Shown here one piece after another: positions 1 to 64,000 of a stretch of 64,000 bases of DNA (the stretch's first letter is position 1; every line of letters starts with the position of its first letter). Where the stretch lies: contig DSCM01000102.1 of the NCBI GenBank assembly GCA_011049115.1, forward strand, positions 174 to 64,173. Reading direction: 5' to 3'. Below the pieces are notes generated by a model. It was not told the DNA's origin. It made no database searches and worked only from the letters and a program-made list of their open reading frames with translations. Source of the DNA: Pseudomonadota bacterium. Lineage in GTDB: Bacteria; Desulfobacterota; Anaeroferrophillalia; Anaeroferrophillales; Tharpellaceae. The translations under genes and the position numbers were made by a program.

Positions 1-86
1 AACAACAAAAAAGGTGGCGAGTCAATATTGATGGCCTGCCAATACAGACAACTCACTGACATATTACCCGTTGGCGCCGCCCGATA

Positions 87-1325
87 TCATCCTTCAGGGA
101 TAAAGCAGCTGTCTTTAATCTTAGCTGCGAGATTGTCAGCCAGCAACTCCAGCTTTTTTTTGATTATGTTGTCAGGTGGACCCTGAGCGACAACCTGAGG
201 TGAAACAACCTGAGCTTTCAAATCTTCAAGATACCGGTTGATCTTTGGAGTTATGTCGACCTTCCAGCTGTTTTGGGTGAAAGTTGCCACCGGATAACCG
301 TTTTTCTTTTTGCCTCTAAAGAGCATCAGGTAATACTCAAGACGCGGGTAGATATTTGTATCATAAGTCGGCCCACCAAAAACAATCCCCCCGGCATTGA
401 GCATTTCTCCTAATACCTGGCCTGGCTCGGCTAACGCGGCGTCAAAGTATTTGACTGTAAAACCATTATGCTCCAAACGATGTTTAACGATGGCTCCCAT
501 TTGATGCGTATTACCCCACATTGAACCGACAACCATTACGACCTTATCCTGCTTGTCATTGCGAGCCCACTCCTGATAACGACTGATAATCGACATCGGA
601 TTGCTGCGATATACCGGCCCGTGCGATGGGCAAAGGATATTTATACCCATACCGCCCTTAACCCACTTATCGATGGCTTTGATCACGTGCCCCAAATAAG
701 AGGCGACAATAGTTCCCAGATAGCGTTTTGCTTCAGGCCAGTAGCTTGCGAGATCAATTTCGTCGTCAAACAGACCTCTGTCGAGAGCTCCAAAACCACC
801 GAAAGCATCACAGGGGAAAAGCACTTTATCCTCTACCAAATAGCTAAACATGGTATCTGGCCAGTGCAGCCAAGGATAACCGAGAAAACGCAAGGTTCGT
901 CCTCCGAGATCAAGACTGTCGCCGTCACCGACCGCTCTCACCCGCTTCCCCTCTCCGTAAAATTGTTCAAGAAAAACTTTACCTTTTCCAGAAGCGATGA
1001 TTTCGGCTTGCGGACAGGCTTTGTAAATGATTGGGATAATACCGGAATGATCCGGTTCAAGATGATTATGGACGATGTAGTCAATTTCGGTCAGAGGCAT
1101 TATCTGCTCAATTTTTTTTATAAATGTTTCCGCGAAACCGTTGCGTGAAAGCTCAATCAAAGCCGTTTTGTTTTTGCCTTGGACCAGGTAAGCATTGTAG
1201 CTTATTCCGTGCGGCAGGGCCCACAGGCCTTCGAAAAGAGGATTGAAATGATCATTGACACCGACCCACCAGACTCCGTCGATGATCTTGACTGCTTTAT
1301 CGGAATTACTTTCAGCCGTAGCCAT
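87..1325 (-). CDS. Flavodiiron protein (FprA / rubredoxin-oxygen oxidoreductase type; metallo-beta-lactamase-like diiron domain plus flavodoxin domain)
   Basis: Translation has the HNHLEPDHSG diiron motif and a C-terminal flavodoxin-like domain. The ORF track starts at 1430, but that hydrophobic N-terminal extension is implausible. I take MATAES at 1325, which is preceded by GGAGGAAAC. Confidence 0.8.
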   Translation of the reverse strand: MATAESNSDKAVKIIDGVWWVGVNDHFNPLFEGLWALPHGISYNAYLVQGKNKTALIELSRNGFAETFIKKIEQIMPLTEIDYIVHNHLEPDHSGIIPIIYKACPQAEIIASGKGKVFLEQFYGEGKRVRAVGDGDSLDLGGRTLRFLGYPWLHWPDTMFSYLVEDKVLFPCDAFGGFGALDRGLFDDEIDLASYWPEAKRYLGTIVASYLGHVIKAIDKWVKGGMGINILCPSHGPVYRSNPMSIISRYQEWARNDKQDKVVMVVGSMWGNTHQMGAIVKHRLEHNGFTVKYFDAALAEPGQVLGEMLNAGGIVFGGPTYDTNIYPRLEYYLMLFRGKKKNGYPVATFTQNSWKVDITPKINRYLEDLKAQVVSPQVVAQGPPDNIIKKKLELLADNLAAKIKDSCFIPEG

Positions 1326-1491
1326 TGTTTCCTCCAAGTCCGGCCGGCCCGGACGACAAAAAAGTTGAATGAACAATGATAAGGGGATAAAAATTATCTG
1401 AATAATAAAGTAAATAAAATCGGTTGTCAACCGCGGTACTTGAAAAAATATTTACACCGGAATCTTCGCGGAGCTCATGTCCGACCAAAAA

Positions 1492-2361
1492 TTACGCTGA
1501 AACCCCTACCTCTTTTCCGGCTTCAAGGTCAAGAAACAAAGCTCCCTTACGGACTCTGGTTTGATATTTTACCATGCCCTTATCATCTACTTCACGGGCT
1601 ATCCTTTCATAAACCATTTGCCTTTCATCAGAGCTCAGAGAACGTTGAAATTCGAGATGCCAGATTATATGTTCAACCGTGTTTTCAAGGCTGTCATAAC
1701 GTTTCCAAACCGGGTGCAGATAAGAAATCTCGGGAGAATGACCAAGGGCATAGAGATAGTTGAAAATAACGGTCACATCCATAGCATCCCACCGGTAGGT
1801 TTCATCGTAAACCATTTTGTAGCAGGTTTGAAAAAGAGGATTGTCTCTGATCCCGGCCCAATAAACAAGGACGACAAAGCGGCGGCTCATGGCCAGAAGA
1901 CGATCAATATTTTCTAATTCATTTAAAATCGGACTCATTGAGACAAAAACCGTATCATACTGACAAGCGGGATTAAACCCATAAAAATCATGACATATAA
2001 CCGTTAAGTTCTCCGTCTTTTCCGCTTCTTTTCTAGCTATGACCCGTGCGATCATTCTTTCTGAAACATCCACGGCAGTGACTTGACGGCAAATTGCGGC
2101 AAAGTCAAAGCAATGAGTTCCCGGACCGCAGGCTATATCAATCAGTTCTGTTTGCGGGCTTAACATTCGATGGGCCAACATTTTTTCTTTGATCCACAGC
2201 TGCTCGGCCAGGAAAGCCGCATCATTCTCAAAACTATGGTAATGCCCCGCAATTTGATCCCATTTTCCCCCGGTGGCTACCTTGCTGCGCTTCAGGGAAC
2301 GTTTACGGGAAAGAACGTAGTCACGCCAGAATTGCGGGGTCAGCAAAAGTTCCTCACTCAC
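1492..2361 (-). CDS. Class I SAM-dependent methyltransferase
   Basis: IDIACGPGTH glycine-rich SAM-binding motif. Same direction as the flavodiiron gene and upstream of it. Confidence 0.75.
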   Translation of the reverse strand: MSEELLLTPQFWRDYVLSRKRSLKRSKVATGGKWDQIAGHYHSFENDAAFLAEQLWIKEKMLAHRMLSPQTELIDIACGPGTHCFDFAAICRQVTAVDVSERMIARVIARKEAEKTENLTVICHDFYGFNPACQYDTVFVSMSPILNELENIDRLLAMSRRFVVLVYWAGIRDNPLFQTCYKMVYDETYRWDAMDVTVIFNYLYALGHSPEISYLHPVWKRYDSLENTVEHIIWHLEFQRSLSSDERQMVYERIAREVDDKGMVKYQTRVRKGALFLDLEAGKEVGVSA

Positions 2362-2589
2362 AAGCTTATTTCCTCCTGATGATATAATTTACGATCCATG
2401 CAGGTAAAAAGAGCATTCGCTCTCCCCTCTCCTTACTTCGGAAAATCAAATCCGCCAGAGATATCAGATTGACAATTTCCTTGAATGGTACGGTCAACTA
2501 TGATAGTTACACCTGCCAATTACAGAACACGGATATGCGCGCCGCAGGTTTGTGCCGGAGATATAAGCTTTTACAGGAGCATTGACAAG

Positions 2590-3624
2590 ATGAAAAATGA
2601 TTATCGATTTTTACGAGCCTGCCGACGTCAGGATGTTGACTGCACCCCGGTCTGGATGATGCGTCAGGCTGGGCGTTACCTGCCGGAATATCGTGCTTTA
2701 CGTGAAAAACACTCTTTTTGGGAAATGTGCAAAACCCCGGAGCTTGCGGTCGAAGTTACCCTGCAACCGCTGCGCCGCATGGAGCTGGACGCTGCCATCC
2801 TGTTTTCCGATATTCTGGTTCCTCTTGAACCCATGGGCTCAGCCATTGAATTTCACGAAGGTCGAGGACCGGTGGTGGAACGACCGATTCGTTCGGCTGC
2901 AGACCTGAAAACCCTAAAAGTCGTTGCGGCGGAAGAAACAGTTCCATTCGTGATGGAGGCTATCCGAATCCTGCGGCGTGAACTTGACGGCAAGGTGCCT
3001 CTGATCGGCTTTTCCGGGGCCCCCTTTACCTTAGCCAGCTATCTGGTTGAGGGCGGTGGCTCAAAACAGTATCAGCACATCAAAACCATGATGTATGTAA
3101 ACCCTCAAGTTTACCATCGACTGATGGAAATGATTACGCAAACCGTGATTTCCTATCTTAAGGCCCAGATTCTAGCTGGGGCTCAGGCCGTGCAGCTTTT
3201 CGACAGTTGGGTCGGTTGTCTTGGATCTTTTGACTATCAAGAATACGTCTTCCCCTACAACCAAAAAATTTTTCAGGCGCTTGCGGAATTTGATATCCCC
3301 AAAATCCACTTTGCCAACCAAGCCTCGACCCTTCTTAAACAGGTGGTTGCCGCCGGCGGAGATGTCATTGGTCTGGACTGGCGCCAAGACATTTCTTCGG
3401 CCTGGGAAATCATTGGTCCGGAATGCGGGGTTCAGGGAAATCTCGAACCGCTTGTCCTGTTTGCTCCGATTCCTGAAATTCGCAGACGAGTAAGAATGGT
3501 TCTCGATCAGGCCGCCAATCGCAACGGTCACATTTTCAATCTTGGCCACGGCATCCTGCCAACTACTCCGATTGACCACGCCAAGGCCATGATTGATGCT
3601 GTACATGAGTTTTCCGTTCGCTAA
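2590..3624 (+). CDS. hemE: Uroporphyrinogen decarboxylase
   Basis: Signature TPVWMMRQAGRYLPEYR near the N-terminus and full-length URO-D fold. Start taken at MKNDYRF (2590, RBS AGGAGC), not at the ORF-track 2485. Confidence 0.9.
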   Translation: MKNDYRFLRACRRQDVDCTPVWMMRQAGRYLPEYRALREKHSFWEMCKTPELAVEVTLQPLRRMELDAAILFSDILVPLEPMGSAIEFHEGRGPVVERPIRSAADLKTLKVVAAEETVPFVMEAIRILRRELDGKVPLIGFSGAPFTLASYLVEGGGSKQYQHIKTMMYVNPQVYHRLMEMITQTVISYLKAQILAGAQAVQLFDSWVGCLGSFDYQEYVFPYNQKIFQALAEFDIPKIHFANQASTLLKQVVAAGGDVIGLDWRQDISSAWEIIGPECGVQGNLEPLVLFAPIPEIRRRVRMVLDQAANRNGHIFNLGHGILPTTPIDHAKAMIDAVHEFSVR

Positions 3625-3656
3625 ACTAGATTAAACTCAACTACGACGGTAGGGGC

Positions 3657-5057
3657 ATGAAGTATATCAGTACCCGGGGCGGAATCGCTCCGATCTCCTT
3701 TAATCAGGCGGTAATGATGGGGCTCGCCAGTGATGGCGGGCTACTTTTGCCGAAGGATATTCCAGTCTTTTCTCCGGCTCAAATGGACGCACTCACGACC
3801 CTGTCCTACAACGAGCTGGCTTATACCATCTTTGCTCGTTTCATTGATGATGATATTCCCGCCGCCGACCTGCGTGCCTTGATCGCCAAAAGTTATTCGA
3901 GCTTTGCTGCAACCGAAATTGTCCCTTTAAAAAAAGTGGGGGAATTTTATATTCAGGAGCTTTTTCACGGCCCCACCTTGGCTTTCAAGGATATCGCTCT
4001 ACAGTTTCTCGGCAATCTTTTCGAATATCTGCTTCGTCGTGAAAAAAATCACCTCAATATCCTCGGAGCAACCTCAGGAGATACCGGCAGCGCCGCGATT
4101 CATGGCCTACGGGGTAAGGAAAACATTAATATTTTCATTCTGTACCCATACGGCAAGGTCAGTCCCGTACAGGAAAAGCAGATGACTTCGGTCCTTGACG
4201 ACAATGTTTTCAATCTGGCGATAGAGGGAAATTTTGATGATGGACAAAGGATAGTCAAGGAGCTTTTCGCCGATCTTGAGTTCAAACAACGCTACCATCT
4301 CGGGGCCGTAAATTCAATCAACTGGGCTCGGATCATGGCTCAGATTGTTTATTATTTCAGCGCATGGACGCAGCTTTCAGCCAAAGATCGGAATGATTTC
4401 ACGGTGGTTGTGCCGACCGGCAACTTCGGCAATATTTTTGCGGGCTGGGTTGCAAAGCAAATGGGATTGCCAATTAAGAAATTGATCCTGGCAACCAACG
4501 CCAATGACATTCTTTATCGTTTCATCACCAGCGGAAGCTATCAGGTCGACCAGGTAGTGAGCACGCTGAGCCCGTCAATGGATATTCAGCGGGCCAGTAA
4601 TTTTGAACGCTATCTCTATTTTTTGGTGAATCGAGATCCAGAAGTCCTGAAAAAAATGATGTCTGACTTTACCGGTTTCGGAAAACTTAAGATAAGTGCT
4701 GAGCAGTTTGAGTTTCTGCGTCGGGATTTTGCCGCATCCCGGGTTGATGACGCCATGACTCTGGCGACAATCAAACAGGTCTGGCAGGAAAAGGGTTATA
4801 TTCTTGACCCGCATACAGCGACAGGTGTCTGTGCCGCCCGTCAGTATCTTGAGAGCGGACAGACAAGCTCGGGGATAGTCTGTCTGGCGACCGCCCATCC
4901 CGCTAAATTCCCGGATGCGGTCAAAAACGCGATCGGAAAAATGCCTCCATCGCCTGCAAGCATTGCCTCACTGGACGAACTTCCCTGTCGTTATAACCGT
5001 GTTGCCGCCGAGACCGACGTTGTAAAAAACTACGTCATGGAAAAACTCGGCAGTTGA
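3657..5057 (+). CDS. thrC: Threonine synthase
   Basis: MKYISTRGG N-terminus and the PLP lysine motif FKDIALQF. Length 466 aa, typical of long-form ThrC. Confidence 0.9.
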   Translation: MKYISTRGGIAPISFNQAVMMGLASDGGLLLPKDIPVFSPAQMDALTTLSYNELAYTIFARFIDDDIPAADLRALIAKSYSSFAATEIVPLKKVGEFYIQELFHGPTLAFKDIALQFLGNLFEYLLRREKNHLNILGATSGDTGSAAIHGLRGKENINIFILYPYGKVSPVQEKQMTSVLDDNVFNLAIEGNFDDGQRIVKELFADLEFKQRYHLGAVNSINWARIMAQIVYYFSAWTQLSAKDRNDFTVVVPTGNFGNIFAGWVAKQMGLPIKKLILATNANDILYRFITSGSYQVDQVVSTLSPSMDIQRASNFERYLYFLVNRDPEVLKKMMSDFTGFGKLKISAEQFEFLRRDFAASRVDDAMTLATIKQVWQEKGYILDPHTATGVCAARQYLESGQTSSGIVCLATAHPAKFPDAVKNAIGKMPPSPASIASLDELPCRYNRVAAETDVVKNYVMEKLGS

Positions 5058-5112
5058 TTCCGAGAGACTTTCCGGTGGGGATTCATATTCTTTTGCACGA
5101 TTCCGCACCGCT

Positions 5113-6807
5113 TTACATTTTGCCGGAGCGCAAGATCGCGATCGCCAGCCAGGTTCCCAGCCCCCCTGCCAATACATAACCTATTATGCCCAGAAGCGGA
5201 TAACCAAAAAGTTTAGATCCGTTGTCGGCCGACATGATGAGGGATGAAGCGATAATTATCGCCGAAACCACCATTGTAAACGAGATGCGGTTAGCAATTC
5301 GATCCAGGTTCTTGCTGAACAAAGCAAGTCCCAGATGTTCAAACTCGAAGCGCAGTCTACCGCGGCTTAACTTTTTCAGAATATCCCGAGTCACTCCCGG
5401 CATGATTTCAAACAAGGCCATGGTTTCATGCAGCTGTCGACCCACAATCTTTTCCAGATGTTCATGGGAAAATCTTTTTTCTCCGATTTTTTCAACCAGT
5501 GGGGCTGCATGAGTAAGAAAATCAAACCTTGGATCAAGTGCACGCGCAGTTTCTTCCAAAGTCAGGAGAACCCGCAAAAGCAGCATAAAATCAGGAAGAA
5601 AACGGATCTTATGGAAAGTTATGACGCGAAGAAAATCCTGGAGCAAGTTTTTCAAGTGCAGGTTGGCCAACGAAACTCCGGTGTAACGATCCAGCAAATC
5701 ATAAAGATCGCCCTTCAGTTCGCGCAGGTTGATTTTATCTTCATCAATTACCCCGATTTTGAACATGGCTCGCAGCAGCGCCGAAACATCCTTTCGCAGA
5801 ATTCCAAGCAGCAACTCAAGCAAGGCTTCGCTCAACTCTTCATCAAGGTGGCCCACCAGACCGAAGTCAATCGGGGCAATGATATTGCCAGGCAGAACAA
5901 AAAGATTTCCGGGATGAGGATCGCCATGAAACAGCCCGAATTCAAAAATCTGCCTGAGCATGAAATCAACCCCACTTGAGGCCAGTAGTCTTGGGTCATA
6001 CGCACCATTGGTGGTCGTCTTTATTTGATCGATTTTAATTCCGTCTATCCATTCCAGAGTCAGAATCCGTTGGCTGCTCTGGGACCAGAAGACGGCAGGA
6101 ATATGAATGTTTCGATTGTCGGCAAAATTTTTGGCAAAGCGATCAAGGTTGCGCCCTTCAATCTGAAAATCCAATTCCAGGCGAATATTTTTAGAAAATT
6201 CCCGTACCATCTGGGCCGGTTGATAAGTTTCCATCTCGCTTACATGCCGGGTCGCAAGCTCGGCCAGATTGAACATGATATCAATATCGGCGGCAATTTG
6301 CTCGTCAATTCCAGGACGCCGCACCTTGACAGCCACTTCCGTGCCGTTGACAAGGCGGGCGCGGTGAACTTGTGAAATTGAAGCTGCGGCCACCGGTTCA
6401 TGAGAGAATTCGGGAAAAATATTTTCAAGCTTGTCACCCAGGGATGATTCTATCTGAGCTTTGACTGCAGAAAAACTGAAACCTGGAACCCTGTCCTGTA
6501 ATTTACGTAATTCACCCAGAATATCTGCGGGAATCAAGTCAGGACGAGTGGAAAGAAGCTGCCCGAGTTTGATAAAGGTTGGACCCAATTCTTCAAAAGC
6601 CAGTCGCAGGCGCTCGCCTTTGGAGTAACGAATCAGATCGCCATGTTTAATCCCGCGAAGGGTGACCAGACTTTTCCCGAAGGCCAGATAGGAATCAAGA
6701 TTAAGTTGCTCTAGCAGTCCGCCGAAACCGTACTTTATGAAAACCGAGATAATCTGCCGATAGCGTTTGATGTTGCGGTAAGCTCGGTCGATATGAAAGA
6801 TATCCAT
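5113..6807 (-). CDS. ubiB: UbiB/ABC1-family atypical kinase (ubiquinone biosynthesis)
   Basis: ABC1 kinase-like domain (VAVKVRRPG, HGDPHPGN) and two C-terminal transmembrane helices. Start chosen at MDIFHIDRAY (6807, RBS AAAGGA), not at the ORF-track 6852. Confidence 0.85.
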   Translation of the reverse strand: MDIFHIDRAYRNIKRYRQIISVFIKYGFGGLLEQLNLDSYLAFGKSLVTLRGIKHGDLIRYSKGERLRLAFEELGPTFIKLGQLLSTRPDLIPADILGELRKLQDRVPGFSFSAVKAQIESSLGDKLENIFPEFSHEPVAAASISQVHRARLVNGTEVAVKVRRPGIDEQIAADIDIMFNLAELATRHVSEMETYQPAQMVREFSKNIRLELDFQIEGRNLDRFAKNFADNRNIHIPAVFWSQSSQRILTLEWIDGIKIDQIKTTTNGAYDPRLLASSGVDFMLRQIFEFGLFHGDPHPGNLFVLPGNIIAPIDFGLVGHLDEELSEALLELLLGILRKDVSALLRAMFKIGVIDEDKINLRELKGDLYDLLDRYTGVSLANLHLKNLLQDFLRVITFHKIRFLPDFMLLLRVLLTLEETARALDPRFDFLTHAAPLVEKIGEKRFSHEHLEKIVGRQLHETMALFEIMPGVTRDILKKLSRGRLRFEFEHLGLALFSKNLDRIANRISFTMVVSAIIIASSLIMSADNGSKLFGYPLLGIIGYVLAGGLGTWLAIAILRSGKM

Positions 6808-7196
6808 AGTATCAAATCCTTTGGCGGCCCCAAATGATGGCTTCGTAACCATTCCACCGGCTTCGTTTCCCCTTCAGCCTTCCCGGCTAAAGCCGGATGA
6901 GCGTCACTGCGGCGCACTTCCATGTTCACCGCATACCTCAGGTTTCGGGCGCCTCGTATTCGGAGCGGTTATAGTGCCATCCTGTTTTTTGCGCTTTTCA
7001 AAAGTCGTTACGAGTTCATCAATAATAATTCTTAAACGCTTCTGGTGGAGGAAACCTCATAAACTCAGGCACCAGACTTCACAAAAGCCTTTCACTGCGG
7101 CTTTACGGGGTTTGTTTTGTCTTGACGACAGGCAAATAAGTAACTATAATCATTAAGGGTTATTCTTTTTAAATCTTATCGAAAACAGGTCTATTC

Positions 7197-8159
7197 ATGG
7201 AGCGCTTTTATTTGACGGTGGCCCGGGTGGCAAAAAAGACCCTGCACCATATGGTTGAACATCGCATCCCGATGCTGCCCGACATATATTCTCGCCATTT
7301 TTACAAATTTTTGTCCGCAAGTGACCATGACTCCCAGCAACTGATCGAGCAACAGCAACAGAACAGTTTCGACGAACTTATCACTCAGCAGGATCAGGGG
7401 TTCGAGTTGATGACTGAACTGGAACGCCTGATCGGCCGACTTGACCAAATCGCCGGCCAGCACATTGAACAACTCGACAACCATCTCCTGAAGATCAAGG
7501 TCACGGATAAATTTTCTGATCTATCCAAGCTGAAGGATGAGATTACGGCGGAGCTCAATCAAGTCATCACCAGTAACACTAAAATTCACGACCACATTGT
7601 AGACGCGCAGGAGACCGTTAAGCGCCTGCAGGATAAAATGCAGGAAGTCGCCGACATGGCAACCGTCGACGAATTGACCGGACTTTATAACCGCAGGGCT
7701 CTTTTCTGCCGCCTTTCCGAAGAGCTCTCGCGGGCAACCCGCTATGGGCATGGATTCAGCTTGCTGGTGATCGATATTGATGATTTCAAGGCAGTCAACG
7801 ATCAATTCGGTCACCAGACAGGGGATGGAATTCTGCGAGGACTGGGTACTTTCCTACGCCAGAATTTAAGAGATTCAGATTTTCCGGCTCGATGGGGAGG
7901 GGAGGAGTTCACCTGTCTGTTGCCGTCCACCGATTTAGAGCAGGCAGTTCAGGTTGGGAACAAAATCAGAAACCTTCTCTCGCAAAGTACCTTGACCAAC
8001 AAAAAGATAGCTATCTCGCTAAAAATTACGGTCAGCATTGGCGTTTCCTCGTTTTCTGCCGGTGACAACATTGACGGTTTGATTAAGCGTGCCGATGATG
8101 CTCTTTATTTAGCAAAAAGAAGAGGTAAGAACCAGATTATTACCGAGCGTGAAATCTAG
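7197..8159 (+). CDS. GGDEF-domain diguanylate cyclase with N-terminal coiled-coil region
   Basis: ELTGLYNRRALF ... RWGGEEF (GGEEF active site). No transmembrane segment seen. Confidence 0.8.
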   Translation: MERFYLTVARVAKKTLHHMVEHRIPMLPDIYSRHFYKFLSASDHDSQQLIEQQQQNSFDELITQQDQGFELMTELERLIGRLDQIAGQHIEQLDNHLLKIKVTDKFSDLSKLKDEITAELNQVITSNTKIHDHIVDAQETVKRLQDKMQEVADMATVDELTGLYNRRALFCRLSEELSRATRYGHGFSLLVIDIDDFKAVNDQFGHQTGDGILRGLGTFLRQNLRDSDFPARWGGEEFTCLLPSTDLEQAVQVGNKIRNLLSQSTLTNKKIAISLKITVSIGVSSFSAGDNIDGLIKRADDALYLAKRRGKNQIITEREI

Positions 8160-9058
8160 CGCCTATCTTCTTTCAGATAGGCGCTCATGCCTCGCATCGT
8201 ATTGCCCAGAAAATAACGCTCCCGGGCATAAATATCCGGGGCCAACTCATGGATTCGGCGATAATTGGAATCACGTTCCAAGAGCCAGTTAAAAAGTTTT
8301 TCTTCATGATTTTTATCAGGCCGTTGACCTACCCCGATTATCTGACCTACACCTTCGACCCATAAATCAAGTTGCCGACGGCCGATCTGCAGATATTCCA
8401 GCGCCGGTTCAACCAACCCATAATGGGCCATCACCAGATAACGAGGTTTAAGCTCAAGCATGTTATCGATTGAAGTTTGAGCCACATCCAATAAAAATCG
8501 AGGCGGGGTCGCCGGCCGCATGTAAATACCACTCTTGGCCGGGCTCCGGACACCGACGACCTCCCCCGCAAAAAGTACATCATCCAAAAGAAAACAAAGA
8601 TGGTGCTGAGCATGTCCCGGGGTCTTAAAAACTTGAATTCCGGTGTTTCCGACTTCCTCCGCAAAAACAATCTTCTCGGCCGGTACAGGGATAATCTCTC
8701 CATAGACCTCAGCCATACGACCCAAAACTTTCAATGATCCCAGCCAGAGCTGTTCCGGGTCCACCAGATGTTTTACCCCTTCAGGATGACAGATTACCAG
8801 AGCTTCGGGATAGTTTTTCAATAATTCACCGGTACCGCCGGCATGATCAATATGAATATGGGTCAGTAAAATATAATCAATCCTTTTGATATCTTTTCTG
8901 CGCAGCTCAGCCAGTAGAAGCGGGATGGTGGATAAGGGGCCCGGATCGACCAGAAACGTAAACTTTCCCCCCCGGTAAAGCCAGGCGCTCAAGAATTGTT
9001 TGAAACCTTCCAACTGAGGCTGGTCGAGGTCAAGGCAATTGAGATTGTTGAGATTCAT
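8156..9058 (-). CDS. MBL-fold metallo-hydrolase
   Basis: HIHIDHAGG zinc-binding motif. Converges on the GGDEF gene and overlaps its end by 4 nt. Confidence 0.75.
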   Translation of the reverse strand: MNLNNLNCLDLDQPQLEGFKQFLSAWLYRGGKFTFLVDPGPLSTIPLLLAELRRKDIKRIDYILLTHIHIDHAGGTGELLKNYPEALVICHPEGVKHLVDPEQLWLGSLKVLGRMAEVYGEIIPVPAEKIVFAEEVGNTGIQVFKTPGHAQHHLCFLLDDVLFAGEVVGVRSPAKSGIYMRPATPPRFLLDVAQTSIDNMLELKPRYLVMAHYGLVEPALEYLQIGRRQLDLWVEGVGQIIGVGQRPDKNHEEKLFNWLLERDSNYRRIHELAPDIYARERYFLGNTMRGMSAYLKEDRR

Positions 9059-9079
9059 TAAAAAACCTTTTAAGACCTT

Positions 9080-10159
9080 TCATCTAACCAGAACCGCACC
9101 ATAAGGGCATAGTTCCTGGCAGCAGTAACAACGAATACAGCGTTTATAGTCAATAACAATTCTACGATCCATCAGCTTCATGGCCTGAGCCGGGCAATGA
9201 ATGACGCAGACTTGACAAAGATGGCAGCGACTGATGGTAATTTTGGGTTTTGAAATAAAAAACTTACCCCAGAAACGCTGGCCGAAAAAGGTCGCCTGTC
9301 CGGTTCCGCGAGCAGGTTTGATGGCTGGCTCCAGGTATGATTCGGCAGCCGGTCCGACAGTTTCAATCCGCTTTTCGAGTATCCCCAGATTCAAAGCCTC
9401 TTGGCTGATTGGGGGCAAGCCAGGGAAACCAACCCATTTTTCCACCTGATAATCAAGTTCCGGGGCACCGTTGGACAGGGCCAGAAGACCACAGTTCCTG
9501 GGGGTTCCATTAGTTGGCCCCTCCCCTTCCATGCCCACAACCCCATCAAGAAAACTCCAGGTTGGAGGCATTTGCCGGTAGATATCAAGCAGCATACGGG
9601 CAAACAGTCGCCGGTCATGACCGGCGCGTAAATGCCATTGCAGTTTGCGCAGGCCCGGAACCAGGCCAAAAAGATTCTTCACCGCCAAGGTCGTACCCAT
9701 CATCACATGGGTTTTTAATTTAGGCAGATTGATAAGCTTATCGAAATCGCAAGCCCTGTCAGCCAAGGTTATTTCCTTAGCCACCAGACTATTTGTCAGC
9801 GCAACCTTCTTAGGCTCTTCAAAAGAAACGGTGGTGATGGCCAGCGCCCGCATCACCGGTTGCAGACCGCTTTTAAGCAAACATTTTTCGAGCGCACCGA
9901 AGCCTGGACTGTCACCGAGAAAAAGCCGGGCTCCGCAATCCTGCAGCACCATCGCGGTTGCCCGCAAAACTTCCGGATGGGTAGTCACAGCCAGTTCTGG
10001 GGCTTTGCCGATCACCAAGTTCGGTTTCAGAAGAACCCGGTCGCCTCGGCTTACAGTTCCTTCCAAACCTAACGTTGTGAGTCCCTGACGCAGAATATCG
10101 GCAATTATCCTGCTGTCATACTTTGCAGTAGTCGCTAAATACACCCTTCTTGTGTTCAT
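9080..10159 (-). CDS. DUF362-domain protein with C-terminal 2x[4Fe-4S] ferredoxin domain
   Basis: Two CxxCxxCxxxCP motifs at the C-terminus (CHLCQVCVIHCP, CIRCYCCQELCP). The N-terminal DUF362-like region is recognised only from general resemblance. Confidence 0.65.
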   Translation of the reverse strand: MNTRRVYLATTAKYDSRIIADILRQGLTTLGLEGTVSRGDRVLLKPNLVIGKAPELAVTTHPEVLRATAMVLQDCGARLFLGDSPGFGALEKCLLKSGLQPVMRALAITTVSFEEPKKVALTNSLVAKEITLADRACDFDKLINLPKLKTHVMMGTTLAVKNLFGLVPGLRKLQWHLRAGHDRRLFARMLLDIYRQMPPTWSFLDGVVGMEGEGPTNGTPRNCGLLALSNGAPELDYQVEKWVGFPGLPPISQEALNLGILEKRIETVGPAAESYLEPAIKPARGTGQATFFGQRFWGKFFISKPKITISRCHLCQVCVIHCPAQAMKLMDRRIVIDYKRCIRCYCCQELCPYGAVLVR

Positions 10160-10662
10160 TCACGACCAATTCTGGTTGCCAGTTCGGCTACCCGATAACC
10201 CAGTTTTTCGGCGTCATCGGCCGCTCCGGCATCAGGCTCTCCCAGACAGGCAACCCCGTAATGCCCGGAGGCATGCAGGGGATCGCCGACAACAATCATA
10301 CCGTAAATCATCATGCAGTGGATTATCGACATGATAGTGGTTTCCTTACCCCCGGTGTGATGGCCACTGGTGGCAAATGCGGCTCCGACCTTATTCTCCA
10401 TTTTTTTGCGAAGGCCGACAAAATCGTCAAATACTTTTTTCAATTCCGCCGCCATCCCGCCAAAATATACGGGTGAACCGGCGATAATACCGGCAGCGAC
10501 CAGAAAATCATCTTTAACCACTTCATCCGTACTTTTCAGGATCGCAATAGCACCTTGTGCTTCTATTCCGGCAACTATTTTTTCCGCAAGCTTTCGGGTA
10601 TTACCACCTCGCGAATGATATAAAACTAAAATTTTCAACAATTTACACCCCTCAACTAGCAC
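10156..10662 (-). CDS. Flavodoxin-family / NAD(P)H-dependent FMN reductase-like protein
   Basis: LVLYHSRGGNTRKLAE flavodoxin-like phosphate-binding loop. Overlaps the DUF362 start by 4 nt, so the two are co-transcribed. Confidence 0.6.
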   Translation of the reverse strand: MLVEGCKLLKILVLYHSRGGNTRKLAEKIVAGIEAQGAIAILKSTDEVVKDDFLVAAGIIAGSPVYFGGMAAELKKVFDDFVGLRKKMENKVGAAFATSGHHTGGKETTIMSIIHCMMIYGMIVVGDPLHASGHYGVACLGEPDAGAADDAEKLGYRVAELATRIGRE

Positions 10663-10710
10663 TCAAAATTTGTCAGTATCTTCTGGTACCAAATCAGACC
10701 AGAAACAGCC

Positions 10711-10908
10711 TTATTTCAACCCTGCTTTAATCAGGTTCCCTTTGCGACTCAGACCGATTTTGTCTTCCCGGGCCAACCAACCCAGTGCGAGGTTAAGATC
10801 GACTGGCGCCAGAGCAAGATTTTTTTTCAGCTGACCGCTGGTCATTTCTCCATTAATTTCGAGTTCCTTCCAGATTCTGCCGGCGTCCACACCAATTTGA
10901 CTATTCAT
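10711..10908 (-). CDS. Small winged-helix (wHTH) domain protein
   Basis: About 65 aa beginning MNSQIGVDAGRIWKEL, with RBS GGAGGAAAAG. The longer ORF-track N-terminus runs into galE and is rejected. Confidence 0.45.
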   Translation of the reverse strand: MNSQIGVDAGRIWKELEINGEMTSGQLKKNLALAPVDLNLALGWLAREDKIGLSRKGNLIKAGLK

Positions 10909-11923
10909 CTTTTCCTCCATATCCATCAGGATTATTTGTCTGCCAATGCCAAGCATCGGTACACATTGAAAGTAAATCACGCTCTGCTTTCCAGCCCAAG
11001 ACATCGCCGGCCCAAGTAGGATCGGCATAACAAACCGCGATATCTCCAGCTCGACGGGGTTCGATCGAATAAGGAATTTCAATCCCGCTGGCTTTTGTAA
11101 AGGTCTCTATCACCTCAAGAACACTGTAACCACGGCCCGTGCCCAGATTGCAGCAAATCAGGCCTGGATTCAGCTGCATTTTTTCAAGAGCACATAAGTG
11201 CCCGCGCGCCAAATCAACGACATGAATATAGTCCCGGACGCCCGTACCATCATGGGTATCATAGTCATTACCGAAAACCGCCAGGCGTTGCCGCCGACCA
11301 ACCGCTACCTGAGAAATATAAGGCAGCAGGTTATTAGGGATGCCTTGTGGATCTTCGCCAATCAAACCGCTGGCGTGCGCTCCGATCGGGTTAAAATAAC
11401 GCAATAAAACGATATTCCAGTCCTTATCTGAAATCTGTAGATCGCGCAGCATGTCTTCAAGCATCAACTTGCTGCGCCCGTAGGGATTGGTAGGTCGCAA
11501 AGCCGCGGTCTCGTCAATCGGTACTGTCACGGGGTCACCGTAAACCGTGGCGGAGGAGCTGAATACCAGATTTTTGACACCATGTTCAGACATGGCCTGC
11601 AAGAGGCTGATGGTACCGCAGAGATTATTATCGTAATAAGTCAGCGGCATTTTGACTGATTCGCCGACGGCCTTGAGACCGGCGAAATGAATTACCGCAT
11701 TGAAATTACCTTCGGCCAGCAGACGGTTAAGCCCGGGCCGGTCACGCAGATCAAGTTTATGGAACCCCACCCGCTTGTTGGTTATCTTTTCTATCCGCGC
11801 CAGAACCTCAGGTGAGCTGTTGCTTAAATTATCAACAATAACGACTTCATAATCTGATGCGAGAAGTTCAACGACAGTATGACTGCCGATATAGCCGCTT
11901 CCACCACTGACTAAGACCCGCAT
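10901..11923 (-). CDS. galE: UDP-glucose 4-epimerase
   Basis: MRVLVSGGSGYIGSHT Rossmann N-terminus, the YxxxK catalytic motif, and 340 aa length. Confidence 0.9.
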   Translation of the reverse strand: MRVLVSGGSGYIGSHTVVELLASDYEVVIVDNLSNSSPEVLARIEKITNKRVGFHKLDLRDRPGLNRLLAEGNFNAVIHFAGLKAVGESVKMPLTYYDNNLCGTISLLQAMSEHGVKNLVFSSSATVYGDPVTVPIDETAALRPTNPYGRSKLMLEDMLRDLQISDKDWNIVLLRYFNPIGAHASGLIGEDPQGIPNNLLPYISQVAVGRRQRLAVFGNDYDTHDGTGVRDYIHVVDLARGHLCALEKMQLNPGLICCNLGTGRGYSVLEVIETFTKASGIEIPYSIEPRRAGDIAVCYADPTWAGDVLGWKAERDLLSMCTDAWHWQTNNPDGYGGKDE

Positions 11924-12102
11924 TTTACCCCTTCATATTGAATCAATAATAAAAAATTATGCAAAAAGAACCTTCATGATTTAAAAAGAATGTTGACAGA
12001 ATCATCTTCAATAACTATTCTTTTTTCATATAAAGTTATCATTACTTATAGGATTACTCTATAATTTAAAATTCAAACATCGAAAATCAAGGAGAGCACC
12101 TA

Positions 12103-12429
12103 ATGCTGGAAGTCAGTAGTGCCGCAGTCGAACAGATTGCCGGCTATTTCACCAATCGTGAACCGGAACCCATCAGAATATTTTTGAACGAAGGCGGCTG
12201 AGGTGGCCCGTCTCTTTCCATGGTCATGGATCAGGAACGCCCCAACGACGAAACCTACAATATCGAGAACTTCACATTCCTTGTCGATCGTGATTTCATG
12301 GAAAAGGTCAAACCGATCAAAGTTGATTTTAAAAACGTCGGTTTCACCATCTCTGCGAATCTTGACCTCAGTAAAATGGGGGGTGGAAGCTGTTCCGGCT
12401 GCGGATCCAGCAGCTCTTGCTGTTCGTAA
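12103..12429 (+). CDS. HesB/IscA-like Fe-S assembly-type selenoprotein (in-frame UGA = Sec at 12199-12201)
   Basis: ATG at 12103 with SD AAGGAGAG 7 nt upstream. The in-frame TGA at codon 33 is flanked by FLNEGG|U|GGPSLSMV, which aligns with E. coli IscA LGVRTSGC35SGMAYV. The reading frame continues unbroken into ORF 12220..12429, which ends in a Cys-rich tail (GSCSGCGSSSSCCS). A hairpin with a GGUC apical loop lies about 17-30 nt after the UGA. Confidence 0.65.
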
Positions 12430-12522
12430 ACTTTTCTCTGCCCAAACTCGAATCTTTCCCCGGGCCGCCTGGTCTGGATGGTTCGAACAAAAATATGACC
12501 CGAGAGCAGTTGAGCATATTAG

Positions 12523-12567
12523 TTTACAGGTTAAAAGGGAAGTATTTCCTCCCTTTTAACCTGTAAA
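12523..12567. terminator. Perfect 18-bp inverted repeat hairpin between convergent genes (putative bidirectional terminator or stem-loop)
   Basis: tttacaggttaaaaggga-agtatttcc-tcccttttaacctgtaaa. There is no clear U-tract on either side, so intrinsic-terminator function is uncertain. Confidence 0.4.
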
Positions 12568-12577
12568 CAGTCCTGGT

Positions 12578-13066
12578 TCATGCGCAACAACATTTTTTAT
12601 ATTTTTTACCGCTCCCGCAGGGACAAGGATCATTACGACCGACTTTATTATGTTCTCTGACCACCTGTCTGGGAACCACCCCTTGTCCGTCATAAAAATA
12701 CCAGTCACCCTCATGGCGTTTGAACGATGAAAGCTCATGATGAGTTTTGGCTTTATCCTTTTGCCGAAAATGGGCAACAAATTCAATTCTGCCTTCCTCA
12801 TCGGCTTGCTGTCCGGCTTCAACATTAATGATTTCGAGATGATCCCATGTTGACTTTTCAGCCCAGTTGCGGGCCGTGGTCGCTTCGTACTTAGGTAGTT
12901 GATCGGGATGGGTTGTATTCTTGACGAAATCCATTTCCATTTTGGCGTGGGCGCTGTAACGGGCCCGTAAAAGAGCCTCCGCAGTATCCGCTTTGGATTC
13001 ACCTTCGATAAGGGGTTCACAGCATTGACTATAATCTTTTCCCGAACCACAAGGACAATCACTCAT
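12578..13066 (-). CDS. YchJ-family (UPF0225) protein with SEC-C metal-binding motifs at both termini
   Basis: N-terminal [13 protein letters not shown] and C-terminal [13 protein letters not shown]. Confidence 0.8.
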
Positions 13067-13387
13067 AGATTCTCAATCCTCTAAAAATATTTACCACAAT
13101 AAAAGTACGCAAACTTTTACCAATCTCAGGCTGCAGGCGAATTGCAAAGCTACATCCTTATGATTTCAACCTATGATAACATCTGAATAGTAAACGAAAA
13201 CTAGAAGAAGTCAAGTTTTTATAGAAAAACCAGCAGATTTTTATGGCGACAAACTGAATCCTATCGCGAAGATGAAATTACTCTCCCTTCGTAAACCATG
13301 GCAATTGTCGGGACAGTCTACGCTGCGGGGATTTAAATCAGGCGGTAGTCTCAGATTGCTAAGCTTGGCAGCGGTTTATTTTCATTT

Positions 13388-14173
13388 TCAGACCAGCGTC
13401 GCAGCCCACTCCAAAACTTTATCTGAATAAGCTTTTTTATCGATCAATAAACTTTTCCCGTTGCGATAGATTAAAACACGAGGGGACGATTTGCGCCCAT
13501 GCAACGGCCCAGCATAGTAATACTCAAGAGCATGACGCCAGGATGAGAGCTCGGTTCGAGACCCCACTCCAGGCTTGCCATCCTGTTCAGCTTCTTCAAA
13601 CATCTCTCCCAAATACCAGCTCCCTGCCATGATCGAGGCGTGGGGATCAAGGGGATTATTCACCAAAACAATGCCGCGCTCACTTAACCTACGATGAGCC
13701 TCTGCAAACGTTGCTTTGATGGTCTGCATCAAGCCGGCCGCACTGCTTGAATCGGCCCGGGCATTGGGATCCCCCCCTGACTCCATAATTATTACTGCCT
13801 TGATAACCGCTTGCGGCACATTGAAGATTCTGGCCGCCTGATCAATCGATTCCTGCCAGGGGGCAAGTTTTTTTTGAATTATAGTGGTGACGTTTTTATT
13901 ATAATCAGAGTGTTTTGCTCCAGCCTTGGGGTTGGTGATCGCCGGAACGGGAGACTCCAAGGGAATGAATACTTTGCGCAAGCGATCCCAGGGATCGCTT
14001 GCATCATTTTCCTGGGGCTTGGAAAATCTCCTCCGTTTGTCCTTTTCCCCTGCATAATTATGCTGCAGGCGTATCCAGGGATCCTGGTCTTCCTGGGCAG
14101 CCGCATCGGTCCAGACCAAGAGAAGAAGAATCAGAAAAAAAACACCTAAATTTTGTGGTGATTTCATGATCAA
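13388..14173 (-). CDS. Secreted lytic transglycosylase (SLT domain)
   Basis: Signal peptide followed by an SLT catalytic region (MESGGDPNARADSSSAAGLMQ). Its start overlaps the upstream ExbD-like stop (ATGA). Confidence 0.75.
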   Translation of the reverse strand: MIMKSPQNLGVFFLILLLLVWTDAAAQEDQDPWIRLQHNYAGEKDKRRRFSKPQENDASDPWDRLRKVFIPLESPVPAITNPKAGAKHSDYNKNVTTIIQKKLAPWQESIDQAARIFNVPQAVIKAVIIMESGGDPNARADSSSAAGLMQTIKATFAEAHRRLSERGIVLVNNPLDPHASIMAGSWYLGEMFEEAEQDGKPGVGSRTELSSWRHALEYYYAGPLHGRKSSPRVLIYRNGKSLLIDKKAYSDKVLEWAATLV

Positions 14174-14643
14174 CGCAACTTTTCGGCAAACGCAATGTTA
14201 ATTCCCTGTTCACCCAAATATCTGAAGGCGGCGAAATATTCCGCAAGAGAAACGTGGTTGATGTTGTCGGCAGCCAGATAGATAACCTCTTCCGCACCTC
14301 CCCCGGTCTGCGTTAGTCGGGAGATTCGACCATCCTTGCGCAAGGCTTCCAGATCCCTCCAGGGATGATAGCTGCGCCCGGCAAAAACGAGGCTGATTTC
14401 AGAGCCTTTTTTTTCCAGATGGCCGATTTTGTGGTTTTCAACGGCAGCGAAACGGGAATTACCGGCTTGATGACTCTGCGGAGCTTTAAGCTCCGCTTCT
14501 CGGGAACGGCGTTCTTCGGTTGTCATTAGCAACATAAAGGTAAAAACCATGACTAAGATAAAAAGATAGGCGAAAAGATCTTTACCTGGATCAAGCGCGT
14601 TCTGGTTTAGCCGGCTCATGCCGCCTCTGCGATAATGCCCCAT
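14170..14643 (-). CDS. ExbD/TolR-like biopolymer-transport protein (single transmembrane helix plus periplasmic domain)
   Basis: Short cytoplasmic N-terminus, one transmembrane helix (LFAYLFILVMVFTFMLLM) and a roughly 110-aa periplasmic domain. RBS AAAGGA. Lies immediately downstream of a MotA/ExbB-like gene. Confidence 0.6.
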   Translation of the reverse strand: MGHYRRGGMSRLNQNALDPGKDLFAYLFILVMVFTFMLLMTTEERRSREAELKAPQSHQAGNSRFAAVENHKIGHLEKKGSEISLVFAGRSYHPWRDLEALRKDGRISRLTQTGGGAEEVIYLAADNINHVSLAEYFAAFRYLGEQGINIAFAEKLR

Positions 14644-14645
14644 TT

Positions 14646-15230
14646 TTAAATCCTTTCACTGCATATTTCACCGATACGCAGTCCAATCAGGGTTTCAAGC
14701 CGTTTCATTCTCGTCATCAGATATCTTGAATAGATCAAAGTCACTGTCAGCCCGCCAATCACACCAGCGCCCAGGGAGGTGTACAGCGCCGTCGCCAAGC
14801 CATGGTTCCAGGCTGCGGCGAAAACCACGGCTGCGCTCTCACCCCCGGCAAGACCGGCGAACATTTCATTAAAGGCTCCGATTGACCCAAAAATGGTGCC
14901 GGCAAAACCAATCAGAATCAAGGTGTTGACATAGCCGTTGAGGGCCGTAAAATGAATGCCGATACGACTTTCCACTTCCGACCAGATGGCATCAACAATA
15001 GCTTCCCGGGCCGAACCTTCAGTGGCTTGCAGACGCCGGAATAACGGCACCAGAAAAACCAGAGCAGCATGTTTGCCGACCTTTTCCTGATAACTTTCAT
15101 CGGCAACGACCACCCCCCGTAAATAATCGTAGATCAAGGTCAGACGATGTACCATCAGATAGAGATAAAACAAAAAAATCAAACCGAAGAAGACGCCGAA
15201 ATTATGTAAAAACCAGCTGGCAAACTGCAT
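14646..15230 (-). CDS. MotA/TolQ/ExbB-family proton channel
   Basis: Three transmembrane segments and the family motif GFAGTIFGSIGAFNEM. 194 aa. Confidence 0.75.
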   Translation of the reverse strand: MQFASWFLHNFGVFFGLIFLFYLYLMVHRLTLIYDYLRGVVVADESYQEKVGKHAALVFLVPLFRRLQATEGSAREAIVDAIWSEVESRIGIHFTALNGYVNTLILIGFAGTIFGSIGAFNEMFAGLAGGESAAVVFAAAWNHGLATALYTSLGAGVIGGLTVTLIYSRYLMTRMKRLETLIGLRIGEICSERI

Positions 15231-15247
15231 GATTATCCCCGTCAGGT

Positions 15248-16636
15248 TCAGATTAAGCCCGCCGCATGCAAGGCCGCAAGATCAGGAGCGTTACAGAACG
15301 AGCATGGATCAAGCTCAATGCTTCGACCATCGTGCGTAGCAAGAGAAAGAGGAACGAAGACCCCGAAAGCCCCCCCCCCTGGACCTTCCAGTACGAACGT
15401 TCGTCCCAGAACATCAACTTCTTCCGGTTTGACCCCAGCCTTCAGCAGACCTTTTTCCAGGCTCCAGGTAAAAGCCTGGTTAACCCTGGTATAAATCGCT
15501 CGCTTGACGAAATCGTAGAGATAATAACGAACAGCGGAAATCTGCTCCGGATAAAGCCCGGCCCGTTTCAGTTCCGGCCCCCACTTTTGCCAGGGGTTAT
15601 CAACCTCGATCACCGTACTGGAAAAACTTTCCAGTGAGGCCGCGGGGATCAAACTGCCGTCATCCAGGTCAAGACAACGACCATCCTTGAGCAGGGCCAC
15701 GGCTTTCATTTGCAGAAAGCTATATGATTCCCGCAGATTTTCGATACGTAAAGGAATTATTTGCTGCGGCGAGCGCTCCTTTTCTCCTTCCTTGCGCCAG
15801 GCCTGATGGAGTTGGGTATATTTATTTCGATCAAGCTTCAATTTGGGAAGAACTGTCGTTTTTGTCATCTTTGTCTTTTTTGTCAGAGACGACAAAGGCT
15901 GTTTCTCCATGTTCATGGAATTCGTATCTTTTTCGGCTGTTTTCGGTGAAACCTGGTCCTGAGAGGAGCGGATTTTTTGAAGTTCATCTTCCTGTAAAGT
16001 TGGAAAGTTTTTTTTCACCAAACTTTCAGCATAACTTCGCAGCTGCTGCCGGTCTGATTCCGATAAAAGCTGAACTGCGGTCTTACCTGAGTCAGCTGCA
16101 ACATGGTTACGGCTATGCAGGTCGGTGACGATTTCAGCCTTATTCTCTAGGATTTCCGGTTCCGGATCGAGGACATCATCTTGCGAAAGAACAGCCGAAG
16201 ATTCCGTTTCAACCTGGTTCTCCGTCTCACCCACCAACTCTTCACCGGCGACAAACAGCGAAGTATCCTCGCCCTTGCTTTCAGGTTTTACCTCTGGAGC
16301 TGCCAACGCGGCTGTCGCAACCAGATCTTTCGACTCTGTTTTTTCGATTTTTCCCGTTGGTGGCAAGGGATCGGATTGAGCCTCTGTGGGAAGATCCGCT
16401 TCCGGTTCGAATGCCTGAGTTTCCACCGGCGACCCCTTCTTTTTCAGCGCAACGGGTGCCCGCTCAGCGGCCATTTTTTCGGGAGTAAACAGATGTCGAA
16501 CAATGACTACGGCCTCATCGACGGGCCGGTGCAACTGAAAAAGAAGACCGCAAACCCCGATAAAAACCAGAAAAAATACCAGGCTGACGCGGCCGGTTTT
16601 AAGTCTGCCATTGTTGTATACAAAAAATGAGTGCAT
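15248..16636 (-). CDS. Hypothetical membrane-anchored protein (N-terminal transmembrane helix, long acidic/Pro-rich linker, about 200-aa C-terminal globular domain)
   Basis: RBS AAGGA. The topology is TonB-like, but no TonB C-terminal signature is recognisable. Confidence 0.55.
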   Translation of the reverse strand: MHSFFVYNNGRLKTGRVSLVFFLVFIGVCGLLFQLHRPVDEAVVIVRHLFTPEKMAAERAPVALKKKGSPVETQAFEPEADLPTEAQSDPLPPTGKIEKTESKDLVATAALAAPEVKPESKGEDTSLFVAGEELVGETENQVETESSAVLSQDDVLDPEPEILENKAEIVTDLHSRNHVAADSGKTAVQLLSESDRQQLRSYAESLVKKNFPTLQEDELQKIRSSQDQVSPKTAEKDTNSMNMEKQPLSSLTKKTKMTKTTVLPKLKLDRNKYTQLHQAWRKEGEKERSPQQIIPLRIENLRESYSFLQMKAVALLKDGRCLDLDDGSLIPAASLESFSSTVIEVDNPWQKWGPELKRAGLYPEQISAVRYYLYDFVKRAIYTRVNQAFTWSLEKGLLKAGVKPEEVDVLGRTFVLEGPGGGAFGVFVPLSLATHDGRSIELDPCSFCNAPDLAALHAAGLI

Positions 16637-16730
16637 CAGCTGAATCCTTACTTACCCATAGAGATCAAGATCAGAAACGGTTAACTCACCGGCGGAAAAC
16701 TAACGCGTTCACCGCCGGCAACAACTGCTT

Positions 16731-17444
16731 TTACAGGGCATCAACCAGCCTGGCATTGATGATCGGCGACTCCGGGGTCTCTGACCGCTCGCGCCAAAGA
16801 TCGCACTGCCCGGTAATCCTAAGATTGATTTCCGGCCAAGTCCGACCGAGATCGACGGCTTTGGCCTGGTAAGCTGAGAATTGCTCCCCGTTAAGCCATT
16901 TTTTGACGATCCTGCGGTTTTCCTCAAGGTCACTGAAACCACTCAGATCGTTGTTTGTCATGGCTTCACAGATATCAAGCGCTTGCGTCAGAAGATCCAG
17001 ATAGATATCGATCTCCTCCTCAACGTTGATTTTCGTTCTCAGATATTTTTCCTGAGTAAACTTTCTGCGCGTATTGATGGTGCGAAGCGCGGCCAGATCC
17101 TGGGAATCTTCGGGCAGTCCCTTGAACACCTCGTTATCCCTGGCAAAATCCAAATCCTGTTTATAATCACTGTAACGGGCTAGTTTAGTGCCATAGAGCA
17201 CAGCTTTTTTGAGATTGATGACATAGGTGGCAAAATCTATTTTCCTTTGATTGTTATAAATATTTTCCTGGCTGAATTTCTGTTTCAGCCTGCCCCCCAT
17301 TTCTCCGGTTTCCTTCTCAAGCTCGGGTAACGCCGCTTCCGCGTAGTATTCATAAAGTGAGGCGGCGTGAGCGTCGTTGGCAGCCGCCAGACTCACTCCA
17401 GCCGAAAAAACGAGAATAATCATCAATAGTAATTTTTTTTTCAT
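16731..17444 (-). CDS. Hypothetical secreted/periplasmic protein (signal peptide)
   Basis: MKKKLLLMIILVFSAGVSLAAANDAHA signal peptide. RBS AAGGAG. Confidence 0.55.
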   Translation of the reverse strand: MKKKLLLMIILVFSAGVSLAAANDAHAASLYEYYAEAALPELEKETGEMGGRLKQKFSQENIYNNQRKIDFATYVINLKKAVLYGTKLARYSDYKQDLDFARDNEVFKGLPEDSQDLAALRTINTRRKFTQEKYLRTKINVEEEIDIYLDLLTQALDICEAMTNNDLSGFSDLEENRRIVKKWLNGEQFSAYQAKAVDLGRTWPEINLRITGQCDLWRERSETPESPIINARLVDAL

Positions 17445-17481
17445 GGCAAACTCCTTGTCGGTCTATCCTCAGAGGTTATTG

Positions 17482-18549
17482 TTACTGCCAACTCAAACGG
17501 GCCTGTCGCAAAAAGTCGAGTTCTTCTTCAACACTCAAAACCTCACCGCTGATGCCAGTACTGCTGACCACTCGGATTTCTCCCAGGCCAGCCAAGACAT
17601 CGTTGACCATTTCATCAAGCACCCCACCCAGTTTGTTGGTGGCGCTATTGACTAAAGAAAGGGTATTCCGCAATTCTTCAACATTAGGAAATCCCAGATT
17701 AGCCATCAGTCCCGGAGTCCCCGTCCCCCCGACTTCGGCAACCGGGGTTATCTTGGCGAAGACATTATAAAGATTAGCCAGCAGATCGCGGAAGCGATTT
17801 GAGATATCACTGCCATCAGCCCTGATTTTTTCACGAACGAGACCTGAATACTGCTGGTTCATAGTCGCAACCTTGACCCTGGCTTCGTAAAGACGCCGCC
17901 GCTGTTCCACCTGAAGCAAACGTTTCTTGATTCGATTGTACTTCTGCAACAGACGTTTTTGGTCTTTTTCGTTTTCGGCTTCCTGATATTCTTCAAGGGC
18001 CTTTTGGGCTTCGTCGGAGGCCTCGGCAAAACGTCCTTTTTCATCTTCCAGGTAGTATTCCAGGGCAAGTTCGTAGTTTGTGTTGATGGATCGGGTTGCC
18101 TGACTGTCAACCAATGAAGCCGCCACGGACTGATCAAATTGATCCAGCGCCAGCAGGAGAGGCTCCAGGTTCTGGTCGCAGGCATCTTTCAACCTGCCGA
18201 CTTCAGATAAAATACGACCGTTGAGATGGGCCCGGCGGGCCGCACCTTCCGGCTCATGGGGATTGAGCAAGTCGGAGGCTTCCAGTTGGTTGCGAGTGTC
18301 AAGAAGCTCCTGCAGAGCAACCGTACTTTCGGAAAACTCCTGAAAAAGAAGCTGCGAAGAATTTTTCACCTCATTGCCGCTACGCTCAACCCGCAATCTT
18401 GATTTCTGAGCGATCTGAACAGCGCGATCCGGGGTTTGCCCGGCGGTCAGGGAGCCTTGTCCCACGACGGGAAGGCTCAGCAGAAGCAGAGCTCCGGCCA
18501 AGCCCCGGAAAAAACTCCTCCCCTGCGCGTTAAGAAACATGTTTCGCAT
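17482..18549 (-). CDS. Hypothetical secreted coiled-coil protein
   Basis: Start taken at MRNMFLN (18549, RBS AAGGAG), followed by a signal peptide. The long central segment is charged and heptad-like (EEYQEAENEKDQKRLLQKY...). Confidence 0.55.
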   Translation of the reverse strand: MRNMFLNAQGRSFFRGLAGALLLLSLPVVGQGSLTAGQTPDRAVQIAQKSRLRVERSGNEVKNSSQLLFQEFSESTVALQELLDTRNQLEASDLLNPHEPEGAARRAHLNGRILSEVGRLKDACDQNLEPLLLALDQFDQSVAASLVDSQATRSINTNYELALEYYLEDEKGRFAEASDEAQKALEEYQEAENEKDQKRLLQKYNRIKKRLLQVEQRRRLYEARVKVATMNQQYSGLVREKIRADGSDISNRFRDLLANLYNVFAKITPVAEVGGTGTPGLMANLGFPNVEELRNTLSLVNSATNKLGGVLDEMVNDVLAGLGEIRVVSSTGISGEVLSVEEELDFLRQARLSWQ

Positions 18550-18623
18550 GGCTTTCTCCTTGATTTTTGCTAGCACTAAAAATTTTAAAGCACGTAAAGA
18601 GTTAACAACGGGGAGCCTGATTA

Positions 18624-19154
18624 TCACTGAAACATTTTCCGATAAAGTTCCTGGTCAAGACGGCGACAAAGCTCCATGGTTTTGACCAGGAGCCGGTCAT
18701 CGCGAGTCCTGGATTGATTAACCAGTGTGGCGCAGTAGGCTCGCAGAAACTTACGGTCGATCTCACGATAGGCTTCACGGCTGCGATCCAGGTTCTCGAA
18801 ATAGCGATACACCGCAAGATGAAAAAACTTGTCGTACTGTTTTTGATTAAACACTTTGACCGCCTGCAAAAGATGTTTACGGGGCAAATCACGACCGTCT
18901 TGTAGAGCTTTCTCCATCAAAGGAATCCAGCAATTATAAATACATCCATTGCATTCTTCGAGCAACGCCTCATCAAGCAGGCGGACGATTTCAAAATCAG
19001 TTAACCTGTAATAGTTCTCACCCAGAGCTACTTCACAGCTGGGTGGAGCCAGGGCCGTGGTATTGTGAGAGGCACAGCCTGTCAAACCCATAAGCCACAG
19101 AAAAATTCCTCCCATCATCAAGATCAAGCCGTTGCGATATGTTCTCTTTTCCAT
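18624..19154 (-). CDS. Hypothetical lipoprotein
   Basis: Lipobox LMGLTG|C within the signal peptide. Several Cys pairs (CEVA..., CNGCIYNC). Confidence 0.55.
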   Translation of the reverse strand: MEKRTYRNGLILMMGGIFLWLMGLTGCASHNTTALAPPSCEVALGENYYRLTDFEIVRLLDEALLEECNGCIYNCWIPLMEKALQDGRDLPRKHLLQAVKVFNQKQYDKFFHLAVYRYFENLDRSREAYREIDRKFLRAYCATLVNQSRTRDDRLLVKTMELCRRLDQELYRKMFQ

Positions 19155-19551
19155 AATAATTCCCCCCCCGGTTTAGGATTGCCGAACCCCCATTATTTAT
19201 TTTGCCGCGCTGATGGCGATTACACCTGACTTCCTTATCGAAGAGAAAAAATAGTTTTCAAAAAAAATATGCAGAAGCGATCAACTTGCCGAAGTTTATT
19301 TTTAAGAAGATCCTCAATGGGGCGAGGAATGAAAACGGATAGCCGCTCCTGGTTTGAACTTGCTTGCAATTTACGATGACTGCCTTTATATAGTGCGATT
19401 TTGCATTTACTATCATTGTCGGTTGAACGGATTTCGAATTCTTGACGACGGGATTAAAGGTTCAGCCTGAAGTTTATAGCGCAAAATCAATTATCGGGTT
19501 GAAAAGGTCATTTTTTTTTCGATAATCTTCTCGGAGCAGGATCTGATTGCC

Positions 19552-20304
19552 GTGATGCGAACCAAAATCACCCCCCGACTGAAAGCAAGCGACCAAAGGA
19601 TGATCCAGAGAATTGCCAACCGCGTCTTTATCCGCTACACGCCCGGCGGCAGTAATGGACGGGCTTTGACCCGCGAGGAACTTTTTCACTACGGGGTTAT
19701 CGGTTTACTTGAAGCGCAAAAAAATTACGTTTCCGAAAAAGGGGTGGCCTGGGAGGTTTTCGCGGCCTTCAGAATTGAGGGTGAAATGCTCGATCATATT
19801 CGCAAGGCGCCGATGATCAGGCTGCCGCAAAAGATTCAAGAACAGGTCCGGGAGATCAGGAAGGCCGGAAATGAACTTGAACAACAGGGCTTACCGGCAA
19901 CGCCGATTGAGATTGCCAAGAAACTGGGTTGTGCGACCGACACGGTCACACAACATCTGGCTCTGGTTCCTTCGCTGAGCCCTCTGGCCGAGGAGTGCAA
20001 CCCCGATAACAATGAGAACGGCAACCCGGGGGTGATCCTGGCCGACGACAACGCGGAAACCGACCCCCACGATAAGCTGCTGCGCCAGGAACTTTTGCAA
20101 ATCCTGATGCATTGCCTGGAAAGTCTGCCGGAGACCCGCGACCGCGTTATCGTCAAGGCAAGAAAGCTTGAAGACATCACCCTGCGGGAACTCTCCAAAG
20201 CTTTTGACTGTTCAATCGAATCCATCCGCAAACGTGAAAAGACGGCGCTGCTTCAGTTGCGGGAATGTCTGCAACGACATGGTTGGCTGGCAGCCCCCCG
20301 CTAA
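19552..20304 (+). CDS. Sigma-70 family alternative sigma factor (FliA/WhiG / group-3-like)
   Basis: Region 2 looks like ELFHYGVIGLLEAQKNY...AAFRIEGEML. Region 4 helix-turn-helix is LRELSKAFDCSIESIRKREKTALLQLR. Confidence 0.75.
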   Translation: MMRTKITPRLKASDQRMIQRIANRVFIRYTPGGSNGRALTREELFHYGVIGLLEAQKNYVSEKGVAWEVFAAFRIEGEMLDHIRKAPMIRLPQKIQEQVREIRKAGNELEQQGLPATPIEIAKKLGCATDTVTQHLALVPSLSPLAEECNPDNNENGNPGVILADDNAETDPHDKLLRQELLQILMHCLESLPETRDRVIVKARKLEDITLRELSKAFDCSIESIRKREKTALLQLRECLQRHGWLAAPR

Positions 20305-20379
20305 GCTGCACGTTTTGTTTTTGCACCTCGATTTATAGATTTCAGCAAAGCCACCAAACCGGGTTGAAATATCTATGGA

Positions 20380-20970
20380 GTGGAATTGACTATGGCTAAT
20401 GAAATTGCTAACAAGAGTCTGGAAGATATTTTCATTTTCTGGCGCGACCATCCCAAACAAATTTCCCCCTCTGCCGAGACTCGCCATTTCGACGAAAAAA
20501 CCCTGATCCGACTGGCGGCGGATCGGGGACTAGCCGAGGCCGAGGAAGAAGAGCTCAGGCATCTCGACAACTGTGCCACCTGCCTTGCGGCCTGGTCGGC
20601 CTGGCGAAGGGCTTTCAGCTTCGCAGCCGGAGCCGACATGGAGGAACAGGATTTTCCTCCGAGCTCTGAGATAGATGGCGGTTACGGCTATCTCGAAGCT
20701 GCAGCCAGTTCCTCAATAACGACCCAGGGTTTGGTTCTGGAAAGTCGCTGCGGCGCTTATCGGCTTGAAATTCTGCCAAACCGGGAAAATCCGAAGGAAG
20801 GATTAATCGTGTTGCGCGCCGAAAAGCATAAGGCTGCGGGGAAATTTTCGGTTCGGGATCGCAATGGGCGGGAGATTCTGACCGGTTTTCTTGAAAATGG
20901 TCGGCTGGCCCGTCCCTGCGCTGATTTCAGCGCTTTGGACTTAAGTCTCTGGACGGTGTGTCGGGGGTAA
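20380..20970 (+). CDS. Putative anti-sigma factor (ZAS-type HxxxCxxC zinc motif)
   Basis: LRHLDNCATCLAAW carries H-x3-C-x2-C. It sits immediately downstream of the sigma factor gene. Confidence 0.5.
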   Translation: MELTMANEIANKSLEDIFIFWRDHPKQISPSAETRHFDEKTLIRLAADRGLAEAEEEELRHLDNCATCLAAWSAWRRAFSFAAGADMEEQDFPPSSEIDGGYGYLEAAASSSITTQGLVLESRCGAYRLEILPNRENPKEGLIVLRAEKHKAAGKFSVRDRNGREILTGFLENGRLARPCADFSALDLSLWTVCRG

Positions 20971-22368
20971 GTGCAAGTGGGCCGCTCGAATTCACCAGTC
21001 TGGTTGCCTTTTGCCAGCGGAAACAGCGCCAGGATAGAGCTTTCACTCTATAACCCGGCAACGGAGCGCAGCCGTCCGATTGAAGCCTACATGGTCAGCG
21101 ATTTGGGCAACGATCTCAGCCGGAGTGCCAGCCGTGCGGCAGAAACGGTTTACGCAATTGCCCATGAGGCCGGTTGTGCCCCACCACCGACGGTAGTCGG
21201 TTTCGATCTGCAAGGGCTTGAAAACGGTGCCTCAATCGTTGGCCAGAGCAGCGGTCTGGCCTTGGCCTTGGCCCTGGCCGGCAGACTTTGGCCGGCGCTG
21301 ACGCCGGTTTCCCTGGCGGCTACCGGGGAAATCTCCCGCAGCACCGATGGCGGCCCTTTGCAAAAAATCGACGCGATTGAAGCCAAAGGCCGGGCTGCGC
21401 TGTCCCGGCTTTCCCCGGGAAGTTATTTTCTCTACCCGGCAGAGAACGACCCGGAGCTCAGCGCCGAATTAAAACAGGCCTTGGCCGAGAAGCAAATTCG
21501 GTCTTTGCCGGTTAACAGTGTCGCTGAAGCGTTGGCATTTATTGTCCCGGAAAGCGCCGGTTTAGTCGGCCGCAAGTCAGAAACCAATTTACTACCTAAG
21601 TCTGCGGCCGAAAGCAGCGCACAATATTACAAGCATTTTCTGCCGTTCCTGCTGGCAATCATTCTGATGACCTTTGCGATTTTCAAAAGCTTTAATTTTT
21701 CACAAAAATCTGATGCCGTAAAGTTTGCGGCCCGGCCGACGCTTTCCGATGCAGGTCAAAGCCCATCTTCCTCCCCGGCTTTTTTTAAAAACATCAAACA
21801 GCCATCTGAAAGCCATACAACTTCTTCGCCGACAGCTGTTGCAACGACTTCTGAACCGCTAAGCCAGGCACAAGAAAGCTCTCTCCGGCCAGTCCATGGA
21901 AACGAAGCAAACCTTGACCGGCAAGCTGTGGCCCGGCGCCCGACCATCACCCTTTCAGGCAATTCCGGATTGGCCGATCGCCTGGCGCAATGGACAAAGA
22001 CCCGTTTACAGGCCTCCCTCGATGCCGATCGCGACCTCTCCGGCAAGCTCCTGTCTCTTTCCGGACGTGTCGAATTAATTGAAATCCAGGAAAGCTGGGA
22101 CAGTGACGAAGACCGTCTCAGCTCTTCAATCACGGCCGGTTTTAACGGAGAGGCCAGTCTTGTTGGGGATAAGGAGCGCCGAGTCCTCAAGCTGCCGCCT
22201 CTGACCGTCAGCGGCGGTCGTCCTCTGCGTCAGCAACTTCCGGATATCGCAGCCCTTCTCGTAGCTCGCATTATCAACAACCTGAGCCCCAGGGTTGTTG
22301 CCGGCGGAGCTCCGAAGTCACCTGATCGGCCCCGTTCAAGCGGTGGTGGCGACCAGGGTTTTGAATAA
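20971..22368 (+). CDS. Membrane-anchored protein with N-terminal Lon-like (S16) peptidase domain, one transmembrane helix and a Ser/Pro-rich periplasmic region
   Basis: GQSSGLALALALAG...AATGEIS...PLQKIDAIEAKGRAALS...FLYPAEN runs parallel to the E. coli Lon sequence GPSAGIAMCTALVS...AMTGEITLRG...IGGLKEKLLAAHRGG...LIPFEN, with a candidate Ser-Lys dyad. GTG start abuts the upstream stop. Transmembrane helix FLPFLLAIILMTFAIF. Confidence 0.55.
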   Translation: MQVGRSNSPVWLPFASGNSARIELSLYNPATERSRPIEAYMVSDLGNDLSRSASRAAETVYAIAHEAGCAPPPTVVGFDLQGLENGASIVGQSSGLALALALAGRLWPALTPVSLAATGEISRSTDGGPLQKIDAIEAKGRAALSRLSPGSYFLYPAENDPELSAELKQALAEKQIRSLPVNSVAEALAFIVPESAGLVGRKSETNLLPKSAAESSAQYYKHFLPFLLAIILMTFAIFKSFNFSQKSDAVKFAARPTLSDAGQSPSSSPAFFKNIKQPSESHTTSSPTAVATTSEPLSQAQESSLRPVHGNEANLDRQAVARRPTITLSGNSGLADRLAQWTKTRLQASLDADRDLSGKLLSLSGRVELIEIQESWDSDEDRLSSSITAGFNGEASLVGDKERRVLKLPPLTVSGGRPLRQQLPDIAALLVARIINNLSPRVVAGGAPKSPDRPRSSGGGDQGFE

Positions 22369-22549
22369 GCTTTCTGTTTTATACAGAACTTTTTATTATC
22401 AATCAGCGCTTCATAAAAAGCGACGAGCGCAAGACAAACGCTACCATAAAACATTGAACAAGGACTCTGCGCGGCGCTGGTCGGGCGGTTTGAACCTTTG
22501 AACTTCTCGCAATAAGATCGCTAAAGCCCTCATAAAAAAGGACCTGAAC

Positions 22550-22753
22550 ATGGATAATCTGCATGATTTGAACCGATTTTTTGCCAACCTGCAGTTCGAC
22601 TGGCAAAGTATCCTGATGATAATTGCCGGAGCTCTGGTGCTCTATATCGCTTTTCGCATCGGGGCTTTCATCCTGAAGATCCTCGTCGGTCTCGCGGCCA
22701 TCGCCTTAGTGGTCATCGGCATTATCAAACTACTCCCTTATCTGGGTTTATGA
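22550..22753 (+). CDS. Small two-transmembrane-helix membrane protein
   Basis: RBS AAGGAC followed by two hydrophobic helices. No homology recognised. Confidence 0.35.
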   Translation: MDNLHDLNRFFANLQFDWQSILMIIAGALVLYIAFRIGAFILKILVGLAAIALVVIGIIKLLPYLGL

Positions 22754-22896
22754 ACCGCCAACGGTCAGCCGGCTTGACAAGCAGACGATTTTCACTCTAT
22801 GGTGCCTCGGGAGAAAATCTATTCGCTGGAAAAATCTTATTTAACCGGAGAAACTATTTACAGTTTCCGGTGGTCTGGACTGAAGGGAGATGATTA

Positions 22897-23610
22897 ATGG
22901 TGAAACTTGGGGTTAATATCGATCATGTGGCGACTATCAGGCAGGCCCGGGGAATCGGCGAACCCGATCCGATAGCCGCCGCCGTGCTGGCCGAACTCGG
23001 CGGAGCCGATGGCATCACGGTTCACCTACGTGAAGACCGACGCCATATTCAGGAACGGGACCTGCGGCTCCTACGACAGACCGTCAAAACCAGGCTGAAT
23101 CTGGAATTGGCACTGGCTCCGGAAATTATTGACCTCGCCCTGGAAATAAAACCTGATTCGCTGACCTTTGTGCCGGAAAAACGTGAGGAACTGACCACCG
23201 AAGGCGGTCTTGACGTGGTGACTCATTACAAACGTCTGGAACCGGTCATCAAAAATGTACAGGCCCAGGGTCTGATTGTCAGTTTATTTATTGATCCGGA
23301 TCCCGGCCAGATTGAGGCCGCAGCCGAGATCGGAGCGGATTTTATCGAAATCCACACCGGCCGCTACTGTGAAGCCGTCCATGAAAAAGACATCCGGAAA
23401 GAGTTTTCCCTAATTGACCAGGCATGCATCACCGCTTCTAATTTCGGTCTCAGGGTCAATGCCGGACATGGTCTGAACTATCGCAATGTTCCCCCCATCG
23501 CCCATCTGCCGAGCATCGAGGAACTTAATATAGGACACAGCATTATCGGACACGCGGTTTTTGTCGGCCTTGAACGAGCCGTGCGGGAGATGAAAGCTCT
23601 GCTGCCATGA
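22897..23610 (+). CDS. pdxJ: Pyridoxine 5'-phosphate synthase
   Basis: [20 protein letters not shown]-terminus and full TIM-barrel length. Confidence 0.9.
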
Positions 23611-24002
23611 CCATCATCGGAATCGGCAGCGATATGGTCAAGATCAGTCGAATCGAAGCCTTGCTCGAACGTTATCGGGAGCATTTTTCAGAGCGTGTTT
23701 TCACGGCCCGGGAAATAGACTATGCATCCCCGAAAAAACGGCCGGCGCTCCATCTGGCGGCCCGCTTTGCCGCCAAGGAAGCTTTCCTTAAAGCGTTGGG
23801 GCGCGGTCTCGGCGCCGGCCTGGAATGGCGGGACATCGAGGTCGTCAATAACGCCTTTGGTCGCCCGGAGCTTAAACTTTATAACAAGGCCGACAAACTT
23901 TGCAATGAACTCAATCGGGCGACCGCCTGGTTGAGCCTGACTCATGAGCAGGAATTCGCCTTGGCTTTTGTCGTGCTAGAGAAAACCGGAGGCCAGGCGT
24001 GA
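23607..24002 (+). CDS. acpS: Holo-[acyl-carrier-protein] synthase
   Basis: [21 protein letters not shown] overlap with the pdxJ stop. Confidence 0.85.
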
Positions 24003-25027
24003 GCTTACCAGGCAAGCTACAGACGACGGCGATGGCGGTGATGCCGCATACCGAGCTTGATACAGCCCTTGACCTCGCGCTCTCGCTTGATATCCCCTTC
24101 TGGCCTCAACTGCCCCTCTACGATTATCGTGAAGATATGTATGTCCAGGCGGCCGAGCATTTTCCAGGAATTATTCTCGATCTGGAAAAGGAGAGCTTGC
24201 GTTTTTCAACCGCTAAATTTATCCGTGAACTAGAAGAAACTTTGGCTCATTTTGAAGAACCTGAGTATTTTGATGTCAGCCCTGAATACTCGGTGGTCTA
24301 TCATCGTTTTCTTAAACTTGATCTCAAGAAAAGGGCGGCTATCCGGGGACAACTGGAAGGACCGGTAAGTTTCGGTTTGTTTATTAAAAACGAAGAGGAT
24401 GATCGACCTATCATCTTTGATGATACGGTCAGACCTTTTCTTTATGAATTCATGGCGCGGCGGGTCAATGTTCAACTCGCCCGCCTTAAACGCAGAAACG
24501 CCAATGCCTTCATGTTTGTCGATGAACCCGGACTGCAGTTCCTTTTCAGTGCCATGTCAGGATACAGCGACACTTTAGCCAGGGATGATATTGCGAATTT
24601 TCTTGCCCTGATCGACCGTCCCCGGGGAATCCATCTCTGCGGTAATCCCGACTGGGATTTCCTCCTTGCTTTTGACATGGATATCGTTTCCATCGATCTC
24701 TATTCCAATGCCCGGATTCTGCCTCTTTACCGGCGCTCAATCATCAACTTTATCAAGCGGGGTGGCACGATTGTCTGGGGAATCGTGCCGACTAATATCG
24801 AGCCCTTCAAAAAAGAAACCCCGGATCGGTTGATCGCCTTGCTGGAAACCACCTGGCAGGGCCTGATTGACGACGGTCTCGATCGCGATCTGCTGTTTGA
24901 GAGGAGCCTGCTCTCTCCGGCGACTTGCTGTCTGGTCAATCCGGACCAGGAAAAAACCGTTACTCTGGCATTCAGCCAACTGCGGCAAATTTCATCAACC
25001 TTGCGCGAGACATACAAACTCCTCTAA
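23999..25027 (+). CDS. Conserved hypothetical protein (possible URO-D/MetE-like fold; low confidence)
   Basis: A 342-aa ORF translationally coupled to acpS. No diagnostic motif recognised. Confidence 0.55.
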   Translation: MSLPGKLQTTAMAVMPHTELDTALDLALSLDIPFWPQLPLYDYREDMYVQAAEHFPGIILDLEKESLRFSTAKFIRELEETLAHFEEPEYFDVSPEYSVVYHRFLKLDLKKRAAIRGQLEGPVSFGLFIKNEEDDRPIIFDDTVRPFLYEFMARRVNVQLARLKRRNANAFMFVDEPGLQFLFSAMSGYSDTLARDDIANFLALIDRPRGIHLCGNPDWDFLLAFDMDIVSIDLYSNARILPLYRRSIINFIKRGGTIVWGIVPTNIEPFKKETPDRLIALLETTWQGLIDDGLDRDLLFERSLLSPATCCLVNPDQEKTVTLAFSQLRQISSTLRETYKLL

Positions 25028-25028
25028 A

Positions 25029-26435
25029 ATGCAGCTTGAGCCCGTTTTCGAAATCCTTTTAAAAATCAGTCGCAATCCGTTTTTGCTCAAGCTGGCGAAC
25101 TGTTTTGCGGTCAATAAATGTCGAATTCAAAGAGAGCATCTGATCAACACGGTCACGACTCAGATACTGCAGCAATACGGCAGCGGTGGCATACTGGGCG
25201 AGCTTTCGGTTTTTGAAGCTAAAAATCTGCAGTTGATGCATGACAACATGCTTCTTCATCGGCTCAAAAGCCGCCTTCAGGACAAGGACGGCGAACGTCG
25301 CGTCAGGTACGAAAGCTCGATCCGAAACCTTGAAAAACGAATTGAGTCTCTGAAACAGCTTGAGGGCCCGGAGAGTCTTGGTTTTCTCGTCAAACTGTAT
25401 CTTGAGGATATCGCTCCTGATTTCAACCCGGTTTTTCTGCTCATCTTTAGAACCGTGGCTCAGCGCCTGTTTAATAACTTTATCAAATCAATCAGAGCCG
25501 TTGAATCCCAGCCGGGGACAATCGAACAAATACGCACCCTGATCGGAAGAGAACCGGTTTTCTTTATCGCCAATCATATTTCCAATGCCGATCATCTGCC
25601 GATTCTTTTTGCCCTCAACCGATTCAGACTGATTTCGCCGGTAGTTATCGGCGGCAGCAACCTCTATCATGGACTTTCCGCCCGCCTGCTCCCCAAACTC
25701 AATGTCTGTCAGCTCAAGCGCGATGACATGATCGAAAAAAAAATCAAGTGGCTCGGTAATCCGGTCTATATCGAAACCTTCAAGCAACACAATCAGTATG
25801 CCTGGCTTCACAATGAACCCTATCTGTTCTATCCGGAAGGCGGTCGTTCCCGATCTGGAAAAATACTTAAACCCAAGCTCGGGATCATCAAAAATATCTT
25901 TGATTTTGTCAGAAAAAACCAGCGGGCCGTCCATTTCGTGCCGGTGTCCCTCTCCTACACCTGCGTTCCGGAGGATCTGGAGATTGAAGAAAGTCGCAAG
26001 GGCACCGATATCAGCCATGGCGATCTTATTCAGCAGCTGGCCCGACTCAATCGCGAATATGGCTCTTTCAAAAAAACCGCCACCTATGTCAACCTGGGAT
26101 CCCCGATCACAGTCGCCCCCGATCAGATCCCTGACCTGGAAGATTTCAGCTGCGCCTTGCTGCTGAGGGTCAGAGATGGTATTCGTTCGACCCCGACCTA
26201 TGAGCTTGCCCAGATGATTCTTCATCATTGTGATTCCGGACCGACACAGAACATTTTTTCCAGTAAGATCCTGCTTGACAACCACCCTGCTTTCGGGGCC
26301 CAGCAACTAACCGACGGCCTGGATATTTTGGTTAGGAAAAAATTCATTCTCCCCCTGGCGGAAAAGCCTGTTTACCAGGTAATCAATCCGGACCTGCTGC
26401 ACCAGTACGCCAGTCGCAGGGAATGCGACTTCTGA
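25029..26435 (+). CDS. GPAT/PlsB-like glycerol-3-phosphate (or lysophospholipid) acyltransferase
   Basis: H(x4)D motif FIANHISNADH and YPEGGRSRSGK (motif III). Start at ATG 25029, overlapping the upstream TAA. The ORF-track N-terminal extension is rejected. Confidence 0.7.
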   Translation: MQLEPVFEILLKISRNPFLLKLANCFAVNKCRIQREHLINTVTTQILQQYGSGGILGELSVFEAKNLQLMHDNMLLHRLKSRLQDKDGERRVRYESSIRNLEKRIESLKQLEGPESLGFLVKLYLEDIAPDFNPVFLLIFRTVAQRLFNNFIKSIRAVESQPGTIEQIRTLIGREPVFFIANHISNADHLPILFALNRFRLISPVVIGGSNLYHGLSARLLPKLNVCQLKRDDMIEKKIKWLGNPVYIETFKQHNQYAWLHNEPYLFYPEGGRSRSGKILKPKLGIIKNIFDFVRKNQRAVHFVPVSLSYTCVPEDLEIEESRKGTDISHGDLIQQLARLNREYGSFKKTATYVNLGSPITVAPDQIPDLEDFSCALLLRVRDGIRSTPTYELAQMILHHCDSGPTQNIFSSKILLDNHPAFGAQQLTDGLDILVRKKFILPLAEKPVYQVINPDLLHQYASRRECDF

Positions 26436-26456
26436 GAAAAAAAGGGAGAGATCTTT

Positions 26457-26849
26457 ATGAAAACCGACAACCTGCAAGTTTACGAATATTGTCTGGCGGA
26501 CGGCTGGACGATTCTGGCCGGGAAAAAGGATGTTGATAACGATATTCTCAGTCTTAAGGTCGCGCGCCCGGAAGACTGGTGGTTTCATGTCAGGGGCATG
26601 CCGGGCAGTCATGTCATTCTGCAGGCACCGGCAAACAGCTCGATGGATCCCGGCAAAGAACGATTGCAGCAGGCGGCGGCGGTTGCCGCCTGGCACAGCA
26701 AGGCGCGGATGGGCGGGATTGTCGCGGTCACCTGCTGCAAAGCAAAATTTGTCGGCAAACCCTGCGGAGCCAAACCTGGAACCGTAACCGTGCGCAAAGA
26801 AATCCTGCTCAAAGTACGCCCTGGATTACCGGGCACTGACATAAAATAG
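26457..26849 (+). CDS. DUF814 (NFACT-R-like) domain protein
   Basis: WFHVRGMPGSHVIL motif, characteristic of DUF814. Confidence 0.55.
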   Translation: MKTDNLQVYEYCLADGWTILAGKKDVDNDILSLKVARPEDWWFHVRGMPGSHVILQAPANSSMDPGKERLQQAAAVAAWHSKARMGGIVAVTCCKAKFVGKPCGAKPGTVTVRKEILLKVRPGLPGTDIK

Positions 26850-28445
26850 AAGCACCTGGCCGACGCCGATGAGAGCGCCGACCAGGGCTCCGAATAGATT
26901 TATATAGGTAAAATGCTCACGCATAATTCCCAGAAGAAGGTCTTCGACCTTTTCCACCGGTAAGGTATTAATACGTTCTTCGACTACCTTTTTGACCGCG
27001 AAACGCTCACTTAACTGGGGTAACTCCTCGGCCAGACAGCGGCGCGTCAATTGATAAAAAAAAGTGGTCAAGGGTTCATGCACACTGCCGGGCAGGTAAT
27101 GGGAAAGCCGGCCTAAGGGCTGTTTATGAAGCCAGTCATTGAGACGGCGGGAAATCACTGCCGCCAGTCGGCGTTTCACCCGGCGCGAGCGCAGGAGCTG
27201 ACTGATTCTGTCGACCAGCCGTTCAGTCAGTACGTCCCGGTTCGGGGTCAGCCCCAGTTTTTCCAGAATTCCGGCGCTGGTTTGTTGTTCAAGATAATCC
27301 CATAACGGTTCGGCAGCGGGCTTCAATTTTTGGCTCCAGTAACTTAGGGGAAAGTGGGCGAGCAGTTTTCTGCGAAAAAAAATCCAACCTCGTTCGACCC
27401 GGGTAAAAGAAAGCCGACCGGAGATCATTGCCGGCGACATCGCCAGCAATGCTGCGAGCCGCTCGGCCAGTAAATCGAAAATCTTTGCCTGCCATTCAGG
27501 TTGCTGCAAGGAGGCGGCGAGATCACCGGCAATATCATCAACCAGCTGGTCGATCTTGAGCTTTATTTCATCATCCGACATAGCCAGACTGGTAATCAGG
27601 CGCCGCCAGAATCCCATATTTTCAATATAAACACTGATGCCCTGATATAATTTAGTTTTCAGTCGACTCCTGATTTCCGGATCGTAAAGCAGGCGACTGA
27701 AGCGAACCAACAGGGTCGGAAGTTCCCGATGAAGTTCGTTTAACAAGGCGCTTTGCAGATCAACCGGCAGAATTTCACCTAATGATTTTTCCGCGCTGAG
27801 CAGTTTTCGGCCCAATTCATCCAACTCTTTTTCAAACCGTTTTTTCAAGGTCGGAGAAGTCGCGGCATGCTCGATGATGATGTGAAGTTTTTGCCGCAAG
27901 CTTTCCTTTTGCGACGGAGTCAAAAAACTTTTCAGCTCGCTTTCAAGCAGGCGACCCAGCAATTGTGAAACAGGAATGCGGAGAAAACTTTTCAGCTCAG
28001 GATGTTCTACGACCCAATTCACAAACTGATAAACCGGACGCCAGCCTCGCCCCCACCAGGCTTGCCAGGCGGCCCGCAGATCATCCGGAATCAATTCAAG
28101 CGGAGGACCGCAATCGGCATCAACCACGGCCTTCCAGCGCCCCGCCACCCAGCGATAAAGAGCATCATCAACGGCCGGGCTCTGCAGACGTTCAAGAATT
28201 ACCGCACGCGTCAGAAGATGGTCGCCGACCATCTCTCCAATGCGTCTTGCCAATTCCCGGCGGCGGGCCGGAATGATTCCCGGGGTCAGGGGCAGAGGCA
28301 AACCCAGGATATATTTTTTATTCAAAGGGCGGAACAGCATACGGATGGCGAGGTAGTTGGTAAAATAGCCGATTACGGCACCAAATAACGGCGGCACCAC
28401 AAAAGGCAACCAGGCCGGAGGGGTTAACGATGACAAAAAATCCAT
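26826..28445 (-). CDS. DUF445-family membrane protein
   Basis: N-terminal FGAVIGYFTNYLAIRMLFRP, which is the DUF445 signature. Confidence 0.7.
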   Translation of the reverse strand: MDFLSSLTPPAWLPFVVPPLFGAVIGYFTNYLAIRMLFRPLNKKYILGLPLPLTPGIIPARRRELARRIGEMVGDHLLTRAVILERLQSPAVDDALYRWVAGRWKAVVDADCGPPLELIPDDLRAAWQAWWGRGWRPVYQFVNWVVEHPELKSFLRIPVSQLLGRLLESELKSFLTPSQKESLRQKLHIIIEHAATSPTLKKRFEKELDELGRKLLSAEKSLGEILPVDLQSALLNELHRELPTLLVRFSRLLYDPEIRSRLKTKLYQGISVYIENMGFWRRLITSLAMSDDEIKLKIDQLVDDIAGDLAASLQQPEWQAKIFDLLAERLAALLAMSPAMISGRLSFTRVERGWIFFRRKLLAHFPLSYWSQKLKPAAEPLWDYLEQQTSAGILEKLGLTPNRDVLTERLVDRISQLLRSRRVKRRLAAVISRRLNDWLHKQPLGRLSHYLPGSVHEPLTTFFYQLTRRCLAEELPQLSERFAVKKVVEERINTLPVEKVEDLLLGIMREHFTYINLFGALVGALIGVGQVLLFYVSAR

Positions 28446-28660
28446 AATTTTTCGAAATGTCCTTGTCTCAAAATAAAATTTGGGTTAGGTTGCAATGTAA
28501 TTTTAATAACATGGATAACATCTTCAGGCCCTGGACCCGGGCCGGGCGAGACCGCCGGTCATGATATAAACCGTCATCTTCGGCCAGAGGACTTGCCTAA
28601 CCTGTTTACCATGAATAAGTCAACAACTCAGAAAACTTTCCAAGTGGAGCTCAGCCGATC

Positions 28661-29878
28661 ATGTTGCATGGAAAAGAGATCCTGCTCGGGGTCACCGGGG
28701 GAATTGCCGCCTACAAATCAGTTTTACTGCTGCGTGAGCTGACTAAACAGGGGGCCAACGTCAATGTTATCATGACCAAGAGCGCCACCGAATTTGTCGG
28801 GCCCCTGACCTTTCAAACCTTGTCCGGCAACCCGGTCACAACCGAAATCTTCACCCTCTTTGCCTCTGCGGAAATTGGTCATGTTGCTTTGGCCAGCCGG
28901 GCCGATCTACTCGTCATTGCCCCGGCCACGGCCAATATTATCGGCAAGATCGCCAACGGAATCGCGGATGATTTTTTAACTACCATGGTCATGGCAACCC
29001 GGGTTCCGGTTCTGTTTGCTCCGGCCATGAATACCAATATGTGGGCCAGCAAAGTTGTCCAGAAAAATATTTCCGGTCTCAAAGAAATGGGCTATAATTT
29101 CATGGATCCGGCCGAAGGCGAGCTGGCCTGCGGGGTTGTCGGCCGCGGTAAGCTGGCGGATATCGAAGCCATCATGGATGAAATCAAAGCCCTGTTAAGC
29201 CCGGACGATCTGCGCGGAGAAAAGATTCTGATCAGCGCCGGCCCCACGGAGGAAGCGATTGATCCGGCCCGTTGTCTGACCAATCGTTCTTCCGGCAAAA
29301 TGGGGTATGCCCTGGCGGCGGTCGCCAGGCGACGTGGGGCCCAGGTCACGCTCATAGCCGGTCCCTGCGCCGAAATCGAAACGTGGGGAATCAAGGTGAT
29401 TCCCTGCAGAACCGCCGTAGAAATGGCGGCGGCCATTGATGCGAATCTGGAAGGGGTCACCTCGGTAATCATGGCCGCCGCCGTGGCCGATTTCCGGCCG
29501 GCGACTAAAGCCGTCGAAAAAATCAAGCGCGAGGGCCGCTTTTGCCTTGAGCTTGAGCCCAATCCGGATATTCTGGCCGGTCTCGGACAGCGTCAGAACA
29601 AACCTTTTCTGGTTGGTTTCGCGGCGGAAACCAACATGCTGTTGGACCATGCCAAAGATAAAATCCGGCGCAAAAACCTGGATATGATTGTCGCCAATGA
29701 TGTCACGGCTCCGGGAGCTGGCTTTGGTGTTGACACCAACATCATCAAGATCATCGACCGGGACGGAAAGGTGCTTGATTTTCCTTTGATGAGCAAGGAA
29801 AAGGTGGCCGGAATCATTTTTGACCACCTGCTTGAATTGAAACGCGAGCGCCGCCGGCGCGGAGGGCCCGGGGTTTGA
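28661..29878 (+). CDS. coaBC: Bifunctional phosphopantothenoylcysteine decarboxylase / phosphopantothenate-cysteine ligase
   Basis: N-terminal flavoprotein domain (LLGVTGGIAAYK) plus the C-terminal CoaB domain. 405 aa. Confidence 0.9.
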   Translation: MLHGKEILLGVTGGIAAYKSVLLLRELTKQGANVNVIMTKSATEFVGPLTFQTLSGNPVTTEIFTLFASAEIGHVALASRADLLVIAPATANIIGKIANGIADDFLTTMVMATRVPVLFAPAMNTNMWASKVVQKNISGLKEMGYNFMDPAEGELACGVVGRGKLADIEAIMDEIKALLSPDDLRGEKILISAGPTEEAIDPARCLTNRSSGKMGYALAAVARRRGAQVTLIAGPCAEIETWGIKVIPCRTAVEMAAAIDANLEGVTSVIMAAAVADFRPATKAVEKIKREGRFCLELEPNPDILAGLGQRQNKPFLVGFAAETNMLLDHAKDKIRRKNLDMIVANDVTAPGAGFGVDTNIIKIIDRDGKVLDFPLMSKEKVAGIIFDHLLELKRERRRRGGPGV

Positions 29879-29880
29879 GC

Positions 29881-30645
29881 ATGGACCGTAGTTTCAAGGA
29901 AGATTTAAGCGCGCTCAAAGATCATCTCGAACGCCAGCTTCAACTGAGAAATCAGGGCATCATGAAAGATAAAAAAAACACGTTCACACCAGGCCGGAAA
30001 ACGGAAAAACCAAAGGTAAACGAGCTCGGAAAGGATGCAATTGAAAATCAGATCAGCTTGAACAATAAACCGCTACCGCCTTCGAAGCTGGAGGACATTC
30101 ACCGGGAACTTATCGACTGCCGCCGCTGTCGACTCTGTGAAACCCGCAATCATCTGGTTTTCGGGGCCGGCAATCCTCAGGCTGAACTGATGTTTGTCGG
30201 CGAAGCCCCCGGAGCGGATGAAGATCTGCAGGGGGAACCCTTTGTCGGTCGGGCCGGACAACTGCTGTCCAAGATTATCGCGGCTATCGGCAAAACCCGG
30301 GAAGAGGTTTATATTGCCAACATTATTAAATGTCGCCCTCCGGGCAACCGAAACCCAGAAGCCGATGAAATCGCCATCTGTGCTCCTTTTCTCGATCGCC
30401 AGATAGAGGCCATCCGCCCCCGGATCATCTGTTCCCTGGGTAAGTTTTCGGCCCAGACCATGCTCTCCAGCAGTGAGTCAATCAGCCGGCTGCGCGGACA
30501 GGTTTATAACTACAAAAACCTCTGTCGGCTGGTACCGACCTTTCACCCGGCATATCTGCTGCGCAGTCCTGAACGAAAAAAAGAAACCTGGGAAGACATG
30601 CAGCTGATCATGAAACTGCTGGGCAATAATCTTTCGGAAAGCTGA
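29881..30645 (+). CDS. Uracil-DNA glycosylase, family 4
   Basis: [23 protein letters not shown] and the CxxC(x)nC Fe-S Cys pattern. About 80-aa N-terminal extension. Confidence 0.8.
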
Positions 30646-30656
30646 ACCACTCGACC

Positions 30657-31817
30657 ATGCTGCTGCCGATCGGAGACTCCCCCAACCCTGAAAATTATAC
30701 CCCGTGGGCAACCTGGCTGCTGATTGCGGCCAATTTTGCCGTTTATATCTTCATCTCCTATCCCCTGACGCAACAGCCGGCGAATCTGTACGATCCGGCC
30801 CTGCAGGAATATCTTCGTTTTCTGACGCCAAGGTTACCGCATAACCTGCCTCTGACCGCCATGCTGCAGCGCATCTCGGCCTACGAGGTCTTTGTCTTCG
30901 CCAATGGCTATAAAGCCGGAGCTCCGCAGCTTGAAGATCTCTTCTTTTCTTTGTTTCTGCACGGCAGTTTTCTCCATCTGGCCGGCAATATGCTTTTCTT
31001 ATGGATCTACGGCGACAACGTCGAGCATCGTCTCGGTCACCTGCCCTATTTTCTTCTTTACTTGTTTTGCGGAATTGCGGCGACCCTCTTTTTCTCCATC
31101 TTCACCCAGACCTCGATGACCCCCTTGATTGGAGCCTCGGGCGCGATCTCGGGGGTTTTGGGTTTTTACTTTATTTTCTTTCCCCGGAATCAAATCAAGG
31201 TCTTTCTTGCCTTGTTCCCGTTTTTTTTTAATGTTGTCAGACTTCCGGCGAGACTGGTGCTGGGATTTTACCTGCTGGTTGACAACGTGCTTCCGTTTCT
31301 CATGGCGAGCAGCGGAGGCGTTGCCTATGGAGCCCATATCGGTGGTTTTATCAGCGGTCTGGCCGGCGCCCTCATCTGGAACCGGAAATGGAAAATGCAC
31401 GCCTATCAAGACTTTCGAAAATCCCGAGAAAAAACCTTTCCACTTCCCTTTGAACGGCTGCGCGAAGCCCTGGCTCTACAGGATCGGGATTCCGCCATGA
31501 CGGTCCTGCCCCTGCTTGCCCCCAGCGACCTGAACTCGCTCAACGCCCAGGAAACCAGTTTATTGGCTTCCTGGGTACGCCAGGACGGACATCAGCAAAG
31601 CGCCGACCTGCTGCTCCGTAGTTTTGTCAAAACTCATGCCGGAAGTTCTGATCTGGCTCTGATCTTTCTGGATTTGGGGAAAATCCGTTTTGCGGCAGGC
31701 GAGCTGACCGCAGCCGCCTATTATCTGCATGAAGCACTGGAATCAGCCACGGACCCGAAAACCGCGAACACCGCCCACCAACTCCTGGCAGAAATCGAGC
31801 ACCTTCAGAACAGGTAA
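30657..31817 (+). CDS. Rhomboid-family intramembrane serine protease with C-terminal soluble (TPR-like) extension
   Basis: GASGAISGVLG (catalytic Ser) and AHIGGFISG (catalytic His) with six transmembrane helices. Confidence 0.75.
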   Translation: MLLPIGDSPNPENYTPWATWLLIAANFAVYIFISYPLTQQPANLYDPALQEYLRFLTPRLPHNLPLTAMLQRISAYEVFVFANGYKAGAPQLEDLFFSLFLHGSFLHLAGNMLFLWIYGDNVEHRLGHLPYFLLYLFCGIAATLFFSIFTQTSMTPLIGASGAISGVLGFYFIFFPRNQIKVFLALFPFFFNVVRLPARLVLGFYLLVDNVLPFLMASSGGVAYGAHIGGFISGLAGALIWNRKWKMHAYQDFRKSREKTFPLPFERLREALALQDRDSAMTVLPLLAPSDLNSLNAQETSLLASWVRQDGHQQSADLLLRSFVKTHAGSSDLALIFLDLGKIRFAAGELTAAAYYLHEALESATDPKTANTAHQLLAEIEHLQNR

Positions 31818-32638
31818 AACAGGGCCTGGGCAAAGGCCCAGGCCAGAATCAGCAACGAGATAATCACCACGACGGCGCAAGTTTGCCGAATGAACATCCC
31901 TGCCTGGCGTCGTTCCTGATAACCCAGCAAAGCCGCCAAGCCAATTCCGGCCAACAGCCCGCCGCCATGCCCCCAGTTATTGATCGCCGGCAGAAAAAGA
32001 CCGATCAGAACCAAGCCGACAATCCAGCCGCGAACCTGCAGCACGACCAGCCGTCCAAACTCCCCGCCTCGACTTAGGCCGTAAAAAAGCAGGGCTCCGA
32101 TCAAACCGCAGAGAGAAGCTGAGGCCCCGATAGTCAGCATTACCCCGGCGAGACATGAAAGATAGAAACCGATGACGCCGCTGAGCAGGTAGATCAGCAA
32201 AAACCGATATAAACCGAAAATTTCAGCCGCCATTCTTCCCAACTGGTTGAGGGCAACCATATTAAACAGCAGATGCAGGAGGCTGCCATGCAGGAATGAC
32301 GCCGAAATCAAGCTCCACCAGCGGTGCAGATGAAAAAGCGGCATCGAACCGCTGGCGCCAACCAGCAGCAATGACTGGCTGCCGGGGGCCAGGAAACGCA
32401 GAGGATTATGCAATCCGTCAAACTGGAGGGGGGCCATCATCAGGGTCAGAAAATAGAACGCGACGTTGATAATGATCAACGGACGCACAATCTCGGCGGG
32501 AGTTGCACTCCAGCGTTGAAAGATATCGGGCAGATGCCGACCGGGATGTTTGAGACCACAAAAGGGACAAAAAAGCTCGTCGCGGTTGATGAGTTTACGG
32601 CAACCAGGACAAAGAATTGACTTCCGTTTTTTCTGCAA
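31805..32638 (-). CDS. Rhomboid-family intramembrane serine protease with N-terminal zinc-ribbon
   Basis: CPGCRKL...CPFCG zinc ribbon, VGASGSM and GHGGGLLAG motifs. The 3' end overlaps the convergent rhomboid gene by 13 nt. Confidence 0.75.
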   Translation of the reverse strand: MQKKRKSILCPGCRKLINRDELFCPFCGLKHPGRHLPDIFQRWSATPAEIVRPLIIINVAFYFLTLMMAPLQFDGLHNPLRFLAPGSQSLLLVGASGSMPLFHLHRWWSLISASFLHGSLLHLLFNMVALNQLGRMAAEIFGLYRFLLIYLLSGVIGFYLSCLAGVMLTIGASASLCGLIGALLFYGLSRGGEFGRLVVLQVRGWIVGLVLIGLFLPAINNWGHGGGLLAGIGLAALLGYQERRQAGMFIRQTCAVVVIISLLILAWAFAQALFYLF

Positions 32639-32952
32639 AACTCATAATCCTTAAAATAGTTGGTGATGATATCGCTTGAAAAGTTTACCTTTTTCGATTT
32701 AAAAACCAGAAAAGAATCCGGTAAAATACTTATTTGCGGTCATCGGGAAGACCGCCCGCTGCGGAGCAAAAGAACGCCTTGAGGTTACGGGCTTCTGTCC
32801 GCATCAGTGTCTTACAGGTTATTGTCTTATTTTTTTCAACATTTTTTACGACAACAAAAACAAGAAGATGTTCTGATAAGAGCACTGACCAAAAGAAATA
32901 CCTTTAGGTATGGGCTGTGAAGGCCGTTTTGGGTTGCGGAATCGCTCCCGCA

Positions 32953-34020
32953 TTATTTTTTACCATAATTCTGATGATAAATCTCAACCATACTCAAAAA
33001 AGCAATGGTTATCAACGGTCCGAAAATAATTCCGAGAACACCGAAAGTGGCAAGCCCGCCAAAAATGGCGATAAAAATCAATAAAACATGAATTTTGACT
33101 CGGTCACCCACCATTTTAGGTTTGAACAGATACTCGACAAACAGTGAAAGAGAACCGAAAGAGAGCAGAAAAGCGATGCCCCGGCCGATTTCACCGGTCA
33201 GCAACAGATAAGTTCCGATCGGAATAAAAACCACTGAAATGCCGATAAACGGAATAAAGGCAACAATCGCCATGACCGTGCCCCAGAGAATCGGCGATTT
33301 GATCTCAAAAAAAGCCAGTCCGAAGCCCCCGACAATCCCTTGAATAATCGCTGCCACACCATTGCCAACTACCATGGCCACCGTCATGTCATTAAATTTC
33401 TGTAACAAAATCTCCTCCTGTTTATGGGGCAGAGGAGAGAGAGCCAACAGATAGGCCTTCACCCGGGGGGCTTCGAGCAGAAGAAAATAAACAAAAATGA
33501 TAAGGAAAATAAAATGCATTGAAAAATTCATCACCTGTCCGGCCATACTTCGAGTCCAATTATAAGCCCGCAAGCCGATATCCTTGCTCAACCGAATGAT
33601 ATCATTCTGGATGTCGGCAAGATCATAATTGATACCGAGATGATCCAGCAGATCGGTAAAACGGCCGACCTTGCTGGAATGAGCCGCAATCAGCTGGTTA
33701 AGGGTGTCAACCGTTAGTTCGCGGCGTAGATAGTTATAAAATTCCGCGACTTCGACGGACAGGGAACTGATCAGAAAAACCAGGGGAACGAAAATTCCCA
33801 TAAAAATTGCCAAGCAGATCAGACCTGAAGCCAGCCAGTTGCGGCCACCGCAAGGTCTAATCAGCTTCTGATAAGCCGGATAACACAAACCAACCATGAT
33901 CAGCGCCAGGATCAGTGTCGAGAAAAAAGGTTTGATCATCCACAGAAAAAGACCGACGGTTAATAAAAATGTCATAAAGAAAACAATCATTCTATAAACC
34001 GGAATTTTTTCTTTAATCAT
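32953..34020 (-). CDS. AI-2E family transporter (PerM/YdiK-like)
   Basis: Eight transmembrane segments and family-typical length and layout. Confidence 0.75.
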   Translation of the reverse strand: MIKEKIPVYRMIVFFMTFLLTVGLFLWMIKPFFSTLILALIMVGLCYPAYQKLIRPCGGRNWLASGLICLAIFMGIFVPLVFLISSLSVEVAEFYNYLRRELTVDTLNQLIAAHSSKVGRFTDLLDHLGINYDLADIQNDIIRLSKDIGLRAYNWTRSMAGQVMNFSMHFIFLIIFVYFLLLEAPRVKAYLLALSPLPHKQEEILLQKFNDMTVAMVVGNGVAAIIQGIVGGFGLAFFEIKSPILWGTVMAIVAFIPFIGISVVFIPIGTYLLLTGEIGRGIAFLLSFGSLSLFVEYLFKPKMVGDRVKIHVLLIFIAIFGGLATFGVLGIIFGPLITIAFLSMVEIYHQNYGKK

Positions 34021-34262
34021 TTCCCGATAACTCCTGGTAGTTAAACAACTGCGAAGAGCGCTTAAACCCCAGCCGGCGCCACGACTGAAAAACGCCGCAG
34101 AGATAGCACAATCAAAGGTTAAAAACCAGCTTTTGCTTGCCCGAATGTTCAGGAAAAATTTCTTGACTTAAGAAATGGAATGGTTTAGAGGAGACCATCC
34201 TGCCTTTCAGGTCTGATCTCGAAGAAGTATTTACACAATTTTAAGGATAGTCTAGTCTGATC

Positions 34263-34337
34263 ATGGTGCGCCCGGTTTCTCTGTCTTGCTTTTTTTGGTT
34301 TTATTTTAGCAATGATAAGGAGAGGTTTGCCCGGTAG
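34263..34337 (+). CDS. Aromatic-amino-acid attenuator leader peptide (MVRPVSLSCFFWFYFSNDKERFAR)
   Basis: A 24-codon ORF with the run F-F-W-F-Y-F (4 Phe, 1 Trp, 1 Tyr in six consecutive codons). It sits about 150 nt upstream of aroG-pheA and is followed by two intrinsic terminators. AAGGA lies 15 nt upstream. Confidence 0.5.
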   Translation: MVRPVSLSCFFWFYFSNDKERFAR

Positions 34338-34364
34338 AATTACGATTCACAGAAAATCGATACA

Positions 34365-34398
34365 AGCCGCAGGCAAACCCGCTGCGGCTTTTCTTTTA
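34365..34398 (+). terminator. Attenuator terminator 1 (8-bp GC-rich stem agccgcag/ctgcggct, 9-nt loop, then TTTCTTTT)
   Basis: Perfect stem plus a U-tract in a 5' leader with no upstream plus-strand gene. An alternative pairing of ggtttgcc (34325-34332) with ggcaaacc (34372-34379) could act as the antiterminator. Confidence 0.5.
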
Positions 34399-34433
34399 AG
34401 GGCCGTGGGAAATACTCTCCGGCCCTTTTTATT
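34399..34433 (+). terminator. Attenuator terminator 2 (agggccg/cggccct stem, then TTTTATT)
   Basis: Second hairpin plus U-tract, immediately after the first. Confidence 0.4.
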
Positions 34434-34483
34434 GGTTGATAGAAAATAAGAACTCAGCATTCAACGATTTAGGAGTCACAGCC

Positions 34484-35575
34484 ATGCTTAGTAACCAGAC
34501 CGATGATGTAAATATCCGTAGTTTCGAACCCCTGACCGATCCTAACAGCTTTAAACAGGAGCTACCGATGAGTTCCGCCAGTCGCGAGGTCGTCACCATT
34601 GGCCGTCAGAGAATTGCCGATATCCTGGCGCATCGCGACCCGCGCCTGCTGATGATTGTCGGACCGTGTTCAATTCATGATGAAAAGGCAGCCCTTGATT
34701 ACGCCGGACGCCTGGCCGAATTACAGCGTGAAGTAATTGACAGCATGCTTCTCGTCATGCGTGTCTATTTTGACAAACCGCGCACCACCATCGGCTGGAA
34801 AGGCCTGATTAACGACCCTTATATGAACGGCAGCTGCGACATGAATGAAGGCTTGCGCCGGGCGCGGCGCATCCTGCTCAGCATTACTGAAATGGGGCTG
34901 CCCACGGCAACCGAAATGCTTGACCCCATCAGCCCGCAGTATCTGGCCGGGTTGGTCTGCTGGTCGGCAATCGGCGCCCGGACCACGGAATCGCAGACCC
35001 ATAGAGAGATGGCCAGCGGACTCTCAATGCCGGTGGGCTTTAAAAATTGTACGGACGGTAGTCTGAGCAAGGCGATTCATGCTCTGGTCGCGGCCCGAAC
35101 CCCGCAGAGTTTCATCGGGATTGATCCAAACGGCAGAAGCTGTATTGTTTCTGCCGCCGGCAACCCTTGGACTCATATCGTCATGCGCGGCGGCCTGCGG
35201 CCCAATTATGACTCGGTAAGCATCGAGGAGGCTTGCCAGCAGCTGCGCCAGGCGGGCCTGGAAGAAACCATTATCGTCGATTGTTCGCACGGCAACTCCC
35301 GCAAAAAACCCGAGGTCCAGCAAACCGTTTTGCAAAATGTTCTGGGTCAGCGCCTCGAAGGCAATCAGGCCCTGGTAGGGATGATGCTGGAAAGCAATCT
35401 GTTTGCCGGCTGTCAACCCTGCCGGGAAGATTCAAATGAGCTGGAGTACGGGGTTTCGGTTACCGATGCCTGCATCTCCTGGGAAATGACGGCAGAACTT
35501 TTACGCTGGGCTCATCAGAGAATAACCCAGGCCGCAAAGGCCGCCTATATCAAATTCTCATCAATTGAGGAATAA
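34484..35575 (+). CDS. aroG: 3-deoxy-7-phosphoheptulonate (DAHP) synthase, class I (AroG/F/H type)
   Basis: Full-length class Ialpha DAHP synthase motifs (LLMIVGPCSIHD, KPRTT, GARTTESQ). Start at ATG 34484 (RBS AGGAGT), not at the ORF-track 34436. Confidence 0.85.
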   Translation: MLSNQTDDVNIRSFEPLTDPNSFKQELPMSSASREVVTIGRQRIADILAHRDPRLLMIVGPCSIHDEKAALDYAGRLAELQREVIDSMLLVMRVYFDKPRTTIGWKGLINDPYMNGSCDMNEGLRRARRILLSITEMGLPTATEMLDPISPQYLAGLVCWSAIGARTTESQTHREMASGLSMPVGFKNCTDGSLSKAIHALVAARTPQSFIGIDPNGRSCIVSAAGNPWTHIVMRGGLRPNYDSVSIEEACQQLRQAGLEETIIVDCSHGNSRKKPEVQQTVLQNVLGQRLEGNQALVGMMLESNLFAGCQPCREDSNELEYGVSVTDACISWEMTAELLRWAHQRITQAAKAAYIKFSSIEE

Positions 35576-35577
35576 GC

Positions 35578-36657
35578 ATGGAACTTGATTCATTGCGACA
35601 GGAAATCGATACTTTAGACCAGGAGATTCTCAGACTTATCAATCGCCGCCTGGAACTGGCCCGAAGAATCGGTAAACAGAAACAAAAAGAGGGTCTGACG
35701 ACCCTCAATAATGCCCGTGAAAGCCAGGTACTGCAAAACCTTGACCGGCTCAACCAGGGTCCACTGACTCAAAATGGCCTGCATTTGATTTTCAAGGAGA
35801 TCATGGCCGCCGCACGCGAGCTGCAAAACCCTCACCGGATCGCCTTTCTCGGCCCGGAGGCCTCATATACTCATCTTGCGGCCCTGGGGCACTTTGGCGG
35901 GGGCACAAGCACGATTTCACAAAACAATGTCGCCGAGGTTTTTCAAGCGGTGGAAAAAGGCAGCTGCCATTACGGGATGGTGCCGGTTGAAAATTCCATT
36001 GAGGGGGCGGTTAACCATACGCTGGATCTTTTTTTCAGTTCCGACCTGAAAATCTGCGCCGAACATTACCAGACTATCGCTCACGACCTGCTCGCAAAAA
36101 CAAACCTGCCCCTGGAAAAAATCGGCACGGTTTATTCGCATGCCCAGGCTTTCGCCCAATGCCGGCAGTGGCTTCGCCGCCATCTACCCGGAGCGGTCCT
36201 GATCGAATGCAGCAGCACAGCCGAAGCGGCCCGGCGCGCTGCCGCCGCAGGCGGTAGTAGCGCCGCGATTGCCGGAGCCGCCGCCGCAGGGCTTTACAAT
36301 CTCCAGGTTGTCGCCGCCCAAATTGAGGATCTCTCCGGCAACACCACCCGTTTTCTGGTTCTCGGCCAGAAAGACAGCCCACCTTCGGGACACGATAAGA
36401 CCTCTATTCTTTTTGTGACTCCTCACCTGCCCGGAGCCTTGTACCAAGTCCTGACCCCGATGGCGGAATATGGAGTCAATATGGTAAAACTAGAATCACG
36501 CCCCACCCGCAATGAAAAATGGAGTTATTTTTTTATTGCCGATTTCGAGGGGCACCGCCGGGACGAAAAAATTGCGGCAATGCTTGAGAGCACCAGGGGA
36601 ATTTGTCTCTTTATGAAAATCCTGGGTTCATATCCACGTTTTCCCGGACTTATTTAG
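35578..36657 (+). CDS. pheA: Bifunctional chorismate mutase / prephenate dehydratase
   Basis: N-terminal chorismate mutase helix (LDSLRQEIDTLDQEILRLINRRLELARRIG), prephenate dehydratase domain and C-terminal ACT domain. Confidence 0.9.
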   Translation: MELDSLRQEIDTLDQEILRLINRRLELARRIGKQKQKEGLTTLNNARESQVLQNLDRLNQGPLTQNGLHLIFKEIMAAARELQNPHRIAFLGPEASYTHLAALGHFGGGTSTISQNNVAEVFQAVEKGSCHYGMVPVENSIEGAVNHTLDLFFSSDLKICAEHYQTIAHDLLAKTNLPLEKIGTVYSHAQAFAQCRQWLRRHLPGAVLIECSSTAEAARRAAAAGGSSAAIAGAAAAGLYNLQVVAAQIEDLSGNTTRFLVLGQKDSPPSGHDKTSILFVTPHLPGALYQVLTPMAEYGVNMVKLESRPTRNEKWSYFFIADFEGHRRDEKIAAMLESTRGICLFMKILGSYPRFPGLI

Positions 36658-36670
36658 AGGGCAGCTTATT

Positions 36671-39325
36671 TTATTCAACCTCCAGAAGCTTGCGCAAATG
36701 CTGTAAAGCCTGTTCAAGACGGGCCCCATCCGGGCCTCCGGCCTGAGCCAGCTCAGGCTTTCCCCCTCCCTGCCCCCCCACTTGGGCCGCCAGTTCGCGC
36801 ACCAGGGTGCCGGCCGGATATCTCTTCTGCCAGGTCGCGCCGACATGTACAATCAGAAGGGCTTTGCCGGCATGGGTCGCGCCCAGCGCGGTGATCCCCG
36901 CGCTGTTTTTCTGTTTGTAAATATCCATAATGCGACGCATGTCCTTGGGATCTTCGCACTCAACCCGTCTGATCAGAACCGGAATTTTGTTAATTTCCTC
37001 AAGCCCGCCTTCTCCTTCGCAAACGCCTTCTCCGACATTGGCATTAACCAGCTTTTCTTTCAGACTGCTGATTTCCCGGGCCTGTTCCTTGTTCTGCTCC
37101 TGCAACCTCTCCACCCTGGCGACCAGTTCGTCGGGAATCCCTTTCAGCAAGGCCGCGGCTTTACGTATGATTTTTTCCCGCTGATTGATATAATTCCAGG
37201 CCGCGAGGCCGGCCAGAGCTTCAATCCGGCGCACCCCGGCCGCGATGCCGGTTTCGCTAACAATCTTGAAAAATCCGATATCGCCGGTCGCCTCGACATG
37301 GGTCCCCCCGCACAACTCAATACTGTTTTCACCGACACTGACCATGCGAACGCGCTCACCGTATTTTTCCCCAAAAATAGCCATGGCCCCTTTTTTGACC
37401 GCCTCATCCATGCTGGTATTTTCGGTATGGACCGGCAGATTAGCCATTATTTCACGGTTAACCCGCCTCTCGATTTCTTCAAGTTCTGCATCACTTAAAG
37501 GCGAGAAGTGGCTGAAATCAAATCGTAAACGACTTGGTCCAACCATTGATCCAGCCTGTTTCACATGCTCTCCCAGAACCTTTTGCAGCTGAAACTGAAG
37601 AAGATGAGTCGCGGAATGATGGCGGGCCGTCGCCAGGCGTTCTTCGCGGGCCACGACCAAATAACAAGAATCAAGCAGGCGCAGTTCTCCTTCCAGAATC
37701 AGAGCCCGATGCAGAATCAACCCGTCAAGGGGCTTGATTGTGCTCTTGACTGTAAATGCCGCCCCATCTTTCTCTCCCCGGCCCTCATCGCCGACCTGGC
37801 CGCCGGATTCGCCGTAAAACGGAGTGCGATCGAAAAGCAATTCAACCTCCTGCCCTTTCTCCGCCCGGGAAACCCGTTCTCCGTCATGCAAGATTGCGAT
37901 AACATTACCGGTAGCGGCAAATTTCTCATAGCCGACAAATTCACTGCGCAAACCTTCACTGAGCATATTCTTGTAGATTTCCCCAATCGCTTCCTCGCCC
38001 GAACCTTTCCAGGCCTTACGGGAAAGTTCCTGCTGTCGCTGCATCTGCTCGGAAAAACCCGCGTGATCAACGCCGAAACCGTCCTTGGCAATAATATCGG
38101 AAGTCAGATCGACGGGAAAACCGAAGGTGTCGTAGAGCTTAAAGGTAATTTCTCCGGAAAGTGTTTTCTGGCCTCCGGCCTTCAGTTTAGCCAGTTCCTC
38201 ATCCAAGACCTTCAACCCGCGATCCAGGGTCTCGCCGAAACGCTCCTCCTCGCTTTTGATAACCCGACTGACAAAAGGCAGTAACTGTTTCAGCTCGGGA
38301 TAGGCCGTCGCCATATTTTCTGCGACCGCCTGCGCCAAACGAAAGAGAAAAGGTTCGTTCAGACCAAGCATTTTCCCATGGCGCGCGGCCCGGCGCATAA
38401 TGCGCCGCAGCACATAACCACGGCCTTCATTGGCCGGAAGAATGCCGTCCGCGATCAGGAAGGTCACGGCCCGGCTGTGGTCGGCCAGAACCCGCAAGGA
38501 AACATCGCTTTCCTCGCTTTCGCCGTAGACCTTGCCGCTGAGCGCTTCCGCGGCGGAGATTATGTTTCGTAAAAGATCGGTATCGTAGTTACTCTGAACC
38601 CCCTGGACTACGGCGGCGAGTCGCTCCAGGCCCATTCCGGTGTCGATACTGGGATGGGGCAGAGGTTTCATCTCGCCCGTGTCATCCCGGTTAAACTGCA
38701 TAAAAACCAGGTTCCAGATTTCCAGATAACGATCGCAATCGCAGCTGCCGATACCACAATTCGGGCCACAGCTCATATTTTCGCCCTGATCGTACAGAAT
38801 CTCGGAACATGGCCCGCATGGTCCCGTATCACCCATGGCCCAGAAATTATCCTTTTCGCCCAATCTGACAATACGGCCTTCCGGAACGCCGACCACATCC
38901 CGCCAAAGTCCATAAGCTTCATCATCATCCAGATAAACCGTCGCCCACAACCTATCCTTAGCCAGCCCCATGGTTCCCGTGAGAAAATCCCAGGCATAGG
39001 CAATTGCTTCCTTTTTGAAATAGTCGCCAAAGGAGAAATTCCCCAACATTTCAAAAAAAGTATGATGTCGGGCCGTACGCCCGACATTTTCCAGATCATT
39101 ATGTTTACCTCCGGCTCGCACGCATTTCTGCGAGGTCGTCGCTCTCTTGTAGGGTCTTTCTTCCAATCCGAGAAAGGTATCCTTAAACTGGTTCATGCCG
39201 GCATTGGTAAACAGCAGGGTCGGATCGTTGGTCGGCACCAAACTTGAGCTGGCCACTTCTGTATGTTCATGGCCGCGAAAATATTCCAGAAACCTCCGGC
39301 GAATCTCATTTCCGGTCATCAGCAT
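36671..39325 (-). CDS. alaS: Alanine--tRNA ligase
   Basis: 884 aa with class II motifs and the HxxxH editing motif. Unmistakable. Confidence 0.95.
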   Translation of the reverse strand: MLMTGNEIRRRFLEYFRGHEHTEVASSSLVPTNDPTLLFTNAGMNQFKDTFLGLEERPYKRATTSQKCVRAGGKHNDLENVGRTARHHTFFEMLGNFSFGDYFKKEAIAYAWDFLTGTMGLAKDRLWATVYLDDDEAYGLWRDVVGVPEGRIVRLGEKDNFWAMGDTGPCGPCSEILYDQGENMSCGPNCGIGSCDCDRYLEIWNLVFMQFNRDDTGEMKPLPHPSIDTGMGLERLAAVVQGVQSNYDTDLLRNIISAAEALSGKVYGESEESDVSLRVLADHSRAVTFLIADGILPANEGRGYVLRRIMRRAARHGKMLGLNEPFLFRLAQAVAENMATAYPELKQLLPFVSRVIKSEEERFGETLDRGLKVLDEELAKLKAGGQKTLSGEITFKLYDTFGFPVDLTSDIIAKDGFGVDHAGFSEQMQRQQELSRKAWKGSGEEAIGEIYKNMLSEGLRSEFVGYEKFAATGNVIAILHDGERVSRAEKGQEVELLFDRTPFYGESGGQVGDEGRGEKDGAAFTVKSTIKPLDGLILHRALILEGELRLLDSCYLVVAREERLATARHHSATHLLQFQLQKVLGEHVKQAGSMVGPSRLRFDFSHFSPLSDAELEEIERRVNREIMANLPVHTENTSMDEAVKKGAMAIFGEKYGERVRMVSVGENSIELCGGTHVEATGDIGFFKIVSETGIAAGVRRIEALAGLAAWNYINQREKIIRKAAALLKGIPDELVARVERLQEQNKEQAREISSLKEKLVNANVGEGVCEGEGGLEEINKIPVLIRRVECEDPKDMRRIMDIYKQKNSAGITALGATHAGKALLIVHVGATWQKRYPAGTLVRELAAQVGGQGGGKPELAQAGGPDGARLEQALQHLRKLLEVE

Positions 39326-39537
39326 AAATCTCCTTAGGAATCAATAAACTTTTATCATGAAAAACATTAATAAAAAGTAACTATCAAGACACCCGATATT
39401 CCGGGTACACGACCCCGATTTTTCCGGGAATCAGGACCTGGACGTCCTGATCTTCGCGGTTTAATCCAAGAAGATAATCTCAACGGGCTGAATAGCTACC
39501 AATGAAGACAAAGTCGGCGAACTATTTGATGAAGTCA

Positions 39538-40002
39538 TTAAAAATCATTCTCAGGCTCGCATTCCAGGGCGCGAGCGATTTCAGCGCCGCGAAAACCACG
39601 GCGCAAAAGCCAAGCAAAAAGGCGTTTACGATCACTTTCATACGGTCGACGGCGTTCAACCAGGTGCTTTATCAGGTGGGTTAAAGCGGACTCACCCAGC
39701 TCCGCGAAATAGCCCCGAACCACGTTTTCAGTTAATTCAGGGGGCAGTTTTTTCTGCCGCAGACGCTGGACGACAACGTGATAACCATAACCCCGACGCT
39801 GACAAAGCTCGTCCGTCAGGGCCCGGGCAAAACTTTCGTCGTCAAGGATGCGCGACTCCTGCAATCGCTTGATCGCGGACTCTGTTTCAGCTGCGGAAAA
39901 GCCTCTGACCTGCAACTTTTCAATCAATTCACCGGTGCTATGGGCTCGGCGGGCAAGCAGTTCCTGGGCCTTCCACCAAGCTGAAACCGGGGCCCGACTC
40001 AT
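39538..40002 (-). CDS. recX: RecA regulator RecX
   Basis: 154-aa helical-repeat protein (RRGYGYHVVVQRLRQKKLP...) in the rec locus. Confidence 0.8.
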   Translation of the reverse strand: MSRAPVSAWWKAQELLARRAHSTGELIEKLQVRGFSAAETESAIKRLQESRILDDESFARALTDELCQRRGYGYHVVVQRLRQKKLPPELTENVVRGYFAELGESALTHLIKHLVERRRPYESDRKRLFAWLLRRGFRGAEIARALECEPENDF

Positions 40003-41192
40003 CTCGCGAATCTTTCGATATCGTCCCTGGCAGTGCTTGCGGTATCCTCTGGCTCAGGTTGCGAAGCGGCGTCAAAGGCATCCCAGCTGGTATCCGAACT
40101 GGAACTGACCCCTTTGATCTTAAGCAGAAAATCGTCCGGATTGCTGCTTTGTCTAAGCGCTTCTTCATATGAAATCAAACCTTTACGGTAAAGACCCAGA
40201 ATCGATTGGTCAAAAGATTGCATGCCGTAAATCAAATGTCCCTTGACAATCGCGTCCTTGATTTTAATCGTCTTGGCCGGGTCGGCGATACATTCTCGCA
40301 CCAGCGGCGTGTTAATCATGACCTCAACCGCCGGAACCCGTCCTTTACAATCACAGCGTTCAATCAACCGCTGCGAGATAACTCCGCGCAAAACACTGGC
40401 CAGCTGCAAACGCACCTGCGGCTGCTGATGCGGCGGAAAAACCGAAATGATGCGGTTGATAGTCTCCGTCGCATCCACGGTATGCAGGGTACTCAGAACC
40501 AGATGACCCGTTTCGGCGGCGGTCAGGGCGATCTCAACGGTTTCCAGATCACGCATTTCTCCGACCTGAAGGACATTAGGATCCTGCCGCAGAGCCGCCC
40601 TTAACGCCAGCGCGAAAGATGTGGTGTCGAAACCAACCTCGCGCTGATTGATAAGGCTTAATTTGTCGCGGTGCAGATATTCTATCGGATCCTCGATGGT
40701 AATGATATTTTCACTGCGGTTTTTATTGATATAATCGATCATGGCCGCCAGGGTCGTGCTTTTCCCGCTCCCGGTGGTACCGGTTACCAGGATCAGACCT
40801 CGACGTTGTTCCTCAACCAGTTTCTCGACGATCGGCGGCATGTTGAGGGTAGTCAGATCCAGAATATCAAAGGATATGGTGCGCATGGCGATAACCAGCG
40901 ATCCGCGTTGCTGATAGATATTGACGCGAAACCGCCCCAGGCCGCTCACCCCATAACCAAGATCAACCTCATGAAAATTCCGCAGATATTCTCTCTGGGT
41001 CGGGCCCATCATGATTTCCGCCATAGCTCTTAGATTCTCTGGCCCCAGCCGCTGAAAATCCTTGAAAGGATAAAGTCTGCCGTCGACCCGGACAATCGGC
41101 GGAGCCCCAGCCTTCAGATGGATGTCGGAGGCCTTATATTTAAGGGCTGTCTTAAGAATGCTGTGAAAAAATTCCATGGCTGCCGTCCACAA
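39999..41192 (-). CDS. pilT: Type IV pilus retraction ATPase PilT-family protein (with C-terminal extension)
   Basis: ASDIHL, Walker A GTTGSGKSTT, and the ATPase His/Asp boxes. 397 aa. Confidence 0.8.
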   Translation of the reverse strand: MWTAAMEFFHSILKTALKYKASDIHLKAGAPPIVRVDGRLYPFKDFQRLGPENLRAMAEIMMGPTQREYLRNFHEVDLGYGVSGLGRFRVNIYQQRGSLVIAMRTISFDILDLTTLNMPPIVEKLVEEQRRGLILVTGTTGSGKSTTLAAMIDYINKNRSENIITIEDPIEYLHRDKLSLINQREVGFDTTSFALALRAALRQDPNVLQVGEMRDLETVEIALTAAETGHLVLSTLHTVDATETINRIISVFPPHQQPQVRLQLASVLRGVISQRLIERCDCKGRVPAVEVMINTPLVRECIADPAKTIKIKDAIVKGHLIYGMQSFDQSILGLYRKGLISYEEALRQSSNPDDFLLKIKGVSSSSDTSWDAFDAASQPEPEDTASTARDDIERFAR

Positions 41193-41198
41193 ACAAGA

Positions 41199-42233
41199 CT
41201 ATTCAGAATCTTCAGGAGTCCGGGGAGGTGTTGCAACCGCTGCCGGAATAGCATAAAATTCGCGAACTTTTCGCTCGATTGCCGACATCAGCTCAGGATT
41301 TTCCCGTAGCTGATTACTGACAAAGTCACGCCCCTGGCCAAGCCGTTCACCATCATATGAATACCAGGAGCCGCTTTTTTCAATAATCCCGCAGTCAGCG
41401 GCCAGATTCAGAACATCGCCGGACTTAGAAATTCCTTCACCAAACAAAATATCAAATGTAGCCTCTTTAAAAGGTGGGGCCACCTTATTTTTCACGACCT
41501 TGACCCGAGTCGTATTGCCATAGACGTCATCGCCTTTTTTCAGGCTGCCGGTCTTTCTGATATCAAGGCGGACGCTTGCATAAAATTTAAGGGCGTTACC
41601 TCCTGTCGTCGTTTCAGGATTACCGAACATAACCCCGATTTTCATGCGGATTTGATTGATAAAAATGACTGTGGTCTTTGATTTGCTGATTGCGGCTACC
41701 AATTTGCGCAGAGCCTGCGACATCAACCGGGCCTGCAGACCCATATGCGAGTCGCCCATTTCCCCCTCGATCTCGGCTCTGGGCACCAGGGCGGCGACCG
41801 AATCCACCACGACAACATCAAGAGCTCCACTGCGCACCAGGATCTCGGTGATTTCCAGAGCCTGTTCGCCGGTGTCAGGTTGTGAAACCAGCAGATCATC
41901 GACATTGACTCCCAGCTTGCGGGCATAGATCACATCCAGGGCGTGTTCGGCATCGACGAAGGCGGCGACCCCGCCGGCTTTCTGAGCCTCGGCGACGATG
42001 CTCAGCGCCAGAGTGGTCTTCCCAGATGACTCGGGGCCGTAGACTTCGATAACCCGTCCCCGGGGAATACCTCCGACTCCCAACGCGATATCAAGACTCA
42101 ATGAACCGGTCGGGATAACCTCGATATTCTGAGCCCGGGACTCATCGCCCAGCCGCATGATCGAGCCTTTGCCGAATTCCTTTTCGATCTGACTGACCGC
42201 CATCTCCATCGCCCGATGCCGATTTTTATCCAT
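41199..42233 (-). CDS. recA: Recombinase RecA
   Basis: [10 protein letters not shown] Walker A and the L1/L2 loop regions. Start at MDKNRHR (42233, RBS GGAG). Confidence 0.95.
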
Positions 42234-42263
42234 GAACAACTCCTCCAGCAAATATAGAAAAAA

Positions 42264-42734
42264 TTAGATGATCAATATCTTTACCTGCAGAACCAGCCAG
42301 GCCATAACGCCGGCCGCCAGATCGTCGGCGACAACCCCGAAACCTCCGGGAAGATTGGCTTCGCACCAGTCGGCGGGAAAGGGTTTGACGATGTCAAAAA
42401 AACGAAAGAGTAAAAATGCGGCCACGGCGTTACCTAATCCCAGCGGCACTCCGGTCAGCGCCAGGGCCAGACCGGCGATTTCATCAATGACGATTACCGG
42501 ACTGTCGGTGGTCTTCAGAGGCTTAGCGGCCGCCCCGGCAAGATAGACGGCAACTCCGGAAAAAAGCAGCACCAACAGCAGGTATGCAGCCTGATCCAGC
42601 CGGGAAAAAATCAACCATAACGGCAAGGCGCCCAGAGACCCCCAGGTCCCCGGAGCTCGCGGCAAGGCGCCCAAACCACCGCCGGACACCGCCAAAAGCA
42701 ACCAGTCTTCACGACCAGGAAGTCTACCGGACAT
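42264..42734 (-). CDS. pgpA: Phosphatidylglycerophosphatase A
   Basis: PgpA-family hydrophobic 156-aa protein with LLFRFFDIVKPFPADW. Confidence 0.7.
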   Translation of the reverse strand: MSGRLPGREDWLLLAVSGGGLGALPRAPGTWGSLGALPLWLIFSRLDQAAYLLLVLLFSGVAVYLAGAAAKPLKTTDSPVIVIDEIAGLALALTGVPLGLGNAVAAFLLFRFFDIVKPFPADWCEANLPGGFGVVADDLAAGVMAWLVLQVKILII

Positions 42735-42854
42735 TTATTTTCCCCCGACCTGGTTTTCTCCGCCAGCCGGCGGAGAGGCTACAGACTTCTAGTGAAAGAA
42801 GTTTCCTTTGTCAATTATCGAAAAAACAAACTAAGTCAGACTTGTCTACCTGAC

Positions 42855-43242
42855 CTATTTTGTTCGCTCAAGCCAGCGATCGATCTTTTTAAAAGCCGCA
42901 TCGGTTTCGGAAAGCAGGGTGCGAATAGAAACCGGCTTGATAAAATAATCATCAAAACCGGCTTCACGGCACTCATGCAGGTGAAACATCAAGGCATAAC
43001 CGGTAATCGCGAAGATAATCGAGATAGACTGTAATTTACGAACCCTGCGGCAAAGCTCAATGCCATTCATCCCGGGCATATTGAGATCAAAAAAGAGCAG
43101 ATAAAAATTCTCATTTTCAATGATCTTTAAGGCCTCCTCCCCACTTGCCGCGGATTCTGTTTTGTAATGTGCCGAAGCCAGAGCCCGGCAGAAAAAGTTC
43201 CCGAACCTCTTTTTCATCATCGACTACCAGAATTTTTTTCAT
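42855..43242 (-). pseudogene. CheY-like single-domain response regulator with a frameshift
   Basis: ATG at 43242 (RBS GGAGAAATGG) reads MKKILVVDDEKEVRELF, then drops into the wrong frame at the A5/T5 run 43192-43196. The listed ORF 42855..43220 is the other frame and carries the rest of the receiver domain (ALKII...LLFFDLNMPGMNG...KP). One extra base in the homopolymer. Confidence 0.5.
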
Positions 43243-43473
43243 CTTCCATTTCTCCCCGGGACCATCCTTCTGGAGAACGGCCCAGAACCAAAGCCCTTAA
43301 AACAGATTTACAGTATCCACTGATACCATAAAACCGGTAAACGGCAAAATAAAATAATCCTTGCGCAAACCAGGTCTATCTCAACCAAGTCAAATCCAAC
43401 TTCAGGTTGGCGGCGATAGATTGCATCTGCAGAAACAAACTTTCGGCGCTGGCTTGACGTTTTACGACAAGGC

Positions 43474-46122
43474 TCAGAGCGATGGTTTCTTCAGAGATAA
43501 GCTCCGGGAAAACCGGTAAACCAGAAAAACAAGACTGAACAACAAGCCAAGGGACACAATCCAGGCCAGATCGAAAAAGCTCAGAGGAGTGATCCTGAAA
43601 TAGAACGCTAGCGACGACGTATACATGAGGACACCCTGCAGTAAGAGCGAAAAGATGATGGAATTCCAGACCCACAGGTTGGAAAAAAAGGGAACTTCAT
43701 ATTCTTTGCGAATCAGGAAAACCAGAATCATCTCATAAAGAACCACAAAATTGAAGACCACGGTTCGCGCCTTGCTGAGCTGGTCCTCCGAACTGGCAAC
43801 CCCGCCAAAGTGGTAAAAGAGAAACAACCCCAGCAAGGTGCCGGTCACCCCCATAAAAGCAATCAATCCCAACTTGGCTCCGGTCAGCAAAGGCTCATCC
43901 TTTTTCTTGGGTGGTCGCCGCATAATATTGCGCCCGTAACCGTCGACACTGAAGGCCAGCGCCGGAGCCCCATCGGTAACCATGTTGATCCAGAGCAGCA
44001 TAACTGCGGTCAGAGGTAGGTTCCAGCCCAGCAGCACCGCCAAAAAAATAATCAGAACCTCGCCCAGATTACCGGAAAGCAGGAGCATGATTGATTTCTG
44101 AATATTGTCATAGATGCCCCTGCCCTCTTCGATGGCATTGACGATATGAGTGAAGCTGTCATCCAGCAGAACAAAATCGGCGGCTTCCTTGGCAACATCA
44201 GTACCACTGCCGACGGCGATGCCGATATCGGCCTTTTTCAGGGCCGGAGCATCGTTGACCCCGTCCCCGGTCATGGCCACAATATGGCCAAGTTCCTGTA
44301 AAAGGGTGACAATCCTTTGTTTGTGTTCGGGTACCATCCGGGCAAAGATGTTAGTGTCTCCGGCCAGACGTTCGCGCAGTTCGGCATCGCTCATCCCGGC
44401 GAGCTCGGCTCCGGTCAGAATACCGCCCTCAATACCGACCTCCTTGCCGACAGCCCGGGCGGTCTCGCGGTAATCTCCGGTGATCATAATGACCCTGATG
44501 CCGGCCGCATAGGTTTTGACGATTGCCGCTCTGACATCGGCACGTGGGGGGTCTAGCATGGCTTGCAAACCAATAAAAATCAACCCTTCCTCCCGAGCCG
44601 GCAGACTGGTTTCGGCCTGCAACAAAGGACTAACGGCAAAGCCCAGAACCCGCATGGCTTGTCCGGCGTAAAAATCGTTACGACCGGCGATCAGACGCCG
44701 CAGGTTCTCATCCAGGGGCAGAACTTCACCGTCTAGCAGAACCTGCGCGCAAACCTTCAGAATCGAATCCGGCGCTCCTTTCGCGTAAAGCCTGAAAGCG
44801 CCGTTCTCGATCACCGTCACGCTCATCATTTTACGCTGCCCGTCAAACGGAATTTCATCAACCCGAGCCGCACTGATTCGGCAATGGGCCTGCTCGGCAC
44901 TGATCAGCAGGGCGATTTCCGTGGGGTCACCCCGTTTTTCCCGGCCTGACGCCCCCGCTTTGATTTCAGCGTCATTACAAAGAGCTCCACCCGTAAAAAG
45001 CAGTTTCTCAACCTCTTCCAAGGCGCCGGAAAGCGATTCCCCATCCAAAGCTATTTCCCGATTCAGGGTCCAGGCCCTGACCACGGTCATTTGATTACAA
45101 GTCAGAGTTCCGGTTTTATCACTGCAGATAATATCGCAACTGCCTAAGGTTTCAACCGCAGCCAGCCGCCGGACCAAGGCCTTGCGGCGCAGCAGGCGTT
45201 TAACCCCGATGCTCAGAGCGATGGTCACCACCGCCGGCAGGGCCGTGGGTACCGCCGCCACCGCCAGGCTGATGGCGATAAAGGAAAAGGCGATCAGCGA
45301 CTCACGACTGACATTATGAAACTGCAGATATTCCTTGCCGCAGGAAAGGACCATGACCATCAGACAAATGAAAATGATCACCAGGCCTAAACGATGGCCA
45401 AAGCGATCAAGGCGGCGTTGCAGTGGGGTTACTTCCTCGACCGCACTCTCAACCAGGCCGGCAATCGCGCCGATCTCGGTTTCCATGCCGGTGGCGACCA
45501 CCAGCCCAAGCCCCCGACCGCTGACGACCGCGGTTGAGGCAAAGAGCATGTTTTTACGGTCGCCGAGCTCCAGAACCTGAGTATGAACCTCGGTCGTCTT
45601 AGTTACCGGCAGACTTTCCCCGGTCAGAACGGCTTCATCGACAAGCAGGCGATTCGCCTCCAGGACCCTGGCATCGGCGGGAATCCGATCGCCGCCCACC
45701 AGACTGACCAGATCGCCCGGGACCAGATCGCGTGATTTGAGTTTGCGCCAGTTGCCGTCCCGCAGCACCGTGGCCTCGACTTCGGTCATCTCTTTTAATG
45801 CCGCCAGCGAACGCGCCGCCCCGAATTCCTGAAAAAACCCGATAAACGCATTGACCAGAACTATCGCAACAATAATCAGGGAATCGACATACTCACCGAT
45901 AGCCAGAGCGAAAGCCACGGCAAAGAGAAGAATATAGATAATGAAGCTTTTAAACTGCTCCAGAAAAATCCGCAGCGGATGAGGCGGCGGCATTTCTCTG
46001 AGTCGATTGAAGCCGTATTTTTCGAGCCGGGCGGTGGCCTCGGTTTCTGAGAGGCCTTGCCCGTCACAAACTAATTCAGCAAAAAGCTCAGTCGCGGTCT
46101 TCTGATAAGGGGCTACCTTCAT
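43474..46122 (-). CDS. Cation-transporting P-type ATPase (P2/P3-type, Ca2+/Mg2+-like)
   Basis: DKTGTLT phosphorylation motif, TGDGVNDAPALKKADIGIA hinge, and ten transmembrane segments. 882 aa. Confidence 0.85.
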   Translation of the reverse strand: MKVAPYQKTATELFAELVCDGQGLSETEATARLEKYGFNRLREMPPPHPLRIFLEQFKSFIIYILLFAVAFALAIGEYVDSLIIVAIVLVNAFIGFFQEFGAARSLAALKEMTEVEATVLRDGNWRKLKSRDLVPGDLVSLVGGDRIPADARVLEANRLLVDEAVLTGESLPVTKTTEVHTQVLELGDRKNMLFASTAVVSGRGLGLVVATGMETEIGAIAGLVESAVEEVTPLQRRLDRFGHRLGLVIIFICLMVMVLSCGKEYLQFHNVSRESLIAFSFIAISLAVAAVPTALPAVVTIALSIGVKRLLRRKALVRRLAAVETLGSCDIICSDKTGTLTCNQMTVVRAWTLNREIALDGESLSGALEEVEKLLFTGGALCNDAEIKAGASGREKRGDPTEIALLISAEQAHCRISAARVDEIPFDGQRKMMSVTVIENGAFRLYAKGAPDSILKVCAQVLLDGEVLPLDENLRRLIAGRNDFYAGQAMRVLGFAVSPLLQAETSLPAREEGLIFIGLQAMLDPPRADVRAAIVKTYAAGIRVIMITGDYRETARAVGKEVGIEGGILTGAELAGMSDAELRERLAGDTNIFARMVPEHKQRIVTLLQELGHIVAMTGDGVNDAPALKKADIGIAVGSGTDVAKEAADFVLLDDSFTHIVNAIEEGRGIYDNIQKSIMLLLSGNLGEVLIIFLAVLLGWNLPLTAVMLLWINMVTDGAPALAFSVDGYGRNIMRRPPKKKDEPLLTGAKLGLIAFMGVTGTLLGLFLFYHFGGVASSEDQLSKARTVVFNFVVLYEMILVFLIRKEYEVPFFSNLWVWNSIIFSLLLQGVLMYTSSLAFYFRITPLSFFDLAWIVSLGLLFSLVFLVYRFSRSLSLKKPSL

Positions 46123-46319
46123 GTAAACCCGCCTTTTAAACTGCCTGGTGATACATCCTTGACCCGGGCAACGGTGAAAAAACGAGGCCGCTCTCGCCCG
46201 GCGCGCTCCTTTTCCGCAGCTGTCAATCTTCTTTGTAATTCATTCAGCCAAGCGCTTAGACACTCGTATATAACCATGGAAAGCAGGATATTCTGGTTGG
46301 CTGAATAGGTACTCTTATT

Positions 46320-47423
46320 TTATGTAAAGCGGCGCATGAACTGGCGATCAATGTAATCTTTGAGCCTGAAAGCGCTTTTGCCGGAACAGGTCAATCCCCA
46401 TTTGTACAGCAAGCCACTACCGTCGCCGAGATTGAAGATCTGCAGATAGTCGCCCCCGGGGGAAAAAGGGCGCAGTGGGCGGTTCTCCAGGGCAGCCCGC
46501 AGATTATAAAAAAGTACTGGATTTTGCCGCACGGCGTAGACCCCGACCTTATCAAGCGGCTGTTCCGTAAAAGCGATGCAGTCGCCCCCACCGAAAATTT
46601 CGGGACAAGACCAGGACTGAAGAAAACGGTTTACCGCAAGGCCTCCACCCCCTTGCACCAGCAGGCCGGTTTCCACCGCCGGAACCAGGGGCCGGACCCC
46701 GGTGGCAATCAGAACGGCATCGAAATTAATCCGTAAACCTGAGACAAGTTCAAGCTGATCGCCATAAACCGCGTTGACATGACCTTCTTCGAGCACTTCA
46801 ATAGCGCGTCCTTTCAGCGACGCTGTAACCCGCCGTCTGACGCCGACGGGAAAACGAGCCAGCAGTTTTCTGCCGGCGCAAAGCTTAAAACAGAGACGAT
46901 TACAACCCGCCTTATCCCCCAAACGCCGGAGATTTCCCACGATCTCGACCGCGGCCGGGCCGCCGCCGACCACGGCGACCGTCAGCTTGCGCTTTCGCAG
47001 GCGATCACGAATAAAGGTCCGGGCCGCGAGCAGACTTGCAATCGGCTTGACCATGAAGATATTGGCGGCTTTTTCCCTGATCATGCCATGCGGGACGTAG
47101 CTGCCGGTATTCAACGACAGGATATCGTAGCCCAGCGTTTCTCCGGATTCAAGCTCCAGTTCCCGTTTTTCGGCCGCGATGCGCACGACCCGCTCCTGAA
47201 TAAAACAACCGCCATTTTTCTCAACCTGGGCTTGGGTCGGGGAACGGATCTCCTCGGGCTCATAGAAACCGCCGAGCAGCCCCGGTCCCATACCGGAATA
47301 GTAATGTCAGGGCGAAGGCTGAATCACCGTTACCCGATGTCCGCGCCGGACAAACTCATGCAGACCGGCCAGGGTCTTAAGGTGAGCATACCCGCCGCCG
47401 ACCAGGACCAGATTTTTCGGCAT
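46320..47423 (-). CDS. FAD/NAD(P)-binding pyridine nucleotide-disulfide oxidoreductase (NDH-2/SQR-like) with an in-frame UGA (candidate Sec) at 47307-47309
   Basis: ATG at 47423 gives MPKNLVLVGGGYAHL...HRVTVIQPSP-[TGA]-HYYSGMGPGLLGG, which continues in frame into ORF 46320..47291 (second Rossmann motif VAVVGGGPAAVE). The FAD-binding fold spans the UGA, so the gene is either Sec-containing or broken. A UUCCGG-UAUGGGA-CCGGGG hairpin starts 8 nt after the UGA. Confidence 0.5.
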
Positions 47424-47441
47424 GGTCACTCCTTGGGCTGA

Positions 47442-49043
47442 TCAGGTCAGCGCCGCCGCCAGCAGGGTTTGCGTGTATGGATGAACCGGATGGTTAAACA
47501 CCTGCGCGGCCGCTCCGCTTTCAACGATTTTTCCCTCGTGCAGCACCATGATGCGATGGCACAGAGCCCTGATTACTTTAAGATCATGCGAGATAAAAAG
47601 ATAGGCCAGATTATGTTTTTCCTGCAGGGCCCGCAGCAGATCGACCACCTGGGCCTGAACCGACCGGTCCAGCGAGGACGTCGGTTCATCCAGAACCAGC
47701 AACCGGGGCTCGAGAACCAGGGCTCGGGCGATGGCGATCCGCTGCCGCTGGCCACCGGAAAACTCATGCGGATAACGGCGTAGACAGCTTTCGTCGAGAC
47801 CGACCTCGGCCAGCGTGGCGATCACCTTCCGCAAGCGTTGCCGGGAATCACCCAGACCATGCAGAGCCAGGCCTTCGCCGACGATTCGGTCAATCGTCAG
47901 GCGTGGGCTCAGGCTGGAAAAAGGATCCTGAAAAACAACCTGAAGATCACGTCTCAAGGCGCGCAGCGCCGCACCTTTCAATCCGGTGATATCACGGCCG
48001 GCGAAACAAATCTCACCTTTTGCCGCCAGCAGACGCAACAGGGCGAAGCCCAGGGTCGATTTTCCCGAGCCGCTCTCACCCACCAGGCCGAGACTTTCCC
48101 CGGCGCGAATGGCCAGCGAAACCCCGTCCACGGCTTTGACATGATCCCGAACCCTGCGCCAGAAACCTCGACGCAGGGGAAACCAGACCTTGAGATCACG
48201 GGCTTCGAGAAGGTAGTCGTTTCCCGTTTTCAAAGCCGGGGGCCGGCCGGAGGGTTCGGCGCATAACAGTTTTTGGGTGTAAACATGTTGCGGGCGGGCA
48301 AAAATCTCTCGACAGGTACCGGTTTCGACAATACGGCCACCGGTCATGACCGCGACCCGGTCGGCATAACGCCGGACCACTCCCAGATCGTGAGTAATCA
48401 ACAGCATCGCCATGCCCAGACGTTTATTCAGATCGCGCAACAGGTCGAGTACCTGGGCCTGCACAGTCACGTCCAGAGCCGTCGTCGGCTCGTCGGCAAT
48501 CAACAGGTCCGGCTGATTGGCTAAGGCCATGGCGATCATGACCCGCTGCCGCTGACCGCCGGAAAGCTGATGCGGATAGGCGTCAAGACGGCGAGCGGCG
48601 TCTTCGATACCCACCATTTCCAATAGTTCACGAACCTTTTGCCGCAGTTCCCGGCGGCCCTCGCCCCCCCCGTGCAGTCTCAGGCTTTCCCCGATCTGGC
48701 GGACAATCGGGTGCAGCGGATTAAGCGAGGTCATGGGTTCCTGAAAAATCATGCCGATTCGATTACCGCGCAGATTCCGCATGCGGCTTTCCGGCAGGGT
48801 AAAAATCTCCTGGCCCTTGAAAAAGATGTGCCCCTCACCGGGATGCCAGGCTTCCGGATAAGGCAGCAGGCGCAAAATCGAATGGGCGGTCACCGATTTG
48901 CCGGAACCGCTTTCGCCCACCAGGGCCACGATTTCATGTGGAGCAATCGCCATGGACAGTCGATCCACCGCCAAAAGCGGTTCCGGCCCGCGTCCGAAAG
49001 CCACGGAAAGATTCTTGATTTCAAGTAAAGGCTGAGTCATCAA
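47442..49043 (-). CDS. yejF: ABC transporter ATP-binding protein with duplicated ATPase domains (YejF-like)
   Basis: Two Walker A motifs (GESGSGKS twice), two LSGGQ signatures, 533 aa. Confidence 0.8.
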   Translation of the reverse strand: MMTQPLLEIKNLSVAFGRGPEPLLAVDRLSMAIAPHEIVALVGESGSGKSVTAHSILRLLPYPEAWHPGEGHIFFKGQEIFTLPESRMRNLRGNRIGMIFQEPMTSLNPLHPIVRQIGESLRLHGGGEGRRELRQKVRELLEMVGIEDAARRLDAYPHQLSGGQRQRVMIAMALANQPDLLIADEPTTALDVTVQAQVLDLLRDLNKRLGMAMLLITHDLGVVRRYADRVAVMTGGRIVETGTCREIFARPQHVYTQKLLCAEPSGRPPALKTGNDYLLEARDLKVWFPLRRGFWRRVRDHVKAVDGVSLAIRAGESLGLVGESGSGKSTLGFALLRLLAAKGEICFAGRDITGLKGAALRALRRDLQVVFQDPFSSLSPRLTIDRIVGEGLALHGLGDSRQRLRKVIATLAEVGLDESCLRRYPHEFSGGQRQRIAIARALVLEPRLLVLDEPTSSLDRSVQAQVVDLLRALQEKHNLAYLFISHDLKVIRALCHRIMVLHEGKIVESGAAAQVFNHPVHPYTQTLLAAALT

Positions 49044-49123
49044 ACTTAATTCTCACGTCTGTCTATCCAGGGTTACAAATTAGCTTCCGTGACGGGCGGC
49101 ATACGCCCTGACCCGTTTTCGTT

Positions 49124-52100
49124 TTATCCGTTCAAAGCCTCGCGCACCTTGATCGCCAGATTCCGATTTGAAAAAGGCTTCTGAATAAAAATCACCCCCT
49201 GATCCAGCAAGCTCCGATGGACAATAACATTGGCCGAGTATCCGGACATAAACATGGCTTTCATTGCCGGATACTGACGGCGCAGTTGCTCCGCCAAATC
49301 ACGACCGTTCATGACCGGCATGACCACATCGGTGATCAGCAGGCTGATTTCACCCGCGTGCCGCTCAGCCAGGTTCAGAGCCTGATCCGTGGTCTCGGCG
49401 GCCAGCACTCGATAATTCAGCCGTTCGAGGATCGCCTTGACGAGTTTCAGGATGGAAACTTCATCCTCGACCAGCAGCACGGTTTCGCCTTGACCCACGG
49501 GAACTGTCGTCACCTCCGGCTCCGCGCCCGGTTCGTCTTCACCCTGATGACGAGGCAGATAAATCCTGATGGTTGAGCCTTTCCCCGGTTCGCTGTAAAC
49601 ATTGATGAAACCTTTATTTTGTTTGACGATACCGTAAACCGTGGCCAGACCCAGGCCGGTGCCGTCGCCGGCTTTCTTGGTCGTGAAGAAAGGATCGAAA
49701 ATATTGTCGATGATTTCCGGAGGCATGCCGCAGCCGTCATCGCTGACGGCTAAAAGAACGAAGGCACCGGGAATAATAAATCCGGCGTGAGCGGCGCAGT
49801 AGGCCTCGTCAATGGATACGTTATCGGTCTCAATGGTGACCTTGCCGACATCGGTGATGGCATCCCGGGCGTTGACGCAGAGGTTGGCCAGAATCTGGTC
49901 GACCTGAGACGGGTCCATATAAACAGGCCACAAGCCCACTCCCGGACGCCAGAAAAGATCAAGGTTTTCACCCAAAAGCCGACGCAGCATTTTGAGCAGA
50001 CTTTCCACGGTCATATTTAAATCAAGCACTTTGGGGTTGATCTTCTGTTTGCGGGCGAAAGCCAGCAATTGCCGGGTCATCGCCGCGGAGCGGTTCGCGG
50101 CGTCAAGCACTTCCTCCAGATCGGCATACAGAGGCGTGGACGGGTCCAGCCCTTCCAGCGCCATCTCCGTATAACCGATAATCACGCTGAGCATATTATT
50201 GAAATTATGGGCCACGCCTCCGGCCAGACGGCCCACCGATTCCATTTTCTAAGCCTGGTGAAGCTGAGCTTCAAGGTTCTTGCGAACGGTAATATTTCTG
50301 ACAATGCCGACGCCATGAAGACGGTTGTCCAATTCAACCAACACGGCGTTGATATCGGCTGAAAAGAAACTGCCGTCCTTGCGCTTGAGCTGAACATCCT
50401 GCATGACCACGATCTTATCGCGGGGCGACGGTGCCAATCGTGCCCGAAAGTCCGCCAGCCGATCCACCGGGCAGAAGTCGGAAACCGAGAGTTCGTGAAG
50501 TTCCGTAACGGAGTAGCCCAGCATGCGACAGAGCGCTTCATTGCCCGCGACCAGACGGCCTGACTTGACCTTTGCCAACAGAATGCCGTCGCCGGCCGAA
50601 TCGAAGATGGTGCGCAGGGTTTGTTCCGATCTTAGACGCTCGGCCTCCACCTCGATTCCGTGCAGCGCAAAAGCGATGTCACCGGCGATTTCGGTCGGCA
50701 GCGAGGTTTCCTGAGCGTCACCCACAAATTCCGGCGGCGCCAGAACCCCCAGACAGCCGTACTGCCGGCCCTTATGCCTGAGCGCGAGGGTCATGCCGGC
50801 GCATTTTTCATATTGGCCTCCCAGGGGACAGCTTTCGCAGGAGGTCGCCGGATCATTGGTCAGTGCCCCCTCGCAGCAGACAGGATTTTCCCCCTCCGCG
50901 GCCCGGCCCAAAAAACGAGCGAAGGCATCGGGGTCAAATCCGCTCTGCGCCCCCTCAACCTTTTTCGGCAAGTGATCGTTCAGCACAATCCAGGCGCCCC
51001 TGAGCCCGCGTTCACGAACCAGATTCCGGCATACGGCCTGAATCAGGCGGTCACGATCCTTTTCCCGCACGATCAGCTGATTGACGCTGCGGACACCCTG
51101 CAGAACTTCGTTCAGAAACTGGATTCTTCCGGTTTGTTCCGCGACCATTTCCTCCAGTCCCTGTCGGTACCGGGCCAATTCGTCCTCGACCTTTTTGCGT
51201 CGGGAGATGTTGCGGATAATACCGACCGTGCCCAGAAAAGTGGGTAAACCGCCATTAACGGCGCCATACAGGCCGGAACTGTTAACCTCGCCGATGAACC
51301 CGGTTTGACCGCCACGGTGCAACTCCGCGGGCACGGGTTGATCGATTCCGCACGCAAGCAGGTGCAACTCCATGGCCAGGGTCTTGCGGGAACCCGTTCG
51401 ACGTTCATCAAAGAGCTTGGGCGCTTCCTCGTCACCGGTTTTCCGGCCCGCTAATCCGGGAAGGACAGCTTAGCGACTGACTTTCTCAACCTCGGCGGGC
51501 AGGGCAATCGTGGCAAACGGCAGCCCGATCAATTCTTCAGAGCTGTAGCCTAAAAGTTTCACGGCGTCGTTCAGAAACGTAAAACGGCCCTCGGTGTCGA
51601 TACGGTAGACGATGTCGGGGATCGTCGTCACCAGGGTCCGATATCTTTCTTCAGAGGCGGACAGTTCCATGATTCTCCGGGCCAGTTCCTTCTGGGTACG
51701 CTGCAGTTCCAGAAACACACGTACCTTAGCCAACAAGACGGCCGGTTTGTACGGTTTCACGATATATTCAACCGCGCCCAGTTCATAGCCTTTGAACAGG
51801 TCTTCTTCCTCGCCGTAAGCTGCGGTCATGAAGATAACGGGCAGATTTTTCGTTTTGGGGTCACCCCGCAAAAACTCGGCCAGCTCGTAGCCGTTCATGC
51901 CGGGTATCCGCACATCGAGAATCGCCAGGGAAAAATCGTGCGAGAGCGTCATGGTCAGGGCCTGATTCCCGCTGCCGGCCTCGATGACTTCGACATCCAC
52001 GGCGCTCAGGACCTGACGCAGGGCGACCAGGTTTTCCCGGTGGTCGTCCACAATCAGAACCTTCTGCCGTAACGGACGAAAAGGAGTTGAGGCAAGCCCA

Positions 52101-52180
52101 CAAGACTTCGCGGTCAAAATGTGCGCGCCTACCTCCGGAGCGGGAAAAACGTCTTGATTGCGGTTGTCTTTCTGAGCCAT
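49124..52180 (-). pseudogene. Hybrid sensor histidine kinase paralog A (REC-PAS-GAF-HisKA-HATPase_c-REC) interrupted by two in-frame stop codons
   Basis: ORFs 51470..52180, 50249..51373 and 49124..50245 are all in one frame. They are separated only by TAA (51470-51472, in the middle of a PAS domain) and TAG (50249-50251). The intact paralog has CAG/Gln at the second position (QAQKMEAVGRLAGG versus QA*KMESVGRLAGG). RBS GGAGAGG before ATG 52180. Confidence 0.55.
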
Positions 52181-52378
52181 ATCAAGTCCTCTCCGCCAAA
52201 ACCATCTCAGCTTTACAACTCATTCAGCCACCCTTACCGGCACTGTTTTTTGCCCTAATACGGGAAGCGAGCCCCGCAACCTTTCATCCGTTTCGTATAA
52301 TTCGTGAATGACCTTTTGCTACGCCTCCGGCATGCGATTTACCACCCGGTGCAGAAACAGCGAGACTTCATCCAGCAG

Positions 52379-55300
52379 TCACTCCTGGGAACGCACATCC
52401 TTGATCAAAACAGATTGCGCGTGTTCGCGCAATCTGTTTTCCTCGTCGCGGCTGAGATCCCGGGCGGTATGCACGATCACCGGCGGTAATTCAACCCCCT
52501 CGCGTTCAAGCTCGGTGAGCAACTCGTTGCCGTCCATGTCCGGCAGCCGCAGATCGAGAACGGGACAGTCATAGTTTTCCGCACGCAGCGCGGTCATGGC
52601 CTCGGCCCCGGTCGCGGCCTCGTCAACCGTGGTGTCAGCGCTGGCGACCAGCGCCACCGTCGCATGACGGATCTCCGGATCATCCTCGACCACCAGCACC
52701 CGCTTGGAATGTTCGGCGGCAACCTGTTCGAGCCGGCGGAAAGTCAGTTCGAGTTCTTCCGCGTTCAAAGGTTTGACGGCGTGGCTGATCGCGCCGCGGC
52801 TGCGCGATTCGGTCGTGGGTTCTTCAACGGATACCACATGAACGGGAATATGACGGGTGCGAACATCTTCCTTGAGCATCCCCAGGACCGTCCAGCCGTC
52901 CATACCGGAAAGCCCGATGTCGGGAATCACCGCCTCCGGCAGATGTTTGACCGCGAGTTCCAGACCGATTTCCCCGGTCGCCGCGGCCAGGCATTTCAGG
53001 CCTTTCTCGTGGCATTTATCCCGCAGGAGCCCGGCAAAACGTAAATCGTCCTCAATAATCAGAATAACCCGGTCAGTGGCGCTGAGAAGATCACGATCGT
53101 CGTTTATCGGGGGTGGAATCCGGGGCTCTGCAGTCTGGACATCGGCATGTTTTTTCGCCGACCGCGCTCCGTTTTCAGGGGCTGTCTGAGCTTCAACCGG
53201 AAGTTCAAGGCGAAACGTCGATCCCCGGCCCGGTTCGCTATCCAGCTGGATTTCACCGCCCAGCAGGGTTGCGATTTCGCGGGAAATCGACAGCCCCAGT
53301 CCCGTGCCGCCGTATTTTCGCGCCGTGCTGCCGTCGGTCTGCTAAAAGGCCTCGAAAATCACCTTATGCTGTTCCCGGGCGATGCCGATTCCGGTGTCGG
53401 TGATGCTGATGGCGAGCTGTCGCGGAGCGCGGATCCGACCCTGAGCGAAGGTGACCGTGACGCCGCCGGTCTCCGTGAATTTGACGGCGTTGGAGACAAG
53501 GTTGCGAATCACCTGTTCGACGCGCTTGGGGTCGCTGGTAATTTCGTCGGGCGCGTCCTCACGGATCACCACCTTCAGGCTGATCCCCTTTTCCTCGGCC
53601 AGATGCCCGAAAGATGTGCGGACGCGTTCGGCAAGCTCGCTGACCGACACCGGTCCGAAACGCAAATCTATGCGCCCGGCCTCGATTCGAGACAGATCCA
53701 GAATTTCGTTGATCAGGTTCAGAAGATCGTTACCGGCGGCGTGAATAATCTTCGCCGACTCCACCTGATCGGCGGCCAGATTGCCATCCTGGTTTCGGGC
53801 GAGACCTTGAGCGAGCAGCAGCAGGCTGTTCAGCGGCGTTCGCAGTTCATGCGACATGTTCGCCAGGAATTCGGACTTGTACTTGCTGGCCAGCGCCACT
53901 TCCTCGGCTTTTTCCTTCACGACCTTTCCGGCACGTTCGATTTCCCGGGTCCGGCGTTCAAGCAGATCATTTTTTTCCTTGAGCTCCTCATTGGTGAGCT
54001 CCAATTCCTCTTGTTGCCGCCTGAGATTTTCCTCGGATTCCTGCAAGCGCAAAGTCTGTTCTTCCAACTCCTCGTTGGCAACCCTCAACTCCTCCTGCTG
54101 AACCTGAAGTTCTTCGGTTAAGCGCTTCGACTCCTCGAGCAGTTCCTTCATGCGTTCCCGCGATTGGGCGGTCTGGACGGCGATCCCGATCGAATCGGTC
54201 ACCAGGTCAAAAAAGTCCCGGTGCAGAGCCGAGAACGGCTTAAGCGAGGCAATTTCAATAACCCCCATGAGCTCCTGCTCAAACAGGAAGGGCACAGCGA
54301 GAATATTCCGGGGGCCCAGTTGGCCGAGGGCCGATCCGATCATGACATAGTCTGCCGGCACATCGTGCAGCGACAGCGGCTTTTTCCCGGCCGCCGCCTG
54401 CCCCACCAACCCTTCACACCAACCGCAAAGACCTCCGACACCGCCTCGTGTTTACGGTAGGCATAGCGACCGGTCAGACGAAGCCGGCCGTTAACAAACA
54501 GAAAAAGCGCTCCCCAACTGGGCGTCAACGACTTCGACGACACAGGCGATAATTTCATCGGCGAGCGTCACGAGGTCCTTTTCACCCCGCAGGTGTTCGT
54601 TCAGCCGGTTCCGCCCCTCGCGCAGCCGCTCCTGTCTTTGCAGTTTAGCCGCCATGTCGTTGAAAGCCGCGCCGAGCCCGCCGATTTCATCACGAGTCAA
54701 AATTTATGTGCGCACGCCCAGATCGCCCGCGGCGACCCGCTCCGCCGCGGCGGTGATTTGCTGTAACGGAAAGGCGATCACCCGGTTCATTACCCAGGCT
54801 ATGAAAAGGGCAAATAAAATCGCCGCCAGCGCGATGATCACAAACGTGATGACCGCGTGGTTCAGCAGACGCGCGGATTCGCCCACCCTGGTGGCGATAT
54901 ATTTTCGCAGCCCCTCGTCAACCGCGATCAAAGTTGCACGCATTCGTTCAAAACGCGCTTTTTGCGCTCCCGTGCCGATCATACGCGCTTCGTCGGCTTT
55001 ACCGGCGCCAATCAGTTTAAGCTGTTGCGCGAGATCCAAACAATAGGCCTCCAGATCATGCTCCAGTTCGGCAACCAGTTTGAGTTCTCCGGCGAGCGCA
55101 TGCTTGTGCAAAAAGGTCTTGACCTGATCAACGGCAAGGTCAATCTCCTGCAATCTGTCCTCAATTTCGCGCTTTAAAGTACTCGTGGCGGCGACATTCT
55201 CGGCTACCAGCAGTCCCAGCAAGGAACCCCGAATGCGATTCAGATCGGAGCGGGTTTCCAGTAAGGCCATCAAGGCCGCATAACTCTGGTCAACCATCTA

Positions 55301-55555
55301 GCGCTCAAGCCTTTGCATCAGGGCGAGTTTATCATAGGCGGTCAGGGACAAGCCGACCAGCAGGGCGCCCATGACCCCAAAGCTCAATAACAGCTTTGAC
55401 TTTACCCCTGAGATGTCTAAACCAGTCCATGACAACGCTCCTTTATAATCGGGGCCATTTTGAATCTTAAAAAACAGCTCCCGCGCCGCGATTTCCGGCC
55501 TGACCACGGGGGAAGACGAGCTCAAGAAAACCCGGTCAACCGTTGCCGGAAACAC
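52379..55555 (-). pseudogene. Hybrid sensor histidine kinase paralog B (TM-4HB sensor-TM-HAMP-GAF-HisKA-HATPase_c-REC-REC) with three in-frame stops and two compensating frameshifts
   Basis: In-frame TAG at 55298-55300, TAA at 54704-54706 (inside the HAMP domain) and TAG at 53342-53344 (FEAF*QTDG, where the HATPase consensus has Q). The frame shifts near 54490 and near 54415 inside the GAF domain, and a TAA at 54491-54493 falls inside that shifted stretch. The receiver-domain sequence continues upstream of ORF 52379..52930 without an ATG. Confidence 0.5.
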
Positions 55556-55570
55556 ACGCGTTAAACCCCA

Positions 55571-56700
55571 TCATTTGTCGGCCAGCACCATCCTGATTTT
55601 GGCGGCCAGATCCCTGGTTGAAAAAGGCTTCTGAATGAATTGGCAACCTTTGTCGAGCACCCCCCGGTGCACGATCACGTTCGCGGTATATCCCGACATG
55701 TACAAACACTTAAGCTTTGGGTACAGGGCCTGCAAGCGTCCGGACAGTTCCCGGCCGTTCATTTCAGGCATCACCACGTCGGTAAGCAACAGGTCGATCT
55801 CGCCGTCATGCTCGGCGGCCATCCGCAAAGCGTCGGAAGGGGTCGGCGCGGTCAAAACCCTGTAGTTGAGTTGGGTGAGAATGGTTTTAACCAGCTCAAG
55901 AATGGGAAATTCATCTTCCACCACCAGCACGGTTTCAGCGGCGCCCGGATGAATCTTTTCGGGAACCGGCACAGGCTTCTCCGGAAGCTCTGCCCCCATA
56001 TACCGCGGCAGATAAATCCTGAAGCTGGTGCCTTCGCCCGGTTCACTGTAAACATTGATAAAACCCTGGTTCTGTTTGACGATTCCGTACACCGTGGACA
56101 ACCCCATGCCGGTGCCCCGGCCGGCCCCTTTGGTGGAAAAAAAAGGCTCGAAGATCTGCGCCACGATCTCGCGGTCCATGCCGCAACCGTCATCACTGAC
56201 GGCCAACAACACAAAATCGCCGGGCGCGGCCTCCGCGTGCAACGCGCAATAAGCCTCGTCGAAGCTTACCTTGGCCGTCTCAATACTGACCTTGCCCACA
56301 TCGCTGATGGCATCCCGGGCGTTGACACAGAGGTTGGCAAGAATCTGATCGAGTTGCGACGGGTCCAGCAGCACCGGCCACAAATCATTTCCCGGATGCC
56401 AGACCAGGTCAAGATCCTCTCCGATGAGTCGCCGCAAAATCTTAAGCATGTTCTGCACCCCGGCGTTCAGGTCGAGAACCTGGGGCGCAATGTTTTCTTT
56501 GCGGGCGAAGGCCAGCAACTGCCGAACGATATCCCGGGATCGTGCGGCCGCGGCCAGAATTTCCTGCAGATCCTTATGCAACGGCGTTTCAGCTGCCACT
56601 TTATTCAACGCCAGTTCCGAGTAACCGATGATGACACTGAGAATATTGTTGAAATCGTGGGCCACGCCTCCGGCCAGACGGCCGACGGCTTCCATCTTCT
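55571..56700. repeat. Paralogous duplication: the HisKA-HATPase-REC-encoding segment is shared at about 85% nucleotide identity with 49124-50245
   Basis: By-eye alignment, e.g. ctgtaaacattgataaaaccctggttctgtttgacgattccgtacaccgtgg against ctgtaaacattgatgaaacctttattttgtttgacgataccgtaaaccgtgg. Confidence 0.5.
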
Positions 56701-59071
56701 GAGCCTGGTTGAGCTGAGTCCGCAGTTTATCATGTTCCTGATCGACGGCAAGACCGTGTAAGGCGAAAGCGAGGTCGCCGCAGAGTTCTGCGAACAGAGC
56801 CCGTTCCTCGACGTCGTCTGCCACCCCAACCGGCAGAGCGGCCACGAGGACGCCATACTCTTCGCCGGCATGGCGCAAAGCCCCGGCCAGGGCCGCCGTG
56901 TCGCCGTAGGTATGAGCCAGAGGACAAACATGGCAATCAGCTTTCGTACCATGCCCGAGCACAACCTCAGGTCCGGCCAGGGCCCGGCGGCAGCATTCCG
57001 GCCAGACGCCGTTTTCAAGCTCACTCCGCAACTTGGCAAAATTGTCGCCGACCCCCGCTGCGGCCACAACCCGCAGTTCCCCCAAGCCCTCGCGCAAGGC
57101 GACCCAGGCGGAATGATAACCGCGGGTTTCGACAAGGATTTCGCCGGCCCGGCGCAACAGAATTTCCCGGTTCTTCTCATGGATGATCAATTGGTTGACC
57201 TTGCGCAAGCCTCTTAACACGGCAGTTACATGCCGCAACCGCTCCTCCATTATTTTGCGCTCGCTGATATCCTCGCCGGCGCTCAGAACCCCGGTAATGG
57301 CGCCCGTCTCGTCCCGCAAGAGAGCATTATGCCAGGCAAGGGTGCGACGTTCGCCGTTACAGGCGATCACCTCATTTTCATGGTATTCAAAGGGCTCGAC
57401 CTTGCCCGCCACGATCTGCGAGAACAAAACGGACACCTCATCCTTGTTCTCGGCGGGCAGGCAGTTGTCAAACCAGTTGCGGCCTTTGAGTTCTGCCGCT
57501 CGCCGGCCCAGCAATTCGCAACCCTTACGGTTGATGAGACTGATATCGCCCTTCTCGTCCAGGGCGACAATCACAGTCTCAACCGTGTCCAGATAACTCT
57601 GGCTGCGGGCCAGCTCGGCCCGCAGCGTGCGCTCCGCCTCGCGCTCCCGGGTCTGGTCACGGAAGACCAGAACCACGCCGCTGATCACGCCCTTTTCATT
57701 CCGAATAGGTGCGCCGCTGTCGGCGATGGGCCGCTCCACCCCATCGCGGGCAACGAGCAGGGTGTGGTTGGCCAGGCCGACGATCGTTCCCTGACGCAGA
57801 ACCTTGGCCACCGGATCTTCGACCGGATTTCGGGTTTCCTCGTTGATAATGCGAAAAATCTCGGTCAGCGGGCGGCCGCAGGCCTCGGCCTGAGACCAGC
57901 CGGTAAGGTTTTCGGCTACCGGATTGAGCAGCTCCACCAGCCCCCGACCATCGGTGGCGATGACCGCGTCGCCGATGGCTTTTAAGGTCACGCGGTGGCG
58001 TTGTTCACCGGCCCGCAGCGCCGCCTCGGAAAAATACAAGGCCCGGTAGTAAGCCTTTTTGTTGCGTTGTCCCATAACCAATCCGAGCGCGCCGATGCAG
58101 GCGGCCAGCAACATAAACAAGGCCAGAATCAGGGCCGAGCGGAAACGCCATTCGGCAAAGACTTCCGCTTCATCGATTTTGGCGATCATGATCCAGGGAG
58201 AATCCGGAATGGGAAGAATGACCGCGACCACCTTGACGCCGCGATAATCTCTGCCCCGCACAAAGCCTTGCCGGCCCAATCCGGCCATGACGGCTGGAGT
58301 CTCGGTCCGGCTCAAAGGCAGCCGTAATTTAAGAGCGGTGTCGGAACGATGCCGCAGGTCGTTGAGAAATAAAACCTCGTCGCCGTCGCGTTGCACCAGC
58401 AGGGTTTCCGCGCTGTCGCTGGGCGTCGGCCAGAAACGGACCAGGGGATAGAGAAAGCTTGAGGCGTCATTGACCATGATCAACGCGGCCAGCGGCAAAA
58501 CGCTTAATCCGTTTTTATGATAAAGCGGCATGATCAGCGCAAGATGCGGAAACGTGTCGCTCGATTCCAGGTGGAGACTGGTAAATACGGGAGCATGTGC
58601 ACTCCAGGCCTGCGCCAGGGCGGACTCGAAGTCGCACCGGCAATCAGGAGCCGCGACCAGGCTGAGCAGCACTTGTCCTCCCGGGTCCGCCAGCATGATG
58701 TCTGCGTAGCCGTGGCGTTTCGCCAGGTTACGCAGACGCAGAAGCAGATCGCGGCGTTGTTCCTGACCTTGCCCGGCCATGAAAGAGGTCACGCTTTGCA
58801 GCAGAAAGAAATAATTTTGCAGGGCGGCGGCCGCTTGCAGCTGATTCTTGCGCCAGGCGGCGATCTGCTCCGCCTTAAGTCGCGCGATCGCGCCGAGATC
58901 ATTCTCGACCTTTTTTTCAACAGCTTGTTCCTGGGCCTGGTAGAACCAGAAACCGCCGAGCAGCAGGACGCCGAACGCCGACACCAGAAGAATCTTGAGT
59001 AAACGGAAGATAACCTTGAAATCAGGTTTCATGGCGTAAACCTCGCGCCCCCCGTCGCGGATCAAAGGCAT
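55571..59071 (-). CDS. Hybrid sensor histidine kinase paralog C, intact (periplasmic sensor-TM-PAS-PAS-GAF-HisKA-HATPase_c-REC, 1166 aa)
   Basis: Continuous ORF with HisKA H-box (AGGVAHDFNN), HATPase (GTGMGLSTVY) and receiver domain (DLLLTDVVMPEMNG). Segment 55571-56700 is roughly 85% identical in DNA to 49124-50245 of paralog A. Confidence 0.85.
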   Translation of the reverse strand: MPLIRDGGREVYAMKPDFKVIFRLLKILLVSAFGVLLLGGFWFYQAQEQAVEKKVENDLGAIARLKAEQIAAWRKNQLQAAAALQNYFFLLQSVTSFMAGQGQEQRRDLLLRLRNLAKRHGYADIMLADPGGQVLLSLVAAPDCRCDFESALAQAWSAHAPVFTSLHLESSDTFPHLALIMPLYHKNGLSVLPLAALIMVNDASSFLYPLVRFWPTPSDSAETLLVQRDGDEVLFLNDLRHRSDTALKLRLPLSRTETPAVMAGLGRQGFVRGRDYRGVKVVAVILPIPDSPWIMIAKIDEAEVFAEWRFRSALILALFMLLAACIGALGLVMGQRNKKAYYRALYFSEAALRAGEQRHRVTLKAIGDAVIATDGRGLVELLNPVAENLTGWSQAEACGRPLTEIFRIINEETRNPVEDPVAKVLRQGTIVGLANHTLLVARDGVERPIADSGAPIRNEKGVISGVVLVFRDQTREREAERTLRAELARSQSYLDTVETVIVALDEKGDISLINRKGCELLGRRAAELKGRNWFDNCLPAENKDEVSVLFSQIVAGKVEPFEYHENEVIACNGERRTLAWHNALLRDETGAITGVLSAGEDISERKIMEERLRHVTAVLRGLRKVNQLIIHEKNREILLRRAGEILVETRGYHSAWVALREGLGELRVVAAAGVGDNFAKLRSELENGVWPECCRRALAGPEVVLGHGTKADCHVCPLAHTYGDTAALAGALRHAGEEYGVLVAALPVGVADDVEERALFAELCGDLAFALHGLAVDQEHDKLRTQLNQAQKMEAVGRLAGGVAHDFNNILSVIIGYSELALNKVAAETPLHKDLQEILAAAARSRDIVRQLLAFARKENIAPQVLDLNAGVQNMLKILRRLIGEDLDLVWHPGNDLWPVLLDPSQLDQILANLCVNARDAISDVGKVSIETAKVSFDEAYCALHAEAAPGDFVLLAVSDDGCGMDREIVAQIFEPFFSTKGAGRGTGMGLSTVYGIVKQNQGFINVYSEPGEGTSFRIYLPRYMGAELPEKPVPVPEKIHPGAAETVLVVEDEFPILELVKTILTQLNYRVLTAPTPSDALRMAAEHDGEIDLLLTDVVMPEMNGRELSGRLQALYPKLKCLYMSGYTANVIVHRGVLDKGCQFIQKPFSTRDLAAKIRMVLADK

Positions 59072-60089
59072 CCCGCACCCCTTCCCCGATAAAAACCAAC
59101 AAACTCAGCATGACCGCCAGAATAAAAAAAGCCGACAGCCCCAGCCAGGGGGCATGCAGGTTGGCCTTGCCCTGGGCCAGCAGTTCTCCCAGCGAAGGCG
59201 AACCCGGGGGCATGCCGAAACCCAGAAAATCAAGCGAGGTTAAAGTTGTGATCGAAGCGTTGAGAATGAACGGCGCGAAGGTTACGGTCGCGACCACGGC
59301 ATTGGGCAGAATATGACGGAACATGATGGTCAAATCTCCGGCTCCCAGGGCGCGCGCGGCCCGGACATAATCGAGATTGCGGCCACGCAGGAATTCGGCC
59401 CGGACCATGCCAACCAGGCTCATCCAGGAAAAAAGCAGCATGATCCCGAGCAGCCACCAGAAATTCGGCTGAACAAAACTGGAAAGGATAATCAGCAGAT
59501 AAAGCACCGGCAAACCCGACCAGATTTCGATCAAGCGTTGGCCGAACAAATCGATGTAGCCGCCATAATAGCCTTGCAGCGCTCCGGCCGTAATCCCGAT
59601 CACGGAGCCGACCAGAGTCAGGCAAAGACCGAAGAAGACCGAAATGCGGAAACCATACAACAGGCGAGCAAAAACATCGCGTCCCTGGTCATCGGTTCCG
59701 AGCCAGTTGGCCGCCGACGGCGGCGACGGGGCCGGTTGCATGAGATTATAATTGATCGTGTCATAATGATAGCGCACCGGCGGCCAGATAACCAGGCCGC
59801 CGCCCGCGCGAATCAACTCCGCTAGATAAGGATCACGATAATCAGCCGCGGTCGCGAACTCCCCGCCGAAATCGGTCTCGGCGTAGTCCCGCATGACCGG
59901 CGCATACAGACGGCCGCCGTACAGAATCAGCAAGGGACGGTCATTGGCGATCACTTCCGCGCCCAGGCTGAGCCCGAAAAGCAGGAGAAAAATCCAGAGT
60001 GACCAGTAGCCCCGCCGGTTGGCCCGGAAACGTTGCCAGCGGCGGCGCTGAAGCGGATGGGAAAAAAAATCAGGCGAAAACAGGCTCAT
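59022..60089 (-). CDS. yejE: Peptide ABC transporter permease (YejE/DppC-like)
   Basis: Six transmembrane helices and a binding-protein-dependent permease EAA-like loop. ATGA overlap with yejB. Confidence 0.8.
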
Positions 60090-61186
60090 GCATCTCGTTC
60101 CGCAAAATCGATTCGAGGATCAACCACCATATAACAGAGGTCGCTGATCAGATTGGTAAGCAGACCCAGCAGCGTGAAAAGATAAAGGGTCGCGAACATC
60201 ACCGGATAGTCCCGACCGATCGTGGCCTCGAAACCCAGCAGCCCGAGCCCGTCGAGGGAAAAGATCACCTCGATCAACAGGGAGCCGGCAAAAAACATGC
60301 TGATGAAAGCGGCCGGGAAACCCGCGATGATAATCAGCATCGCGTTCCGGAAAACATGACCGTAAAGCACTTCCTTGAAACTCAAACCCTTGGCGCGAGC
60401 CGTGATGACGTATTGCTTGCCGATTTCATCCAGAAACGAATTTTTGGTAAGCATGGTCAGGGTCGCGAAACCGCCGATCACCATGGCGGTCACGGGCAGG
60501 GCGAGATGGTGAAAATAGTCGATAACCTTGCCCCCCGGACTGAGATTGGCAAAATTGTCGGAGACCAGTCCCCGCAGCGGAAACCAGCTAAGATAGCTGC
60601 CGCCGGCGAACAGCACGACCAGCAGGACCGCGAACAGAAAAACCGGAATCGCATTGCCGATGATGATTATGGTACTCGACCAGATATCGAAACGGCTGCC
60701 GTGTCGCACCGCCTTGGCGATGCCCAGGGGAATCGAAACCAGGTAAATAATCAACGTGCTCCAGACCCCGAGAGAAATCGAAACCGGCATCTTTTCAATG
60801 AGCAGTTCAACCACTCGTTTATTGCGATAAAAACTTTCTCCGAAATCAAAACAAAGATAATCCCGAAGCAACTTCAGATAACGTTTATGGAGGGGCTGGT
60901 CAAAACCGTAGAGTTTCTCGATTTCTGCGACTAGTTCGGGATCGAGCCCCTGAGCTCCGCGATAGCTCCCCCGATCGGCCGAATTCTGCCCGGCGCGGCT
61001 TTTCAGCTCGGCGTTTTCACTCCCGGCAACCCGGACCGTGGCACTCTCGCCACTTTTCTCCAGGCGGGCGACCAGCTGCTCCACCGGACCGCCGGGAGCG
61101 GCCTGAATAATAAAGAAATTAATCGTCAGGATGCCGATCAGGGTCGGGATAATCAGCAGCAGCCGGCGAATGGTATAGGCAAACAT
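60086..61186 (-). CDS. yejB: Peptide ABC transporter permease (YejB/DppB-like)
   Basis: Permease fold and the operon context. Confidence 0.8.
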
Positions 61187-61187
61187 T

Positions 61188-63047
61188 TCAGGGTTGCAAA
61201 CTCCACCAGGTCATCAGCCCGAGACCGTAGCGGGGCACGGTCTCGGGCTGGGCGAATTTATTCCAGTAGGCGATGCGAAAGGTGCTGATATGCCAGTGCG
61301 GCAGCACGTAAAACCCCCACTGCAACACTCGGTCCAGGGCCCGCACCCGGTTAACCAGACTGCGTCGATCTTCAGCCTGAATCAGCGCTTCAACCAGAGC
61401 GTCGACCACCGGATCCTTGATCCCGGCCAGGTTGCGACTGCCGAAAACCTCGGCAGCCTCCGAATGCCAGTAGTTGCGTTGTTCGTTGCCGGGAGAAAGG
61501 GACTGACCAAAACTCCAGACGACCATATCAAAATCAAATTCGCGCACGCGATTAAGATACTGAGCCGTATCAATGACCCGGACCACGGTTTCAATACCGA
61601 GGCGCTCAAGATTTTTTTTAAAAGGCAGGACAATCCGCTCAAAGGCGGGAGAGGTCAACATGATCTCAAAGACAAAAGGTTTGCCCTTTTGATCGACCAG
61701 TTTACGATCGACAACCCGCCAGCCGGCAAGTTCCAGCAGGGCCGCAGCCTGCCTGAGATTGGCCCGCAGGGACGCCGGAGGCGTGGTGGTCGGCAGCCGA
61801 TAGCTGTCGCTAAAAACCTCGGCCGGCAGTTGCGGCCGAAAAGGCTCAAGCAGGGCCATTTCGGCCGCTGACGGCGGACCGACCGCGGCCAATTCGGAAT
61901 TGCTGAAATAACTCTGCGTGCGCTGATATTGATTGTAAAAGAGATTCTTGTTACTCCACTCAAAATCAAAGGCGTAAATCAGAGCTTCACGAACCCGGCG
62001 ATCGGCAAACAACGACCGCCGGGTATTGAAAACAAAACCCTGCATGCCCTGGGGAATCTCATGGGCGATCTCTTTTTTTATAATCCTGCCGCTATCAAAT
62101 TGCGGCCCCTGATAAAGAGTGGCCCAGTTTTTGGAAACATTTTCGTGGCGAAAATCGTATTCTCCGGCCTTGAAAGCCTCCAGGGCGACGGTGGCGTCGC
62201 GGTAATAGTCAAAAACCAGAAGATCGAAATTATAGCGTCCCGAAGTAACCGGCAGATCCGCCCCCCAATAATCCTTGACCCTTTCATAGGTGACCGACTT
62301 GCCGGGAACAAAGTCTTTCAGACGATAAGGACCGCTGCCGAGCGGCACCGTCAGATCGGCCACGTCAAATTCCTTGTCCCGCCAGAAATGTCGGGGCAGA
62401 ATCTCTAGCTGGCCGACGATCAGGGGCAATTCTGAGTTTTTGCCATCCTTGAAAGTGAATTTGACCCGGTGTTGGTCCAGGGCTGCGACGCCGGTTACGT
62501 CGGCGTAATAGCGCTTGTACATGGGTTGACCTTTTTGCAGCAGCAATTCAAAGGTAAAAACCACGTCTTCGGCCGTCACCGGTGAACCGTCATGAAAGCG
62601 GGCTTGCGGACGCAGGTCAAAAATCACGAAACTGCGGTCCGCAGCCAGCTCAACCTTTTCCGCCAGCAGACCGTACTGACTGAAAGGTTCATCCTCGGCC
62701 GCGGCCATCAGGGTATCGTAAATCATACCGATACCGGCCGCCGCCACCCCTTTCAGAATATGGTCATTGAAGCTGTCAAAGGTGCCGATCACCGCCTGGC
62801 ACAGCCGGCCGCCTTTAGGCGCCTTCGGGTTGACGTAGGTAAAATGGGTGAATTCAGGGCCATATTTGAGTTCGCCATGCAGAGCCAGACCATGACTGGT
62901 ACTGGTGGCCGCGGCCGCGCTCAGACGCGGCCCGGACGGAAAAAGCCAGGACAACAGCCCGATAAAAAAACCTCCCCAAACCAACACTTTTCGCTTGACC
63001 GGCACCGGCAACTCCATTCCAAATAAAACAAAAAGATAAGCCGTCAA
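61188..63047 (-). CDS. yejA: Extracellular solute-binding protein family 5 (YejA-like periplasmic peptide-binding protein)
   Basis: 619 aa with a signal peptide and SBP_bac_5 architecture. Heads the yejA-B-E gene string. Confidence 0.8.
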
Positions 63048-63356
63048 AAAACTACCTCGGAAATAGCCCTAGCACAGTCGGCAGGGACTGTCCAGCGGGC
63101 TTTAAAACAATTCTTGACTTTAAAACATATTTTTGCAACTATTCAGCGCAGTTGCTATCAGCCTGTTTAAAGACTTGAAAACCATGAAAATCGCAGGGAA
63201 ATCGGGATGGCGAATTTCCCTCTGGTTTTCCGGGTCAACTGGACGGTTACGTATTTTTTTTAAGATAACAAGCTCATTGAAATTGAATTCGGCGTTATAC
63301 AGAGCACTGAAAAACTAAGCATAACAATTTATAGATAAATCATCAATTATTTTTCA

Positions 63357-63629
63357 ATGAAAAAATGGCGGGTCTACATGCTGCGTTGCAGCGACGGTTC
63401 CCTTTATACCGGCATCACTAATGATCTGGTTTCACGCTTGCGGGCGCATCACGAAAAAAAGGGGGCCCGCTATACGCGTTCGCGCCTGCCGGCGGAGCTG
63501 GTCTATTGGGAGGAAGCCGGAGACCGCAGTTTTGCCAGCCGCCGGGAAGTTGCGCTCAAGAAGTTGTCTCGTAAAAGAAAACTTGAACTTATCGCCGCGC
63601 GTCAGTTTCCACCCAAGCAGTCGGGCTGA
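63357..63629 (+). CDS. GIY-YIG nuclease-superfamily small protein (YhbQ/UPF0213-like)
   Basis: VYMLRCSDGSLYTGITNDLVSRLRAH GIY-YIG core. 90 aa. Confidence 0.75.
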   Translation: MKKWRVYMLRCSDGSLYTGITNDLVSRLRAHHEKKGARYTRSRLPAELVYWEEAGDRSFASRREVALKKLSRKRKLELIAARQFPPKQSG

Positions 63630-63680
63630 GGTCCAGCGAAAACACCGTTCGAACTCTTTGGTCTGGTGCGAGAGACACTC

Positions 63681-64000
63681 CATGAAAACCTCAAAACCTA
63701 GGCTCTTATGCCGTTTTCTCCTGATTTATTCCATTCTGTCTGGTGTTTCGGCGTTTATGGCGGAAAACTCGGCCGCCACCTTCCTCTCCGCGGCCGAGCA
63801 GCAATGGCTTAAGGAAAAGAAAGAAATCGTTTTCATCAGTCAAACGCTTTATCCCCCCTTCGAGTTTATCGCCGCCGACAACAATCGAAAAGGCATGTGT
63901 ATCGAGCTGGTCTCCTGGATCGCCACGGAACTTGGTTTTAAGGCCGTCTTTCAGGACGCTTCTTTTGCCGAGGCCCAGGCCGCGGTCCTCGACGGGCGGG
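63681..64000 (+). CDS. Partial: signal peptide plus N-terminal solute-binding-protein family 3 domain (probably the sensor domain of a signal-transduction protein). Runs off the window
   Basis: ATG at 63681, signal peptide LLCRFLLIYSILSGVSAFMA and SBP_bac_3-like start (IVFISQTLYPPFEF). Confidence 0.5.

Follow-up and report, generated by a model that had tools for sequence, protein, structure and literature searches.

An in-frame UGA at codon 39 of a Desulfobacterota-type FAD-dependent oxidoreductase gene is an ordinary nonsense change or possible sequencing error, not a selenocysteine codon

Comparison of near-identical assemblies revealed that the TGA that interrupts a pyridine nucleotide-disulfide oxidoreductase gene in a 64,000-nucleotide stretch of DNA (the whole stretch analyzed, hereafter the window) is an ordinary nonsense single-nucleotide variant (SNV) or possible sequencing error. 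We hold with high confidence that this TGA, at codon 39, is a very recent substitution in an otherwise intact gene, private to the source population or assembly. A preliminary description of this DNA had left two readings side by side, that the UGA is read as selenocysteine (Sec) or that the gene is inactivated. The Sec reading falls away by the criteria which that description had set for it, with Trp in three near-identical sibling assemblies and a TGA in none of 80 related species, while the second reading stands, as a nonsense change or sequencing error reached from TGG by a single G-to-A step. This outcome is mainly negative in that it removes a false selenoprotein candidate, and it presents the comparison of near-identical assemblies as a quick way to settle in-frame-UGA calls: here, the genuine Sec codon of a HesB-like gene is invariant in the siblings that cover it, whereas the spurious UGA39 is a private SNV.

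One oxidoreductase gene interrupted by one stop

Translation of the minus strand reproduced the gene layout that had been proposed for this locus (Table 1). The oxidoreductase starts at ATG 47423, 18 nt past the TGA stop of a yejF-like ABC ATPase gene (47442..49043), and opens with a Rossmann-type N-terminal peptide (MPKNLVLVGGGYAH...VTVIQPSP) that reads in full, from ATG 47423 to the premature TGA, MPKNLVLVGGGYAHLKTLAGLHEFVRRGHRVTVIQPSP. Beyond the TGA at 47309..47307 the same frame continues as HYYSGMGPGLLGG..., with the second dinucleotide motif (VAVVGGGPAAVE) downstream of the stop, and ends at TAA 46322..46320, such that the fused translation holds both the GGGYAH and the GGGPAA motif. 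The oxidoreductase is one gene split by one stop after codon 38. That the two halves form a single oxidoreductase, as the preliminary description had it, follows because Pfam and NCBIfam matches span the fused 367-codon frame. Specifically, Pfam PF07992 (Pyr_redox_2) matched residues 4-286 with 85.6 bits (cutoff 26.1), with a nested PF00070 match (26.8 against a cutoff of 22), and the best-scoring NCBIfam family, TIGR03169 (Nterm_to_SelD), aligned residues 4-366 to positions 1-365 of its 365-position profile (E = 1e-72). The TIGR03169 score of 245.3 bits, from this full-length alignment, lies below the curated cutoff of 310, and judged by these profile matches the protein belongs to a subfamily related to TIGR03169 and is not a certified member. 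For annotation, we propose describing the gene as an FAD-dependent oxidoreductase of 367 aa whose frame has a premature stop in this assembly, as a pseudogene or through a possible sequencing error, and entering it neither as a selenoprotein nor as a 323-aa protein.

Table 1. Coordinates of the features discussed, numbered along the window.
Feature	Position	Strand	Basis or remark
FAD/NAD(P) pyridine-nucleotide-disulfide oxidoreductase gene, 367 codons, TIGR03169-like	46320..47423	-	translation; Pfam and NCBIfam matches across the fused frame; intact allele P0121 in siblings
Premature stop TGA, codon 39	47307..47309	-	base-by-base comparison with sibling contigs L001, L002, L007, L008 and L009
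N-terminal 38 codons, beta1-alphaA-beta2 FAD-binding Rossmann segment (GGGYAH ... VTVIQPSP)	47310..47423	-	translation; homolog alignment
Downstream 323-codon ORF P0001 as predicted by gene finders	46320..47291	-	start is Met45 of the intact protein; without the FAD Rossmann motif
Short hairpin UUCCGGU-AUGGG-ACCGGGG over the YSGMGPG codons	47279..47298	-	folding; background distributions
IscA/HesB-family selenoprotein gene	12103..12429	+	TGA 12199..12201; NF038090 IscA_HesB_Se

The oxidoreductase gene lies between that of the yejF-like ABC ATPase (upstream) and that of a P-type cation ATPase (downstream), and its 18-nt spacing from the yejF-like gene makes those two candidates for possible co-transcription. 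The yejF-like double ABC ATPase itself, on the minus strand, lies some 10 kb from its presumptive partners at 59022..63047 of the same strand (a yejA-like SBP_bac_5 binding protein and two BPD_transp_1 permeases), with PAS/GAF sensor kinase and response-regulator genes in between.

Codon 39 in sibling assemblies and related species

To compare the window with its closest counterparts, we tiled its entire length with contigs of what is essentially one organism, taken from three independent assemblies (JGI 3300022547, ENA ERZ27245514 and ENA ERZ1742330; hereafter siblings). This comparison revealed 14 substitutions and no indels over 64,000 bases, an identity of about 99.98%. One of the 14 falls at 47307, where the coding strand carries A in the window (T on the plus strand) and G in 3/3 siblings, which makes the codon TGA in the former and TGG (Trp39) in the latter. 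None of the other 13 lies inside the oxidoreductase gene or creates a stop. All three siblings encode, in the gene order of the window, a 367-aa protein (P0121) that shares a 90% cluster with the truncated 323-aa product of the window (P0001) and that equals the fused window translation except for Trp at residue 39 (QPSPWHYYSGMGPG).

The other 13 differences comprise 7 synonymous, 4 missense and 2 intergenic changes. Synonymous changes thus make up 7 of the 12 coding SNVs against 32% expected at random (P = 0.056), an excess that points to the window contig being a genuine strain variant but at this P value is only suggestive. A nonsense change has a chance of about 26% among 12 random coding SNVs, so its occurrence here leaves nothing special to explain. 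Along the window the differences are unevenly placed, with four of them within 256 nt (7649-7905) and further pairs, 3-40 nt apart, at 23893/23912, 27033/27072, 42750/42753 and 52746/52786, and with 47307 and 28323 as the only singletons. This clustering is suggestive of short tracts, from recombination or haplotypes, rather than of mutations that arose independently. G or C in the window stands against A or T in the siblings at 10 of the 14 differing positions.

Besides that of the window, no contig on record encodes the truncated 323-aa product, which leaves the TGA allele without a second observation. Exact IUPAC patterns run against the JGI metagenome contig collection gave 0 matches for the TGA allele and also 0 for the known TGG allele, and since even the latter was unmatched, that collection does not hold this species.

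Evaluating codon 39 across more distant relatives, we found the column to be aromatic, which bears out the earlier remark that the UGA sits just ahead of an H-Y-Y motif at a position that does not look Cys-bearing. A database search returned more than 5,000 relatives, the best 119 of which were used for the column alignment; these were full-length proteins of about 370 aa, 50-60% identical to the oxidoreductase, from Thermodesulfobacteriota/Desulfobacterota metagenome-assembled genomes (MAGs). Among these best 119 the UGA column held Tyr 70 times, His 38, Phe 9, Arg once, Thr once and Cys never, and thus Tyr, His or Phe in 117/119. We also read codon 39 straight from the DNA of 80 loci of different species, anchored on the invariant HYYSGMGP immediately after it, so that gene calling could not mask in-frame stops. 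These readings gave TAC/TAT at 52 loci, CAC/CAT at 18, TTT/TTC at 8, AAT at one (L064) and TGT at one (L030), which amounts to Tyr, His or Phe in 78/80 other species, with TGA at codon 39 in 0/80. Both the check for a Cys column and the search for a conserved TGA, which would have favored Sec, therefore came out against it. The closest solved structure is that of the NDH-2-like YjlD (PDB 9pxk; E = 7e-23 for residues 1-324); there the counterpart of the Trp39 column is a Thr, located in the loop that follows strand beta-2 of the FAD Rossmann fold. By these alignments, the codon 39 column is a structural position with a preference for aromatic residues, not a redox cysteine. Comparison at the sequence level establishes Trp as the wild-type residue of the species at codon 39 and the stop as the derived state, the latter because the outgroups all carry sense codons.

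The sole Cys codon among the 80 loci lies at L030:3106-3108, in an uncultured Desulfobulbia MAG (CAYSFY010000241.1; APSPCHYYSGMGPG), and is an isolated replacement within an otherwise aromatic column.

Origin and consequences of the stop codon

The event is, with high confidence, a very recent single-base substitution that turned TGG into TGA (coding-strand G to A), confined to the source population or assembly. An intact conspecific allele and a single substitution that creates the stop, two marks of a recent nonsense allele, were both found, and outside codon 39 the gene is identical to the functional allele, so the event has had no time to leave visible decay. Translation would mostly end after 38 residues, so that only the first Rossmann beta-alpha-beta unit would be made, and the allele would be null or strongly reduced in function. 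Were translation to restart at Met45 (ATG 47291), the product would be without the GxGxxG FAD-binding segment and presumably inactive.

Whether the change sits in the organism or only in the assembly is a separate matter, and here we consider it probable, at a level clearly below our confidence in the substitution as such, that the sampled population truly carries the TGA as an allele. The alternative, to which we give a minor though appreciable share, is an assembly or base-call artefact, in which the organism has TGG and the A at 47307 stems from a consensus error or a minor-variant path. Such an artefact would fit the position of 47307 as an isolated singleton transition with the nearest other SNV 4.5 kb away, while most other differences are closely grouped, as real haplotype differences typically are, and it would fit the presence of the TGA allele on one contig only, with TGG in three other assemblies. 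Against it, the contig has no indels relative to the siblings over 64 kb and its other 13 differences resemble real variation, being mostly synonymous; this indel and SNV pattern would indicate a high-quality consensus with rare substitution errors.

A real allele need not be a complete knock-out. In E. coli, a C after UGA makes for the weakest termination signal, and the premature stop of the oxidoreductase happens to lie in such a TGA-C context. This context is rare among true stops of the window (2/21 TGA-terminated genes), a rarity consistent with avoidance of weak termination. The tRNA-Trp(CCA) of E. coli pairs with UGA by wobble, and in an attenuated-RF2 strain Trp made up ~80% of the residues inserted at UGA (PMC11903333). 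Near-cognate read-through by tRNA-Trp at UGA39 would insert Trp and hence yield a low level of exactly the wild-type protein. We think it doubtful, if conceivable, that the TGA allele is real, segregating and not null in this manner, with read-through reinserting Trp to give a few percent of wild-type enzyme and thereby a 'self-correcting' knock-down. Occasional Sec insertion at the aromatic position via the fortuitous hairpin would be far less likely than such Trp read-through.

Recoding of UGA39 and comparison with known systems

The window does hold a genuine selenoprotein gene, of the IscA/HesB family, and this gene provides the yardstick for UGA39. It scored 100.4 bits against NF038090 (IscA_HesB_Se; cutoff 85), reads ...FLNEGG-U-GGPSLSM... 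at its TGA, and has a CCAU-GGUC-AUGG hairpin ~17 nt downstream of that TGA. Gene callers split it into ORFs of 32 and 69 aa, and it is probably the gene that the preliminary description counted as its first in-frame UGA. Its TGA region is identical in both sibling contigs that cover it (L003 and L004), and because of this selenoprotein gene with its strain-conserved TGA, it is very probable that the organism decodes Sec. No selA, selB, selC, selD or tRNA gene was found within the 64-kb window, and the IscA_HesB_Se gene lends the machinery indirect support. The HesB-like gene is the only real Sec candidate in the window. Other split ORF pairs (at 9080, 26433, 59105, 60120 and elsewhere) are adjacent, separate genes in the same frame and not recoding candidates.

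A Sec reading of UGA39 would have it recoded by SelB via an adjoining SECIS hairpin, giving a new selenoprotein form of pyridine nucleotide-disulfide oxidoreductase. A very probably Sec-using organism, the lone TGT among 80 relatives, the name of the best NCBIfam family (Nterm_to_SelD) and a curated model (NF049943) for a selenoprotein subtype of the related type III SQR could all be cited for it, as could the hairpin that the preliminary description had called SECIS-like. This hairpin, UUCCGGU-AUGGG-ACCGGGG with a 7-bp stem, does exist and begins 8-9 nt past UGA39, but our folding and background controls found no SECIS-specific structure there and nothing that sets it apart. The 83 nt from UGA39 onward fold no better than their dinucleotide shuffles (z = -1.0). 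When the 42-nt segments that follow the 186 Trp codons of the window's genes were folded, 12% reached equal or better energy than the segment after UGA39, and 22% of the same segments in 80 Tyr/His/Phe homologs folded at least as stably. Bacterial SECIS elements have a G in the first two loop positions and a bulged U in the stem; here the loop, AUGGG, starts with A and U, and a bulged U is missing from the stem. The TGG alleles have the identical sequence downstream of codon 39, which means that hairpin and UGA39 did not evolve together, and because these alleles and the background folds match it, the hairpin is a by-product of the conserved YSGMGPG codons. Rfam, applied to the whole window at the gathering threshold and permissively to 47150..47450, gave no SECIS match, and because the known Sec gene, as positive control, also returned nothing relevant, we give Rfam no weight for bacterial SECIS.

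Of four properties that define a selenoprotein gene, UGA39 lacked three, namely a Cys/Sec column, a conserved UGA and a distinctive SECIS, while the fourth, Sec-decoding machinery in the organism, has only the indirect support just described. Strains identical elsewhere in the gene have Trp (TGG), the column is aromatic (Y/H/F/W, with Thr in YjlD) and TGA occurs in no relative, in contrast to the HesB-like Sec codon, which is the same in both covering siblings. With homolog column, sibling TGG and hairpin controls all against it, we reject UGA39 as a Sec codon and consider that reading extremely improbable.

Decoding of UGA as Trp, genome-wide or programmed at codon 39, is hardly credible either: the wild-type residue is Trp, the weak UGA-C context is rare among real stops and bacterial tRNA-Trp variants able to read UGA are known (PMC13092985), but TGA ends 21/49 window genes, including the one directly upstream of the oxidoreductase, comparison with the siblings shows TGA at no further Trp position of the window, and siblings that use TGG leave nothing programmed or conserved, such that a UGA=Trp code is rejected because TGA is an ordinary stop here.

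Set among known systems, the interrupted oxidoreductase shares with TIGR03169 a two-dinucleotide-fold architecture and a similar length, and it has no extra domain. TIGR03169 proteins are often fused to SelD. Unlike what that family's name implies, the protein here is a stand-alone one of 367 aa; it has neither a SelD fusion nor a SelD neighborhood, with no sel gene among the annotated genes of the window, and it is part of a separate Desulfobacterota clade that is well populated and keeps the motif HYYSGMGPG invariant. This clade (the window gene and loci L010-L089) is widespread among Desulfobacterota, has many invariant residues and forms a conserved family below the TIGR03169 cutoff. With type II NADH dehydrogenase-like flavoproteins (YjlD), FSP1/AIFM2 and SQR relatives the oxidoreductase has the Pyr_redox_2 fold in common, at low sequence similarity.

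SECIS-decoded bacterial selenoproteins, such as the NF038090 member in the window, resemble the case in having an in-frame UGA within a conserved gene of a Sec-using organism; the oxidoreductase differs in that its column is not Cys, its UGA is private among near-identical strains and its hairpin is no specific SECIS. The match is with an ordinary premature-stop polymorphism or nascent pseudogene, with which it shares a single transition from sense to stop, a gene otherwise undamaged and intact conspecifics. From these it differs in nothing of kind, the one nuance being that read-through by tRNA-Trp would restore the wild-type residue.

Follow-up and report, generated by a model that had tools for sequence, protein, structure and literature searches.

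Two of the three hybrid sensor kinase genes lying between yejE and yejF in a 64,000-nucleotide stretch of DNA from an uncultured member of the Thermodesulfobacteriota (hereafter the window) are interrupted by in-frame stop codons. These genes, kinases A and B, are very probably ordinary young pseudogenes, left by the recent, lineage-specific decay of a single signalling cassette.

Layout of the locus

The genes follow one another on the minus strand in the order listed here.

59022..63047, minus strand: yejA (61188-63047), yejB (60086-61186) and yejE (59022-60089), all intact
55571..59071, minus strand: kinase C, intact, dCache-PAS-PAS-GAF-HisKA-HATPase-REC (translation, Pfam)
52282 (approximately)..55430, minus strand: kinase B pseudogene, 4HB_MCP-HAMP-GAF-coiled coil-HisKA-HATPase-REC-REC, third REC deleted (reconstruction, Pfam)
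49124..52180, minus strand: kinase A pseudogene, two nonsense codons in an otherwise continuous frame, REC-PAS-GAF-PAS-HisKA-HATPase-REC (translation, Pfam)
47442..49043, minus strand: yejF-like double ABC ATPase, intact (Pfam: two ABC_tran and oligo_HPY)

All four component types of a yejABEF operon are present (an SBP_bac_5 binding protein, two BPD_transp_1 permeases and a double ABC ATPase), with the A-B-E-F order and strand kept. The identity of yejA, yejB and yejE was established from Pfam matches in called genes (L001), from a Pfam search of yejE directly and from tblastn matches in other genomes, and the window yejF shares 52-73% identity with its counterparts in 80 genomes. With yejE ending at 59022 and yejF starting at 49043, the operon is not contiguous in the window. 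In most of the other 80 genomes, which were fetched with YejF, yejE and yejF abut with only a few bases between them, as expected by the preliminary description, which had placed yejABE and yejF on either side of the kinase array. Kinase C was confirmed as intact by translation and its gene overlaps the end of yejE. Its start is likely the Met at 59032, and the JGI gene call gives a product of 1153 aa. The hybrid-kinase architectures proposed earlier were likewise recovered by Pfam, and outside the lesions the window is densely coding.

A sister genome retains the intact genes

A close relative was found by cluster look-up, in which the 373-aa C-terminal fragment of kinase A grouped with a 511-aa protein from another MAG that reads QAQKMESVG across the A TAG site. 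This sister genome (GCA_016936995.1) has approximately 96-97% nucleotide identity to the window (two contigs, 96.0-97.4%). Its gene order is kinase C (partial), an intact kinase B of 1174 aa, a cheR of 275 aa whose identity was confirmed by Pfam, kinase A and yejF. The cheR-A spacer is 133 nt long, and no cheB was found in the sister or the window. Sister A spans two contig ends with around 40 codons missing between them and reads through both lesion sites as far as the contigs reach. At all seven positions where A and B carry nonsense codons in the window, the sister has sense codons: GAG, GAA, CAG, CGA and CAG in B, and GAA and CAG in A. Thus, a close relative has an intact B ortholog and an A that is intact as far as its contigs cover, whilst the window genes carry disabling lesions of several kinds (nonsense codons, indels and a deletion).

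Lesions in kinase B

The differences from the sister in and beside kinase B are as follows.

55408..55408, minus strand: +G frameshift, GGG to GGGG, nine codons past the B ATG (comparison with sister)
55298..55300, minus strand: TAG from GAG (Glu) (sister codon comparison)
54704..54706, minus strand: TAA in the HAMP domain, from GAA (Glu) (sister codon comparison)
54418..54515, minus strand: part of the GAF domain, bounded by a +1 insertion at 54515 and a GT duplication (+2) at 54418-19
53342..53344, minus strand: TAG in the HATPase domain, from CAG (Gln) (sister codon comparison)
52379..52381, minus strand: TGA from CGA (Arg), not a natural stop (sister codons, homologs)
52319..52321, minus strand: TAG in the REC2-REC3 linker, from CAG (Gln) (sister codon comparison)
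52271..52281, minus strand: junction of a 1,263-bp deletion, holding the sole remaining copy of the 11-bp repeat GGTTGCGGGGC

Kinase B has therefore accumulated five nonsense codons (three TAG, one TAA and one TGA), three slippage-type insertions and a 1,263-bp deletion. Its extent had been given as 52379..55555, and neither end held. The true start is the ATG at 55430, followed by the frameshift at 55408, so B does not begin at the GTG at 55555. At the other end, the TGA at 52379-81 is a CGA-to-TGA nonsense change, and the third receiver domain has been deleted. This TGA also overturns the statement that the stops are only TAG or TAA, and the TAG at 52319-21 adds a further stop to those described.

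Two frame shifts are indeed present in the GAF domain, as had been noted, but they lie 96 nt apart instead of about 70 and do not compensate for one another functionally. The upstream frame runs into the TAA at 54491-93 between the two insertions, so the second shift fails to rescue translation.

With the deletion went the third receiver of B, the entire cheR gene and the cheR-A spacer. The missing segment corresponds to positions 5173-6435 of L084 in the sister, at both ends of which GGTTGCGGGGC occurs. Intact B homologs of the same architecture are 1183-1195 aa long and end in the third receiver. In a homolog search with reconstructed B, the intact proteins reached at most 67% identity, and a metagenome scan with the sister B protein returned, among the matches listed, only distant homologs at 65% identity or less and no intermediate strains. 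The possibility that B and A, which share a common frame, form one fused gene was rejected, as cheR lies between them in the sister; the N-terminal receiver of A is also unlike the one that ends the B homologs, which again speaks against a fusion.

Lesions in kinase A

Kinase A (49124-52180) is, as first described, a single frame broken by two stops only. It also carries in-frame indels and a substitution in the H-box.

51470..51472, minus strand: TAA from GAA (Glu), a G>T change (sister codon comparison)
approximately 50863: in-frame deletion of 21 nt in the GAF domain (the seven deleted residues are kept in kinase C)
50249..50251, minus strand: TAG from CAG (Gln) (sister CAG; paralog C has Gln)
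50204..50206, minus strand: H-box HDFNN to HNFNN, with Asn for Asp adjacent to the phospho-accepting His
49777..49779, minus strand: in-frame insertion of 3 nt (ATT duplication; the extra residue is missing in C)

The H-box change is derived in the window lineage, since Asp stands at this position in sister A and in C from either genome. From what is generally known of HisKA kinases, replacing this Asp with Asn is expected to impair the kinase.

All six stop codons of the preliminary description were found at their minus-strand sites (TAA at 51470, 54704 and 54491; TAG at 50249, 55298 and 53342). The sister CAG codons also bear out Gln as the ancestral residue at 50249-51 and 53342-44. The view that the stops arose by C-to-T change of Gln codons holds for these two sites, but three of the seven nonsense codons are G>T changes at Glu.

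The lesions are real

An exact-protein look-up with kinase C found three further assemblies of the locus (ENA ERZ1742330, ENA ERZ27245514 and JGI 3300022547). According to the literature, JGI metagenome 3300022547 also yielded the type MAG of Candidatus Anaeroferrophillus wilburensis, an organism to which the window need not belong. Each matches window positions 45571-64000 without gaps at 99.98% identity over 18.4 kb. Only 3 of 18,430 positions differ from the window (47307, 52746 and 52786), none of them a stop or an indel, and every window lesion is present in all three. Their gene calls give the same fragments, of 197, 354, 183, 236, 374 and 373 aa. The contigs come from different assemblers (a JGI contig, a SPAdes NODE_ contig, a MEGAHIT k141_ contig and a second JGI contig). 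As the three matching assemblies do not differ among themselves, they and the window represent at least two distinct genotypes; related samples may lie behind the three, which would perhaps leave only two truly independent data sets.

Sequencing or assembly error in a repeat-rich region had been offered as one explanation for the stops. Three of the small indels do lie in short homopolymers or dinucleotide repeats, and A and C are approximately 69% identical in DNA across their kinase modules, which might invite such errors. However, four assemblies made with different assemblers have all lesions in common, seven of the lesions are base substitutions and 69% identity is too low for mis-assembly. 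An artefact is thus extremely improbable, and the in-frame stops and frameshifts are real.

The same lesion genotype recurs almost clonally in several metagenomes.

The stops are not decoded

Programmed read-through, a suppressor tRNA or codon reassignment could in principle keep A, and perhaps B, functional, and the window does resemble a system with stop-codon reassignment or suppression in having in-frame TAG and TAA where relatives have Gln or Glu. That A is a single frame with two stops and in-frame indels only would fit such a reading. Unlike such a system, however, the window also has TGA among its in-frame stops, the stops are absent from the sister, frameshifts and a deletion lie alongside them and neighbouring genes end in TAA or TAG. 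Among the 50 neighbouring ORFs of at least 150 aa, 22 end in TAA, 21 in TGA and 7 in TAG, so TAA and TAG serve as ordinary terminators in 29 of 50. Kinase B in addition has three frameshifts and a truncating deletion, the H-box of A is damaged, and no tRNA gene was found within the 64-kb window. Pyrrolysine or selenocysteine at the stops was rejected, the sister having Glu, Gln or Arg codons there. Recoding is all but excluded by the TGA among the stops, the sense codons of the sister, the accompanying frameshifts and deletion, and the normal termination with TAA, TAG and TGA nearby. The locus thus reflects gene decay and not recoding or unusual decoding, and read-through, previously ranked as the least likely explanation, retains practically no probability.

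The kinases are not a recent amplification

The array had been described as three close paralogs arising from recent insertion and local amplification of a kinase cassette. In local BLAST, A and C are 63% identical over only the C-terminal ~400 aa and 27% identical in their sensor parts, whilst B is 28-30% identical to A or C in the catalytic domain. The copies are thus not similar over their full length, and the sister has the complete array too, in the same order and at a dS of approximately 0.07-0.12. The three kinases are therefore not products of tandem amplification; A and C have only an old transmitter module in common, the one that is 63% identical.

The sister genome also bears on the age of the operon interruption, as it too has about 10 kb of signalling genes between yejE and yejF and an intact B within them. 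The adjacency of yejE and yejF that the preliminary description called normal was found in most of the 80, but not in the sister. The split between yejABE and yejF is real but older than the divergence of window and sister, and since the sister already carries the interruption it is not recent. By YejF, the nearest GTDB representative is L004, a Thermodesulfobacteriota MAG (73% identical), in which a REC-PAS-HisKA-HATPase-REC kinase overlaps the start of yejF and no yejABE was found within 10 kb upstream. This kinase is just 33% identical to A, and its orthology with A is therefore uncertain. Names in public records put the organism among MAGs labelled 'Deltaproteobacteria' or Thermodesulfobacteriota.

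Kinase B, cheR and kinase A as a probable cassette

In the matches listed, cheR lies immediately downstream of the B homolog on the same strand at 43 of the 66 loci with sufficient downstream sequence. L086 and L117 encode, one after another, a kinase, CheR, CheB and a REC-PAS-HisKA-HATPase-REC protein. Because of this adjacency and the order in L086 and L117, we infer that B, cheR and A probably worked together as one signalling cassette. The sister has its parts in the form of a B-type hybrid kinase (4HB_MCP-HAMP-GAF-HisKA-HATPase followed by three REC domains), cheR and A, a REC-PAS-kinase-REC protein (REC-PAS-GAF-PAS-HisKA-HATPase-REC). It differs from the kinase-CheR-CheB-kinase arrangement in having no cheB between cheR and A and an extra GAF-PAS in A. 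Only remnants are left in the window, where cheR is deleted and both kinases are broken.

A very recent pseudogenisation of redundant paralogs had also been considered. The recency is upheld by the intact sister genes and by replacements on the window lineage (see below), whereas the redundancy is not, as B-cheR-A matches a conserved cassette.

Just past the window end lies a fourth kinase gene with several frameshifts and stops.

Constraint and timing of the decay

Pairwise dN/dS was calculated against the sister, where the preliminary description had proposed a comparison of A and B with C. Kinase C gave 0.22 (dS 0.12) and yejF 0.18, whilst B gave 0.30 (dS 0.07) and A gave 0.59 in its first half and 0.25 in its second. 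Kinase C and the transporter genes are still under purifying selection. The pairwise value for B is barely above those of intact genes, and because pairwise dN/dS is still this low, most of the divergence arose under constraint and the decay is recent. The good preservation of the domains, which had been called unusual for old pseudogenes, leaves nothing to explain, the pseudogenes being young. In-frame stops at Gln codons within preserved domains need no special explanation if a relative 96-97% identical has the genes intact.

Replacements at conserved positions were unevenly distributed between the two lineages. At columns conserved in 40 B homologs, 13 replacements were derived in the window and 2 in the sister, with those of the window including L>P and P>S in the active-site loop of the first receiver. 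With C as the outgroup, A has approximately 8 window-derived replacements at conserved positions, the H-box D>N among them, versus 1 derived in the sister. By these comparisons, relaxed constraint in A and B is confined to the window lineage.

The C-terminal fragment of A (49124-50245, HisKA-HATPase-REC) could conceivably have survived by gene fission, being made by termination-reinitiation and acting as a sensor-less kinase. The TAG AAA ATG context, with an ATG two codons past the TAG, and a 373-aa ORF holding a complete transmitter would suit this, as would the dN/dS of 0.25 for this half. That value, however, mainly reflects the history before the stop arose. The window-derived D>N beside the phospho-accepting His and further D>N changes in the receiver tail suggest that constraint has been lost, and the partner genes B and cheR are destroyed. 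We consider fission very unlikely, and the fragments of both A and B are most likely non-functional.

The mutation spectrum

Read on the coding strand, four of the seven nonsense changes are C>T, and the other three, at Glu codons, are G>T. A burst of hypermutation, by cytosine deamination or oxidative damage on that strand, might produce such a pattern, and strand-biased deamination had been put forward before. However, stops begin with T, so most single-base paths to them necessarily run through C>T or G>T; first-position transitions that create stops are all C>T on the coding strand because the genetic code requires it. Over B as a whole the spectrum is symmetric, with 21 C>T versus 22 G>A and 18 T>C versus 16 A>G. 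Together with the three G>T stops this tells against strand-biased deamination, and hypermutation has the indels and the repeat-mediated deletion against it as well. Only a trace of probability remains for it.

In a simple model, approximately 4-5% of non-synonymous mutations are expected to be nonsense. Over both lineages there were 7 nonsense and 74 missense differences (81 non-synonymous), giving P ~0.11 when all are counted as neutral; P falls to ~0.01 if just the ~49 differences estimated for the window lineage are counted. Nonsense codons are 2-3 times commoner than the neutral expectation, a mild excess that is suggestive only.

This excess bears on whether loss of the cassette was adaptive, with selection having promoted the inactivation of B-cheR-A, say in a stable habitat such as a spring or sediment, and independent knock-outs enriched. 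Besides the excess, such a reading could draw on the decay of 3 of the 4 kinase genes in the 69 kb examined, versus approximately 1 of ~50 other genes, and on the recurrence of the lesion-bearing genotype in several assemblies. However, selection accounts for just the first disabling hit per unit and not for nine lesions in one gene, and if A and B belong to one cassette they do not count as separate targets. By the conservative counting, moreover, the enrichment is not significant (P ~0.11-0.14). Adaptive loss is therefore improbable as the cause, albeit less so than fission.

A model for the loss of the cassette

Under the preferred reading of recent decay in one lineage, the ancestor would have had, all on the same strand, yejA-yejB-yejE, kinase C, kinase B, cheR, kinase A and yejF, with B, cheR and A probably forming a two-kinase relay with a methyltransferase, an arrangement found in many bacteria. 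Selection presumably ceased to maintain this cassette in the population sampled by the window. Ordinary spontaneous mutations would then have followed: GC>AT transitions and GC>TA transversions creating stops, slippage at short repeats and deletion between 11-bp direct repeats. The loss of one component would have freed its partners from selection, which may explain why three adjacent genes decayed jointly beside an intact kinase C.

In these respects the locus resembles other young bacterial pseudogenes, with an intact close ortholog, mixed lesions derived in one lineage, replacements of conserved residues on that lineage and functionally linked genes decaying together. It differs from them in that decay is limited to one cassette and a neighbouring kinase in a dense and otherwise intact 64-kb region, with no sign of genome-wide reduction in the window, and in its occurrence in an uncultured member of the Thermodesulfobacteriota. 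It is possible, but rather unlikely, that the lineage is selectively shedding sensory kinases as its signal transduction undergoes an early, ongoing and perhaps adaptive streamlining while it lives in a stable habitat. If kinase decay were genome-wide, the window and its sister would offer a modest natural case of regulatory genes being lost at an early stage, in an uncultured member of the Thermodesulfobacteriota.

The main use of these results lies in annotation: the fragments appear in public records as individual proteins, such as a 'response regulator' in the case of the 373-aa part of A, and the A and B fragments deserve to be marked there as pseudogenes.

Overlap of kinase C with yejE

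The start of kinase C, the intact sensor-kinase gene between yejE and yejF, overlaps the 3' end of yejE (window 59022-59071), by 50 nt if the first ATG is used and by 11 nt if translation begins at the Met at 59032. This overlap suggests that the transporter and kinase are co-transcribed or translationally coupled. At the other end of the kinase array, the short spacer between pseudogene A and yejF (window ~49070) lacks 10 nt that are present in the sister genome.

B-type kinases in a conserved cassette

Homologs of kinase B were found in a cassette of conserved order, comprising a B-type hybrid kinase, CheR, CheB and then a REC-PAS-kinase-REC gene, at three loci:

L086 7233-14644: cassette with B homolog
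L117 9329-17543: cassette with B homolog
L084 2017-7955: cassette in the sister genome, with no cheB between cheR and A

The CheB of the cassette consists of the methylesterase domain only. In B, as in its homologs, the GAF and HisKA domains are separated by a long coiled coil with repeated EELxxxNEEL motifs. We speculate that CheR methylates this coiled-coil segment of the B-type kinases.

Genes flanking the array

In the nearest GTDB relative (L004), a REC-PAS-kinase-REC gene overlaps the yejF start (8110-9999) and is preceded by MacB/HlyD-type genes in place of yejABE. Downstream (13052-13457) lie short P-type ATPase fragments with 69% identity to the P-type ATPase of the window, where the gene is intact (43474-46122).

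Further genes near the locus in the window:

46320-47423 (-): Pyr_redox_2 family gene, downstream of yejF
63682-64000, running on past the window end (L001 3070-5390): fourth sensor kinase, SBP_bac_3 - PAS - HisKA - HATPase - REC

Codon 47307-47309 of the Pyr_redox_2 gene is an in-frame TGA in the window copy and TGG (Trp) in three other, nearly identical metagenome assemblies, which encode the full 367-aa ORF. The difference reflects either an error or a nonsense polymorphism specific to the window. One of these assemblies (L003) comes from JGI metagenome 3300022547, the metagenome given as the origin of the Candidatus Anaeroferrophillus wilburensis type MAG (bioRxiv 10.1101/2021.03.22.436540). 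The window may come from this organism.

Several frameshifts and stops break the fourth kinase into at least four pieces, and its decay looks more advanced than that of A or B. Between it and yejA lies a small ORF with a GIY-YIG domain (window 63357-63629, +), called at 83 aa in the near-identical assembly L001; in the window the ORF is 90 aa long when counted from its first ATG.
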